DNA from: Candidatus Paracaedimonas acanthamoebae
Lineage (GTDB): Bacteria > Pseudomonadota > Alphaproteobacteria > Caedimonadales > Caedimonadaceae
DNA length: 32,000 bases
Direction of reading: 5' to 3'
Assembly: GCA_000743035.1 (NCBI GenBank)
Contig: CP008936.1
Coordinates: forward strand, 1,530,001-1,562,000
Part shown: positions 1-32,000 of the stretch, piece by piece
Position numbering within the stretch: the stretch's first letter is position 1
Layout of the letters: each line of letters opens with the position of its first letter
The notes under the pieces: model-generated
The model's database searches: none
Told to the model about the DNA's origin: nothing
Seen by the model: only the letters and a program-made list of their open reading frames with translations
Translations under genes and position numbers: made by a program

Positions 1-556
1 GTATAAGATCACCTTGAAGAAGATTCTTTTCATCATTATGTCCGTAATATTTTTTATGAAACCTTAAAGTCACATTATCTAATTCATCAATTAAATATAA
101 AGAACTCTCTGGAATAAAAATAAATTTTTTGCAAGGTTTCTCAAAACTTAATTTTTCACTTTCCGCGGCGTCTGTCTCAGAAATATTAATACACTCAATA
201 CGGCTATTCGATAAAAGATCGATTACGTTTGCTTCTACAGAAGTGCCTGATAAGTTTAAAAAATTTATAGGGAAAGAAGTTCTATTCAATTCATTTAAGA
301 GAAGTTCTACACTTCTTGAACTTATAGAGATATCACCAGATAAATCTATTGAAAGAGACGTAATTGTATGACGTTTACTTAATTTTTCTTGAATATCTTT
401 AACAAAAGAAAGTGTGTCAAAAATGTGTGGAGGGTACTTTTGAGCGGATTTAATGGAGACAGAACCATCTTGTAATTCTTCAATAAGTGATGAATATCCT
501 TCATTATGCCAAGAAACAAAAGTAATTAAAACTAAAGGGATAAAAAATTTTAGCAT
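1..556 (-). CDS. Partial secreted leucine-rich-repeat-like protein (C-terminus lies beyond the window edge)
   Basis: The minus-strand frame is open from the ATG at 556-554 to position 1 with no stop. It is absent from the ORF track because it is truncated. The translation MLKFFIPLVLITFVSWHNEG... has a hydrophobic N-terminus and LRR-like periodicity (LSIDLSGDISISS, INFLNLSGTSVEANVIDLL, IECINISET). It starts 2 nt after the stop of the upstream gene 558..1931. Confidence 0.5.
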   Translation of the reverse strand, partial: MLKFFIPLVLITFVSWHNEGYSSLIEELQDGSVSIKSAQKYPPHIFDTLSFVKDIQEKLSKRHTITSLSIDLSGDISISSRSVELLLNELNRTSFPINFLNLSGTSVEANVIDLLSNSRIECINISETDAAESEKLSFEKPCKKFIFIPESSLYLIDELDNVTLRFHKKYYGHNDEKNLLQGDLI

Positions 557-557
557 G

Positions 558-1931
558 CTACTCTCCTATTTGATATTGGATAGGGATTCTAACAATACCT
601 TTCCAATGCTCGATATCTTTCGGATTCTCTTCCTTAGATAAACGTTTTAAATCCTCTCTACTCAAAGAGAGACCCGCAATATTAGAAAAATTCTTCACAT
701 CATCCTTCTCGTAAAGTTCTAGAAAAGATATGAATAAAGGTGTTTGTGATATTAATCTATGACTGACTTCTTCACAATTCTTGCATGTACTTCTGGGGGT
801 ATAAAGGAAATAGATAGACTGTAATAATTCCACCTGTGGCTTCATAGTCTCAAGGTTATGTCTATGACGTTGTACCCAGGCAGCCAGCAAGGGTTCAGAA
901 TGTTCGTCATTGACAGAATTAAAACGTATGATAGGTATAGGATTCAAGCTGTTATCATAAGCATAAGTCCTATATTCTTCTGGAGAAATCCCCAAAAAGT
1001 AAGAATATTTTGGGAATTCTTTGGACATCAAAGCATCTTCGGACATCAAAAAATCTTTTAATTTATTTTTTATATCTTCCGATAAAATATGCTCTATAAA
1101 AATTCTTCTTTGAGCATATTCAGATTGTAAATAACCATCTTTTAAAAAAGCTTTCCATCTATTCAAGTCTGATTGAGTTATATTCGCGCTTGGATCGGAA
1201 AAAGTACCTGCCTCAATAAGGCTATTTAATTTCTTTAATAATGCTAATTCATCACTGGATACAGCAGAAAGAGGAGTTTTATGTCTTGGCTCAATTTTTT
1301 CTATTATTTTTAGGGAGGTCTTAAAAAAATTCGTCATCTCGTTTAAGAGGCTATTATACTTGCCATCTGTTCTTATTTTTTCAAAATCCAAACCACGTAA
1401 AAAATTATCTAGTGCTTTTTGTCTTAAAAGATTTGCGGACAGAAATAGACTTTGGCGACTGTGAGTAGGCCAGGCTAAAAGATGAAAATCCGTATCTTCT
1501 TGAGTCGTTATCTCCCATTGATCTGCAGAGGAGCTAGAAGCTATCATAGCTCTACCATCAGAATCTAACAGTATCTGAAAAGGCATTGCTTGAACTTTGC
1601 CTTTTATTGAAACAATGTGCTGAACTCCAATAGAGCAAAAATTAATACGTGTCTTGATATCAAAAGGTTTCTGGTTTTTTTTGAAAAATCTAGAAACTGG
1701 CGGCTTAAAAAAACTTCGTTCTTCTATCCTCGCATAAAAATCTTCCACCACTCCCTTTAAAACTTGATGGCTTTGCCGAATATCTTGTTCTCTCAAGGTA
1801 AATTCGTTTGATGAGCTAAAACACGAATTTCCTGAAAAGAAAATAAGCAATATAAGGGCCAAATAAATTGCCTTAGAAACAAACAAATTAAGCGATTTTT
1901 TTCTTATCATGTTTTTTCTCTTTAACCTCAA
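558..1931 (-). CDS. Secreted or membrane-anchored hypothetical protein with a C-terminal deaminase-like HxE...CxxC signature
   Basis: 457-aa ORF. The N-terminus has a basic stretch followed by a hydrophobic segment (KKSLNLFVSKAIYLALILLIFFSG). Residues 344-386 read HSE-x36-CKNC, with a strand-like IYFLYT immediately before the Cys pair. Confidence 0.6.
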   Translation of the reverse strand: MRLKRKNMIRKKSLNLFVSKAIYLALILLIFFSGNSCFSSSNEFTLREQDIRQSHQVLKGVVEDFYARIEERSFFKPPVSRFFKKNQKPFDIKTRINFCSIGVQHIVSIKGKVQAMPFQILLDSDGRAMIASSSSADQWEITTQEDTDFHLLAWPTHSRQSLFLSANLLRQKALDNFLRGLDFEKIRTDGKYNSLLNEMTNFFKTSLKIIEKIEPRHKTPLSAVSSDELALLKKLNSLIEAGTFSDPSANITQSDLNRWKAFLKDGYLQSEYAQRRIFIEHILSEDIKNKLKDFLMSEDALMSKEFPKYSYFLGISPEEYRTYAYDNSLNPIPIIRFNSVNDEHSEPLLAAWVQRHRHNLETMKPQVELLQSIYFLYTPRSTCKNCEEVSHRLISQTPLFISFLELYEKDDVKNFSNIAGLSLSREDLKRLSKEENPKDIEHWKGIVRIPIQYQIGE

Positions 1932-1987
1932 ATAGAAGTTCCTATATTAGCAAATCAAAAAGATCAGGGAGATCAAATCATTCACTC

Positions 1988-3178
1988 TTAAACGCTGCTC
2001 TTTTCCAAAACAACTTCACGAGGAAAAGAATCTGCGGGGGAAATTTTTGAGATATCTAACTTATAGAATTCCTCTATGGCAGACTTTTGCTTTGGATCTA
2101 ATCCCTCTTCTTGAAAAACATATTTTTTAAAAGCATGAAAGAAAGAACCATCTTCGCCTAAAGTCTTGACGATACTCTCTAATCCTGAAAAAAAATAAGG
2201 AAAGTCTATAGAATTTAGATTTGGGTCTTGCAAAGTCACGCTCTTTTTAAAGACTGAACGTTCAATAAGAGCGCCTGCCATCAGAACAACATTTTGATCC
2301 GTAACAACGTTATTTTCAATAAAAATTCCTGGAACTAAACCTAAATAACTTATAATAGGGATATTATGAGACGTCATATAAAGACATCCACTATTTCCTT
2401 CTTGAGAAGAAATATAAATAGCCTTTCCTCTCATCATATTAACAGCAGCTTTAGGAAGTTTTTTAAGGCCTGATATTACTTTAGTCATATAGATATTTTC
2501 AAGAATATAAGGGGAAATGATATAATCTTCTAAAAAATCATACGATATTTTAGCTGCGCTATGATGTGAATAATGATCTTTGCTTTTTTCTTCATATTTT
2601 TTTCCATCAAAAGCTTTAGACTCATCACCAAGATAATGATAGATTACAGCATTCTCTTTTAAATCGCCTGTTATTTCCTTTGCCCTCGACGTGTTCTTTT
2701 CATCACCGATGGCTTCAATAGTCACAAAATTCCCTTGATGTGGACGGATAACTAGTGACTTACCATCTGCAATACTTTTTTCAGCGAGATCATAGATCTG
2801 GCGCGCATCATAAAAAAATTCTTTTTTCTCGCTTACCGTTAAAACGGGGCAACCCGCTAATCTCGCGAATAAGAGAAGATCAAAAACTTGTTTTTTTAGA
2901 GTCGTTCCTTTGAAAAGACCTATACTATCTTTAAATTGGTCATATTCTTCTTGAGAAAGTTCAGAAAAAGTCTTTTGGGATAATTCGCTTTTCTCTAGAG
3001 TTGATGCAAAAATACGACTAAAATCATCACTTTCATTAGCTTTCATAAATGCTTTTTTAGGATTACTAAACGCTTTTTCTAACTCTTGCATATTATCTGT
3101 TAATGAACTGCACTTTCCACCAACTGGCAATATCAAACCACACCAAAAAAAAGAAACTATTAAATAATTAAGCTTCAT
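1988..3178 (-). CDS. Hypothetical secreted protein
   Basis: 396-aa ORF with a signal-peptide-like N-terminus (MKLNYLIVSFFWCGLILPVGG). I recognise no family motif. Confidence 0.55.
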   Translation of the reverse strand: MKLNYLIVSFFWCGLILPVGGKCSSLTDNMQELEKAFSNPKKAFMKANESDDFSRIFASTLEKSELSQKTFSELSQEEYDQFKDSIGLFKGTTLKKQVFDLLLFARLAGCPVLTVSEKKEFFYDARQIYDLAEKSIADGKSLVIRPHQGNFVTIEAIGDEKNTSRAKEITGDLKENAVIYHYLGDESKAFDGKKYEEKSKDHYSHHSAAKISYDFLEDYIISPYILENIYMTKVISGLKKLPKAAVNMMRGKAIYISSQEGNSGCLYMTSHNIPIISYLGLVPGIFIENNVVTDQNVVLMAGALIERSVFKKSVTLQDPNLNSIDFPYFFSGLESIVKTLGEDGSFFHAFKKYVFQEEGLDPKQKSAIEEFYKLDISKISPADSFPREVVLEKSSV

Positions 3179-3374
3179 TTTTTCCTCCTCTTAAGCATAA
3201 AGTTAAAAAAACATTCGATTATTAGATAAAAATCCTTTCATTATTAATAGGACAAAAATTAATTCGACTCAATCTTTATTTAAAAGATTCAACCTACGCC
3301 TCTAAAGCCAAAACATGATTAATATTAAAGATATTATTCTTTATCTTGATAGTATCTTTTGATAGTATCAAAAG

Positions 3375-4343
3375 ATGAGCTACAAACCTCCCTTCATGAT
3401 TACTCCTAGGATTTTCTTTCTTTCTCAAGAGGTATCTCATATTCTTGGGGCTCTTGAAGGAGCAAGACTCAATATAGCACCCATCAAGCTTAGAAAAGAA
3501 AACAACATCAAAACAATTCAAGCATCCCTTTCTATTGAAGGAAACACTTTAAGTCTTGAACAAGTCAGTCATATCCTTGAAGGTAAGCCTGTTGTTGGGC
3601 CAAAGAAGGATATTATTGAAGTTCAAAATGCTATAGAAACTTACGCTTGTTTTGATGAATTTAATCCCTTGTCTGTTAGAGATTTTTTGCATGCTCATAA
3701 GCTTCTTATGAAAGGGCTTATAGAAGAAGCAGGACAATGGCGCTCCAAAGGAGTTGGTATCTTCAAAGGGGGGCAAGTAAAGCATATGCCGCCCCCAGCA
3801 AAACGTGTGCCTGACCTTATGGAAGATTTATTTGGCTTCTTAAAAAATGATCAAGAAACCCCCTGGCTTCTTAAAGCTTGTATATTTCACTATGAGCTTG
3901 AGTTCATCCATCCTTTTTCAGATGGAAATGGAAGGATGGGACGCTTGTGGCAACAGCTGCTGCTTGCTAAAGAAAACCTTGTTTTTAAGTACGTAACCGT
4001 TGAAGAGCTTATTAAGGCACGTCAACGAGAATATTATAGTGTTCTTGCAGAGTGCGACCAAGAAGGGGCATCAACAAAATTTATAGAGTTCTCTTTAAAG
4101 CTCGTTCTTGAGGCCCTGCAACAATATAGGAACATTACTAGTCCTACAGTTAATGATTCTAGGTCTCGTCTTGAGTATGCAAAAGATAAGCTTTCAGACG
4201 CATGGTTTTTACGCAAGGATTATATGGATATCTTTAAGGATGTTTCAACATCGACTGCAAGCCGGGATCTCTTACTTGGGGTAGAGGAGAATATCCTTAA
4301 GAAGCGCGGTACAAAGAACCAAACGAGCTATTATTATCTATAA
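3375..4343 (+). CDS. Fic family protein (AMPylase-type) with an N-terminal inhibitory-helix motif
   Basis: Canonical Fic motif HPFSDGNGRMGR (HPFx[D/E]GN[G/K]R). The upstream SLSIEGN matches the [S/T]xxxE[G/N] auto-inhibition motif. The C-terminal region looks like a winged helix. Confidence 0.85.
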   Translation: MSYKPPFMITPRIFFLSQEVSHILGALEGARLNIAPIKLRKENNIKTIQASLSIEGNTLSLEQVSHILEGKPVVGPKKDIIEVQNAIETYACFDEFNPLSVRDFLHAHKLLMKGLIEEAGQWRSKGVGIFKGGQVKHMPPPAKRVPDLMEDLFGFLKNDQETPWLLKACIFHYELEFIHPFSDGNGRMGRLWQQLLLAKENLVFKYVTVEELIKARQREYYSVLAECDQEGASTKFIEFSLKLVLEALQQYRNITSPTVNDSRSRLEYAKDKLSDAWFLRKDYMDIFKDVSTSTASRDLLLGVEENILKKRGTKNQTSYYYL

Positions 4344-4513
4344 TATCTTAGCGAGCAATTGAATATGTCTATGACAAAACAGAAGAGAACTTTGAAAAAA
4401 CAAGCTCTATTCACCTTGGATCTTTCTTAAATTTCTGAACTTGGCTTTGAGAAATGACACTGATAGGTTATTTCTGGTCGTACCTAGCTTAATCCCTAAA
4501 AGCAACAATCTTC

Positions 4514-4735
4514 CTAGTCTTCTAAATTATATAATCTTTGTGTTATCCTTTTAAGAGCTTCCCCTTCAGGCGTTAACTCCAATATACGTTTCCCTTGGTG
4601 GCGTAAGAACAGGTGCTGATGAAGTTTTTTTTCTAACTTAAAAAAATGAACTTTTAAATTTTCTGAAGAGGTATTTAAGGCTTTTGCAGCATCAACAAAC
4701 CTAGAGTAATGTATAGTTACAGCAAAATATCTCAA
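4514..4735 (-). pseudogene. LysR-family fragment (HTH domain only)
   Basis: The 73-aa ORF has a LysR-like HTH (AAKALNTSSENLKVHFFKLEKKL...LFLRHQGKRILELTPEGEAL) but no effector-binding domain follows. Confidence 0.5.
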
Positions 4736-4761
4736 AAGGTTAAGTTTATTATTTTTAATAA

Positions 4762-4921
4762 GTCAGTTAATCGCTGCTCTGAAAAAAAGAGCATTATCTA
4801 GAGTCTTATTAAATTCCTTATATATGCTATAAAGGTATTTCCCATATTTGGTCAGCTGACAAATATATTGCTTTCCATGTGTTTTTGAAAATAAAGGAAC
4901 ATTGCAAACTTTTTCTAATTT
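4762..4921 (-). pseudogene. Distal piece of a LysR-type gene split by the transposon 4922..7701
   Basis: The minus-strand translation from 4921 is KLEKVCNVPLFSKTHGKQYICQLTKYGKYLY..., a LysR HTH continuation (LE....LF.R......LT..G). It joins in frame to the piece at 7702..7829 once the insertion and one copy of the target duplication are removed. It stops early at 4793 and shows no effector domain. Confidence 0.6.
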
Positions 4922-5843
4922 AACCTCAGCTCGATATAAGAGGCGTCATTTTTGTGATTGCTTTTTCGAAAGTTATGCTTGGCTTTTTAGGTTTTAAAGA
5001 ATAAGCAAGGAGAGATGAAAGAACATTAGCAAAGTAATTCTGAACTGAGCGATGTCTTGTATGTTGAAGGTGTAAAATTGCTTTGAGTTGACCAATAACA
5101 GACTCTATAACACCTCTTTTATTGAGCCACCATTTTCTAATGGGCTCTAGGAACTGTTTTTTCATATTCCGCTTAAGTCTAGTGATAAGTTCTATATTTG
5201 AAGCTTTAAGAGTTTGAGAAAGCTTTTTACTCAAGTATCCTTTATCGCCAAAGAGCCATCCTTTAAGTCCTTGTGTGAGGGTTTGAACAACAGTGCGATC
5301 ATCTGTGCTTCCTGACGTTATTTTGAAATGCATGAGCTCTCCTTTATCATTAATGATAAGATGAAGTTTAAAACCAAAGAACCACCCTGTTGAGGTCTTT
5401 CCCCATTTTGCAAAATTTTCAAAAACTTTATGGCGTCCTATACGCCAATTGTCACACACTGGTAATTTAGTTGAATCAATAAAATACCGCCCTGTCTTTT
5501 CTGCAGGAATTTGCACCAATAAAAGAAGAAGGGGCATTATGGCCAAAGGAATTAGCTCAAGGAAACGGTTATAACTCACTAAGGTTGGAAAGGCATCTTT
5601 ATAGTATTGAGATAAACCACTCTTATAAAAATCCTTAAATGTTCGATAATGGCTTAACTAAAATAAAACGAGAATAGTCATAATCTCTGAGATAGACAAT
5701 CTACAAGAACGGCGGCGTTGGCCCTTAGAATTAGGCAGGAGTTTTACAGCACTTCTGTTCTCAAATTGCTTGCAAAAATCATCAATAAAGCAGAAAATTT
5801 CTTCTAAGGGGACCATAAAACCTCCTTTAAGTTGGTAGCTTAA
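4922..5843 (-). mobile_element. IS982-family insertion sequence (inner boundary approximate)
   Basis: Contains an IS982-type DDE transposase. The outer end AACCTCAGCTCGATATAAGAGG is repeated inverted at 7664..7701. The inner end near 5821-5843 is only an imperfect inverted match. Confidence 0.65.
4926..5816 (-). pseudogene. IS982-family transposase interrupted by an in-frame TAG
   Basis: The track ORF 4926..5579 (IDSTKLPVC..., GWFFGFKLHLIINDKGEL..., LFGDKGYLS) continues in the same frame upstream to the ATG at 5816 (MVPLEEIFCFIDDFCKQFE...). An in-frame stop lies at 5660-5658. The whole frame spans 297 codons including its two stops (internal TAG and terminal stop), a typical IS982 transposase size. 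Confidence 0.75.
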
Positions 5844-5940
5844 GAGATTTTATGGCCTCTATTCCTTTACCTCAATCACAATCAAAAAATAGTCTCTTAC
5901 ATTGAGTTCACTTTAGGAAAGTTATATCTAGTCCTATTAA

Positions 5941-7392
5941 TTATTTTTCAAGCTGAGCTAAAAGGTCCAGCGTAATACCAGCCCTTTGCAAACCTTTGGC
6001 CATGAATTTCATCTGGGCACGGTACATTTCATTATTGCCATGAGTTGCATCCACAAGAAAGCGGGTTTTATAGATCCAAAACTCAACCGCTGAACCGTTG
6101 CCTCCATCACCACGAATGGAACCACCCCATTGTTTAATGACAGCACTTACAGACTTAAGGGCATCATCCCACAAAGGAGGATGAGAGGCTGCCTTTAAAA
6201 TTTGCGTAAGCGTATAATGATGATCACTGTTTAGCTTAAGCGTGGGTTTCGTTTCTATTGAAGGATCTTTATCAAGCGTTATAGGCCTTTGTGCTAGTCC
6301 TGCTAGCTTTGCTTGTGCCCTTAAAGCTTTAGGATTGTTGATTGCAATTTTTTGCTGATTTGTATTTTGAGATAAGAAGTTATCATTTTTCGTAAAATTT
6401 TCTTCAATGATAATATTTTGACTCGGCACTTGCTGGATTTCTTCTACTTTCTCAAGGTTATCTATTTTGTTTTGAAGTTGCTCCATTGGCTTTAAAGAAT
6501 TATTTTTATCAGTTTGGTTCACCTCTTCTTTAACCAAAGGTTGCGTGATTATTGAGTCTTTAAGCGCTGTTTCAGTATTTTGCTCTAAAGACTTTTCTTC
6601 TGTCGAAACAATACTGGTTATAATTGCAGATTTTAGATTTTTCCTTTTCCTTGATTTCTTTTTTTTAGCCTTTAAACTCTTAGGTGCGCTTGTTCCCTCA
6701 ATCCATGCAGCCAATTCATCAACGGACTTTTTGGCAGATTTTTGTTGAGCCTTTTCTAAAATAAGCTTGTTTTTTTCTATCTCTTGCTCTTGAAGATACG
6801 AGGATGTCTGTTTCATGAGTGTAATAATTGCGTCAAAATCATTTACATCTGTTGCTATGTAATTATGATCCTCTGGAACGTTGAACCCTTCTGCTGGTGT
6901 GTTTGTATAAGTTTTCATGGCAAAAAGATAACGCAATTTTGTTAACTCAGTTAGTATAGATGTGGACCATTTCTTATTTAAAGTTACAATAGACTGTTCG
7001 ACTTTAGACCATTGTCTCTGGAAATCACGATTTGCTTCAATTGATTCCTCTAAAGCAACTTCATTAAATGTATTAGGGTTTGTGAGTGAGGCCAGAGCAG
7101 CTTGCAAACCCCTTCCATTTGTTGTTAGGATAGTAGATCCTTCTTGCTTCAACATCTGTTGATAAGCACGTGATTCAGGAGAAGTTCCTGATAATAATTC
7201 GTGACGCGTTTTATAAAATTCAAAGCGGCTTCGAGCGATTTCAAGAGCTTCTTCATAAGGGTTCAATGCAGTAACCTTTGAGGGGGCCAAGAGTGCTGTC
7301 TCAATGTCACTGTCTGAGGCATGCAGTGGATATAGGTTTAATAATAAGTGACTAACAGCAAGGCTAGAGACAATAGTTCTAAATTTTTTCAT
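5941..7392 (-). CDS. Secreted hypothetical protein (transposon cargo) with a Lys/Arg-rich tract and a HicA-like C-terminus
   Basis: 483-aa ORF with a signal-like N-terminus (MKKFRTIVSSLAVSHLLLNLYPLHA). The central tract reads SLKAKKKKSRKRKNLKS. The C-terminal approximately 70 aa (ALKSVSAVIKQWGGSIRGDGGNGSAVEFWIYKTRFLVDATHGNNE...AKGLQRAGI) follow a HicA/YcfA-like helix-strand-strand-helix pattern. Confidence 0.7.
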   Translation of the reverse strand: MKKFRTIVSSLAVSHLLLNLYPLHASDSDIETALLAPSKVTALNPYEEALEIARSRFEFYKTRHELLSGTSPESRAYQQMLKQEGSTILTTNGRGLQAALASLTNPNTFNEVALEESIEANRDFQRQWSKVEQSIVTLNKKWSTSILTELTKLRYLFAMKTYTNTPAEGFNVPEDHNYIATDVNDFDAIITLMKQTSSYLQEQEIEKNKLILEKAQQKSAKKSVDELAAWIEGTSAPKSLKAKKKKSRKRKNLKSAIITSIVSTEEKSLEQNTETALKDSIITQPLVKEEVNQTDKNNSLKPMEQLQNKIDNLEKVEEIQQVPSQNIIIEENFTKNDNFLSQNTNQQKIAINNPKALRAQAKLAGLAQRPITLDKDPSIETKPTLKLNSDHHYTLTQILKAASHPPLWDDALKSVSAVIKQWGGSIRGDGGNGSAVEFWIYKTRFLVDATHGNNEMYRAQMKFMAKGLQRAGITLDLLAQLEK

Positions 7393-7663
7393 AGTTTTTT
7401 ACTTTCATTATTAATAAGTTTATTAAAACTATATACATTAAATAGGAAAGTCAATCCTTTAATGTCAAAATGGCACAATATTATACCTTTCGAGTATCAG
7501 CCTGCAGGAGCGTCATATAACCTGTTAATGATCAGCTTAAAGCAGTCTTACACTTACTAATATACAAAGCACAGCTCAATTTAAAACTATTTTGCCAATA
7601 CCCTCACAACATTACTTACCTATTCCTTAAAACCTAAAAAAACAAGCATCACTATTAAAAAAT

Positions 7664-7701
7664 GATCACAAAAATGACGCCTCTTATATCGAGCTGAGGT
7701 T
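7664..7701 (+). mobile_element. Solo IS982 terminal fragment, inverted relative to the IS end at 4922
   Basis: gatcacaaaaatgacgcctcttatatcgagctgaggtt is the exact reverse complement of 4922-4959. It includes the last codons and stop of the transposase (ITKMTPLISS*). Confidence 0.8.
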
Positions 7702-7829
7702 AATTTAGTAATTCTATTTATAATTGTAACCCCTGTTATATTTAGTTTCATAGATGCTTCTAATAAAGTCACTGAATTCGCACATACAATAAAAGTATAT
7801 AAAAGCTTCCAATTAATATCTTTTGGAAT
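7702..7829 (-). pseudogene. Proximal (N-terminal HTH) piece of the LysR-type gene split by the transposon
   Basis: The minus-strand translation is ...DINWKLLYTFIVCANSVTLLEASMKLNITGVTIINRITK. It ends at the insertion junction and joins to KLEKVCNVPLF at 4921. No canonical start codon remains. Confidence 0.55.
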
Positions 7830-7941
7830 TTTAAAAGATTTAATTTTGTTACCTGTTTCTACAGAAGAAGTTAACTTATTAACAAAATTCTTTACGAAGA
7901 TATTTTTGAGGGTTTCATAGGACTCTTTAAATGCAATAGCT

Positions 7942-8196
7942 TCAGGGGTACTTTACTAAAGGGGATATTTCTAATACATAAATAACATCCTTACCGAGCT
8001 TCTTTCCTAATTTAATATATTTTTTATAGCAGTAGGGGAGAGTTATTCTAGCTTGTTTTGCAATTATAGATAAATCGAACTGAATATTTGGAACATTTAA
8101 AAGTTCTAACCATGCAAAATTAAGATCAATAGGGAACTTTTGAAATTGAGGGCTATTATAAGCTTTGATCATCATTGAAACAGCTTTTAACAACAA
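7942..8196 (-). CDS. Hypothetical 84-aa ORF (doubtful)
   Basis: ORF track only. No recognisable motif. It sits in decayed DNA between a LysR fragment and the palindrome. Confidence 0.2.
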   Translation of the reverse strand: MLLKAVSMMIKAYNSPQFQKFPIDLNFAWLELLNVPNIQFDLSIIAKQARITLPYCYKKYIKLGKKLGKDVIYVLEISPLVKYP

Positions 8197-8200
8197 TGAT

Positions 8201-8270
8201 ATTGAGCGACAATCAACATTACCGGCAATCTTCTCTGTCGTTTATCCGGTAATGTTGATTGTCGCTCAAT
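8201..8270. repeat. Perfect 25-bp inverted repeat with a 20-nt spacer
   Basis: attgagcgacaatcaacattaccgg (8201-8225) and ccggtaatgttgattgtcgctcaat (8246-8270) are exact reverse complements. Confidence 0.95.
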
Positions 8271-8578
8271 AGATTATACCCCCGCTCTTTTAAAAGCAGC
8301 CAAGGAAGGACTAAAGAAAATCTGGCTTTAGTTATAAGAAAGCTGGCGTATGTTTAATGGGATTAGTTGACAAGGAATGCGTCCAATACTCTCTCTTTAT
8401 CCGTCCTTCGCATAAGCTTGAGATTCTCATGCAAACAATAGATCACCTTAACAAGAAATACGGCAAGAGAGCTGTAAGTTATGCAGCTGTGGGGCAGAAA
8501 GCCTTAACCTTAACCAGTAGAGAGCATCTTTCATCCAGATACACAACCTCATGGGATGAGCTTGCGAAAGTAAGATAA
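8271..8578 (+). pseudogene. C-terminal remnant of a UmuC-like Y-family DNA polymerase (5' truncated, frameshifted)
   Basis: Two frames give TPALLKAAKEGLKKIW and then FSYKKAGVCLMGLVDKECVQYSLF...LNKKYGKRAV...SSRYTTSWDELAKVR. These match the conserved UmuC C-terminal segments (Y.KAGV.L..L, QL.LF, YTT.W.EL). Homology begins right at the palindrome. Confidence 0.65.
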
Positions 8579-8580
8579 CC

Positions 8581-9252
8581 TTAGGCAGGTTTAATACAAT
8601 GAGAGTTATTATTCTTAGGAGTATTCACATACTGACTTACAACATGACATGTTAAATCTTTATATTCTCGAGGATAGAGCATTGCCATCAACTCTTCTGT
8701 ACTTTTATTCTCAGGATCAAGCCAATGGTCATAATTGTGGGGTTCAATAATCACAGGCATTCTAGAGTGATAGGGCTTTAATAGGACATTAGCGTCAGTT
8801 GTAATAATAGTAACACTTACAACCTCTGCCGTTTCTTCGCCGCCTGGCCAATAGTCATAGATGCCTGCAAGTGCAAAAGGTTTATATTCTTTCATATAAA
8901 AGAAATAAGGCTGTTTTACTCCGTGAGAAGAGGTCCATTCATAGAAGCCTGAAGTTGGAATCAAGCATCTTTGTTTTTGAAATGCGTTCTTATAATAGGG
9001 TTTTTCTTTTAAAGTTTCAAAGCGAGCATTAATTGGTTTAGGCGCTTCATTAGGATTTTTTGTCCATGAAGGAATTAAACCCCAATGAGCTAAGTGAAGG
9101 TGATTATCACGAGTTTCTGCACCTTGGGAGATAATTAAGATACTTTGAGAAGGGGCAATATTGTAAGAAGGGAGAATAGAACTTTCTTCTTTTAACTCAA
9201 ATTCAGCTTTAAGTTCCTCAATTTTAGAAAAAAGAGTAAATCTTCCGCACAT
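8581..9252 (-). CDS. SOS-response-associated peptidase (SRAP, YedK/DUF159 family)
   Basis: 223 aa starting MCGRF with the catalytic Cys2, followed by YNIAPSQ, NARFETL and a typical C-terminal core. Confidence 0.9.
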   Translation of the reverse strand: MCGRFTLFSKIEELKAEFELKEESSILPSYNIAPSQSILIISQGAETRDNHLHLAHWGLIPSWTKNPNEAPKPINARFETLKEKPYYKNAFQKQRCLIPTSGFYEWTSSHGVKQPYFFYMKEYKPFALAGIYDYWPGGEETAEVVSVTIITTDANVLLKPYHSRMPVIIEPHNYDHWLDPENKSTEELMAMLYPREYKDLTCHVVSQYVNTPKNNNSHCIKPA

Positions 9253-9338
9253 ATTCCCGCCTTCTTAAGAGGTTGAGACAAAAATATATCACACGCTATT
9301 TTAAAGAGATTTAATTTCTAAATTAATTATTTATAATA

Positions 9339-9830
9339 TTAATTATTATTTTTTGCCTTCTTTCTTCGAAGAGCTTTTTCAAGTTTCTCTTGAGCATAAT
9401 CTTTATGTTCTTGAGTAATTTCTTGAATTTGTTGGCCTTGCAAATCATATCGATGAGTGCCATTGATAACAACTTTTAAATAATCAAAGTTATTGGTGTA
9501 AAATGTGAGGGCGTCTCGTACTTTCGCTTTTGAAGGGGAACCTTCTTGCTCAAGAAAGGGATAAAGATCTTTATCAATGTTAAGCTTGAGAGGTTTTAAG
9601 TCTTTAGGATTAAAGCAAGCAGGAAATTGCTCATAAAGCCAAGTTAAAACGGCTTTAATTCCTTCTCTCTTCTTCTGCTTAGCATCACGCTCTTTTTGTT
9701 TCTGTTCCTTTCCTTGTCTGCGCTTCTCTTTCTCTGCTTGTTCATGAAGCGGCTTAAGCGCTTGGAAGAGCTGGGTTTGCTTTTGTAAACTTAAAGGTTT
9801 CTTTAATGTAAGCTTGGGTTTACCGGTCAT
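9339..9830 (-). CDS. ProQ/FinO-family RNA-binding protein with a Lys-rich N-terminal extension
   Basis: LTWLYEQFPACFNPKDLKPLKLNIDKDL...VRDALTFYTNNFDYLK parallels the E. coli ProQ N-terminal domain (FLAERFPHCF...PLKIGIFQDL...LRSALRLYTSSWRYL). Confidence 0.8.
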   Translation of the reverse strand: MTGKPKLTLKKPLSLQKQTQLFQALKPLHEQAEKEKRRQGKEQKQKERDAKQKKREGIKAVLTWLYEQFPACFNPKDLKPLKLNIDKDLYPFLEQEGSPSKAKVRDALTFYTNNFDYLKVVINGTHRYDLQGQQIQEITQEHKDYAQEKLEKALRRKKAKNNN

Positions 9831-9968
9831 TTATGATCCTTTTTGTTTTTGGTCTTTACTATGAAAAAGTAAGATAGGAAAAGGTTAATATATTTTTGCT
9901 TTATAACCTCGAAATTTATCCATATCTATACACTTATTGTAAAATTTGTAATGCAGCTGGACTTTTTA

Positions 9969-10553
9969 TTATAACTTTTCTTTCTTATAAAGAATAAAAG
10001 AGGCTTCAGCTTTTATTTTATGAGTCAAAGATTCACCTTTATAGAATTGCTCCAGATTTGTAGGATCATTTGAAATAACTCCTACAACATCTTTGGATGT
10101 TTCCTGTTCAGACGAAAATTTAACTTTCCCAAAGAAAGTTAAGTCCTCATGGTCATTCTTGTGTTTACTGGTGGTGACAATATGTTTAAGAGAGAGCTTG
10201 TGGTTTATCCAAAATGCTGTTTTGAATAATTCTTGGTAGAATTGCTCTGCCAGTTGCTCAAATCTCTCTATATCCTCATGAATGTCACTATCGTCTCTGA
10301 GATGAAAGGCAACATCATGAATACCTAGGGCTATGCATGACTTGTTTGTGCGTATTGAAGATAAAGTGGCCTTTCCACAGATGCCTTCCTCGGCATCAAT
10401 AAATAAAAGATGGAGATCATTTTTGAGTAACGTTTTTGCATCAAAATCCTCAATAGACTTAAGCACAAGGTGATCAAAATTGATAAGTTCGCCTGCAACG
10501 ATTATTTCCCAGATAGATCCATGAAATTTATGGTCTTTTACAATACAAAACAT
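9969..10553 (-). CDS. Hypothetical protein
   Basis: 194-aa ORF in the same orientation as its neighbours. No motif recognised. Confidence 0.45.
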   Translation of the reverse strand: MFCIVKDHKFHGSIWEIIVAGELINFDHLVLKSIEDFDAKTLLKNDLHLLFIDAEEGICGKATLSSIRTNKSCIALGIHDVAFHLRDDSDIHEDIERFEQLAEQFYQELFKTAFWINHKLSLKHIVTTSKHKNDHEDLTFFGKVKFSSEQETSKDVVGVISNDPTNLEQFYKGESLTHKIKAEASFILYKKEKL

Positions 10554-10616
10554 TTTTTCCCTCTCCTTTTGGCGTTTGTGGTTTCCCTTTTCCTAAGTAA
10601 CCTTGATGAATGCGAT

Positions 10617-11294
10617 TTAACTGCTATTACCATGCTTGTAAGCCTCATTAAGGAGCTCACACTCATGCAAGGCTGCATCCAGAAAGAGTTGTTGTATTTC
10701 TGCTCTCTCTGTTTTTGAGATTGTTTGGATGAGCTGATCAAGTGATTGAATAATTCTTACCGTTTGCTCTTCTGCATCCAGGGAAGTGCAATGCTTAATG
10801 AATTGCTTATAAGGATGATTATAAGTATTGAGTCTCAAGCAACGTTTGTGCAATTGGGTGGCAAGCCAAAATCGTGGCAGGATAGCTGTAAGGATAGACA
10901 GGAATAATCTTTTTTCAATTGAAGCCTTCAAAAAGCCAATATATTCTTTGCAAGCAGCTGTTAAGTTGTAGGGGGTTCCCTTAAACTTATCTAACTGGAT
11001 GCTAAGACCACCCGCTGACATGAGAGAAAGTTGCGCATTTTGAATAAGAATTCGCTTAATGCATTTTGGATAATTTAGCTTGGATAGAAGGATCATCTCC
11101 TCAGAAAGAAAACGCCAGACACGTTCTTGTTGGTTAAGAAAGTAAGTAAACTGCTTCTCTTTTAAATCCCCATTGAATAAATGCTCATAAAAAGGATGCT
11201 TGAGAACACCCTTATGAAGATATTGAAGAGGACTCTCGACCATCTTCAGGAAAGAAGAGTCTAATTCCTCTAGTTTTGATGAAGGCTTATCCAT
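10617..11294 (-). CDS. TenA/heme-oxygenase-like fold protein (catalytic Cys apparently absent)
   Basis: 225 aa. HPFYEHLFNGDLKEKQFTYFLNQQ, ILPRFWLATQL, NHPYKQFIKH and a C-terminal ...ECELLNEAY follow the TenA pattern (HPF...G.L....F..Y..QD, PC.W.Y, npY..WI, E..FW..AY). PR replaces the PC motif. Confidence 0.5.
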   Translation of the reverse strand: MDKPSSKLEELDSSFLKMVESPLQYLHKGVLKHPFYEHLFNGDLKEKQFTYFLNQQERVWRFLSEEMILLSKLNYPKCIKRILIQNAQLSLMSAGGLSIQLDKFKGTPYNLTAACKEYIGFLKASIEKRLFLSILTAILPRFWLATQLHKRCLRLNTYNHPYKQFIKHCTSLDAEEQTVRIIQSLDQLIQTISKTERAEIQQLFLDAALHECELLNEAYKHGNSS

Positions 11295-11450
11295 GGTGCG
11301 CTCCTTTCAATAAAGGAAGAGCGCTAGTTTTGCTGAAACTTTGAAGTTTATTGTTATTCCCTGAAGAATAAAAAATCAGGGGTAGAAACTTATCATAAAT
11401 ATATGTTACAGTACGCATGTACACGTTTCCTCATGGTTATGTGTTGCTGA

Positions 11451-11495
11451 AAGCCCGCGTTCTGACTGCGAAATCTAAGCGCGGGTTTTTCTTTT
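11451..11495 (+). terminator. Candidate plus-strand intrinsic terminator with no upstream plus-strand gene
   Basis: GC stem cccgcg (11454-11459) pairs with cgcggg (11480-11485), followed by tttttctttt. The loop is long at 20 nt, so this is only moderate. Confidence 0.35.
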
Positions 11496-12233
11496 GTTAT
11501 CTCAATACTAAATCGTTAGTGCCTGAAACCCTTTTAAAAAAGATCCAGCAGCCCGAAGACCACTGGATTCAGTTAACAGGGAGGCTATGCAAGGAATACA
11601 ATGTACCTTGCCACTTGACACACGCGATGTGTCAAATTTCTTGATCGTCTGTTCATCTATTAGATCTTTTGTTTCTTTATCGGAAATAGAAGGGAGAGAA
11701 ACTCTTAGCTTCTCTCGACCTTCTATCTTTGGCGAGGGAGGGACGCCAAACTTTAATGATAAGAAATGATTTGTGGTTCTTGTCCTCATGGAATGAAGCC
11801 TAGCAGTATTGCAACTGCTAGGCTTCTTCGGGGGAAGAACTGAATTAAAGGATGATAGTAGTGTCTCGTTTAGATGAAGCTCGTTAGCGCTGATTAACAA
11901 GTGATTCAGCGACTGATAGAAAGAACCATTATATATTCTTTCATTTGTGTGTGAAATCTGAAGCATTATTTCCCATCCCCAACTACCTGCTCTTGATGCC
12001 TCTGTTAGACTCTCCTGATTCTATTTGTTAAGCGAGAGGCAACAAGGCTCACATATATTTACGCCCTGTAAGTCATGCAAACTACAATAACATCGTAATA
12101 TTCTATTATCAACACAAAAATGTCACGTATATAGCTTGGGCATTTATTTTTGGATGAGTTTTTTCCTTAAAATTTTACACATATTTCATGTATTGATGTA
12201 TTGTTTTTTCCATAGTAAAACTCAGGAGCAAGA

Positions 12234-13112
12234 ATGGATAAAGAAAAACTAAGGCAGATTGACTTAGATAAGCTTCAAAATTTCTATTCTCTATTCAGGG
12301 AAGGATCTATCGCAAAAGCTTCAGCGGCGACAGGTGTATCACGCAGAACGTATTATCACGATTTGGCTGTGTTAGAGGCGGCTTTTAATACCAAACTATA
12401 TTTAAGTGGGAAGAAGAATTTTGTCTTAACAGATGAAGGTAGAAAGCTAGCAGATTTCTGCAAAAGCACAATCGATTCTCTCTCAAGAGTTACTGAAGAA
12501 GAACAGGTTTTTGATCAGGGTAACTTAATAATACATACTACACCTAGTATTGGTGCCTATTACTTTCCTGAGATAATTAGACAATTTAGAAAGAAATATC
12601 CTAACATATGCATAGACCTTTTAACTGGTGCAGAATATTTTACCTCTAAACATCATGACTTCGATGTGTCCATAGGACCATACCTTGCCGATAAGCGCGA
12701 TCTTTCACAGCATCTTCTGAAGAATTTCGAATATGGTTATTTTGCTTCACAAGAATATCTTGCAAGATATGGTACTCCTGAGACGGCTGAAGACCTAAAG
12801 AACCATAATCTCTTATGCTACTCAGGAGAGCATTTGATTCCTTTGGACATCCTTGAAAAAAATAAAACTGTTGTTAAATCAAATTTATATATTGCGTTAT
12901 TGAATATGTGTTTAAAAGGAGTAGGTATATGCTCTCTACCTTTAGATCTTTATACTATAAAGATGTCTGATAACAAGGACGCCAAACTTATTCGTATTTT
13001 GCCAAACATCATTTCTGAGAATGACTCTTCATATTTTTCTTTTTATAGGTTTACAAAGAAAGAAAAAGCTATTAGAGATTTATTTGACATCATTAAAAAT
13101 TTATTAAAATAA
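12234..13112 (+). CDS. LysR-family transcriptional regulator (full length)
   Basis: 292 aa. The N-terminal HTH reads LQNFYSLFREGSIAKASAATGVSRRTYYHDLAVLEAAFNTKLY...LTDEGRKL. A periplasmic-binding-like effector domain follows. Confidence 0.85.
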   Translation: MDKEKLRQIDLDKLQNFYSLFREGSIAKASAATGVSRRTYYHDLAVLEAAFNTKLYLSGKKNFVLTDEGRKLADFCKSTIDSLSRVTEEEQVFDQGNLIIHTTPSIGAYYFPEIIRQFRKKYPNICIDLLTGAEYFTSKHHDFDVSIGPYLADKRDLSQHLLKNFEYGYFASQEYLARYGTPETAEDLKNHNLLCYSGEHLIPLDILEKNKTVVKSNLYIALLNMCLKGVGICSLPLDLYTIKMSDNKDAKLIRILPNIISENDSSYFSFYRFTKKEKAIRDLFDIIKNLLK

Positions 13113-13123
13113 TATAAAATATT

Positions 13124-13153
13124 TTGTCAATAAAACTGAGTATCGCATAGATT
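13124..13153 (+). promoter_or_regulatory. Candidate sigma70-type promoter for the peptide/dehydrogenase operon
   Basis: TTGTCA (13124-13129), 18-bp spacer, TAGATT (13148-13153). It lies about 30 nt upstream of the first mini-ORF's Shine-Dalgarno sequence. Confidence 0.3.
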
Positions 13154-13185
13154 ACTTATTTTCTATCACTGTAAGGAGAATAGTT

Positions 13186-13263
13186 ATGAAAAAAATTAGC
13201 AAATACTCCCAAAACTCTGTACAACCAATGCGCATGTGCTTCATTTCTCTGTGCAAATCTTAA
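13186..13263 (+). CDS. Mini-ORF A: 25-aa Cys-containing peptide MKKISKYSQNSVQPMRMCFISLCKS (candidate RiPP precursor)
   Basis: AAGGAG lies 7 nt upstream of the ATG. It is a paralogue of mini-ORF B, with the amino-acid pattern conserved through synonymous codon differences. It is below the ORF-track length cutoff. Confidence 0.55.
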   Translation: MKKISKYSQNSVQPMRMCFISLCKS

Positions 13264-13299
13264 TTTGGTTATTTAGTTTGTTATTTTAAGGAACAACAT

Positions 13300-13386
13300 A
13301 TGAAGAAACTTAATGTTTTTAGGCAACATTCTATTTGTCCAATAAGAATGTGTTTAGTCGCTTTATGCATTCCCAATGACAAATAG
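13300..13386 (+). CDS. Mini-ORF B: 28-aa Cys-containing peptide MKKLNVFRQHSICPIRMCLVALCIPNDK (candidate RiPP precursor)
   Basis: AAGGAA lies upstream of the ATG. It shares the motif Q-x-S-x-x-P-x-R-M-C-x-x-x-L-C with mini-ORF A. Its 3' end overlaps the ATG of the dehydrogenase (13376) by 11 nt. Confidence 0.55.
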   Translation: MKKLNVFRQHSICPIRMCLVALCIPNDK

Positions 13387-14458
13387 CAAGCTTCAGTACA
13401 ATAGAAATGCCTTCTATTACCTGAAAGATGGGAAAGTTATTGCATGCAATACTCTCTCACAAGAGTATTATGAGCTAGAGGAAGATTATTTCAGGCGCTT
13501 ACTCACAGCTAGCAATAACAATTCGCATCCTCTTCCAAACGACAATATTAATAAGGAACTTTTAGAAGGTGGCCTCTTACTAGAGGATAAAAGTGAGCCT
13601 TCTATTTCATGGGAGGGAGATCCTATCTCGTTCTTCTGTCATCAAGGGACAAGGATTTTATCTCAATATACACCAAAGCTTAGCGATGAAGAGGTATGTA
13701 GTGACTTTATAAGCCTTTCTTCCTCTTCTGCTAAGGAGATCCCAGCTCGTTATATCCCTGAATATAGCGAGCGTATCCCGCTTCAAGAACCAAACCTTGA
13801 CTATTTCAATGATTCATCCCTATACAATGCTGCCAAGAATCGTAAAACTTGCCGAAACTTTGAAAATAAATCTGTAAAGATAGATTTATTGAATTCTCTC
13901 CTCTATTTTTGCTTTGGGCCAATCCATGGAAAACTATGGGAAGATTTTGAGCAGTATAATATCCCTTCCTATGGTTTGAGACGCTCTTCCCCTTCTGCCA
14001 CAGGATTACAAGGATGTGATGCTTACCTTGTTGCCTTAAATGTCGAGGGCTTAGAAAAAGGCATATATTATTATTCAAGTGACGAACATTATCTTTATCG
14101 TCTCAAAAACACACTTGATGATGAGAGCTTAATTTATACAACAAATGATCAATTCTGGGCTAAGAACTTAAGTGCTGGGATCTTTATTGTTAATGATATG
14201 AGACGGACTTGGGTTAAAGATAAGAAAGCAAGAGGATACCTCGCGGCCTACTTAGAAGCAGGACACATTTCACAGACAATATTGCTGGCTGCAACGGCTT
14301 TAAAGTTACAAACCTGGCTTACAGGAACTTTTCGAGATGATGTAGTAGATAACTTACTACAAATTAAGGGATCACCTTGCTTTGCTTCAGTCTTTGTGGG
14401 ATTGGGGTATGGAGATAATGGTTCTATTCCTAAAAAGTTTATTGAAACTATCCGTTAA
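13376..14458 (+). CDS. SagB-type dehydrogenase-domain protein (nitroreductase fold) with an approximately 150-aa N-terminal extension
   Basis: NRKTCRNFENKSV (R.S.R.F), SPSATGLQGCDAYLVA (PSAGG...Y), GIYYYSSDEHYLYRL (G.Y.Y....L) and YLEAGHISQTILLAATALKLQTWLTGTFRDDVV match the SagB/McbC-like dehydrogenase domain pattern. Confidence 0.75.
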   Translation: MTNSKLQYNRNAFYYLKDGKVIACNTLSQEYYELEEDYFRRLLTASNNNSHPLPNDNINKELLEGGLLLEDKSEPSISWEGDPISFFCHQGTRILSQYTPKLSDEEVCSDFISLSSSSAKEIPARYIPEYSERIPLQEPNLDYFNDSSLYNAAKNRKTCRNFENKSVKIDLLNSLLYFCFGPIHGKLWEDFEQYNIPSYGLRRSSPSATGLQGCDAYLVALNVEGLEKGIYYYSSDEHYLYRLKNTLDDESLIYTTNDQFWAKNLSAGIFIVNDMRRTWVKDKKARGYLAAYLEAGHISQTILLAATALKLQTWLTGTFRDDVVDNLLQIKGSPCFASVFVGLGYGDNGSIPKKFIETIR

Positions 14459-15313
14459 CAACCCCTTTAACTCTTTCCGCTTAACAATAAGACTTCCTAG
14501 AATAATAAGCATTCCCCCTGCTACCTCTTTGAATGAGGGGACATATCTCCATAAGAGATATCCTAAGATGATAGACCAAATAACAGTTGAGTACTCTAGA
14601 GGGGAGAGTTTCACCAACTCTTCTTTTCGATAAGCAAAAATTAGGCATTGAAAAGCAAGGAAATGGATAATGGCAATCAGGATGAAAAGAGGAATATCTG
14701 TAATCTGTAGAATAATTTTCTCATAAGAAAATGCGCCACTCATTAAGAAACAAATAAGAGTATAACTCGCATACAAAGCAAAATTATCAATGTGGGCAAT
14801 CCGCTTTGTTATAACGCAAGCTGAGGCATAAAAAATTGAAGATAAGAAGGCAAACATAAACCCTAGATTTAAGTTCATATCTGAAAATGGATATGACAGG
14901 ATTAAAGCGCCTATAAAGCTTAAAATAATAGGAATAATTACTGAACTGGAAAGCGCTTCTTTTAGGAATATAGCCGAAAGAACAGAAATAAAAATAGGGG
15001 ACGTAAAAGCCATAAATCCATAAGAAGATAAAGGAAGATGTTTCAAGCTATAAATTGTTAAGAAGAGTGCTCCAGCCGCAAATACATTGCGTAAAAGGTG
15101 TAAACCTTTATCAGGTTTATAGGCAGAAAATCCTTTTTTATATGTAATCCAGAGAGCAAATATAAGAGCTATTGAAGACCTAAAGAATATAATCTGAGCA
15201 GGTGCATATGAATTTGTTAAATACTTCTCTAACGCTTCGCATAAAGAATAAAGGAACATAGATAAAGCCATTAAAGCATAGCCAGAAGCTTTAATATTCT
15301 CTAGCAAGATCAT
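14387..15313 (-). CDS. EamA/DMT-superfamily transporter
   Basis: 308 aa, about 10 hydrophobic helices in two similar halves. It is convergent with the dehydrogenase gene, and their 3' ends overlap by 72 nt. Confidence 0.8.
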   Translation of the reverse strand: MILLENIKASGYALMALSMFLYSLCEALEKYLTNSYAPAQIIFFRSSIALIFALWITYKKGFSAYKPDKGLHLLRNVFAAGALFLTIYSLKHLPLSSYGFMAFTSPIFISVLSAIFLKEALSSSVIIPIILSFIGALILSYPFSDMNLNLGFMFAFLSSIFYASACVITKRIAHIDNFALYASYTLICFLMSGAFSYEKIILQITDIPLFILIAIIHFLAFQCLIFAYRKEELVKLSPLEYSTVIWSIILGYLLWRYVPSFKEVAGGMLIILGSLIVKRKELKGLLTDSFNKLFRNRTIISIPQSHKD

Positions 15314-15870
15314 ACCCCCTTCTAAGTATAATTCTGATTGTTATCTTATAGCTTCTTAGTCTTCAGTTGAGCTATTTTGAGTAAGCTATAAGGTATAAGA
15401 AAATCCTTCTCCCGTGATTTTTATAGACGATTTTTAGGAGTTAGCCTACATAAAAGTAAAGTATGGCCTCATATACAGATTAGGGCTTAATAAACGACTT
15501 GCATGGCGAGTAGAGTTGGTGGGGGTGATTTTACTCTTTAAGCCATCCCTGCATGCGTACTTATTCTTTCTATCAAGTCACTAGGCGGTTTATTTGAAGG
15601 CTTAAGCAGCCCCCTGCTGCTTGTAACGATTTTAGCTTATCAAAGAGCATTTTCTAATTTCAAGGAGAAAAGCAACCTGTGCCTTTTTCTCCTATTCTCA
15701 TTATTGTGCTGCAACTTATGGAAAATTCTCTTATCGAAATCATTGCCATTTCGCCTTCCTAAATATCTTTAGCCAACTCATGTTTACTTCATAACATCTT
15801 TTTTTCTTTCTCTTTTATCTAGCTGCTGGTTTTGGTTTTTCATATCTGTCATCCCCCCTTTGTTGGGGCT

Positions 15871-16037
15871 CAACCAAGTCCTGACATTTATTTCATGGCT
15901 TTAGCCTTAGCGTGTCCTTTTTCAAGGGTCTTTACGCCGCACGCGGTCTCCCGAAAAGACCCTTGAAAAACGCCCCTCATGCCAAGGCTTCTTCAATCCA
16001 TGAAAGGTCGGAATGGTTTCGGCCTCAAACAATGGAG
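15871..16037 (+). repeat. Structured leader module, copy A (paralogue of 20430..20593)
   Basis: Direct repeat of copy B. It contains a perfect 16-bp stem tttttcaagggtcttt (15918-15933) / aaagacccttgaaaaa (15955-15970), an enclosing agcctt.gc/gc.aaggct stem and a second hairpin aggtcg...cggcct just before the Shine-Dalgarno sequence. Confidence 0.85.
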
Positions 16038-16044
16038 AATGAAT

Positions 16045-16236
16045 ATGAAAAAGAATCAACCCACACACACCATCTATCAAGTCATTGAATGCGAAAAAGA
16101 TACAAAAATCTGGTCGAGAGTAGGGGCGGCTTGGATGCATCAGGATGGCGAAGGCTTCAATCTTGTTTTCGACGCCTTTCCCCTTACAGGAAGCGTCGTG
16201 GTTCGTAAGAAATCAGCAGAGGGCAAAGGGGCATAA
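16045..16236 (+). CDS. Small 63-aa protein with a GAAW motif (DUF736-like, tentative)
   Basis: GGAG lies 7 nt upstream of the ATG at 16045. The track ORF's N-terminal extension from 15979 runs through the repeat and is unlikely to be translated. IWSRVGAAWMHQDGEGFNLVFDAFPL resembles the DUF736 core (GAAW....G..L.L.D.P) seen on alphaproteobacterial plasmids. Confidence 0.5.
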   Translation: MKKNQPTHTIYQVIECEKDTKIWSRVGAAWMHQDGEGFNLVFDAFPLTGSVVVRKKSAEGKGA

Positions 16237-16267
16237 AGCCCCTTTTCTCACAAGAAAGGAAAGTACC

Positions 16268-17350
16268 ATGTTAACAGAGCAACGCATCCTTCACACCCTT
16301 GAGATCATCTCTGCTTTTAAGAATAATGCTGCTTCAGAGGATGTTTTAGAGAATTACATTGGTTGGGGCGGATTACATGATGAGATTGATATCTCAAGCG
16401 TGTATCAAGAGCTTAAAAAGTCACTAAGCGCTGAGGAAATCACAAGCTTAAAGCAAACGCTGATAAGCGCTTATTATACACCTGCCTTCCTTGTTCAATT
16501 TATCTATGATTGGCTTAGCATTTATGGTTTTAAAGGAGGAAATATCCCTGAGCCTGCTGTTGGTCATGGTGTCTTCATTGAGCATATGCCAAAGGCTATA
16601 TGGGAGCAGTGTACCATCACCACCATTGAAAAAGATTATCTCACAAGTGATATGGTTCAAACTCTTTACCCTGATTCCACCCATTATACGATAGGTTTTG
16701 AGGAATACCATCCTCAAGAAAAGTTTGACCTTATCGTCGGAAATCCACCCTTCGGTTCACAGACCATTGAAGATAAGCATCATACTGATATCCAGCACCA
16801 CTGCATTCATCATTATTTTGTTGCCAAGAGCATGCGCTTACTTAAGGAAGAAGGCATCCTTGCTATGGTGCTGACATCTTTCTTCTTTGATAATGTGAGA
16901 GATCATGTGCGCTATATCATTCATCGTGAAGGAGGAAGTTTCCTTGCAGCTTATCGTTTACCTGATAATATATTTTCAGGGGCAAAAATTACCGTTGATA
17001 TTGTCTTCCTTACTAAAGGAAGGGCAAAGAATAAATGGCTTAAAGCCAGAAATATTACCATTGGCTCTCTGTCAAAGCCCATCAATGAGTATTTCCATTA
17101 CAATAGCCATCATATTCTAGGAAACCTGGAAATCATCCTTATGTATGAAAGAAAAGGTCTAGCTTGTAAAAGGAGGGGAGATATCCATTATCTTTTAGCT
17201 CAAACCTTAAAAGATAGGGCACAAGCAAGCCTCACTAATCTTAGCTGTTCGCTTCTTGAGGTTGAGAAAGCTATGGAAGAGCTTAAGGCTAAGAAGCAAC
17301 GGCTTTTATCCAGCTATAAAGAGATACTCTGCCTTGCCAGATTCTTATAA
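16268..17350 (+). CDS. Orphan N6-adenine DNA methyltransferase (gamma-class motif order)
   Basis: Motif I is EPAVGHGVF and motif IV is LIVGNPPFG. The N-terminal YIGWGGL...AYYTPAFLV is typical of plasmid/ICE-borne methylase modules. The likely start is MLTEQR at 16268, which has an AAAGGAAAG Shine-Dalgarno sequence. The track start at 16145 overlaps the previous gene. Confidence 0.8.
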   Translation: MLTEQRILHTLEIISAFKNNAASEDVLENYIGWGGLHDEIDISSVYQELKKSLSAEEITSLKQTLISAYYTPAFLVQFIYDWLSIYGFKGGNIPEPAVGHGVFIEHMPKAIWEQCTITTIEKDYLTSDMVQTLYPDSTHYTIGFEEYHPQEKFDLIVGNPPFGSQTIEDKHHTDIQHHCIHHYFVAKSMRLLKEEGILAMVLTSFFFDNVRDHVRYIIHREGGSFLAAYRLPDNIFSGAKITVDIVFLTKGRAKNKWLKARNITIGSLSKPINEYFHYNSHHILGNLEIILMYERKGLACKRRGDIHYLLAQTLKDRAQASLTNLSCSLLEVEKAMEELKAKKQRLLSSYKEILCLARFL

Positions 17351-17460
17351 ACTACAGTTTTGCAGTATTTTATTATTCTTCAGTGCTTCCTTTGTTGTAA
17401 ATAAAAAGTCTAAGGCAAGTACAAGCCTGTTTTCATGGTTGCGCTTCTCTATTTACTTTT

Positions 17461-19644
17461 TTAAGCGATAAGCCACTCTTTCAGTTTGGTATATCTTTTT
17501 TTGGCTTGTTGATCTCTCACTGCCATAGATAGAGCTTTCTTTTGTCCTACAAGGATCACAAGCTGTTTTCCACGCGTGATGCCAGTGTAAAGAAGATTCC
17601 GCTTAAGCATAGGGTAGTGTTGCATCATGAGCGGAATAACAACGGCAGGGTATTCAGATCCTTGAGCTTTATGGATGGTTGTAGCATAAGCAAGCACCAC
17701 TTCATCAAGTTCGCCAAAATCATAAGTGATGAGCCTTCCTTCATATTCTACTTTGAGTTCTTGTTCTTCTTGGCTGATTTCTCTGATGTAGCCAATATCC
17801 CCATTATAAACATCTTTGTCATAGTTATTGGCAATCTGCATCACCTTATCATCCACACTATAACTTGAGCCAAAGCGTTCGACCCTATTTTGTAGCGAAG
17901 GATTTAAGGTTTTCTGAAGCTCTATATTAAGTGACCTTGCGCCCACTCCACCTCTGTTCATAGGACATAAGACTTGAATCTCTAAAATAGGATTAAAGCT
18001 AAAAGCTTTAGGGATTCTATTCTTTACAAGCTCCAGTATTTTATCCTTACACTCTTCTGGTGTCTGGCTTTCAATAAAATAAAAGTCAGATTTGTCTTCT
18101 TTTTGAGGGAAAAGTGGCATAAGTCCTTGGTTAATGCGATGAGCATTTGAAATAATCTGGCTTTGAGCAGCTTGGCGGAAGATTTCTGTAAGCCTCGCAA
18201 CCGTAAAAACTCCTGACTTAATTAAGGCATTTAAAACAGCTCCAGGCCCAACAGAAGGGAGCTGATCAATATCTCCCACTAAAATAAGGGCAGAGTGAGG
18301 GGGAAGGGCTTTGAGAAGAGAATGCATCAAGGGAACATCCAACATGGAGACTTCATCTACGACAAGAAGCTGACATTCAAGAGGTTCTTCTTCGTTCCTT
18401 TTAAAGTCATGTTTTTCTGGATCGTATTCTAAAAGCCTATGGATGGTTTTCGCTTCAAAGCCTGTGGTTTCTGATAAACGTTTAGCAGCACGCCCCGTTG
18501 GCGCTGTAAGTAGGATTTCTAGATGTTTAGCGGCCAATATTTTTAACAGACTTTTAATGAGGGTTGTCTTTCCAACCCCAGGGCCCCCTGTAATAATGGC
18601 AACTTTAGAATTAAAAATAAGCTTAAGGGCTTCTTTTTGGCTTTCTGCTAAGGTCATTGAAAGGCGCTCTTCAACCCACGGGATGGCTTTATCAATCTCA
18701 AGCACTCCCCAAGGGGGCTTACATGAGGAAAGTTTTTTGAGAGATTTTGCAATCAGGGTTTCAGCAAGATAGAGGCCTTTTAAGAATACACAAGCTTCAC
18801 CCTCAAGAGTATCCCCCACTAAGTCACCAGTTGTTAGTTCCGACTCAAGAACAGGTTTAACACTATCAACGGGTATTTCTAAAGCCTGTGCGGTTGAAGT
18901 TAAGAGCACCTCTATCGGAAGACCGCAATGGCCTTCATCCATGGCCTCGAGTAAGATATGGCTGATTCCTGCTCTGATTCTTAAAGGCGAGTCTTTGGCA
19001 ATTCCAACCTTTTGCGCAATTTGATCCGCCGATTTAAAGCCAATGCCTCTGATTTCTCGGGCAAGACAATACGGATCTTCCTTTATAACTCTTATGGCAT
19101 CCGTCCCAAAGGTTTTATAGATCCTAACAGCCCTTGCGGTACTAATGCCATGTTGATAGAGAAAGACCATAATCTCTCTAATAACTTTTTGATCATCCCA
19201 GGCTCTTGTCATCATGGTCATGCGATACTGACCAATTCCTTCAACAGTCCGCAATAAATGAGGAGTTGTTTCAATCACATCGAACACTTGAGATCCAAAA
19301 GCTTTAACCAGCTTTTTAGCATACACAGGGCCAATGCCCTTGATCATGCCTGAGCTTAGATATTTTTCAATGCCTTCTTCTGTATTTGGCGCTGTTGTGT
19401 TGAGGTAATTTGCTTTAAACTGGGGGCCGTAGTTTTTGTCATTGATCCATATCCCTGAGGCTTGGATAAACTCGCCAGCAGAGATCATGCTTGCATGCCC
19501 TACAACAGTGACAAGATCTTTCTGCCGCTCAGCTTTAACACGTAAGACGCAATAACCATTTTCCGCATTATGGTAAGTGACCCGTTCAATAAGGCCAGTC
19601 AGAAGGTCAAGCTGTGGTGAAGAGGAAGTAACGCTCATAAGCAC
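17461..19644 (-). CDS. recD2: RecD2-type SF1B DNA helicase (RecD/TraA family)
   Basis: 727 aa. The N-terminal reads ERVTYHNAENGYCVLRVKA...GIWINDKNYGPQFKA. HhH-like segments follow, then Walker A ITGGPGVGKTT, Walker B LLVVDEVSMLD and a C-terminal TIHKAQGSE. Confidence 0.9.
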   Translation of the reverse strand: MLMSVTSSSPQLDLLTGLIERVTYHNAENGYCVLRVKAERQKDLVTVVGHASMISAGEFIQASGIWINDKNYGPQFKANYLNTTAPNTEEGIEKYLSSGMIKGIGPVYAKKLVKAFGSQVFDVIETTPHLLRTVEGIGQYRMTMMTRAWDDQKVIREIMVFLYQHGISTARAVRIYKTFGTDAIRVIKEDPYCLAREIRGIGFKSADQIAQKVGIAKDSPLRIRAGISHILLEAMDEGHCGLPIEVLLTSTAQALEIPVDSVKPVLESELTTGDLVGDTLEGEACVFLKGLYLAETLIAKSLKKLSSCKPPWGVLEIDKAIPWVEERLSMTLAESQKEALKLIFNSKVAIITGGPGVGKTTLIKSLLKILAAKHLEILLTAPTGRAAKRLSETTGFEAKTIHRLLEYDPEKHDFKRNEEEPLECQLLVVDEVSMLDVPLMHSLLKALPPHSALILVGDIDQLPSVGPGAVLNALIKSGVFTVARLTEIFRQAAQSQIISNAHRINQGLMPLFPQKEDKSDFYFIESQTPEECKDKILELVKNRIPKAFSFNPILEIQVLCPMNRGGVGARSLNIELQKTLNPSLQNRVERFGSSYSVDDKVMQIANNYDKDVYNGDIGYIREISQEEQELKVEYEGRLITYDFGELDEVVLAYATTIHKAQGSEYPAVVIPLMMQHYPMLKRNLLYTGITRGKQLVILVGQKKALSMAVRDQQAKKRYTKLKEWLIA

Positions 19645-19651
19645 TCATTTG

Positions 19652-19945
19652 TTATCCTAGCAAATCAATGAGATTCCTGTAACCACTTAGGATTCTTACG
19701 ACCTCTAAAGGATTGGAATCTTCCTTATAAATAATAAGATAATTATAAACAGGCCAAAAGAGAACAGGATGGTTTGTAAGGTCTTTCCTTTTGTGTCCCA
19801 TGTGAGGATATTCACTAAGCATCCTGCACTTTTCTTCAATGGTGTCTAGAACTTTAATAGCATTTGTAGGGCTTTCTTCAGAAATATATTGCCATATTTC
19901 TAACAGATCCTGCCTTGCAGCAGGAGAAAAGATAAAGGAAGACAT
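19652..19945 (-). CDS. parE: ParE/RelE-family type II toxin
   Basis: 97 aa. AARQDLLEIWQYI...YPHMGHKRKDL...YLIIYKE....VVRILSG is typical ParE. It starts 2 nt after the parD stop. Confidence 0.85.
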   Translation of the reverse strand: MSSFIFSPAARQDLLEIWQYISEESPTNAIKVLDTIEEKCRMLSEYPHMGHKRKDLTNHPVLFWPVYNYLIIYKEDSNPLEVVRILSGYRNLIDLLG

Positions 19946-19946
19946 C

Positions 19947-20204
19947 TTAGTGATTTTTCTTCTTAATTAAAGCTTTAAGCTCCTTAAAGACCTTCTCTCC
20001 TTCAATGCCTTGTCCTTCCGATAATTGGTTAAGACCCAGCTCAATTTCTTGATTGAGCTTCTGGGTTTGTTGCTTAAAAAGAGTGTCTTTCTCAATCAGA
20101 AGTCTTAAAGCATCCCGCACTACCTCACTCGCAGAGTTGTAATATCCTTGTTGGACTTTTTGGTTGATGAAGTCTTCTAAATTTGGGTTCAAGGAAATGT
20201 TCAT
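19947..20204 (-). CDS. parD: ParD-family type II antitoxin
   Basis: 85 aa. MNISLNPNLEDFINQKVQQGYYNSASEVVRDALRLLIEKD is the ParD (COG3609-type) pattern. Confidence 0.8.
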   Translation of the reverse strand: MNISLNPNLEDFINQKVQQGYYNSASEVVRDALRLLIEKDTLFKQQTQKLNQEIELGLNQLSEGQGIEGEKVFKELKALIKKKNH

Positions 20205-20429
20205 AATACGCTCTCTTTTACTTGATTAGCTCTATAATTACTTTACACCTTATAACGAAAATTAGCAATAATTGTTATTCATCTTATCATAAGAGAGTTC
20301 TCAAACTTCGCACCTATATATTGTTTTAAAATTTTAGTATAGCTGATCGCTTTTTCTCATTATTGCTTATTGCTTGAATAAGCTTATCTTAATTTTTGCT
20401 TGTTATTTCTTTTCTCTCTTCTTGAATAT

Positions 20430-20593
20430 CAACCCATCACGACCTTTTATTCCAGGGCTTTAGCCTTGGCGTGTCCTTTTTCAAGGGTCTTTGCGCCGCT
20501 AAAGCGGTCTCCCGAAAAGACCCTTGAAAAACTCCCCTGATACTAAGGCTTTTTTAACCCATGAAAGGTCGGGATGGTCTCGACCTCAAAGGA
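20430..20593 (+). repeat. Structured leader module, copy B (paralogue of 15871..16037)
   Basis: It has the same 16-bp stem (20477-20492 / 20516-20531) and the same outer stem. The second hairpin aggtcg...cgacct lies just before the AAAGGAGA Shine-Dalgarno sequence. Weaker similarity extends upstream to about 20348, matching about 15685 in copy A. Confidence 0.85.
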
Positions 20594-20602
20594 GATAAAA
20601 AA

Positions 20603-20917
20603 ATGGAATACAATCAATCAAGCAACAAAAATACTCATGCCATCAATCACCAAAGTAAGAAAAGAGCAATGGCTCAGACCAAAGTACAACAATATGATCT
20701 AGCCGCTGTGTTGCATGATTGGAGAGTAGATCCAAACTGCTCGTTAGCAAAGGCAATTAAATGTATCTTTAAAATAACTTCAAGCGAAGAAGAGCGAGTA
20801 TATCTCAATATCGCTATCGTTGAGCTAGGAGATTGGATCTATCAATATTATGAATTTTTAACACCTTTTGGGTTTCCATCCACAGAGCCTGAGGTTAATT
20901 ATGACTCTCTTCCTTAG
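20603..20917 (+). CDS. Hypothetical 104-aa protein behind leader copy B (possible DUF3310-like core)
   Basis: AAAGGAGA lies 7 nt upstream of the ATG at 20603. The track start at 20561 lies inside the repeat. YDLAAVLHDWRVDPNCSLAKAIKCIFKI...YLNIAIVELGDWI loosely resembles the DUF3310 pattern. Confidence 0.5.
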   Translation: MEYNQSSNKNTHAINHQSKKRAMAQTKVQQYDLAAVLHDWRVDPNCSLAKAIKCIFKITSSEEERVYLNIAIVELGDWIYQYYEFLTPFGFPSTEPEVNYDSLP

Positions 20918-21134
20918 AGCCTTTTCTCAAGAATAAAACTCAGATGAGTCCCTCACAGCTTAGTAAAAGCTTGAAATTGTCTCAACCTTACAAAAAAGCG
21001 CTTCTTTATATTTATCGCGCCTTGTTTGCAAGAGAAGATGTTTATCTTGATCATCTCCAAAAAGCACAGCAATAACTTTGTGATAGCCGTGATAAAGTAT
21101 GTAAAAAGATTTACTCAGCTGAGCAATAAAATTC

Positions 21135-21359
21135 CTAGGGGCTTTGGCCCCTTTTTAAAGCAGAAGCTTCAGTAAACCTAACCTTTTCCTTAAGTGCTAG
21201 ATAGCTGTGTGAGTATTCATCAGTTTCTTTCAGTAAAGATCTTAATTCTAAAAGAGCACCAAAGAGGGCATGCACCTGATCTTTGCACTCCACATCCTTT
21301 TGAAGATCAGTGCCAAGTTCAATGGAAAATTCATCTAAGAGACCTGACTTTGCAAGCAA
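21135..21359 (-). CDS. Ti-type TraD-like small relaxosome accessory protein (start uncertain; homology extends to about 21470)
   Basis: The open frame upstream of the TTG at 21359 encodes ...LKRKEESQITFINSTLRKARTRCLVQAGGLLAKSGLL. This matches the RKARTR.LI.LGGL..KAGL motif of TraD_Ti-type proteins. No ATG or GTG lies in that stretch. Confidence 0.5.
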   Translation of the reverse strand: MLAKSGLLDEFSIELGTDLQKDVECKDQVHALFGALLELRSLLKETDEYSHSYLALKEKVRFTEASALKRGQSP

Positions 21360-21471
21360 GCCGCCTGCTTGAACTAAACATCTTGTCCTTGCTTTTCGGA
21401 GCGTAGAGTTAATAAAAGTAATTTGAGATTCTTCCTTTCTTTTTAACCGCTGAATGGCTAACTGAAGTCGT

Positions 21472-21720
21472 TTAATTTGCTTGTGGTGCGACTTGAGAAG
21501 GGCGAAAGGAAGTTGCTTTTTGCAGCCACGTCTCCTTTAGCTTAGGTGATTTATTTTCCCAAGCATGAGCAATAAGCCCTACAACGAGTTCAGAGGAGTA
21601 CTCTTCCCCTAAAATCTTATGGAACTTTCTGTAAAGCATGAGGGCCTCTTTTGTCTCAAGTTCCATTTCTTTCTTCTTCAAATACTCAATTTTTTTCCTG
21701 ATTCCATTAATGTTATTCAT
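21472..21720 (-). CDS. Small coiled-coil relaxosome accessory protein (TraC/TraD-like), divergent from traA
   Basis: The internal start MNNINGIRKK at 21720 has AAGGAG 10 nt upstream. It has a coiled-coil KKIEYLKKKEMELETKE, then HKILGEEY..LVVGLIAHAW. The longer track ORF to 21924 would cover the oriT-like intergenic region. Confidence 0.5.
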   Translation of the reverse strand: MNNINGIRKKIEYLKKKEMELETKEALMLYRKFHKILGEEYSSELVVGLIAHAWENKSPKLKETWLQKATSFRPSQVAPQAN

Positions 21721-21851
21721 AACTGTTCTTCTCCTTAAATCTATAGTGTTCTTTCTTGCCAAAAGGGAGATTTCTTCTCCCTTTAAAATCCCACTTTTTC
21801 CTTTATAGGAAACAGTTATAAGCATATTATATAAAGTATAAATCTGCAAGT

Positions 21852-21873
21852 CTTGGCGGCAAATTTTATACGA
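21852..21873 (-). other. Candidate MOBQ-type oriT nic region
   Basis: The minus strand reads gtcgtataaaatttgccgccaag. As I recall it, this resembles the Ti/RSF1010-type nic core (..CGTATAATTGCGCC/CT..). It lies in the 245-bp divergent interval between the accessory gene and traA, which is the canonical position. Confidence 0.3.
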
Positions 21874-21965
21874 CAAGCGCGCAGATATGTTGCAATAAAA
21901 ATGCAACTCTTCGCTTCGGGGCAAGCCCCTTAGTTAGGACACAAAGAAAGGAACAAAAAACAAAA

Positions 21966-24900
21966 ATGGCCTTAGCGCATGGTCGCTTAAAAGTAATCTC
22001 CCGTTCTAAACGAAATACCGTGCGAGCCCTTGCTTATCGCACAGGCTGCAAGATCTATGATCATCGGACTGGTGAACTCATGACTACCCGCAAGAAAATG
22101 CATGAGGTGCAGCATGTAGAACTCTTACTTCCTCAGGACGCGCCAGAATGGGCTTTGGAGCTAAGAAATCTTATAGCAGCTGATCGCCAAAAAGGCATGC
22201 AGAAGTTTTCTGATATTGTAGAAGCACACGAGAAAAGAAAAGACGCTCAAGTTTATCGAGAATACGAGTTCGCTTTGCCACGAGAATTTATAGATGAGCA
22301 AGGCATAAAACTCGCGAATGAGTTCATTCAAGATCAGATGTGTGGCCAAGGAATGACTGTGCTTGCTAATTTTCATTTTGATGTTGATGAAGACACAGGG
22401 GAGAGAAAACCCCACTGTCATGCTTTAATGCTCACTCGAAGACTTACAGAAAAAGGATTATCATTAAAAAAAGAAGTTGAGTGGAATCGAAGAAGCTTAG
22501 GGGCAGAACTTAGAGAACAGCTTGTTGCTTACACAAACTTTCATCTTAAAATGTATAGTTTTGATGAAAGGCTTGATTATCGTTCTTATGCTGAAAGAGG
22601 CATTGAACTTGAGCCTCAGCCTAAGCGGGGAACAAACGTTAAGGCAGTGGAATTAAGAGAAGGGAACAACCCTCAAGATCTCTTCTCAAGTGTTGCCTCA
22701 GAAAAAGCTATTGCCTTTCGTGCAACCAAGCTGAGAAATATCTACCGTATTATCAGAAATCCTGACATCGTTATTCGTGATATTGTAAGCAAGCATCATG
22801 CTACTTTTATGTGGGGAGATGTTGAGAAAGTACTCAATCGTTATATTGATGATAAAGACCTCTACAAGCAAGTAGAGCAGAAACTTAAATCTTCAAAAGA
22901 ACTCGTATTGCTTAGGTATGACACAATTAAACATAAGGATGGCAGCATTGAAGATCATTCCATTTACACGACCAGGACGATGCTGGAATCAGAGATTAAT
23001 TTGGTAACTTTAGCAGAGAGACTCAGCAAGGAACAAACCCATAAGGTAGACAATGATAAAATTGGTATTATTGTTCATCAATTTGACCAAAAGCTTTCAA
23101 AGTATGGTGGCCTTTCACCTGATCAAAAGAAAGCCCTTCGCCACATAACAGCACCAAACCAGCTTTCATGCATTGTAGGCTATGCCGGTGCTGGCAAGAC
23201 CACAGCTTTAGAGGCTACTAAAGAAATTTGGGAAGCAGAGGGCTATAAGGTTTATGGTCTTGCGCCCACAGGACGGGCAGCACAGAACCTTTCGCAATCA
23301 GGTATATCCTCACAAACACTTCACAAATTTCTGTACTCTCATAAAGAAGGAAGGTGTCAGTATAAGGCTAATTCGGTCCTTATCCTTGATGAAGCAGGGA
23401 TGGTGGACACGGAAAGGTTTGATGAGTTTTTACAAGCGGTTGATGATTTAAAGGTTAAAGCAGTTATTGTTGGGGATGGGGCACAATTGCAGCCTGTTGA
23501 AGCGGGTCCTGCTTTTAGACTTGTGACTGAGAAGGTAGGAATGTCCCACCTTGAAAAGGTGGTTCGCCAGAAAGAAGCATGGCAACAGGAAGCAACAAAG
23601 CTTTTTGGGACTCTTAAGACAAGAGAAGCTCTTCAAGCTTATCATCAAAAGGGGTATGTGCAGTTTATTGAAGAAAAAGAGATCCCTATTGCTGAACTCA
23701 TTGAGACAAGAAATCATTTTAAAATTGTTGAAACATACAACCTTTCCCGTCGTATGGTGGGTAATATTTACCATTCTATGGTTGAGGATATTAAAAAAGA
23801 TAATCCTGAAGAAAAGAACCCCCATTATTATCTTCAGAGCCATGAAGATTATACTCTTTATCGAAAATGGTGGGATCTTAAGGAGGTATGTGCGCGCCAT
23901 ATGAAGCAGAATCTTCATGAATGTCGACCTTTGATGAAAGAGCTCGGTGTTGACCCTCAACACTTTGCAGAACAGTTTGTTGATAAAGGGATGAGCCTTA
24001 GGGAACAAAAGCTAGAAGCAACCCACTTAGCCCGTCTCTGGGAGCTCCCACAATTAAATCCTTACCAAAGGAAGCATATCTGTGAGCTGAGAAATGAGAC
24101 AAAGAAAGCCCTCATTCAGGAATGGTATGCATCCTTTAAGGAAGACGCTCAAAAATCCCGCCTTCTTATGACCTACAGTAAGGCAGATACAGCTATGCTT
24201 AATGAGGAAGCCCGCCATCTTATGAAACAAGATGGTGTGGTAGCAAAAGAAGAATATCTCCTCACTATCTATAAAGAAGACGAAGATGTTTTTGGAGACA
24301 AGATTATTACAAAAGAAGAGAAGTACTTTGCCAAAGGCGATCGTATCCTTTTCATGAGAAATAATAATGGTCTCAAAGTTAGAAAGGGAACATTAGGGGT
24401 TATCTTAGAAATTAACCGCCATAAGATTAAAGCCAAGCTTGATCATACTGGCGATATCGTCTCTTTTGCGCCTAAGCTTTATCCTTACTTTGACCAAGGC
24501 TGGGCGGCTAACATTCATAAATCTCAAGGGGTAACTGTTGACCGAGCATTCTTATTAGCTACCCATGAGACCTACCGTAATCTGGCTTATGTGGGTATGA
24601 CAAGACATCGAGAGTGGGGGAAAATCTTTGGCTCCAAACTTGATTTCTGGCGAGAGGAGATCTTTTTCAAACGGCTTTCTTCATCTCAAGAAAAGCTCTC
24701 AAGCTTGGATTATATGAAATCCTATGATAATATAATTCTTCCAAAGCAAAATTTTAAACTTCAGGAGATCCTTAACCGCCTTGGCAATGAACTAGAGGCA
24801 ATGCGTTTCGTGTCCAAACAAGCGTGGCAGAGTATCGCAGAGCGGTTTTTAAGTAAGATTCCCGAGCAACAAGAGATCCGTATCTCTCAAAGAAGTATCA

Positions 24901-25418
24901 GTGAGCACATCAGGGCAAAAGAGTTATTGGAAGAACATGGTACCGAAAATAATAAGCTTCATAAAAAGTATATTGAACAAGAGTATTCAATCAAAAATGC
25001 TTCCAACCCAAACACCACAAGAACATCTAAAAATGAAACTGATAGTATTGGGATTCGCCAGCCAGCAGAGGAAAAAGACTTTAAGCAACCACTCTCTCTT
25101 CATAAGGTGGCTCAAGAGCCTCAAACGCTAGCAAGTGACAATCTAAAAGTACAACAGCAGCAGCAATTGAAGACAAGAGCAGAGCTAACAGGGCTTGAAA
25201 GAATAAAGTCTCTCATTGATGCTCATAAGCTTACTCGTACAGAAGCAGAGCGAAAACAAACTGAGGCTACTCTCAGGCAGTACGCCCAAGAACTTTACAA
25301 GCAAGATCCAACCTTTAAAAGTATTAGAAATAAAGATGCAGAAATAACTAAGCAGGTTAGAGCCATTCTATTTGAAGGAGAAAGAAACAAGATTAATGAC
25401 AGGGAACATCAGAGATAG
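21966..25418 (+). CDS. traA: Ti-plasmid-type TraA relaxase-helicase (MobA/MobL MOBQ relaxase + RecD-like helicase)
   Basis: The N-terminal reads MALAHGRLKVISRSKRNTVRALAYRTGCKIYDHRTGE with the catalytic Tyr region. The histidine triad region reads KPHCHALM. The helicase domain has Walker A VGYAGAGKTT, Walker B VLILDEAGMVD and a later NIHKSQGVT. Confidence 0.9.
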   Translation: MALAHGRLKVISRSKRNTVRALAYRTGCKIYDHRTGELMTTRKKMHEVQHVELLLPQDAPEWALELRNLIAADRQKGMQKFSDIVEAHEKRKDAQVYREYEFALPREFIDEQGIKLANEFIQDQMCGQGMTVLANFHFDVDEDTGERKPHCHALMLTRRLTEKGLSLKKEVEWNRRSLGAELREQLVAYTNFHLKMYSFDERLDYRSYAERGIELEPQPKRGTNVKAVELREGNNPQDLFSSVASEKAIAFRATKLRNIYRIIRNPDIVIRDIVSKHHATFMWGDVEKVLNRYIDDKDLYKQVEQKLKSSKELVLLRYDTIKHKDGSIEDHSIYTTRTMLESEINLVTLAERLSKEQTHKVDNDKIGIIVHQFDQKLSKYGGLSPDQKKALRHITAPNQLSCIVGYAGAGKTTALEATKEIWEAEGYKVYGLAPTGRAAQNLSQSGISSQTLHKFLYSHKEGRCQYKANSVLILDEAGMVDTERFDEFLQAVDDLKVKAVIVGDGAQLQPVEAGPAFRLVTEKVGMSHLEKVVRQKEAWQQEATKLFGTLKTREALQAYHQKGYVQFIEEKEIPIAELIETRNHFKIVETYNLSRRMVGNIYHSMVEDIKKDNPEEKNPHYYLQSHEDYTLYRKWWDLKEVCARHMKQNLHECRPLMKELGVDPQHFAEQFVDKGMSLREQKLEATHLARLWELPQLNPYQRKHICELRNETKKALIQEWYASFKEDAQKSRLLMTYSKADTAMLNEEARHLMKQDGVVAKEEYLLTIYKEDEDVFGDKIITKEEKYFAKGDRILFMRNNNGLKVRKGTLGVILEINRHKIKAKLDHTGDIVSFAPKLYPYFDQGWAANIHKSQGVTVDRAFLLATHETYRNLAYVGMTRHREWGKIFGSKLDFWREEIFFKRLSSSQEKLSSLDYMKSYDNIILPKQNFKLQEILNRLGNELEAMRFVSKQAWQSIAERFLSKIPEQQEIRISQRSISEHIRAKELLEEHGTENNKLHKKYIEQEYSIKNASNPNTTRTSKNETDSIGIRQPAEEKDFKQPLSLHKVAQEPQTLASDNLKVQQQQQLKTRAELTGLERIKSLIDAHKLTRTEAERKQTEATLRQYAQELYKQDPTFKSIRNKDAEITKQVRAILFEGERNKINDREHQR

Positions 25419-25947
25419 TTCTCATTATAGGTAGTGCTTGCCTTTAATAGCTAACATTAATGGTAGCTTGGGACAATTCGCAGTTGGTTAAAATATATTT
25501 TTCATATATTGCAGCAGTTCATCTTTGATATTATACGCTTGAATTGATGGATCATTAAAAAAACTCATCCAATAAATGAGGTTTTGTTTTCATGTCCCTA
25601 ACAAGATAATTAAATGCTGCTGATGTCTCAGGTAATTTTTTGAAAACATCGATAAGAGAAAGAGTATTCTCTTCTTGTACCCGTCCATATTCTTTAAAAA
25701 ATATGATGCCTACTGAGTATAGTTTATTCACAAGAAATACGGAAAACTACACGATCCCTTGGTACTAAATTTGGGAGCTTTACAAAGCGATCTTTCTTCA
25801 TTCCGTCCCTCTTTTTTTAATTATATCTTCTCGGAGAAACTACACAACTTAATGGAGCTGTTTTAGGGGAGAATTACAAAGGCCAACTTATTCAACACTT
25901 AAAAATCCTAAAACAAATTCGCAATAAAATTAAAAACTGAAGCTCTA

Positions 25948-26211
25948 ATGCAAATCTTTTGGACACTTAGTGCACAATTAGACCTTGAGAATATATTTGA
26001 TTATATTTTCCAACAAAACCCACAAGCCGCTCATAGAATTTATGAAGAAATCCAAACTAAAATAGGTATGCTTTCTGATTCCCCTTACGAGGGAAAGACC
26101 AGTAAAATTTCTAACACAAAAGAATTAGTGTTCTCAGAGCTTCCTTACACCGCTATCTATCGTATACTTCAAGTGGAGATCCAAATTCTTAGGCTGCTAC
26201 ATGGCGCATAA
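25948..26211 (+). CDS. RelE/ParE-family toxin without an intact cognate antitoxin
   Basis: 87 aa. IFWTLSAQLDLENIFDYI...SPYEGK...ELVFSELPYTAIYRI...IQILRLLHGA is a ParE/RelE pattern. The upstream frame (25821-25940) encodes only a start-less fragment ending ...LKILKQIRNKIKN*. Confidence 0.7.
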   Translation: MQIFWTLSAQLDLENIFDYIFQQNPQAAHRIYEEIQTKIGMLSDSPYEGKTSKISNTKELVFSELPYTAIYRILQVEIQILRLLHGA

Positions 26212-26375
26212 CAGCATCCATAAAAGGGCTCTGATGGCTATCAATATACCTGATATGGCTGATAATGTGAAAGGTATAGAAGAGGTCTGCAAGGAATTTA
26301 ATATAAACTATACAGGTTTTATATGTAATTTTGGTCACACCCCTATATTAGGAGACCTATCTGAGGAATTTTAAA

Positions 26376-26951
26376 TTGGATATAGATGAGCCTTATAAGG
26401 CTTCTAGATTTCAAGCAGGAACTAGAAGTAATGAGGGCCTGCTTCCTCAGGAAAGAAATAATAGTGATTCAATTCCCTATAAAAAATATGCACTCATTGG
26501 TGGCGTAGTTGCGGCTGGCGCTGCGATCTTTGTTCACGAGTTATATCAAAATGTTCTTAATATCCCTGAATGTCCTTCACAAGTCTCTAGCAGCTTCTTA
26601 AGGTCTACAATGGAACATATGGAAGATGTAGATGAAAACGCTTGCCTTACGCTCTCTAGAGTACCAGTATCAGCATCGTCTACTCCCGTTCCCTATAGCA
26701 TGCCCGAGCAATTGTTAGGTTATTGCTTTGATGTTACATGCAATGCTACAAAAGAAATGCTGGGAAGTGGCCCCTTTAATCTTACGGATGCATATAATTA
26801 TGTTTCCGGATCTTATTCTACAGCAACATGTACGTATGCCTTTGAAAATGATGATCAAGTGACTGAATGTATTCTAAAAGCTAGCCCATCAGGTATGGAC
26901 TCCTTTATCTTTAAAATAGGTAGAATGATTTCTAGCTATTTTGACTATTAG
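26376..26951 (+). CDS. Hypothetical single-pass membrane protein, Cys-rich ectodomain
   Basis: 191-aa ORF with a non-ATG start in the track and a TM segment YALIGGVVAAGAAIFV. No family recognised. Confidence 0.45.
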   Translation: MDIDEPYKASRFQAGTRSNEGLLPQERNNSDSIPYKKYALIGGVVAAGAAIFVHELYQNVLNIPECPSQVSSSFLRSTMEHMEDVDENACLTLSRVPVSASSTPVPYSMPEQLLGYCFDVTCNATKEMLGSGPFNLTDAYNYVSGSYSTATCTYAFENDDQVTECILKASPSGMDSFIFKIGRMISSYFDY

Positions 26952-27068
26952 TGAGTCTTCTTATTGAACAACTGGCAGCATAATAGGAGCTGCCAGTAAG
27001 CTTTTAAGATTAAAATGGAAGTGTTGCAAGTTTGAGCTAAGGGAGTAAGCTTGAAGGTATAAATAACC

Positions 27069-27505
27069 TTGGATACTACCTATGAAGCCTCACGACTCCG
27101 TTATCGACAATTCTTACCGACTATTATTTTACAGTGTATGCGCTGGTATTTATGGTATCCTCTGAGCTACCGTAATCTAGAAGAAATGATAGCAGAAAGA
27201 GGCGTGGAGGTTGATCATACAACCCTTTATCGCTGGGTCCAGAAGTAGAAAGCTGAGCTTGAGGAATGAATCAGATGGCCTGCACGTACTTTCTGTAGAT
27301 CTTGGCACCTTGATGAGACCTCTCTTAAGGTAAATATCTCTATAGAGCCATTGATAAGCGTGGAGGGACTATAGATTTCATGCTCTCAAGCAAACGTAAT
27401 TATCAAGCAGCCTATCGCTTCCTTAAGAATGCTCTTAAGAAAACAAGAGTCAATGAAAGACCTTTAAAAATTACAATAGATAAGCATCCCTTTTATGACT
27501 CTTTT
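27069..27505 (+). pseudogene. IS6-family transposase, N-terminal two-thirds, with stops and frameshifts
   Basis: LRYRQFLPTIILQCMRWYLWYPLSYRNLEEMIAERGVEVDHTTLYRWVQK*, WHLDETSLKVN, LYRAIDKRGGTIDFMLSSKRNYQAAYRFLKNALK...ITIDKHPFY are spread over different frames. They are colinear with IS26 Tnp26. Confidence 0.75.
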
Positions 27506-27676
27506 AGCAGAGACCAAGCTCTTAAATCCCACCATAAGCTTTGTTCTTCTTTTTATTCTTCTGTGATCTGATTCTATAACGTTGTTAAGATACTGGTTTT
27601 GACGATGCTCAACAGTTGGTTTAATCTGCTTTATCCTTTCGCCTACTACTTTCAATAAATTACTGCTCCAATGCAA
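27464..27676 (-). pseudogene. IS6-family transposase C-terminal third, inverted in place
   Basis: The minus-strand LLKVVGERIKQIKPTVEHRQNQYLNNVIESDHRRIKRRTKLMVGFKSLVSAKRVIKG matches the next segment of IS26 Tnp (LLKREG...VEHRQIKYRNNVIECDHGKLKRII..TLGFKSMKTAYATIKG), but on the opposite strand. Confidence 0.7.
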
Positions 27677-27708
27677 TATAATTTATAAAAAACTTTTTAG
27701 GAGTCAGC

Positions 27709-28668
27709 ATGAGAAATATATTTTTTATAGCAACTCTTTTCCAAGAGATTTTTATTCCTTCATGCATAGCTACTTATGAAAAATATATTGATGAAGAAGG
27801 TAACATCACTGATGGTGTTGCAGCTTACCTAAAGCTTACTGGAATCTATACTAATAGTGATATCTATAAGGAAGAAACTAATCAACCTAAGGCTGCTCTA
27901 ACGATAAATTCCAGAAAACTTCAAGAAGTAGTAAATGCTGTCCAAGGGAAAATAGACCCCAAAATATCTTGGATGATGGAAGGAAAAAGATGGGAGATGT
28001 ATAATCCGCTCCTTACCCCTGCAACTGCTAAGAAAATACTGGAAATTAGTTTGCAAGAACTCAATCTTAAAGAATCTGCTCATGCTCAAAGGAAAGATTA
28101 TAAAGGTATACTATTACTTGGGGCTACAGCAAAGCGGTTTCATGAAAGGATCCTTTTTGCAAACCACCTCCCTGTAAAGGGGATAAACTTTTCTAAAGTT
28201 TATATTCTTACGGGCCAGAGACCTCTTGAAGAGTTTGAAAAAGAACAATTTCCTTTATTAAATGATATAAACGATGAAGGAGACATGACTTTAGCTCTCC
28301 TTAAAAAAGATTCAAATGCAAAGATTCAAGAAAATTACTTTTATATTTACTCAAAAGCTCCTCCTAAATCAACGAGAGCAACAACTGAGAGTACCGTACA
28401 TGAATTTATGAGATCTAATCCAGAACCAGGAGTATATTTAGCAGTTTCCAATGGGTATTTTATTCCCTATCAAGAGCTTGTTATTCAAAACTGCCTTGAT
28501 AAATATTACCCAGGCTCTGGTATACAAGTAGTAGGTGTAGGACCTAACGACGAAGCTACAATAGAAGGAGAGGATGATAGGAAACTCATTAATAGGGCTT
28601 CAATTTTCTTAGATAACTTGTCACGGATTCTTTATAATTTACAATTAAGGGATAAAATAAAAAAATAA
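27709..28668 (+). CDS. Hypothetical secreted protein
   Basis: 319-aa ORF with AGGAG upstream and a hydrophobic N-terminus (MRNIFFIATLFQEIFIPSCIA). No confident family. Confidence 0.6.
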   Translation: MRNIFFIATLFQEIFIPSCIATYEKYIDEEGNITDGVAAYLKLTGIYTNSDIYKEETNQPKAALTINSRKLQEVVNAVQGKIDPKISWMMEGKRWEMYNPLLTPATAKKILEISLQELNLKESAHAQRKDYKGILLLGATAKRFHERILFANHLPVKGINFSKVYILTGQRPLEEFEKEQFPLLNDINDEGDMTLALLKKDSNAKIQENYFYIYSKAPPKSTRATTESTVHEFMRSNPEPGVYLAVSNGYFIPYQELVIQNCLDKYYPGSGIQVVGVGPNDEATIEGEDDRKLINRASIFLDNLSRILYNLQLRDKIKK

Positions 28669-28680
28669 GGAAGGAATTTA

Positions 28681-28701
28681 GAGAAGTTGCAACTTTGAAG
28701 C
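28681..28701 (+). repeat. Solo IS6-type terminal repeat (same orientation as 27017)
   Basis: gagaagttgcaactttgaagc shares the core GTTGCAA(C/G)TTTGA with the other three copies. Confidence 0.6.
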
Positions 28702-28813
28702 TAGAAAAAATAATCCGTTGATTTTATTCATATTACCTATTAAGTAAACACGTTCTATAACAATGACTTAGCAGCCCCATTCATGTATAAAGGTACGGCC
28801 TTGGCTGCTTATT

Positions 28814-29446
28814 TTAAAATGAAACCGTACCTTTTTGCAGTATAGGGGGCTCTTTCTCATATTCTGGTTCGGCAAAGTAGGTTCCCATTAATATCACATG
28901 CTTGTGAGAAAGTAAGGATATGCGAGGCAGCCAACTTTTCTCGATTTTTTCTCCATTTGTCTCGCGTTGACTTATAACTCCCTGCATCTTTATTGTATTC
29001 CAGTACAAAATAGCATTGGAAACCAAGCAGATAACAGAGAGCAAATATATGCTCAGTATAACCAGCTGTATCAGTAGTATGTTCTTTAATCTTTAAGATT
29101 GTATTGTTTTCTAGTATTCCATCAAGGACATATAGGGCTTCTCGTGGTGAGCATGAGATTACTTTTGTATTGTATACTGAGTACTGATTAGAAACATGAG
29201 TGTATAAAATACCTACAGCTTTTTCATAATAACCATAATATCTTGAATAATAAGATGATATGAGGCTGCTTGCTGTAACAGCGAATCGCTGAGCGTCTGA
29301 AGAAGAGATATCACCACGGCCATGAATGAGACTTAAGGGTAAATAAGCATGCTGATTAATAATCTCAGCATTGGCATTCTTAATGGTATTTTCTCTGATA
29401 TTAGTATCACTAATATGGCGCATCATTTCTACAGTAATGTTTGTAA
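28814..29446 (-). pseudogene. Tn3-family transposase, C-terminal fragment, frameshifted and 5' truncated
   Basis: HVSNQYSVYNTKVISCSPREALYVLDGILENN, IKEHTTDTAGYTEHIFALCYLLGF (frame 1) and NAILYWNTIKMQGVI...LSHKHVILMGTYF (frame 2) are hallmark Tn3 TnpA C-terminal blocks. The frame runs directly into the IR at 29447. Confidence 0.75.
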
Positions 29447-29644
29447 GGGTGCTAGGGAGAATCGTCCGTAAATATCCGATAAGAAGAATAAATTATGTAA
29501 AATCAATGGCTTGAAAATTGAATAAAAAAGTGAGAGTCAGTTAAAAATGGCCCCTTTTTCTTTTTTTCTTCTCAATAAATTCAAAGGATTAGCTCTTTAA
29601 GTTATCGCTTACCAGATATTTACGGACGATTCTCCCTAGCACCC
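29447..29644. mobile_element. 198-bp Tn3-derived inverted-repeat miniature element (TIME-like)
   Basis: The 37-nt terminal IRs are gggtgctagggagaatcgtccgtaaatatccgataag (29447-29483) and its inverted partner (29608-29644). They match at 35 of 37 positions. Tn3-type GGG...TAAG ends. The 124-bp AT-rich interior has no ORF. Confidence 0.7.
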
Positions 29645-29674
29645 TATATTTACTTAGCTTACTTGTAATCTTAT

Positions 29675-29693
29675 CTCAAAGTTGCAACAGAAC
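29675..29693 (-). repeat. Solo IS6-type terminal repeat (opposite orientation)
   Basis: The reverse complement gttctgttgcaactttgag closely resembles the IS257/IS431 IR (GGTTCTGTTGCAAAGT). Confidence 0.6.
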
Positions 29694-29718
29694 ATCTTAA
29701 TTAACTTGTTGACAGTTT

Positions 29719-30246
29719 TCACTTGCCTTGAATTCTTTGGCCAGGGCCAAACTTAAGAAATATTGAGAAAGGTCTTAGCTCGGATGATATAGCGCCACCA
29801 GGAGTACTATTTCCGTAAATTTTGTCAAATTTATCCATGTTATCTTTTCTATTTATACCCTTGTAAGCTAATAAAGCATGAGCTTTTGCCTTGGCAATTA
29901 TAAGATCATCACCATGTGTTGTTGCCACATCGTTATCTGTCAATAATATTACTTTTTTTGCAACCTCTGTTGCAATCTCAGGGGACTCCCAAAGCTTCTT
30001 TAAATTTAACTTACAAAACTTATTTACTTTATGGTCATTAAAACAAAATTTATCGCTTGCCGCTTTAAAATGTTGAGAGATGAATTGCGTATTTTTTATG
30101 TCATTTGGAGTTAATCCTCTAAATATCTCATTCATCAATTCATGCGGTAGATCTTCTATCGGGACATGTGACGCATTACATACAAATGAAGATAATAGTA
30201 CATTTGAAATAACTGTAGCAGTTAAAAGATGTTTTTTATAAATCAT
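29719..30246 (-). CDS. F-box-like domain protein with a signal-like N-terminus
   Basis: 175 aa. LPHELMNEIFRGLTPNDIKNTQFISQHFKAAS fits the F-box consensus (LP.E....I...L...D......V.K.W). The hydrophobic N-terminus reads LLTATVISNVLLSSFV. Confidence 0.6.
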   Translation of the reverse strand: MIYKKHLLTATVISNVLLSSFVCNASHVPIEDLPHELMNEIFRGLTPNDIKNTQFISQHFKAASDKFCFNDHKVNKFCKLNLKKLWESPEIATEVAKKVILLTDNDVATTHGDDLIIAKAKAHALLAYKGINRKDNMDKFDKIYGNSTPGGAISSELRPFSIFLKFGPGQRIQGK

Positions 30247-30344
30247 TATTTATCTCCTTAAAATTCTATATTATAGATTCTAACGCTTAACATTTAAGAA
30301 ATTATTAACAGTGATAAGTTTTTCTTAGATAAATTCTATCTTTA

Positions 30345-30365
30345 GTTCAAAGTTGCAACACAACC
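30345..30365 (-). repeat. Solo IS6-type terminal repeat (opposite orientation)
   Basis: The reverse complement ggttgtgttgcaactttgaac has the same core as 28681 and 29675. Confidence 0.6.
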
Positions 30366-30514
30366 AGGTTTTAGACCCTAGCTTTAAGGAGTTCCACAAT
30401 ATGATCCATAACTGGATTTTCATAAACTCTTAAGCATTGTGGGAGGCTATGGCAATATTTGTTGATCCTGCTAAAGTCAATTTAATGGGGCAACGTCAAA
30501 AGCTATAAGGGGGG

Positions 30515-32000
30515 CTAAAGGCTAAGGTTTAAGCTACGTGTTTGAGACCATTGTTCATGCCTCTCCTTTCCTCTGTCTCGAAGGTGGTTAATTTCCTGCA
30601 TCCTTTCTTCTTGGGAGCCATTAAAGAGCTCAGGGTGCTGCTCAAGGAGATAAGCTAAATTAAGGCAAGCAAAGTCATGACCTTTCCTTGTTGCTTTTTC
30701 ATAGTTCAGGAAGGCGCCTTGTAAGTCCCCTTTTCTCTCAAGACAAAACCCTAAGCTATTTTGGGCAGGGGAACATCCTTGCTCTGCAGCGTGGCGATAG
30801 TAGCCTTCAGCTTCTTCAAGATTCCCTTGATGCTCTAACAGGCGTCCTAGATTGAGTTGTGCTTCTGTATGGCCTTGGTTTGCAGCTTGGCGGTAATAAA
30901 ACTCGGCTTGATTCATCTTGCCCTCTATCTCATGATGCAAGGCAAGGGTACATTGGCCTTCGGCATCTCCTTGATGAGCCAGGTGAGACAAAACCTCTAT
31001 GGCTTCACTAAGCTTACCTTGGTGCTCTAAAATGAGACTTAAATCAAACTGAGCATCCGCATCGCCTTGCCTTGCCGCTTCGCGATAAAAGATCTCTGCT
31101 AATCTTAACCATTTATCCCTAAAGAGACTTTTTGCTTTTTGCTCCGCCCATAGATAACAATACTCTGCCATATTGGAAGCTTTAGTCCGGGACATATTCG
31201 GGAAGGATATCATGGCTTGAGGAAGCAAAATAGCCTCTCCTTCACTCCTCTCTGTATAAACATCCTCTAAGCTAACTTCTTGATTAACCCGCCTGAATAA
31301 AGCTGTGATGGGCTCACTGCTTGGAAGGTTAAAAAGTTTCAAGAGATAAAGAGCTTTATAAGGGGCTGCATAAGTTTGGGTAAATTCTATAAATTCTTGG
31401 GAGAACAAGCTTTTCTGTAAAGGAAAGATCGGGGATGTTCTGGCATAAGCTTCAAGTGTGGTTTGTTGATCATTCTCTAATTTTTCTTGAGCGAAGGCCT
31501 CCTGAATCCTTGCGGCTGTGATTTTGCTTTCAAAAAAAAGAGGGAGAAGGGACGAAGTGCCGAGGACCTCTTTAAGAACAGGGGGATTTGTGCAGATCTT
31601 TTCAAGGGCGAGAGGAGAAGCAAAAAACTGTTGGAATAATCCATCTTGGCCCTCTTTGCTGTCTTCCAACTTCTTCCATAAAATAAATAAAGGCTTTGTA
31701 TGAATCTGCTTAGGGAGAGAAAGCCATTCATCATGCGCAATTTGGTGCCATGCCTTACACACCCTTTTGACAGTTTTTAAGTTTTGAAAGCTTAAGGAGT
31801 CAAAAATATGAAGCCAGACTTCATCAGGCAACGGGGTCCCTTCAAGGACTTCTAATAAAGGCTCTTCTGGAGAAGAGGGGAGAGTCCTTTGGCGTTTCTT
31901 CGCAGGTTCAGCAGAATAAGCTTCATCCTCTGTCCTAGACGGCGAAGCTAAAAGGCTTGTGGCCGACAAACTCAAAACAAATATAAACCCTAAAGATTTC
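30515..32000 (-). CDS. F-box + Sel1-repeat (SLR/TPR-like) protein; N-terminus probably beyond the window
   Basis: The F-box reads LPDEVWLHIFDSLSFQNLKTVKRVCKAWHQIA. At least four Sel1 repeats are present (AARQGDADAQFDLSLILE, LAHQGDAEGQCTLALHHE, AANQGHTEAQLNLGRLLE, AAEQGCSPAQNSLGFCLE). The frame stays open upstream of the TTG at 31975 (..KSLGFIFVLSLSATSLLA) to the window edge. Confidence 0.8.
   Translation of the reverse strand, partial: KSLGFIFVLSLSATSLLASPSRTEDEAYSAEPAKKRQRTLPSSPEEPLLEVLEGTPLPDEVWLHIFDSLSFQNLKTVKRVCKAWHQIAHDEWLSLPKQIHTKPLFILWKKLEDSKEGQDGLFQQFFASPLALEKICTNPPVLKEVLGTSSLLPLFFESKITAARIQEAFAQEKLENDQQTTLEAYARTSPIFPLQKSLFSQEFIEFTQTYAAPYKALYLLKLFNLPSSEPITALFRRVNQEVSLEDVYTERSEGEAILLPQAMISFPNMSRTKASNMAEYCYLWAEQKAKSLFRDKWLRLAEIFYREAARQGDADAQFDLSLILEHQGKLSEAIEVLSHLAHQGDAEGQCTLALHHEIEGKMNQAEFYYRQAANQGHTEAQLNLGRLLEHQGNLEEAEGYYRHAAEQGCSPAQNSLGFCLERKGDLQGAFLNYEKATRKGHDFACLNLAYLLEQHPELFNGSQEERMQEINHLRDRGKERHEQWSQTRSLNLSL

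Follow-up and report, generated by a model that had tools for sequence, protein, structure and literature searches.

Results

Genetic organization of the locus

The locus lies in a 32-kb stretch of DNA, hereafter the window, and comprises a regulator gene, two very short open reading frames, a flavoenzyme gene and an exporter gene. The first gene (12234..13112, forward strand) encodes a 292-aa LysR-family transcriptional regulator, in which the Pfam domains HTH_1 and LysR_substrate were detected as originally predicted, and lies directly 5' of the peptide and enzyme genes. Its stop codon is overlapped by a match to the sigma-70 consensus, TTGACA-18-AATAAT (13084..13113, forward strand; 11/12). 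This is the best such site of the region and stands shortly 5' of the first mini-ORF, where a plausible promoter had been proposed, but the total of sigma-70-like sites in the region is no higher than the shuffled expectation.

Two mini-ORFs follow on the forward strand, and both encode type I peptides of the family described below. The first (13186..13263) specifies a 25-aa candidate precursor, MKKISKYSQNSVQPMRMCFISLCKS, with the Shine-Dalgarno (SD) sequence AGGAG 7 nt upstream. The second (13300..13386) specifies a 28-aa candidate precursor, MKKLNVFRQHSICPIRMCLVALCIPNDK, with AAGGA at the same distance. The end of the second mini-ORF overlaps the ATG of the enzyme gene (13376) by 11 nt, in agreement with the original prediction; this ATG lacks an SD of its own, and neither terminator nor antiterminator is found between the mini-ORFs and the enzyme gene. 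A gene for a 308-aa EamA/DMT transporter (14387..15313, reverse strand) converges on the enzyme gene and shares 72 nt with its 3' end. The transporter has two Pfam EamA matches and about 9-11 hydrophobic segments by hydropathy, which accords with the ten transmembrane segments first proposed.

No YcaO, ThiF/E1, LanB/C/M or radical-SAM gene was found among the window ORFs of at least 100 aa with a Pfam match. This absence is not absolute, as nine ORFs of that size gave no Pfam match. The locus also has no protease or leader-removal gene. It had been claimed that the window lacks all these enzymes and proteases; the claim stands for the Pfam-matched ORFs, except that a peptidase-named SRAP gene (8581..9252) is present, which encodes a DNA-damage protein rather than a RiPP protease. 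Acetyltransf (GNAT) and tRNA-synthetase Pfam matches are absent from both the window and the called genes of related loci. The enzyme gene is the only nitroreductase-family gene in the window, and each related locus likewise has just one. YcaO was not detected among the genes examined in any related locus either, and a distant cyclodehydratase partner is therefore unlikely.

A two-domain SagB-type flavoprotein

The 360-aa enzyme (13376..14458) is, as judged from its sequence and predicted fold, a two-domain flavoprotein of the SagB/ThcOx type. It scores 85.4 bits against the NCBIfam model TIGR03605 ('SagB family peptide dehydrogenase'; cut-off 78.4), which bears out the SagB/McbC signature recognized earlier in its C-terminal part. 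One motif had been misread: the segment given as R.S.R.F is in fact R-K-T-C-R-N-F. Against TIGR04511 (SagB_rel_DH_2, putative peptide maturation dehydrogenase) the score of 98.1 bits is below the cut-off of 240 and involves the C-terminal domain only. That domain (residues ~141-360; 13796..14458, forward strand) has an FMN nitroreductase fold, and residues 154-345 match Pfam Nitroreductase (PF00881, E 1e-14). An AlphaFold2 model of the full protein has a pLDDT of 90.7. Its top match among solved structures is the RiPP oxidase ThcOx (5LQ4, E 6e-16), over 380 columns that include the N-terminal part; BmdC, 3EO7 and McbC also match. The Lys-Tyr motif reportedly has a role in the active site of azoline dehydrogenases. 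In family alignments K281 is invariant, and in the window clade the next residue is D282 in place of the Tyr, which is kept in distant family members and in ThcOx and BmdC.

The N-terminal domain (residues 1-128; 13376..13759, forward strand) comprises an RRE-like fold and a helical linker bearing an invariant W79/D82 motif. Modelled alone, it has a pLDDT of 82.8 and the topology beta-beta-beta-alpha-alpha. The top Foldseek matches of this model are nearly all RREs (ThcOx, TbiB1, SuiB, PbtF-RRE, CteB, lasso B1), individually weak at E >= 0.08, with none reaching E <= 1e-3. The domain has no Pfam or PDB sequence match, and its similarity, taken alone, to the N-terminus of a TfxC homologue is not significant. 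The suggestion that this extension could bind a leader accords with its predicted fold, the matches being weak and confined to the fold level.

A conserved family of unannotated peptides

Homologous ORFs of about 22 aa are found directly 5' of the enzyme gene even in clades whose enzymes are just ~40% identical, with one to three tandem copies per locus and SDs conserved before them. The original prediction asked whether mini-ORFs always precede the enzyme: they do so across these clades, but four related loci (L015, L016, L022, L029) have no recognizable 5' peptide. Twelve peptides, termed type I, align gaplessly over 22 positions as M-K-K-[IL]-x-x-F-x-Q-x6-R-x-x-F. K3, F7, Q9, R16 and F19 are conserved, with R16 and F19 invariant and fixed in position and Q9 in 11/12 (it is missing from the L018 peptide). 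Positions 6-7 are hydrophobic, and the residue before Q9 varies (S, R, T, G, K, E, N), being S and R in the window peptides.

Several results support reading these ORFs as coding sequences. A peptide HMM trained only on the window/L002/L010 clade found its best non-training matches in peptides upstream of ~40%-identical enzymes (L019, 6e-5; L012, 3e-4; L011, 2e-3). A regular expression derived from the peptides, applied to 4115 small ORFs in 279 kb, matched only ORFs immediately 5' of the enzyme. Identity in the peptide alignment is lower at third codon positions (0.41) than at first (0.52) and second (0.59) positions. Synonymous changes are present in 253 of 516 identical-residue codon pairs, and Arg16 is retained whether encoded by CGN or AGA. 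Because they are conserved across distant loci, the mini-ORFs exceed chance expectation. The view that they are chance ORFs in AT-rich intergenic DNA beside an ordinary nitroreductase fits the frequency of short ORFs at 35% GC and a promoter count not above chance, but it is contradicted by the cross-clade conservation, the codon-position signature, the conserved SDs and the above-cut-off SagB score; we consider it effectively refuted by the HMM matches across clades and the codon substitution pattern, and its probability negligible.

Homology is supported for the type I peptides only and not for the whole family, as the type I HMM detects neither type II nor type III peptides. Those of type III have no Gln where Q9 would fall, and the L028 peptide, VEEITEAIHEIELMIQYMVVVKNEEEEEK, combines an acidic leader with L-M-I-Q. 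The initial emphasis on Cys-x4-Cys, with P-x-R-M-C...L-C as a defining motif, fails since the Cys is not conserved in homologous peptides. Position 18 is Cys in 4 of the 12 and P, M, I or L in the others, and Cys-x4-Cys, though present in both window peptides, is limited to the window/L001 clade. The expectation that standard ORF calling would miss such genes proved correct: gene calls and annotation alike leave out the peptides of L018-L021, Bacillus cereus and Maritalea.

Recurrence of the module

The compact arrangement of regulator, precursors, enzyme and exporter recognized in the window recurs across phyla. A LysR gene lies directly 5' of the module in at least 12 loci, and an orthologous LysR occupies the same position in L001, L002, L003, L010, L011, L012, L018, L019, L020, L021 and L028. 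An EamA (DMT) or MFS pump adjoins the enzyme in most loci, with the convergent, overlapping EamA arrangement also seen in L001, L002, L010, L019 and L020. Clustering at 50% identity leaves at least 150 full-length members of the enzyme family, which is found on mobile elements of amoeba symbionts, in Pandoraea, on Bacillus cereus plasmids and in Verrucomicrobia. In many related loci, the minimal module travels alone on a plasmid or conjugative element.

Discussion

Relationship to known systems

The closest known system to the window locus is that of the trifolitoxin/tiarin clusters. Rather than oxidizing azolines, the SagB-like dehydrogenases of these clusters have been proposed to introduce a different modification, and YcaO is merely accessory in tiarin operons, which are defined by an adjacent TfxB and TfxC pair within about 2.7 kb (bioRxiv 10.64898/2025.12.02.691738). 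Stand-alone SagB homologues were taken only as an outgroup in that study (bioRxiv 10.64898/2025.12.02.691738). In profile comparisons, enzyme residues 18-340 match a Thermus tiarin TfxC homologue with probability 99.2 and the enzyme matches a TfxB homologue with probability 98.3, at only ~20-24% identity. Both systems place short, SD-preceded precursors immediately 5' of SagB/nitroreductase-type flavoenzymes fused to an RRE (RRE-like by fold here), have an export pump in or beside the operon, and conserve a Gln after a variable residue in the precursor. They differ in that the window locus has a single enzyme rather than the obligatory pair, a LysR regulator and DMT pump rather than a MATE pump, no GNAT/aaRS immunity gene, and a family of 22-28-aa precursors with a basic MKK N-terminus rather than an acidic/aliphatic leader of 20-50 aa.

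Related flavoenzymes occur in two further groups. Like the TOMM, LAP and cyanobactin dehydrogenases (SagB, McbC, BalhB, ThcOx), the window enzyme has the FMN nitroreductase fold and a TIGR03605 score above cut-off, and its match to ThcOx extends to the N-terminal RRE-like domains of that protein. Unlike those systems, the window locus has no YcaO or C/D cyclodehydratase partner, the precursor core is not defined by Cys/Ser/Thr, and Lys-Asp stands where azoline dehydrogenases have Lys-Tyr. In the ATP-grasp 'branch 6' loci, to which no chemistry has been assigned, short precursors of an unusual kind accompany a SagB-like enzyme (Makarova et al. 2022, PMC8939145). L016 and L027, more distant members of the enzyme family, similarly adjoin ATP-grasp_4 genes, but these members keep the K-Y motif, whereas the window clade does not; it also lacks an ATP-grasp gene and its peptides differ from those described. 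Similarity to the cyclodipeptide oxidase AlbA/AlbB (PDB 8UC3, 9EXV; Foldseek E 2e-6) is at the level of the superfamily and its FMN nitroreductase fold. AlbA/AlbB acts on diketopiperazines, forms filaments and lacks the RRE-like domain of the window enzyme. It does set a precedent, in that it dehydrogenates Phe/Leu at C-alpha/C-beta, and a residue of this type is conserved at position 19 of the peptides. In the literature searched, no account of the single-enzyme LysR/EamA module turned up; the earlier description of the system as undescribed applies to this module, but not to SagB-like loci in general, given those of trifolitoxin/tiarins and ATP-grasp.

Proposed function

We favor the interpretation that the locus is a compact RiPP-like operon independent of YcaO, which the evidence makes reasonably likely, and that it represents a probable new single-enzyme RiPP-like family. 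Weighing against this are the four related loci that lack a recognizable peptide, the missing leader-removal gene, an RRE assignment confined to the fold level, and the type II and III peptides that escape the type I HMM. One to three tandem peptides of ~22-28 aa are predicted to be translated from the SD-preceded mini-ORFs, and the overlap suggests translational coupling between the last of these and the enzyme gene. The RRE-like domain of the enzyme would dock the peptide, with the amphipathic N-terminal segment MKK[IL]x[IVL]F probably bound as an extra beta-strand. The FMN domain at the C-terminus, probably in homodimeric form, would oxidize or dehydrogenate the peptide itself rather than a YcaO-made azoline. 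Of the candidate sites, the conserved Q9 is suggested by the tiarin fluorophore, which derives from Gln, and R16-x-x-F19 might, for instance, undergo C-alpha/C-beta desaturation of the sort that cyclodipeptide oxidases with a nitroreductase fold perform. The EamA pump may export the product and the adjacent LysR may control expression. As to its role, the product may serve as an antibiotic, perhaps of the tiarin kind, or else as a signal borne by a mobile element.

A broader proposal is more tentative, and we hold it to be somewhat less probable than not. It envisages a widespread single-enzyme RiPP class in which a lone RRE-fused SagB-like flavoprotein, with Lys-Asp for Lys-Tyr, would carry out YcaO-independent oxidation of ~22-aa precursors that may be among the shortest known. 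A DMT or MFS pump would export the product, which would act either as a minimal aaRS inhibitor of the tiarin type or as a peptide signal that the co-inherited LysR senses. In this view the module resides on plasmids and conjugative elements in amoeba endosymbionts.

Alternative explanations

A narrower form of our interpretation is a minimal single-enzyme tiarin-like system, in which Q9 would become the warhead and the variable residue before it, represented in the window by S and R, would determine which aminoacyl-tRNA synthetase is targeted. The placement of Q9 after variable and hydrophobic residues resembles tiarin motif 2, the L028 peptide is like listed tiarin precursors, and the profile similarity to TfxC and TfxB homologues points the same way. 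Tiarin clusters are also known in amoeba-associated Legionella and Protochlamydia (bioRxiv 10.64898/2025.12.02.691738). We nevertheless regard this form as unlikely. Besides the missing TfxB/TfxC pair, just 7 residues precede X-Q, the leader is basic rather than acidic, the L028 peptide alone looks tiarin-like, many other peptide positions vary as much as X, and the L018 and type III peptides lack the Gln. The lack of an immunity gene in the window and related loci also counts against it; near tiarin operons a GNAT or duplicated aaRS gene is frequent, if not universal (bioRxiv 10.64898/2025.12.02.691738).

Alternatively, the mini-ORFs could encode not substrates but cis-regulatory leader or arrest peptides (uORFs, cf. 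SpeFL and TnaC) that tune a small-molecule enzyme and its transporter. As the enzyme ATG has no SD and is overlapped by the second mini-ORF, enzyme translation would then depend on uORF translation. The invariant, position-fixed R16 and F19 recall arrest peptides, and the gene order resembles speFL-speF-potE, which is likewise laid out as uORF, enzyme and transporter. The RRE-like domain may be no more than a vestige, as may others that form part of TOMM dehydrogenases (PMC7470986), a point that also counts against the interpretation we favor. Against this, the mini-ORFs have diverged and number one to three in tandem at each locus, which is not typical of sensor uORFs, no terminator or antiterminator separates peptides from enzyme, and a dedicated LysR regulator is already there. 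The enzyme itself belongs to the peptide-dehydrogenase branch (TIGR03605), with a RiPP oxidase as its nearest structural relative. On balance we consider a purely regulatory role rather unlikely.

We consider it distinctly improbable that a YcaO encoded elsewhere in the genome heterocyclizes the Cys of both peptides and that the enzyme acts on the resulting azolines as a classical TOMM/LAP dehydrogenase. While the TIGR03605 score and the Cys-x4-Cys of each window peptide would suit such a role, the Cys is not conserved among homologous peptides and the window clade has Asp in place of the Tyr of the Lys-Tyr motif. Moreover, neither the window nor the genes examined in related loci, many of them on plasmids or conjugative elements, include a YcaO/ThiF-like gene.

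Significance

If confirmed, the YcaO-independent peptide-modifying operon that we favor would be a RiPP family with only one tailoring enzyme, whose precursor genes (~22 aa) are unannotated; annotation pipelines systematically miss them. It would also show what SagB/TfxB-type flavoenzymes are capable of without a cyclodehydratase or TfxC partner. Since it takes just three genes, for peptide, enzyme and pump, the system would also make the chemistry of the trifolitoxin/tiarin scaffold readily accessible to experiment. The product, whether antibiotic or signal, could matter ecologically, given the number of enzyme clusters and their occurrence on mobile elements.

Organization of the locus

All elements named in the original prediction are present in the ORF map and sequence of the window. 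A LysR regulator (12234..13112; HTH_1 and LysR_substrate in Pfam) is followed by two mini-ORFs, mini-ORF1 (13186..13263; MKKISKYSQNSVQPMRMCFISLCKS) and mini-ORF2 (13300..13386; MKKLNVFRQHSICPIRMCLVALCIPNDK), each with an AGGAG or AAGGA box 7 nt upstream. The ORF of the 360-aa enzyme (13376..14458) begins at an ATG 11 nt inside mini-ORF2 and lacks a Shine-Dalgarno (SD) sequence of its own. The top-scoring sigma-70-like site of the region (TTGACA-18-AATAAT, 11/12) lies at 13084..13113. No terminator-like hairpin was seen between the peptides and the enzyme in the window locus, and Rfam and tRNA scans of the window returned no matches.

A convergent EamA/DMT gene (14387..15313) overlaps the enzyme gene by 72 nt (14387..14458). 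The same convergent 3' overlap occurs in three related loci from other genomes or plasmids, namely L002 (~2656..2718), L019 (5982..6080) and L020 (5147..5191). An overlap of 45-99 nt is thus kept between clades only ~40% identical, which suggests tight linkage or antisense coupling of both transcripts.

Small peptides encoded upstream of the enzyme

The original prediction called for a comparison with homologues, and small upstream ORFs do recur in most loci: they measure about 22 aa, have an SD, directly adjoin the enzyme on its 5' side and number one to three per locus. Nearly all were omitted by gene callers and RefSeq. Twelve distinct peptides from seven loci (type I) align without gaps across 22 positions, with the consensus M-K-K-[IL]-x-[IVL]-F-x-Q-x-[SQ]-x4-R-x-x-F. 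All 4115 small ORFs in 279 kb were searched with an HMM trained on the window/L002/L010 clade only. The highest-ranking matches outside the training set were precisely the peptides that precede ~40%-identical enzymes (L019, 6e-5; L012, 3e-4; L011, 2e-3), and a regular expression for the motif matched nowhere else among these ORFs. The Cys-x4-Cys and P-x-R-M-C patterns emphasized in the original prediction are confined to the lineage of the window and L001; type I peptides as a whole have C, P, M, I or L at position 18.

Other enzyme clades have different peptides that are conserved within each clade. These comprise type II (MSEITNTQSIVCMQRAPFFKKR, MIEITTKQSLACSQRAPLFKKKK, MKKIKKKTSLFNHVKAPLLKKK) and type III, from loci with an AurF-like gene (MKEIRLESSVLANWTQAAIALK, MKTIILESKKIANLHCLVRAK, MKTISLETSHIANLAFLVAPKAR); neither type is detected by the type I HMM. 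Four loci (L015, L016, L022 and L029) lacked a convincing candidate peptide ahead of the enzyme. The single-enzyme LysR/EamA locus L028 encodes a GTG-start peptide of 29 aa (3915..4004; VEEITEAIHEIELMIQYMVVVKNEEEEEK), whose acidic leader and L-M-I-Q motif resemble published tiarin precursors.

A sharp recombination breakpoint was observed at codon 15/16 of the peptide ORF when L002 (1570..1638) was compared with L010 (2036..2104). From the Arg16 codon on (RMCFISQ* and the enzyme), the DNA is ~97% identical, whereas identity is only ~50-60% in the first 15 codons and in the flanking DNA on the LysR side. The enzymes are 91% identical and the peptides 59%; diversifying selection on the peptide was rejected in favor of this breakpoint.

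The two-domain flavoenzyme

Nitroreductase is the sole Pfam domain of the enzyme (residues 154-345). The protein scores 85.4 bits against the NCBIfam model TIGR03605 ("SagB family peptide dehydrogenase"; curated cut-off 78.4) and 98 bits against TIGR04511, far under the cut-off of 240. As the TIGR03605 cut-off is exceeded, the SagB signature first read from the sequence holds and the enzyme is not an ordinary small-molecule nitroreductase. An AlphaFold2 model built from a 39-sequence alignment is confident (pLDDT 90.7). Among solved structures, ThcOx, a cyanobactin oxidase, matches best (5LQ4; E 6e-16, 380 aligned columns, TMq 0.63-0.68); BmdC, 3EO7 and McbC rank next.

The Lys-Tyr motif is important for azoline dehydrogenases. 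Its Lys (K281) is invariant in the family, whereas its Tyr is replaced by Asp (D282) across the whole window clade; both residues are retained in more distant family members, ThcOx and BmdC. By three of the four features used to test for a TOMM B protein (a YcaO partner among the genes examined, the Lys-Tyr motif and a conserved Cys/Ser/Thr core), the window system does not qualify.

The N-terminal extension had been proposed to bind the leader. Modelled alone, residues 1-128 form three beta-strands followed by helices (pLDDT 82.8). No Foldseek match is significant (best E 0.08), and the top list consists almost entirely of RRE proteins: ThcOx, TbiB1 with leader, SuiB, the PbtF RRE, CteB, lasso B1 and McbB. 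Sequence methods were blank: Pfam scans of the domain in 36 family members gave no consistent family, its profile gave one spurious match among PDB sequences, and hhalign detected no significant similarity between the isolated domain and the N-terminal parts of TfxC and TfxB homologues. The modelled domain is consequently described as RRE-like at the level of fold only. RREs fused to TOMM dehydrogenases are suspected to be vestigial (PMC7470986).

Proposed pathway and alternatives

A YcaO-independent RiPP-like pathway is probably the best explanation of the locus, given a conserved peptide family with a coding signature, a two-domain SagB-type flavoprotein, translational coupling, a co-inherited LysR regulator and pump, and the absence of YcaO among the genes examined. 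The peptide would be docked by the RRE-like domain and oxidized by the FMN domain, the product would be exported by the pump, and expression would be regulated by LysR. Candidate modified sites are Q9, by analogy with the Gln-derived tiarin fluorophore, and R16-x-x-F19, the most conserved segment. For the latter, a precedent is provided by the Phe/Leu desaturation of nitroreductase-fold cyclodipeptide oxidases (structure matches 8UC3 and 9EXV). The Cys-centered chemistry of the original prediction is unsupported, the Cys motif being so restricted in lineage.

The closest described system is that of trifolitoxin and the tiarins. In tiarin clusters, genes for short precursors precede those for a pair of RRE-fused FMN dehydrogenases (TfxB and TfxC); the precursor Gln that follows a specificity residue is conserved and yields an aaRS-inhibiting warhead, immunity is conferred by GNAT or aaRS genes, and YcaO is merely accessory (bioRxiv 10.64898/2025.12.02.691738). 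Stand-alone SagB homologues served just as an outgroup in that study (bioRxiv 10.64898/2025.12.02.691738). In profile comparisons with enzymes of a Thermus tiarin cluster, residues 18-340 of our family aligned to the TfxC homologue (probability 99.2) and residues 74-330 to the TfxB homologue (probability 98.3), at only about 20-24% identity. The TfxA peptide had no match in the plasmid collection. In contrast to tiarins, the window locus has one enzyme rather than a pair, no GNAT or aaRS gene, and a short, basic leader. By definition the system thus falls outside the tiarins, but its mode of action may be related. That its product is a tiarin-like aaRS inhibitor, a special case of the RiPP-like pathway, is doubtful.

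Alternatively, the mini-ORFs could be a regulatory uORF or arrest peptide and the enzyme could act on a small molecule. The overlap of mini-ORF2 with the SD-less enzyme start is compatible with this; with the TIGR03605 score and the lack of a terminator between peptides and enzyme on the other side, we regard it as unlikely. A YcaO partner encoded at a distance, as is conceivable for a SagB-type enzyme, is very unlikely. No YcaO, ThiF-like, lanthionine or radical-SAM gene was found among the window ORFs of at least 100 aa with a Pfam match, where the earlier claim of YcaO absence holds, or among the genes examined in any of the about 20 loci compared. Chance ORFs, for which their small size might speak, are scarcely credible: codon-position identity in type I is lower at position 3 (0.41) than at positions 1 and 2 (0.52 and 0.59), the invariant Arg16 is encoded by CGC, CGA, CGT and AGA, and half of the identical-residue codon pairs carry synonymous changes. 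This codon evidence points to a translated peptide, and the mini-ORFs are, as judged from sequence, more than chance and accompany the enzyme.

Of the readings considered, the RiPP-like one has the best support, specifically as a pathway that would employ a SagB/TfxB-type flavoenzyme. In the literature searched, no description of a LysR, peptide, enzyme and EamA module was found; for stand-alone SagB-plus-peptide systems, only the tiarin preprint and a graspetide survey were found. SagB-like enzymes adjoining ATP-grasp genes have been reported with unassigned chemistry (PMC8939145), and these loci correspond to the distant family members L016 and L027, in which an ATP-grasp gene is additionally present. 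Orphan SagB-like genes were already known, and the chemistry and function proposed here are predictions. The family is nevertheless sizeable, unannotated, experimentally tractable and linked to the unresolved chemistry of tiarins.

Distribution and genomic surroundings

A word-indexed search recovered 40 full-length enzyme homologues. An exhaustive profile search gave 1120 representatives at E < 1e-30, at least 150 of which match over both domains. Genomes were scanned with a 17-sequence alignment, the broad 39-sequence alignment being dropped as too divergent. The closest relative (93% identical) is from a Holosporales MAG, "Caedibacter sp. 38-128"; others are from an alphaproteobacterial MAG, a Verrucomicrobiales MAG and Pandoraea. 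A second, divergent paralogue (cluster P0047) occurs in the Caedibacter MAG and on a 71-kb plasmid of Ca. Paracaedimonas acanthamoebae, so the system is present more than once in these symbionts. The locus had no Megablast match among plasmids, and Sinorhizobium plasmid matches were rejected as NRPS-associated oxidases.

Neighborhoods were compared across about 20 distinct loci. In at least 12 of them, LysR is situated directly upstream of the enzyme in the same orientation. The EamA pump is convergent and overlapping in the window, L001, L002, L010, L019 and L020, and co-directional in L028; an MFS pump replaces it in L003, L021, Pandoraea, L017, L030, Bacillus cereus and Maritalea. In the B. 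cereus and Maritalea plasmids, the MFS pump adjoins SagB/ThcOx genes of ~25-30% identity. The Pandoraea loci (L005/L006), L017 and L030 form a sub-family with its own peptide type (MKEIRLESSVLANWTQAAIALK and similar). The enzyme of this sub-family retains Lys-Tyr, and downstream of it, in the same direction, come an AurF-like di-iron oxygenase and an MFS pump. On B. cereus pE33L466 (L023), a SagB/ThcOx dehydrogenase and MFS operon is preceded by a hairpin and, ahead of that, by a 26-aa ORF (5838..5918; MKIFKPSENEYTNRVNSEHGETSPSK) that has an SD and is unannotated; this arrangement may be the Gram-positive counterpart of the module.

Tra, ParAB and toxin-antitoxin genes surround many of the loci. 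Mobile-element and effector genes abound in the window itself, which encodes a Fic protein (3375..4343), an IS DDE transposase (4926..5579), SRAP (8581..9252), ProQ/FinO (9339..9830), a RecD2-like helicase (17461..19644), a MobA/TraI relaxase (21966..25418), a Tn3 transposase fragment (28857..29426) and two F-box proteins, one with TPR repeats (29719..30246, 30515..31975). Given the relaxase, ProQ/FinO and transposase genes and those for Fic and F-box proteins, the window resembles a plasmid or ICE from a Holosporales endosymbiont of amoebae. A PADLOC defense-system search gave no match for the enzyme, LysR, EamA or two neighboring ORFs. Just upstream of LysR, on the opposite strand, are a TenA/THI-4/PQQC-family gene (10617..11294) and a 152-aa ORF without Pfam or PADLOC match (11508..11966); both are probably outside the module, since they are conserved in near-identical Caedibacter loci only. 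An N6-adenine DNA methylase gene (Eco57I-like; 16145..17350 in the window) and the SRAP gene flank the module in the window and in an unrelated Maritalea plasmid (L025), and may be plasmid-backbone genes common to both.

Follow-up and report, generated by a model that had tools for sequence, protein, structure and literature searches.

RRE domains of RiPP enzymes bind the leaders of their substrates in all characterised cases (PMC6395948; bioRxiv 10.64898/2025.12.02.691738). In ThcOx, RRE domains are fused to an McbC-like oxidase, and in McbC itself K201 and Y202 constitute the catalytic Lys-Tyr pair (PMC6395948). The tiarins, a trifolitoxin-like group (TfxA, TfxB, TfxC), have precursors of 23-65 amino acids (aa) that are preceded by a strong Shine-Dalgarno (SD) sequence and are encoded directly 5′ of SagB/nitroreductase-type FMN dehydrogenases that bear an RRE; in these precursors a nearly invariant Gln follows a variable, specificity-determining residue, and a GNAT or duplicated aaRS immunity gene is frequent, but not obligatory, in the clusters (bioRxiv 10.64898/2025.12.02.691738). 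Nitroreductase/SagB-type enzymes in YcaO-free RiPP clusters are regarded as rare and functionally uncharacterised, and in a YcaO-free Pseudomonas RiPP the formation of Z-dehydroPhe is due to the PflD nitroreductase domain (PMC12636437). The present report is focused on two tiny genes, pepA and pepB, which together with a downstream flavoenzyme gene most likely make up a modified-peptide gene cluster of a minimal and hitherto undescribed kind.

The window, i.e., the whole stretch of 32,000 nucleotides analysed here, carries both mini-ORFs on the forward strand: pepA (13186..13263; 25 aa, MKKISKYSQNSVQPMRMCFISLCKS), a putative precursor peptide of the A type matched by the peptide HMM with E = 6e-14, and pepB (13300..13386; 28 aa, MKKLNVFRQHSICPIRMCLVALCIPNDK), a putative precursor peptide of the B type. 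As a preliminary description of this DNA had proposed, each is preceded on the same strand by its own SD sequence, namely AAGGAG at 13173..13178, 7 nt 5′ of the pepA ATG, and AAGGAA at 13288..13293, 6 nt 5′ of the pepB ATG, and the stop codon of pepB (TAG, 13384-13386) lies 11 nt inside a 360-aa ORF with its ATG at 13376. The two genes, also reported there as related, are paralogues whose similarity is beyond chance: 11 of the 23 ungapped positions are identical, which is reached in 3 of 10^6 shuffles, and among 6,328 pairs of small ATG ORFs in the window the runner-up shares 8 residues. Shared residues are encoded by differing codons at Arg16 (CGC in pepA vs AGA in pepB), Cys18 (TGC vs TGT), and Leu22 (CTG vs TTA), and the Cys23 codon is identical in both. 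The earlier statement that the pair is not conserved at the DNA level holds in a relative sense, although nucleotide identity is still 58%, mostly at codon positions 1 and 2; the identities of 13, 18, and 9 of 23 at codon positions 1, 2, and 3, respectively, are the pattern expected of coding sequence. The window peptides contain two to three Cys residues.

Related loci were retrieved with a 16-sequence enzyme alignment, and 1.1 Mb of homologous loci, translated in all six frames, were searched with a profile of 16 family peptides. Matches were obtained only directly upstream of the enzyme gene and on the same strand (E ≤ 1e-6; best noise, E = 1.6), and at least 12 lineages with the window counted (at least 11 besides it) have homologous mini-ORFs at this position 5′ of the orthologous enzyme gene, in one to three tandem copies whose number varies among lineages; both the search in relatives and the question of copy number had been suggested at the outset. 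Orthologues of pepA are found at the loci L001, L162, and L002, and those of pepB at L001, L161, L002, L084, and L166. Across comparisons of orthologous peptides, pN is 0.02-0.36. For pS, the nearest relative, L001, gives 0.08-0.19, and the remaining comparisons give 0.5-1.2, which is close to saturation; pepA and the L162_A peptide differ by 14 synonymous and 6 non-synonymous changes. With pN far below pS, the mini-ORFs are, judged from their sequences, under purifying selection. The original claim that the peptide, and not an RNA or DNA motif, is under selection is borne out by these values, by the lack of any Rfam match at the peptide region, and by the RNA fold of 13155-13420, whose MFE is not significantly different from that of shuffles (z = -0.38); an RNA element or riboswitch was rejected on the last two grounds.

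The family consensus is MKK[IL]x[IV]FxQ(x6)Rxx[FL], in which Q9 is kept in 14 of 15 aligned peptides and residue 8 is variable. The C-x4-C pair and the long motif initially read from the window peptides proved to be clade-specific and not family-wide: the first Cys (Cys18) is replaced elsewhere in the family alignment by P, M, I, or L, and the second (Cys23) is missing from 22-aa orthologues (…RMCFISQ, …RMPFIPD), the tail past about residue 22 tolerating frameshift. As leader-plus-core precursors the peptides would be very short, and conservation extends over almost the entire sequence. A purine-rich SD-like tract precedes 18 of 18 orthologous peptide ORFs, and in every lineage the distance between the end of the last copy and the enzyme ATG is -11 to +21 nt, with the 11-nt overlap seen in the window recurring in L001, L161, and L162. 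As for frameshifts and stops in orthologous regions, which the preliminary description had raised as a sign against functional genes, the ORFs are conserved in at least 12 lineages, although the second copy at L162 has decayed (ATG to ATA, with loss of Q9 and P14) and the peptide locus of L175 is frameshifted or ambiguous. None of 10 family peptides, covering all three peptide families, was present among 15 billion predicted proteins, no family peptide matched an NCBIfam model, and literature searches returned no account of the peptide family or of stand-alone RRE-SagB clusters of such type. The mini-ORFs thus escape routine annotation, as had been suspected, and pipelines starting from called genes would overlook the family. 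On the sequence evidence, pepA and pepB are real, conserved, unannotated tiny genes.

Directly 5′ of the peptide genes and co-directional with them is the gene of a LysR-family transcriptional regulator (12234..13112, forward strand, 292 aa; Pfam HTH_1 and LysR_substrate), which is found at the same position in L162-L165, L167, L169, L172, L173, and L175. Two promoter-like sites on the forward strand, TTGACA-18-AATAAT (13084-13113) and TTGTCA-18-TAGATT (13124-13153), came from a consensus scan, and their assignment is a position-consistent guess, as the count of such sites in the region is not above shuffle expectation. On the reverse strand, a gene for an EamA/DMT-family transporter and putative exporter (14387..15313, 308 aa; Pfam EamA, 2.9e-23) is convergent with the enzyme gene, the 3′ ends overlapping by 72 nt, and the same convergent overlapping layout is found in L161-L167 and L173. 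The module, comprising the LysR gene, the peptide gene or genes, the enzyme gene, and the convergent EamA gene, is conserved across related loci. The usual cargo of EamA transporters is small metabolites rather than peptides. YcaO, ThiF, and E1-like proteins were found by Pfam neither among the 19 window ORFs of at least 150 aa nor among the called genes of 13 related loci inspected; the cluster holds no protease or other tailoring gene, and neither the window nor the related loci contain a GNAT or duplicated aaRS immunity gene. A TenA/PqqC-like gene (10617-11294) was considered as a module member and rejected, being absent from related loci.

The 360-aa ORF (13376..14458, forward strand), rightly termed a dehydrogenase from the beginning, encodes a SagB-family protein with a nitroreductase fold, putatively a peptide-modifying RRE-SagB-type FMN dehydrogenase. 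It passes the TIGR03605 model (85.4 bits, cut-off 78.4) and matches Pfam Nitroreductase (PF00881, 1e-14), and its AF2 model (pLDDT 90.7) consists of a β3-α N-terminal domain followed by the nitroreductase fold; ThcOx ranks first among the PDB matches and aligns over the full length (TM 0.63-0.68), and BmdC, McbC, and AlbA are also structural neighbours. In the predicted structure, the N-terminal domain (residues ~6-70; 13391..13585, forward strand) has three β-strands and then helices, and a Foldseek search with residues 1-78 returned almost only RRE domains, with probabilities of 0.6-0.99 and weak E-values of 0.03-0.3, the top matches being TbiB1 with leader, the PbtF RRE, SuiB, ThcOx, lasso B1, CteB, and McbB. 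Pfam searches with 31 N-terminal segments and a profile search against PDB sequences gave no meaningful match to an RRE, and the domain is predicted to have an RRE-like fold by structure comparison only. The nitroreductase/SagB catalytic domain extends over residues ~141-346 (13796..14413, forward strand, from HMM coordinates), and the FMN-type motifs RKTCRNF and RRSSPSATG are conserved among homologues. The site of the azoline-dehydrogenase catalytic Lys-Tyr is occupied by Lys281-Asp282 (14216..14221, forward strand), as placed by the family alignment and by alignments to 3eo7 and BmdC. Lys-Asp is shared by the window protein and most of its closer homologues, with the exceptions KS (P0020) and KN (P0010), and a distant enzyme clade retains Lys-Tyr; among 181 retrieved family sequences, KY was counted in 90 and KD in 38. 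The enzyme family amounts to about 176 clusters at 50% identity.

Within this family, two sister clades have peptides of their own, the Pseudomonas enzyme clade one of 24 aa and the Bacillaceae megaplasmid clade one of 26-29 aa, each with an MFS exporter in the same layout, and these peptides are unrelated to the window family, yet internally conserved. A further subclade (L003, L004, L086, L168, and L174) keeps the RRE-like domain in the absence of LysR and EamA genes and has no detectable peptide within ±4 kb; a conserved small-ORF search around the enzymes of L003, L004, L168, and L174 yielded only off-frame matches inside the enzyme gene.

Taken together, pepA and pepB probably encode precursor peptides of a minimal YcaO-independent RiPP-like pathway, and their products are most likely the substrates of the neighbouring RRE-bearing flavoenzyme. 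Short putative precursor genes adjoin an enzyme that is predicted to carry an RRE, which fits the generic description of a RiPP cluster. A precursor role, implied in the preliminary description, is strongly supported by the predicted RRE-like domain, and the modification of the peptides stays putative. In the proposed pathway, the LysR regulator would control a single transcript of pepA, pepB, and the enzyme gene, and the enzyme would be translated by coupling to the last peptide through the stop/start overlap (ATGACAAATAG), a notion that had been put forward for pepB and that suits the overlap or close abutment in every lineage. The RRE-like domain would bind the conserved N-terminal segment MKK[IL]x[IV]F, which would probably pair with it in the form of an additional β-strand, and the FMN-dependent SagB-type domain might oxidise a residue in the conserved R16-x-x-[F/L]19 region; as a guess at the chemistry, this could be a Cα-Cβ dehydrogenation with the clade-specific Lys281/Asp282 in place of Lys-Tyr. 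The product, or a fragment cut from it by housekeeping peptidases, would be exported via the convergent EamA transporter.

Two other explanations survive in part, both of them unlikely and neither ahead of the other. In the first, the peptides are functionless in themselves and act as cis-regulatory leaders, translation or stalling on Q…P-x-R-M-x-F controlling the enzyme gene by arrest or attenuation, perhaps in response to a small molecule. The mini-ORFs indeed lie in the 5′ leader of the enzyme gene, which has no obvious SD of its own, and the last copy always abuts or overlaps its start; furthermore, the conserved residues are internal and the tail length is variable, as in peptides stalling at an internal codon, and tandem leader peptides are known from ermA. 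However, the region has no significant RNA structure for stalling to remodel, an overlap of 11 nt offers no space for an attenuator, and it is unusual for leader peptides to be present as one to three paralogues with an SD each. The RRE-like peptide-recognition domain predicted for the enzyme needs a peptide partner, and the unrelated peptides at the same place in the Pseudomonas and Bacillus clades fit enzyme-substrate co-evolution better than a ribosome-tunnel motif.

In the second, which we hold to be just as improbable, the peptides are functional small proteins that the enzyme does not modify and that are co-transcribed with it for other reasons; they could be signals, toxin-like, or a small subunit or regulator of the enzyme. 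Selection and synteny prove only that the peptides are important and linked to the enzyme, not that they are modified; moreover, conservation over almost the whole length suits a small protein, and the peptide-less subclade means that the enzyme can exist without an adjacent peptide. By contrast, RRE domains are substrate-leader binding modules wherever characterised, tandem variable copies beside an exporter fit a product pathway, and for molecules of 22-28 aa that lack both a signal and a transmembrane segment an independent activity is not obvious.

Far less probable is a canonical LAP/TOMM system, in which a YcaO protein encoded elsewhere would cyclise the Cys residues of both peptides and the SagB homologue would oxidise the resulting rings to thiazoles. 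The pass of the SagB-family domain model and the two to three Cys of the window peptides speak for it, whereas YcaO and E1-like genes are absent from the 32-kb window and from every conserved module, several orthologues have no Cys at the aligned positions, and the catalytic Tyr is replaced by Asp in the window enzyme and most closer homologues; canonical thiazole formation is largely refuted by the missing YcaO, the unconserved Cys, and the lost Tyr. That the frames are open by chance in AT-rich intergenic DNA, which yields 121 ORFs of at least 20 aa in 10 kb, has a negligible probability and is refuted by the paralogy (3 in 10^6 shuffles), by conservation in at least 12 lineages with pN much lower than pS, and by an SD-like tract at every copy.

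Starting from the preferred assignment of pepA and pepB as precursors, a wider proposal is offered tentatively, at somewhat less than an even chance: the locus may belong to a new class of YcaO-independent RiPPs, defined by one to three precursors of 22-28 aa, a single RRE-fused flavoenzyme with the catalytic Tyr changed to Asp, a new modification, and a small exported product under LysR control in protist-associated bacteria, and this class may in turn form one branch of a larger superfamily that is altogether unannotated and comprises the enzyme clusters counted above and the separate peptide families of Pseudomonas and the Bacillus cereus-group megaplasmids. With two peptides, one enzyme, and one exporter, the locus is a compact example and a possible entry to new chemistry, and a comparative series is at hand in the at least 12 lineages, the one to three copies, and the natural switch from Lys-Tyr to Lys-Asp. 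Whole peptide gene families are absent from annotation, and the parallel clusters in Pseudomonas and on plasmids of the Bacillus cereus group point to a broad, hidden family of small molecules that derive from peptides and are exported, also in culturable organisms in which the chemistry can be solved.

Among known systems, the leader peptides ErmCL, ErmAL, and TnaC resemble pepA and pepB as short, SD-preceded ORFs of a 5′ leader with conserved internal residues, but here no alternative RNA structure was found, the copies are paralogous and in tandem, and the downstream enzyme has a predicted peptide-recognition domain. The azoline dehydrogenases of LAP/TOMM and cyanobactin pathways (SagB, McbC, ThcOx) share fold and family with the enzyme, as reflected in the TIGR03605 match, and in ThcOx, too, an RRE-type domain is fused N-terminally to the FMN domain. 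They differ in that ThcOx has two RRE domains, whereas the window enzyme has one RRE-like domain, in the catalytic Lys-Tyr in place of Lys-Asp, and in the YcaO/E1-like partner that is lacking here; unlike LAP/TOMM substrates, the present peptides have no conserved Cys, Ser, or Thr. The best full-length NCBIfam model for the enzyme is TIGR04511, 'putative peptide maturation dehydrogenase' of Xanthomonadaceae, likewise a stand-alone SagB relative beside a candidate peptide gene, although the score of 98.1 bits is far below the cut-off of 240. The Xanthomonas clade of TIGR04511 keeps Lys-Tyr, and at the Xanthomonas locus L008 the sole candidate peptide gene is a divergent ORF of about 110 aa beside the enzyme gene.

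The tiarins are similar in their short, SD-preceded precursors adjoining an RRE-bearing FMN dehydrogenase, and their nearly invariant Gln may be compared with Q9, which also follows a variable residue but is only 9 residues from the N-terminus. Tiarin clusters have a TfxB-TfxC pair, whereas a single nitroreductase-fold gene is present in the window and all related loci, and the GNAT or aaRS immunity gene is missing here. Tiarin leaders also differ in composition, the leader being basic in the present family, and a TfxB-like protein from Rhizobium, in which Lys-Tyr is kept, shows an identity of only 31% over the catalytic domain. PflD is set apart, by its description, through an MNIO fusion, HEXXH partner enzymes, and a much longer precursor; nevertheless, as a YcaO-independent nitroreductase fold that desaturates an aromatic residue of a ribosomal peptide, it may by analogy serve as a precedent for the oxidation proposed at F/L19.

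Two unannotated mini-ORFs encoding putative precursor peptides, pepA (13186..13263, +; MKKISKYSQNSVQPMRMCFISLCKS) and pepB (13300..13386, +; MKKLNVFRQHSICPIRMCLVALCIPNDK), precede the gene of a 360-aa putative RRE-SagB-type FMN dehydrogenase (the enzyme; start 13376). Each follows its own Shine-Dalgarno (SD) sequence on the + strand (AAGGAG, 13173-13178, 7 nt before the ATG, and AAGGAA, 13288-13293, 6 nt before the ATG, respectively), and the TAG stop of pepB lies 11 nt within the enzyme ORF; the coordinates, peptides, SD sites, and overlap in the preliminary description all match the window sequence. The paralogy proposed there is borne out, as 11 of 23 ungapped residues are identical, a value reached by 3 of 10^6 shuffles, and the runner-up among 6,328 pairings of the window's small ATG-ORFs shares eight identical residues. 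Four residues common to both peptides are, as claimed, written with different codons. Since nucleotide identity is still 58%, the claim that the pair is not conserved at the DNA level stands only in the sense that the matches fall mainly at the first and second codon positions (13, 18, and 9 of 23 at positions 1, 2, and 3).

Few close relatives of the enzyme were obtained in a word-seeded search of 5.8 billion proteins (40 matches), and loci of enzyme relatives (L numbers) were drawn from genomes, metagenomes, and assemblies. At related loci, homologues of pepA and pepB occur as small ORFs immediately 5′ of the enzyme gene and co-oriented with it, in one to three tandem copies; variation in copy number had been proposed as a check. 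Two copies are present in L001/L081 (orthologues of pepA and pepB), L002/L083 (MNKICKFTQISVQPIRMPFIPD and MKKLNIFGQSSGQPWRMCFISQ), L087 (paralogous), and L162 (the second apparently decaying), and three paralogous copies in L085. Single copies are found in L161 (MKKLNIFNQKSVQPSRMCLVTTYYKDEK), L084/L164 (MKKIDACKQSGVMPFRMCFISQ), L167 (MKELKIFEQSPVVPGRMMFVFK), L173 (MTKINLFNQKQTASYRSMFVRKA), and, in divergent form, L169; in L166 the contig end cuts the peptide ORF. A profile of 16 peptides, compared with all six-frame segments of the 1.1 Mb of fetched loci, matched only positions directly 5′ of the enzyme gene (E <= 1e-6; best background E = 1.6). Nei-Gojobori counting over codons 2-22 yielded pN of 0.02-0.36 across peptide orthologues, versus pS of 0.08-0.19 in the comparison with L001, the nearest relative, and a nearly saturated 0.5-1.2 in the remaining comparisons, in agreement with the proposed selection on the peptide; pepA and its L162 orthologue differ by 14 synonymous differences per 11.7 sites and six non-synonymous differences per 51.3 sites. 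An SD-like purine tract precedes every peptide copy, and the last copy ends -11 to +21 nt from the enzyme ATG at every locus. Profile specificity, pN/pS, SD tracts, and enzyme adjacency show that the mini-ORFs are real genes under protein-level selection and genetically tied to the enzyme. Annotation does miss them: none of ten family peptides occurs in a collection of 15 billion proteins, and NCBIfam contains no match to them.

Across the family, the peptides share the consensus M-K-K-[IL]-x-[IV]-F-x-Q-(x6)-R-x-x-[FL], in which M1 and R16 do not vary and Q9 hardly does. The Cys pair is clade-specific, Cys18 being replaced by P, M, I, or L outside the window clade and Cys23 being absent from 22-aa forms. 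The pepA orthologue in L001 (L001:3812-3901) has one difference within the first 23 residues, and a 1-nt deletion after Cys23 turns the tail KS-stop into NLDLVI-stop, a frameshift from which the tail past approximately residue 22 is judged unconstrained. Decay was seen at three loci. The second copy of L162 (L162:1452-1538) has ATA for ATG, Q9K, and P14H behind an intact SD sequence (AAGAGG), and is either decaying or translated from a non-canonical start. At L175 (1325-1408), the peptide region extends across three reading frames and is frameshifted or ambiguous; L172 (2126-3397) lacks a peptide ORF and has a split enzyme gene, in which a 60-aa ORF of its own was called for the RRE part. Joint decay or assembly errors are possible in these raw Logan contigs. 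Within ±4 kb of an enzyme subclade (L003, L004, L086, L168, and L174), no LysR, EamA, or detectable peptide is present. Its members retain the RRE-like N-terminus, begin with MKxKLYPNP…, bear KD, KS, or KE at the catalytic pair, and have unrelated chromosomal surroundings, being preceded by a helicase gene or by an ORF of 80-200 aa.

The enzyme is of the SagB family and nitroreductase fold (TIGR03605, 85.4 bits, cut-off 78.4; Pfam PF00881, 1e-14). Its AF2 model (pLDDT 90.7) has a segment of three β-strands and a pair of helices at residues 12-64, and the nitroreductase fold comes after it; the best PDB match is the cyanobactin oxidase ThcOx over the full length (E = 6e-16, TM 0.63-0.68), followed by BmdC, McbC, and AlbA. 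Residues 1-78 modelled alone (pLDDT 84) match almost solely RRE domains (TbiB1 with leader, PbtF RRE, SuiB, ThcOx, lasso-peptide B1, CteB, and McbB), with probabilities of 0.6-0.99 and weak E values of 0.03-0.3; the N-terminus is a predicted RRE-like domain that sequence profiles did not detect. Azoline dehydrogenases possess a catalytic Lys-Tyr (KY; McbC K201/Y202) (PMC6395948). At this position, the window enzyme and most close homologues have Lys-Asp (KD), and more distant members retain Lys-Tyr. An exhaustive profile search yielded 176 representative enzyme clusters at E <= 1e-30, and the 181 retrieved sequences include 90 KY and 38 KD. The Tyr-to-Asp change suggests another base or another substrate geometry.

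A LysR regulator gene (12234..13112) is located upstream, co-directional with the peptide genes, and an EamA/DMT transporter gene (14387..15313) downstream, convergent with the enzyme gene (13376..14458, +), the 3′ ends overlapping by 72 nt (14387-14458). Convergent overlaps of 29-99 nt also occur in L161, L162, L164, L166, L167, and L173. Pfam scans of the window's other large ORFs revealed no YcaO, E1-like, radical-SAM, lanthipeptide, or protease genes. L164:928-2650 contains genes for an additional LysR regulator, a 2OG-Fe(II) oxygenase, and an additional EamA transporter; they lie on the upstream side of the peptide module, 2-4 kb away, and may form a further small export module under LysR control. 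Elsewhere in the window, the gene content resembles that of mobile or symbiont DNA, with IS transposase, Fic, SRAP, ProQ/FinO, RecD2, MobA/TraA relaxase, and F-box/TPR proteins. The IS (DDE) transposase (4926-5579), ProQ/FinO-family (9339-9830), RecD2-like helicase (17461-19644), and MobA/TraA-type relaxase (21966-25418) genes suggest that a mobile element carries the module or lies close to it. Among related loci, L169 encodes TraE with ParA/ParB, and L167 encodes TraY with a ParE toxin. Fic (3375-4343) and F-box/TPR-type ORFs, namely a Pfam-supported one (30515-31975, −) and an adjoining 175-aa ORF resembling it by eye only (29719-30246, −), suggest that the host bacterium lives inside protists. 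A TenA/THI-4/PqqC-family gene (10617-11294, −), 2 kb upstream of the module, is probably unrelated because it is not conserved beside the module elsewhere. A MAG labelled Caedibacter sp. 38-128 is the nearest genome (enzyme, 93% amino-acid identity), and MAGs labelled Alphaproteobacteria and Paracaedibacteraceae come next.

Similar layouts, with likewise unannotated peptides, are found in Pseudomonas and Bacillaceae. In Pseudomonas (L005:3854-6252), a 24-aa ORF (MNMEKINLEHKTSVGFHVMLGTSK), conserved over five contigs (L005, L089, L090, L091, and L093), is followed by genes for a KY-type RRE-SagB enzyme and for an MFS transporter joined to it by translational coupling; the trio is flanked by a 398-aa ORF upstream and a 659-aa ORF downstream. 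On megaplasmids of B. cereus E33L, B. pseudomycoides, and Priestia (L171:3838-6339; L176:2274-4849; L177:2312-4833), a conserved 26-29-aa ORF (…FKPxENEYxxRVNxEHGETSPxK) is followed by a gene annotated as 'SagB/ThcOx family dehydrogenase' and then by an MFS transporter gene. This ORF has a strong SD sequence and, in L171, a hairpin on its 3′ side. The three peptide families are unrelated, and each goes with a separate enzyme clade and an exporter, a pattern that fits a precursor-enzyme-exporter logic.

The best-supported reading of the window module, and a moderately likely one, is a YcaO-independent RiPP-like pathway of putative precursors and enzyme. A single LysR-controlled transcript would carry the peptide and enzyme genes, with translation starting at a separate SD site for each peptide and reaching the enzyme through coupling to the last peptide; the RRE-like domain would bind the basic, hydrophobic conserved peptide N-terminus, the FMN domain would oxidise a residue within the R-x-x-[F/L] segment, and the product would exit via EamA. 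The interpretation in the preliminary description is partly supported: protein-level selection, varying copy number, and the stop-start overlap are borne out, but the Cys pair is not family-wide. A role as cis-regulatory leader peptides, consistent with the position 5′ of the enzyme, with coupling, and with a conserved motif inside the peptide, is improbable given no significant RNA structure (z = -0.38), no Rfam match, copies that are paralogous tandem repeats, and the RRE-like domain on the enzyme. It is similarly doubtful that the mini-ORFs encode small proteins left unmodified. Canonical thiazole formation (no YcaO in the window or the related loci, Cys not conserved, catalytic Tyr lost) and chance ORFs (paralogy, pN < pS, SD-like tracts on every copy) are effectively excluded.

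The accessible literature describes neither this peptide family nor stand-alone RRE-SagB, peptide, and exporter clusters, and it calls nitroreductases without YcaO association rare and uncharacterised (PMC12636437); the module would belong with RiPP-like clusters built around a SagB-type enzyme. Oxidation in the R-x-x-[F/L] segment is a guess by analogy, based on PflD, a YcaO-independent nitroreductase domain that forms Z-dehydroPhe in a RiPP (PMC12636437), and on AlbA and BmdC, the enzyme's structural neighbours, which with McbC are dehydrogenating oxidases of the same fold. Tiarin-like chemistry at the conserved Gln might be an alternative, but the TfxB-TfxC pair that defines tiarin clusters is absent from the module, which has a single enzyme, and a Rhizobium TfxB-like protein is only 31% identical to that enzyme over the catalytic domain. 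Like the YcaO-independent PflD, the window enzyme has a nitroreductase fold, with no YcaO among the scanned ORFs of the window, and its predicted model resembles ThcOx, in which RRE domains are joined to an McbC equivalent (PMC6395948), in uniting an RRE-type part and an oxidase in one chain.

Follow-up and report, generated by a model that had tools for sequence, protein, structure and literature searches.

What is the role of a non-coding module that occurs twice, in front of two different genes, in the 32,000-nucleotide stretch of DNA analysed here (the window)? The initial annotation had described a repeat of about 165 bp in direct orientation, each copy terminating at the Shine-Dalgarno sequence of a plus-strand gene, and both features were confirmed. 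Alignment of the two copies with blastn (15887-16029 against 20446-20590) gave 88.3% identity over 145 nt, far above chance (E 6e-49), and a repeat finder resolved the same sequences into families D1 and D2, comprising 87 nt at 89% and 71 nt at 83% identity with a spacing of 4559-4561. The complete module is approximately 180 nt in length (Table 1), and a GGAG Shine-Dalgarno sequence followed by an ATG is located at the 3' end of both copies (16034-16037 and 16045 in copy A; 20591-20594 and 20603 in copy B). The weaker similarity that had been noted further upstream, to about 15685 and about 20348, proved to be a T-rich, low-complexity resemblance and not homology. Comparison of orthologues revealed that the sequences upstream of A-type and B-type copies are each conserved but mutually unrelated, and that homology between the paralogues begins abruptly at the base of the hairpin described below. 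The module has a GC content of 45-49%, which is above that of most of the AT-rich window, and a profile search found no third copy in the 32 kb.

Table 1. Features of the modules and their surroundings, with positions given in the window.
Feature	Position	Strand	Description
Module copy A	15864-16044	+	starts TGGGGCTCAACC, runs up to the ATG of the 63-aa gene; blastn, nhmmer, repeat finder, alignment A3
Hairpin A	15873-16017	-	functional strand presumed to be minus (transferred); helices P1-P5 plus apex; DNA folds z -5.1 (+), -5.3 (-)
Candidate -10 TAAAGC, copy A	15898-15903	-	16 nt after TTGAAA; weak match (3/6), no T at -7
Perfect 16-bp central stem, copy A	15918-15933 / 15955-15970		21-nt apex with CCGC..GCGG and invariant CTCCCGAAAAG; read from sequence
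Candidate -35 TTGAAA, copy A	15920-15925	-	5/6 match, on minus-strand 3' arm, fully paired in perfect stem
Small 3' hairpin AGGTCG..CGGCCT, copy A	16005-16025	+	93% of cells paired; weak evidence
63-aa GAAW protein gene	16045-16236	+	first after module A; family of 897 representatives; weak DUF736 similarity
Orphan N6-adenine DNA methyltransferase	16268-17350	+	second gene of operon; Pfam Eco57I, N6_Mtase; PHROG 'DarB-like antirestriction' E 8e-66
RecD2-type helicase	17461-19644	-	between modules, opposite orientation, no hairpin in front; Pfam, conserved synteny
ParE/ParD toxin-antitoxin pair	19652-20204	-	between repeat copies; Pfam, synteny
Promoter-like site TTAGCA-17-TATCAT	20262-20290	+	conventional type, about 135 nt upstream of module B, conserved; overlaps ParD operator-like palindrome
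Module copy B	20423-20602	+	ends at the ATG of the 104-aa gene; blastn, nhmmer, DNA fold
Hairpin B	20432-20578		five helices; DNA folding
Candidate -10, copy B	20457-20462	-	
Perfect 16-bp central stem, copy B	20477-20492 / 20516-20531		23-nt loop
Candidate -35, copy B	20479-20484	-	
Small 3' hairpin, copy B	20566-20586		
Gene B	20603-20917	+	104 aa; homologues 159-184 aa, no known domain; always first after traD in related loci
traD-like gene	21135-21359	-	divergent from traA; Ti-type Dtr synteny; faint TraD Pfam match on the homologue in related locus L001
traC-like gene	21472-21720	-	divergent from traA; Ti-type Dtr synteny
oriT-like intergenic region	21721-21965	-	86% mean column identity across 6 elements
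TraA, Ti-type relaxase-helicase (MOBQ)	21966-25418	+	Pfam MobA_MobL, AAA_30; NCBIfam TIGR02768 TraA_Ti 587.7 bits, cut-off 590.45

Folding of both strands with DNA parameters, as had been proposed, predicts a stable hairpin in each copy (-34 to -37 kcal/mol; z -4.7 to -5.8 relative to shuffled sequences, on either strand), and when the minus strand of the 32 kb is folded in sliding windows, the modules occupy ranks 3 and 4 of 1591 windows (z about -4.2 and -4.1). The perfect 16-bp stem of the initial annotation, with loops of 21 and 23 nt, is the same in both copies, and the ccgc..gcgg apex and the outer stem agcctt.gc / gc.aaggct are present as claimed; the length of the hairpin, given there as 90-100 nt, is corrected to about 145 nt, since the DNA folds extend it to an imperfect structure of five helices. 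The consensus structure contains 46 pairs in which 95.2% of cells are paired, compared with 32-50% when the partners are slid by 1-3 columns, and includes 14 double-change cells, a number reached in none of 500 shuffles. For example, the four base pairs adjoining TTGAAA are found in at least six Watson-Crick forms across the variants (GGGT, TGGT, TCAT, GAGG, GCAT and GCTT). These substitution patterns indicate that the hairpin stem is under selection.

The two strands are closely matched in their folding, with near-equal DNA-parameter energies (-32.7 kcal/mol for plus and -34.2 kcal/mol for minus) and 28 G.T-type cells on each. An apparent signal of plus-strand folding in the wobble pairs of a plus-strand RNAalifold analysis (26 G.U against 7 C.A cells) was rejected, as a count over the union of pairs, made after the reverse complement had been folded too, gave 28 versus 28. 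Conservation is highest in the arm that bears the candidate promoter hexamers (97.1% mean identity versus 92.3% in the opposite arm), and the loops of this arm are 94-98% conserved versus 85% on the other. As a whole the module shows 84-91% nucleotide identity, about level with the coding genes, versus 64-84% for the flanking non-coding DNA. No T-run follows the hairpin on either strand of either copy and the terminator-like calls within the module are chance-level sub-hairpins only, so that an intrinsic terminator is rejected, in agreement with the initial annotation.

The genes downstream of the modules, which encode a DarB-like methyltransferase of anti-restriction type and a small DUF736-like protein, fit the leading region of a conjugative element, in which DUF736-annotated families are enriched (PMC11541004 Suppl. 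Table 1). The predicted structure of the GAAW protein is confident (pLDDT 88.8) but has no fold match in the PDB, and thus provides no functional lead. Gene B is only 104 aa in length in the window because it is frameshifted. A ProQ/FinO-family gene lies 6 kb from the module and was not seen in the related loci examined.

The order of the transfer genes is consistent with this location. Within the oriT-like region, a nic-like motif (21853-21874; TTGGCGGCAAATTTTATACGAC on the traA-sense strand) accompanies an inverted repeat at 21889-21907. The motif resembles the rhizobial oriT core AGGGCGCAATATACGTCGC and is identically oriented relative to traA; the rhizobial oriT is RSF1010-like and lies between traA and traCDG (PMC4700958). 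If the motif functions in the orientation of the rhizobial RSF1010-type oriT, the minus strand would be the transferred strand and hence the template of both downstream genes. This assignment of the T-strand draws on a modest motif resemblance and on the general rule that the relaxase gene is the last to enter the recipient. Synteny and the orientation of the oriT motif both place the modules in the presumed leading region of a transfer module of Ti type (MOBQ), at about 1.3 kb (module B) and 5.8 kb (module A) from the nic-like site, and they uphold the context and the reasoning of the initial annotation. Given the obligate endosymbiont host, the chromosomal location of the element and the frameshifted gene B in the window, the element may no longer be active in transfer.

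We recovered 12 full-length variants of the module, all of them from Holosporales. In every related locus the module is found just past traA, the oriT-like region, traC and traD and is co-oriented with traA; these loci hold at least five distinct relaxase variants with 74-92% amino-acid identity. It always abuts the Shine-Dalgarno sequence of the GAAW gene or gene B, never precedes the opposite-strand parDE or recD2, and both the A-type and the B-type paralogues are orthologously conserved across the elements. A core-pattern scan of 596 Gb of genomes and of JGI metagenomes, in which an exact 19-base core was needed and each species was represented by one genome, placed all copies in a single syntenic slot and in one orientation; the scans gave only relatives at 81% identity or more, besides 22-nt chance matches that lack the module. 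Walking outward by protein homology to GAAW and gene B yielded another three variants, plus one that carries a deletion, again all from Holosporales. The random, MITE-like distribution that the initial annotation had named as evidence against its proposal was not seen, all copies being linked to tra genes in the same slot and orientation.

Outside this group, a blastn search of 72,556 plasmids gave no match to the module. Among Ti-type plasmids, one leading region was examined, that of pHCG3B from Afipia; its DUF736 and ArdC-like genes lie on the expected strand, and it has no comparable hairpins. This suggests that the module is not a general feature of MOBQ elements. Rfam returned no matches at gathering score over the whole window, and the single match at E<=5 around module A, a group-II fragment of 18 bits that falls within the GAAW gene, is unrelated. 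Two other classes of structured element were considered. A retron was rejected as its defining features are missing, and an integron attC site was rejected by inspection, since GCTCAAC fits R'' in copy A only, the complementary GTTRRRY is lacking and no integrase is present among the open reading frames.

Our preferred reading, to which we give a probability of roughly 0.5, is that the modules serve an integrated Ti-type (MOBQ) conjugative or mobilisable element of a Holosporales chromosome as single-stranded-DNA promoters of its leading region and perhaps, in addition, as priming or roadblock sites. A little more tentatively, the module may represent a new and compact (about 145 nt) class of such promoters, unrelated to Frpo/ssp1-3, that is carried by Ti-type (MOBQ) elements of Holosporales endosymbionts and has its -10 core pre-opened by a conserved internal loop. 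It is probably an analogue of Frpo and not a member of that family. According to this model a TraA nick at the oriT-like site (near 21,855) would open the minus strand, which would enter the recipient 5' to 3' with traC/traD first, followed by gene B and module B (about 1.3 kb), parDE, recD2 and the methyltransferase/GAAW operon with module A (about 5.8 kb). While still single-stranded, each module would fold into the hairpin of about 145 nt, the perfect central helix of which would offer a duplex -35-like TTGAAA. On the same arm, 16 nt baseward, the next helix would end in a -10-like T-AAAG-C, the A-rich core of which (set off by hyphens) would be unpaired and thus provide a pre-melted bubble. 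This pseudo-duplex would be recognised by host RNA polymerase, which would transcribe the gene-proximal arm from a start near 16,004-16,006 (copy A) or 20,565-20,567 (copy B) and continue through the Shine-Dalgarno sequence into the gene. Such transcription would give a leader of about 40 nt, with the small stem-loop (16005-16025 in copy A) at the 5' end of the mRNA. Synthesis of the complementary strand would then remove the hairpin and part its arms, leaving the promoter switched on during entry only.

The candidate -35 hexamer TTGAAA is invariant in 11 of the 12 full-length variants, the exception (L036) being TTTAAA. In the candidate -10 hexamer the T closes helix P4, AAAG (-11 to -8) is unpaired in an internal loop and helix P3 begins with the C; this loop, in which AAAG stands opposite TCTTCAAT, is asymmetric and conserved. 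When scored by position weight matrix the hexamer pair does not exceed the shuffle mean and is equalled by 66-84% of shuffles, and neither a linear scan nor the matrix, judged against shuffles, detected a significant sigma-70 site inside the module. Linear sigma-70 scans are not discriminating in this case, because the same scans also miss the validated Frpo1 and Frpo2 of F. An A+T-rich UP-like stretch is absent 5' of the -35. The module contains an in-frame ATG (16000; 20561), but a translation start there was rejected because 3 of 10 copies have this ATG out of frame, a Shine-Dalgarno sequence is lacking and no synonymous substitution pattern is seen.

A serious rival, though in our view a less likely one, is the alternative named in the initial annotation, that the module is the structured 5' UTR of an mRNA transcribed from a conventional upstream promoter, in which the hairpin regulates stability, processing (e.g. 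by RNase III) or translation. The plus-sense RNA folds equally well (about -56 kcal/mol), the covariation is strand-neutral, and the conserved sigma-70-like site upstream of copy B means that module B could simply be transcribed as a 5' UTR. The A-type copies, however, have no positionally conserved double-strand promoter within 330 nt upstream, and one would expect the duplication of a regulatory unit to include its promoter, yet the homology starts at the hairpin base. A possible route to regulation would be pairing of the apical CUCCC with the GGAG Shine-Dalgarno sequence, or a switch between P2 and the small 3' hairpin. The corresponding CTCCC, which resembles an anti-Shine-Dalgarno sequence, is invariant in all copies, and the small hairpin competes with P2 and has changed only in one-sided steps that are G.U-compatible on the plus sense, but the main hairpin leaves the Shine-Dalgarno sequence free. 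The traJ leader with FinP-FinO offers a precedent for a long stem-loop right before a ribosome-binding site, and a ProQ/FinO-family protein is encoded in the window. In contrast to that system, the module has no evident antisense promoter or terminator, its hairpin is much longer, it resembles nothing in Rfam, and the ProQ gene is not syntenic with it in the related loci examined. A 5' UTR would also leave unexplained the exclusive leading-region site, the co-orientation with traA and the F-like design of two copies with a toxin-antitoxin pair.

An element that acts as single-stranded DNA but has no promoter role, such as an ssi/sso-like priming signal, a replication roadblock or a site for a transfer protein, would share the location and strand logic of the promoter model, and the ssDNA promoters known so far also supply primers and act as roadblocks (PMC7690428; bioRxiv 10.64898/2026.01.09.698686). 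The weak -10 would fit such an element, and the conserved unpaired apical 11-mer CTCCCGAAAAG together with the conserved internal loops suggests sequence-specific recognition. Like the sso of rolling-circle plasmids and ICEBs1 and the ssiA/ssiB of RSF1010, the module would be a one-strand hairpin on a mobile element that functions only while single-stranded, and some ssoA-type origins are recognised by host RNA polymerase. Those signals prime DNA synthesis and have no gene-leader position, whereas the module ends exactly at the Shine-Dalgarno sequences of two unrelated gene families, which argues for coupling to expression, and the presumed transferred strand is the template of both genes. Neither a primase gene nor similarity to a known ssi was found, and we regard a purely non-promoter role as improbable. 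Still further from likely is a selfish palindromic repeat (of MITE or Rickettsia-palindromic-element type) that landed twice, or an operator palindrome for a dimeric protein. The module is indeed a repeated palindrome of about 150 bp, its host group is rich in mobile DNA, IS elements lie near the modules and the in-frame ATG extends the downstream open reading frame in 7 of 10 copies. However, every copy that the core-pattern scans of genomes and metagenomes turned up shares one slot and orientation, terminal inverted repeats and target duplications are absent, and the A-type and B-type paralogues have been retained as orthologues. An operator is further disfavoured by compensatory changes that keep pairing and not sequence and by internal loops that are asymmetric yet conserved; the attC core motifs failed, with no integrase nearby.

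To return to the single-stranded-DNA promoter, elements of this kind let plasmids express anti-defence genes while the incoming DNA is still single-stranded. The experimentally supported examples (Frpo/ssp1, ssp2 and ssp3) are all from IncF/IncI plasmids of Enterobacteria, and homology searches beyond these plasmids have found little (PMC11541004; PMC12672017). If the module is a further example, transcription from the transferred strand during entry would have arisen independently outside this group, and the strategy would be convergent and widespread. The module would also offer a minimal hairpin for defining what RNA polymerase needs, namely a paired -35 and a pre-melted -10, and similar elements might be sought by structure and synteny, and not by homology, as paralogous hairpins abutting the Shine-Dalgarno sequences of T-strand-templated genes beside oriT. 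Should the module prove to be an RNA leader, leading-region genes would be under the control of a previously undescribed cis-regulatory RNA.

The initial annotation had likened the module to Frpo/ssi elements (ssp1, class 1; F, ColIb-P9), and this reading stands with respect to the leading-region position, the orientation, the two-copy layout with a toxin-antitoxin pair, the anti-restriction-type gene and a distribution unlike that of a MITE, but not with respect to homology or size. In F, Frpo1 and Frpo2 are about 90-92% identical and lie about 5 kb apart with flmAB between them (PMC9849209); here two near-identical hairpins are about 4.6 kb apart and are separated by parDE. As in Frpo/ssi, each hairpin is located 5' of a separate operon for which the transferred strand would be the template, the downstream genes include anti-restriction/establishment functions, and the hairpins are GC-richer than their surroundings, as are the ssDNA promoters of F (PMC13478746). 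In contrast, the module is about 145 nt in length and not about 330 nt, has no UP-like A+T tract, and belongs to an alphaproteobacterial endosymbiont with a MOBQ (Ti-type) relaxase, whereas Frpo/ssi are associated with MOBF/MOBP in Enterobacteria. Comparison with the F leading region, ColIb Frpo1, ssiE and Frpo'/Frpo* by blastn (word 7, E<=10) and nhmmer gave only chance matches of 10-16 nt, none of them within Frpo1, Frpo2 or ssp2; Samuel et al. 2024 used BLAST E<=1e-6 as the criterion for homology to F Frpo1/2 or ColIb-P9 ssi1-3.

A second comparison is provided by ssp2 (class 2; F, pESBL; Wen et al. 2025, Fraikin et al. 2026), which is located 5' of an ardB/klcA-like anti-restriction gene and was validated by 5' RACE and deletion (PMC12672017; PMC13478746; bioRxiv 10.64898/2026.01.09.698686). 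Its start sites and deletion phenotypes are experimental. The ssp2 hairpin is also longer (about 250 nt), has a GC content of 69% and shows no homology to the module. Wen et al. applied a screen threshold of -75 kcal/mol per 300 nt, and the module, at -36 kcal/mol, lies well above this value because it is shorter and AT-richer. In our own reading of the F sequence, ssp2 carries TTGCAT-15-TAAGAT on the 3' arm of the T-strand, with the -12 T paired, AAG unpaired and AT paired; it therefore keeps the T at -7 (TAAGAT) that the module lacks (TAAAGC). On the same reading the two share a fully paired -35, a similar -10 context (GGCT-AAG-AT in ssp2 and GGCT-AAAG-C in the module), a promoter on the gene-distal (3') T-strand arm that runs from loop to base, and a short leader to the Shine-Dalgarno sequence. 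An anti-restriction gene lies downstream in both cases.

The sequence described in the initial annotation as a duplicated leader is indeed a two-copy direct repeat: in a blastn alignment 15887-16029 and 20446-20590 share 88.3% identity (E 6e-49), a repeat finder reports two adjoining repeat families of 89% and 83% identity at a spacing of 4559-4561, and a profile search of the window detects only these two copies (modules A and B, full repeat units as tabulated below). Each copy stops at a plus-strand gene start, with the Shine-Dalgarno sequence GGAG at 16034-16037 followed by ATG at 16045 in copy A, and GGAG at 20591-20594 followed by ATG at 20603 in copy B. The perfect 16-bp stem, the CCGC/GCGG apex and the outer AGCCTT.GC stem noted originally are all present, but the hairpin extends over ~145 nt in five helices (P1-P5; 15873-16017 and 20432-20578) rather than 90-100 nt, and the weaker similarity reported further upstream represents low-complexity T-richness, not homology. 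An ATG within the module (16000; 20561) shares the reading frame of the downstream gene in seven of ten family members, so that gene callers report proteins with an N-terminal extension (78 aa rather than 63); this ATG lacks a Shine-Dalgarno sequence, is out of frame in 3/10 members and is probably spurious as a start.

Features of the transfer region (window positions)
Feature	Position	Strand	Remark
Module A	15864-16044	+	
63-aa "GAAW" protein	16045-16236	+	
N6-adenine methyltransferase	16268-17350	+	top PHROG match "DarB-like antirestriction", E 8e-66
RecD2 helicase	17461-19644	-	
ParE/ParD	19652-20204	-	
Module B	20423-20602	+	
Gene B	20603-20917	+	
traD-like	21135-21359	-	
traC-like	21472-21720	-	
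Conserved 245-bp intergenic region (traC-traA)	21721-21965		
Ti-type relaxase TraA	21966-25418	+	TIGR02768, 587.7 bits

The hairpin is under selection. Both copies are far more stable than shuffled sequence on both strands (z -4.7 to -5.8), and in a 10-sequence module alignment the consensus structure comprises 46 pairs, in which 95.2% of cells are paired, a value that falls to 32-50% when the partners are slid out of register; 14 cells are changed on both sides, which is matched by none of 500 shuffles. The stem varies mainly at 4 central bp of its perfect helix (GGGT, TGGT, TCAT, GAGG, GCAT or GCTT, each with its complement), on either side of which TTTTTCAA/TTGAAAAA is almost invariant. Nucleotide identity of the module between elements is 84-91%, compared with 64-84% for upstream-side non-coding DNA, and is roughly equal to the conservation of neighbouring genes. 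The sequences favour neither strand as the one that folds: the consensus fold of the reverse complement is slightly better than that of the plus strand (-50.6 vs -48.2 kcal/mol; 51 vs 46 pairs), single-sequence folding energies are equal for the two strands, and wobble cells on the union of pairs number 28 of each kind. An argument for plus-strand folding from 26 G.U versus 7 C.A cells was discarded as biased, since the structure had been predicted on that strand. In one Logan assembly (SRR10342236, locus L068, 2990-3085) P4, P5 and the apex, TTGAAA included, have been lost by a precise deletion between two direct repeats of GGCTT, while the outer helices and leader are kept ahead of an intact gene B; this may be a natural deletion or a palindrome assembly artefact.

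Relatives were sought by scanning genome and metagenome collections for the exact core pattern and by walking from homologues of both downstream proteins. This recovered 12 distinct full-length variants (81-91% identity) plus a single partial copy and a single copy with an internal deletion, all of them from Holosporales (the "Caedibacter sp. 38-128" MAG and metagenomes); the remaining pattern-scan matches are 22-nt chance matches from which the module is absent. There was no match to the module among 72,556 plasmids or in Rfam. The random, MITE-like distribution considered at the outset is not observed, as the module is undispersed and occupies a constant slot at every locus, just past traD or just past parDE/recD2, where it is co-oriented with traA and adjoins the Shine-Dalgarno sequence of the GAAW gene or gene B. 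It is a real, selected, leading-region-specific hairpin. The leading region of one Ti-type plasmid that we checked lacks a comparable hairpin feature, hence the device may be lineage-specific.

The tabulated gene order corresponds to the Dtr arrangement found in rhizobial and Ti plasmids, in which traA, oriT and traC traD follow one another (PMC4700958). The element is chromosomal, in a Holosporales endosymbiont of amoebae, as the gene B product of the window is identical to a Candidatus Paracaedimonas acanthamoebae protein encoded on a 1.72-Mb contig. Gene B is frameshifted here, with a stop at 104 aa compared with 159-184 aa in homologues, and its remainder (EPFLKNKTQ...YRALF...) runs on in another frame to ~21075 (window 20603-21075), the cause being either a sequencing error or element decay. 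The GAAW family comprises 897 cluster representatives at E<=1e-3, with proteins of ~65-90 aa and the consensus PTHxVY...W..IGAAW.H.DG.GFN..L.A.P..G..V.R. The AlphaFold model of the 63-aa protein is a confident four-stranded beta structure (pLDDT 88.8) for which no PDB fold match was found. The protein shows weak similarity to DUF736, and DUF736-annotated families are among those enriched in leading regions (Samuel et al. 2024, PMC11541004).

The traC-traA intergenic region is 86% conserved among six elements and carries on its traA-sense strand TTGGCGGCAAATTTTATACGAC (21853-21874), with an inverted repeat after it. At the equivalent place, and in equal orientation relative to traA, two rhizobial Ti-type plasmids have AGGGCGCA(A/G)TA(A)TACGTCGC..GCGACGT. 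In oriTs of the RSF1010 type the inverted repeat lies 5' of the nick on the nicked strand. The rhizobial core motif belongs to this type (PMC4700958), and application of the same rule to the window would make the nicked strand antisense to traA, with traC-side DNA leading. By this analogy we infer that the minus strand is transferred, which would place the leading region to the left of ~21,855, with modules B and A ~1.3 kb and ~5.8 kb from the nic-like site. The minus strand is the template for both module-led genes. Two related loci (L002, 6076-8260; L003, 3815-5134) contain a 439-aa reverse-transcriptase ORF (RVT_1) between the traC-like gene and traA; the insert, which begins GTGCG and directly follows the oriT-like region's GGGGCAAGCCCC hairpin, resembles a hairpin-targeting group II intron.

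In F, the single-stranded-DNA promoters Frpo1 and Frpo2 are both required for early expression in recipients and have the flmAB toxin-antitoxin genes in between (PMC9849209). They are ~90% identical and 5.4 kb apart; similarly, the two hairpins of the window are 88% identical, 4.6 kb apart and separated by parDE. Further unrelated classes, validated by 5' RACE and deletion, are ssp2, which precedes ardB/klcA, and ssp3, which precedes a methyltransferase (PMC12672017; PMC13478746; bioRxiv 10.64898/2026.01.09.698686), and one module of the window likewise heads a methyltransferase operon. The proposed likeness to Frpo/ssi holds for the two-hairpin, toxin-antitoxin layout and the leading-region slot but not for homology: no sequence similarity of the module to known Frpo/ssi/ssp elements was found and, with the homology test having failed, on sequence grounds it does not belong to the Frpo family. 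We assign a probability of about one half to the module being a single-strand promoter laid out like the F-type ones, and most closely like ssp2, in which case this alphaproteobacterial MOBQ element would carry a convergent and minimal ssDNA promoter.

In our own reading of the ssp2 fold (F T-strand upstream of a klcA-like gene), TTGCAT-15-TAAGAT lies on the gene-distal arm with the -35 and spacer fully paired and the -10 split into paired T, unpaired AAG and paired AT. The module minus strand has the same hexamer layout on the same arm, namely TTGAAA (paired, almost invariant), 16 nt and TAAAGC, in which T closes P4, C opens P3 and the A-rich core occupies a conserved 4 x 8 internal loop, although this -10 candidate lacks the -7 T. 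Conservation within the module peaks in the hexamer-bearing arm (97.1% vs 92.3% for the opposite arm), the loops of which are more conserved than those opposite. The TTGAAA/TAAAGC pair scores no better than chance, the module has no UP-like tract, and linear consensus scans detect no significant sigma-70 promoter within it, although these scans also miss Frpo1/2 and so are non-discriminating. Transcription would start ~7 nt past the -10, near 16,004-16,006 (A) and 20,565-20,567 (B), giving a leader of ~40 nt that opens with a small hairpin, AGGTCG..CG(G/A)(C/T)CT, whose sole variation is G.U-compatible on the mRNA sense, a weak indication compatible with either model. No positionally conserved double-strand promoter occurs within 330 nt upstream of A-type copies, which fits an entry-only operon.

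The main alternative, a structured mRNA leader, is in our view less likely. It is kept alive by a conserved conventional promoter candidate (TTAGCA-17-TATCAT) ~135 nt upstream of copy B, overlapping a ParD operator-like palindrome, and it is favoured by an anti-SD-like CTCCC in the apex, by competition of P2 with a 3' hairpin and by the strand-neutral covariation; it leaves unexplained the exclusivity to the leading region, the co-orientation and the abrupt onset of paralogue homology at the hairpin base. A DNA element for priming or roadblock only would share the location logic of a promoter, yet why it should adjoin the Shine-Dalgarno sequences of two unrelated genes is not accounted for, and we regard this as improbable. 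The fixed synteny, the conserved asymmetric loops and changes that are compensatory rather than sequence-preserving make a selfish palindrome or operator very improbable indeed.

Several other features of the window were observed. A small hairpin ~250 nt upstream of module A (~15603-15625) is conserved in orthologues with compensatory changes (AAGCAGCCCCCTGCTGCTT vs GGTGGCCCCCTCCCACC); after it come a conserved AAGGAG and a short ORF that is itself poorly conserved. The most stable hairpins of the window are inverted repeats at 8200-8271 and 29446-29645, one with perfectly matching 26-nt arms and a 20-nt loop and the other a 38-nt pair (95%) around 124 nt. An unusually good fold was detected by hairpin scan at 11441-11860 (z -3.8 and -2.9), a region flanked by TENA/THI-4 and LysR genes, where there are only unsupported ORFs and no Rfam match. 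The regions 8581-9830, 3375-4343 and 30515-31975 encode an SRAP/YedK-like protein, a ProQ/FinO-family RNA chaperone, a Fic protein and an F-box and TPR protein, the last a eukaryote-like effector. The ProQ/FinO gene, which was not seen beside the module in related loci, could be relevant if the module acts as RNA. Inverted repeats of 55 nt (4912-4966 with 7657-7711; 91%) flank a DDE transposase and a 483-aa ORF, suggesting an IS element, and a second ParE-family toxin gene is located just downstream of traA (25948-26211).
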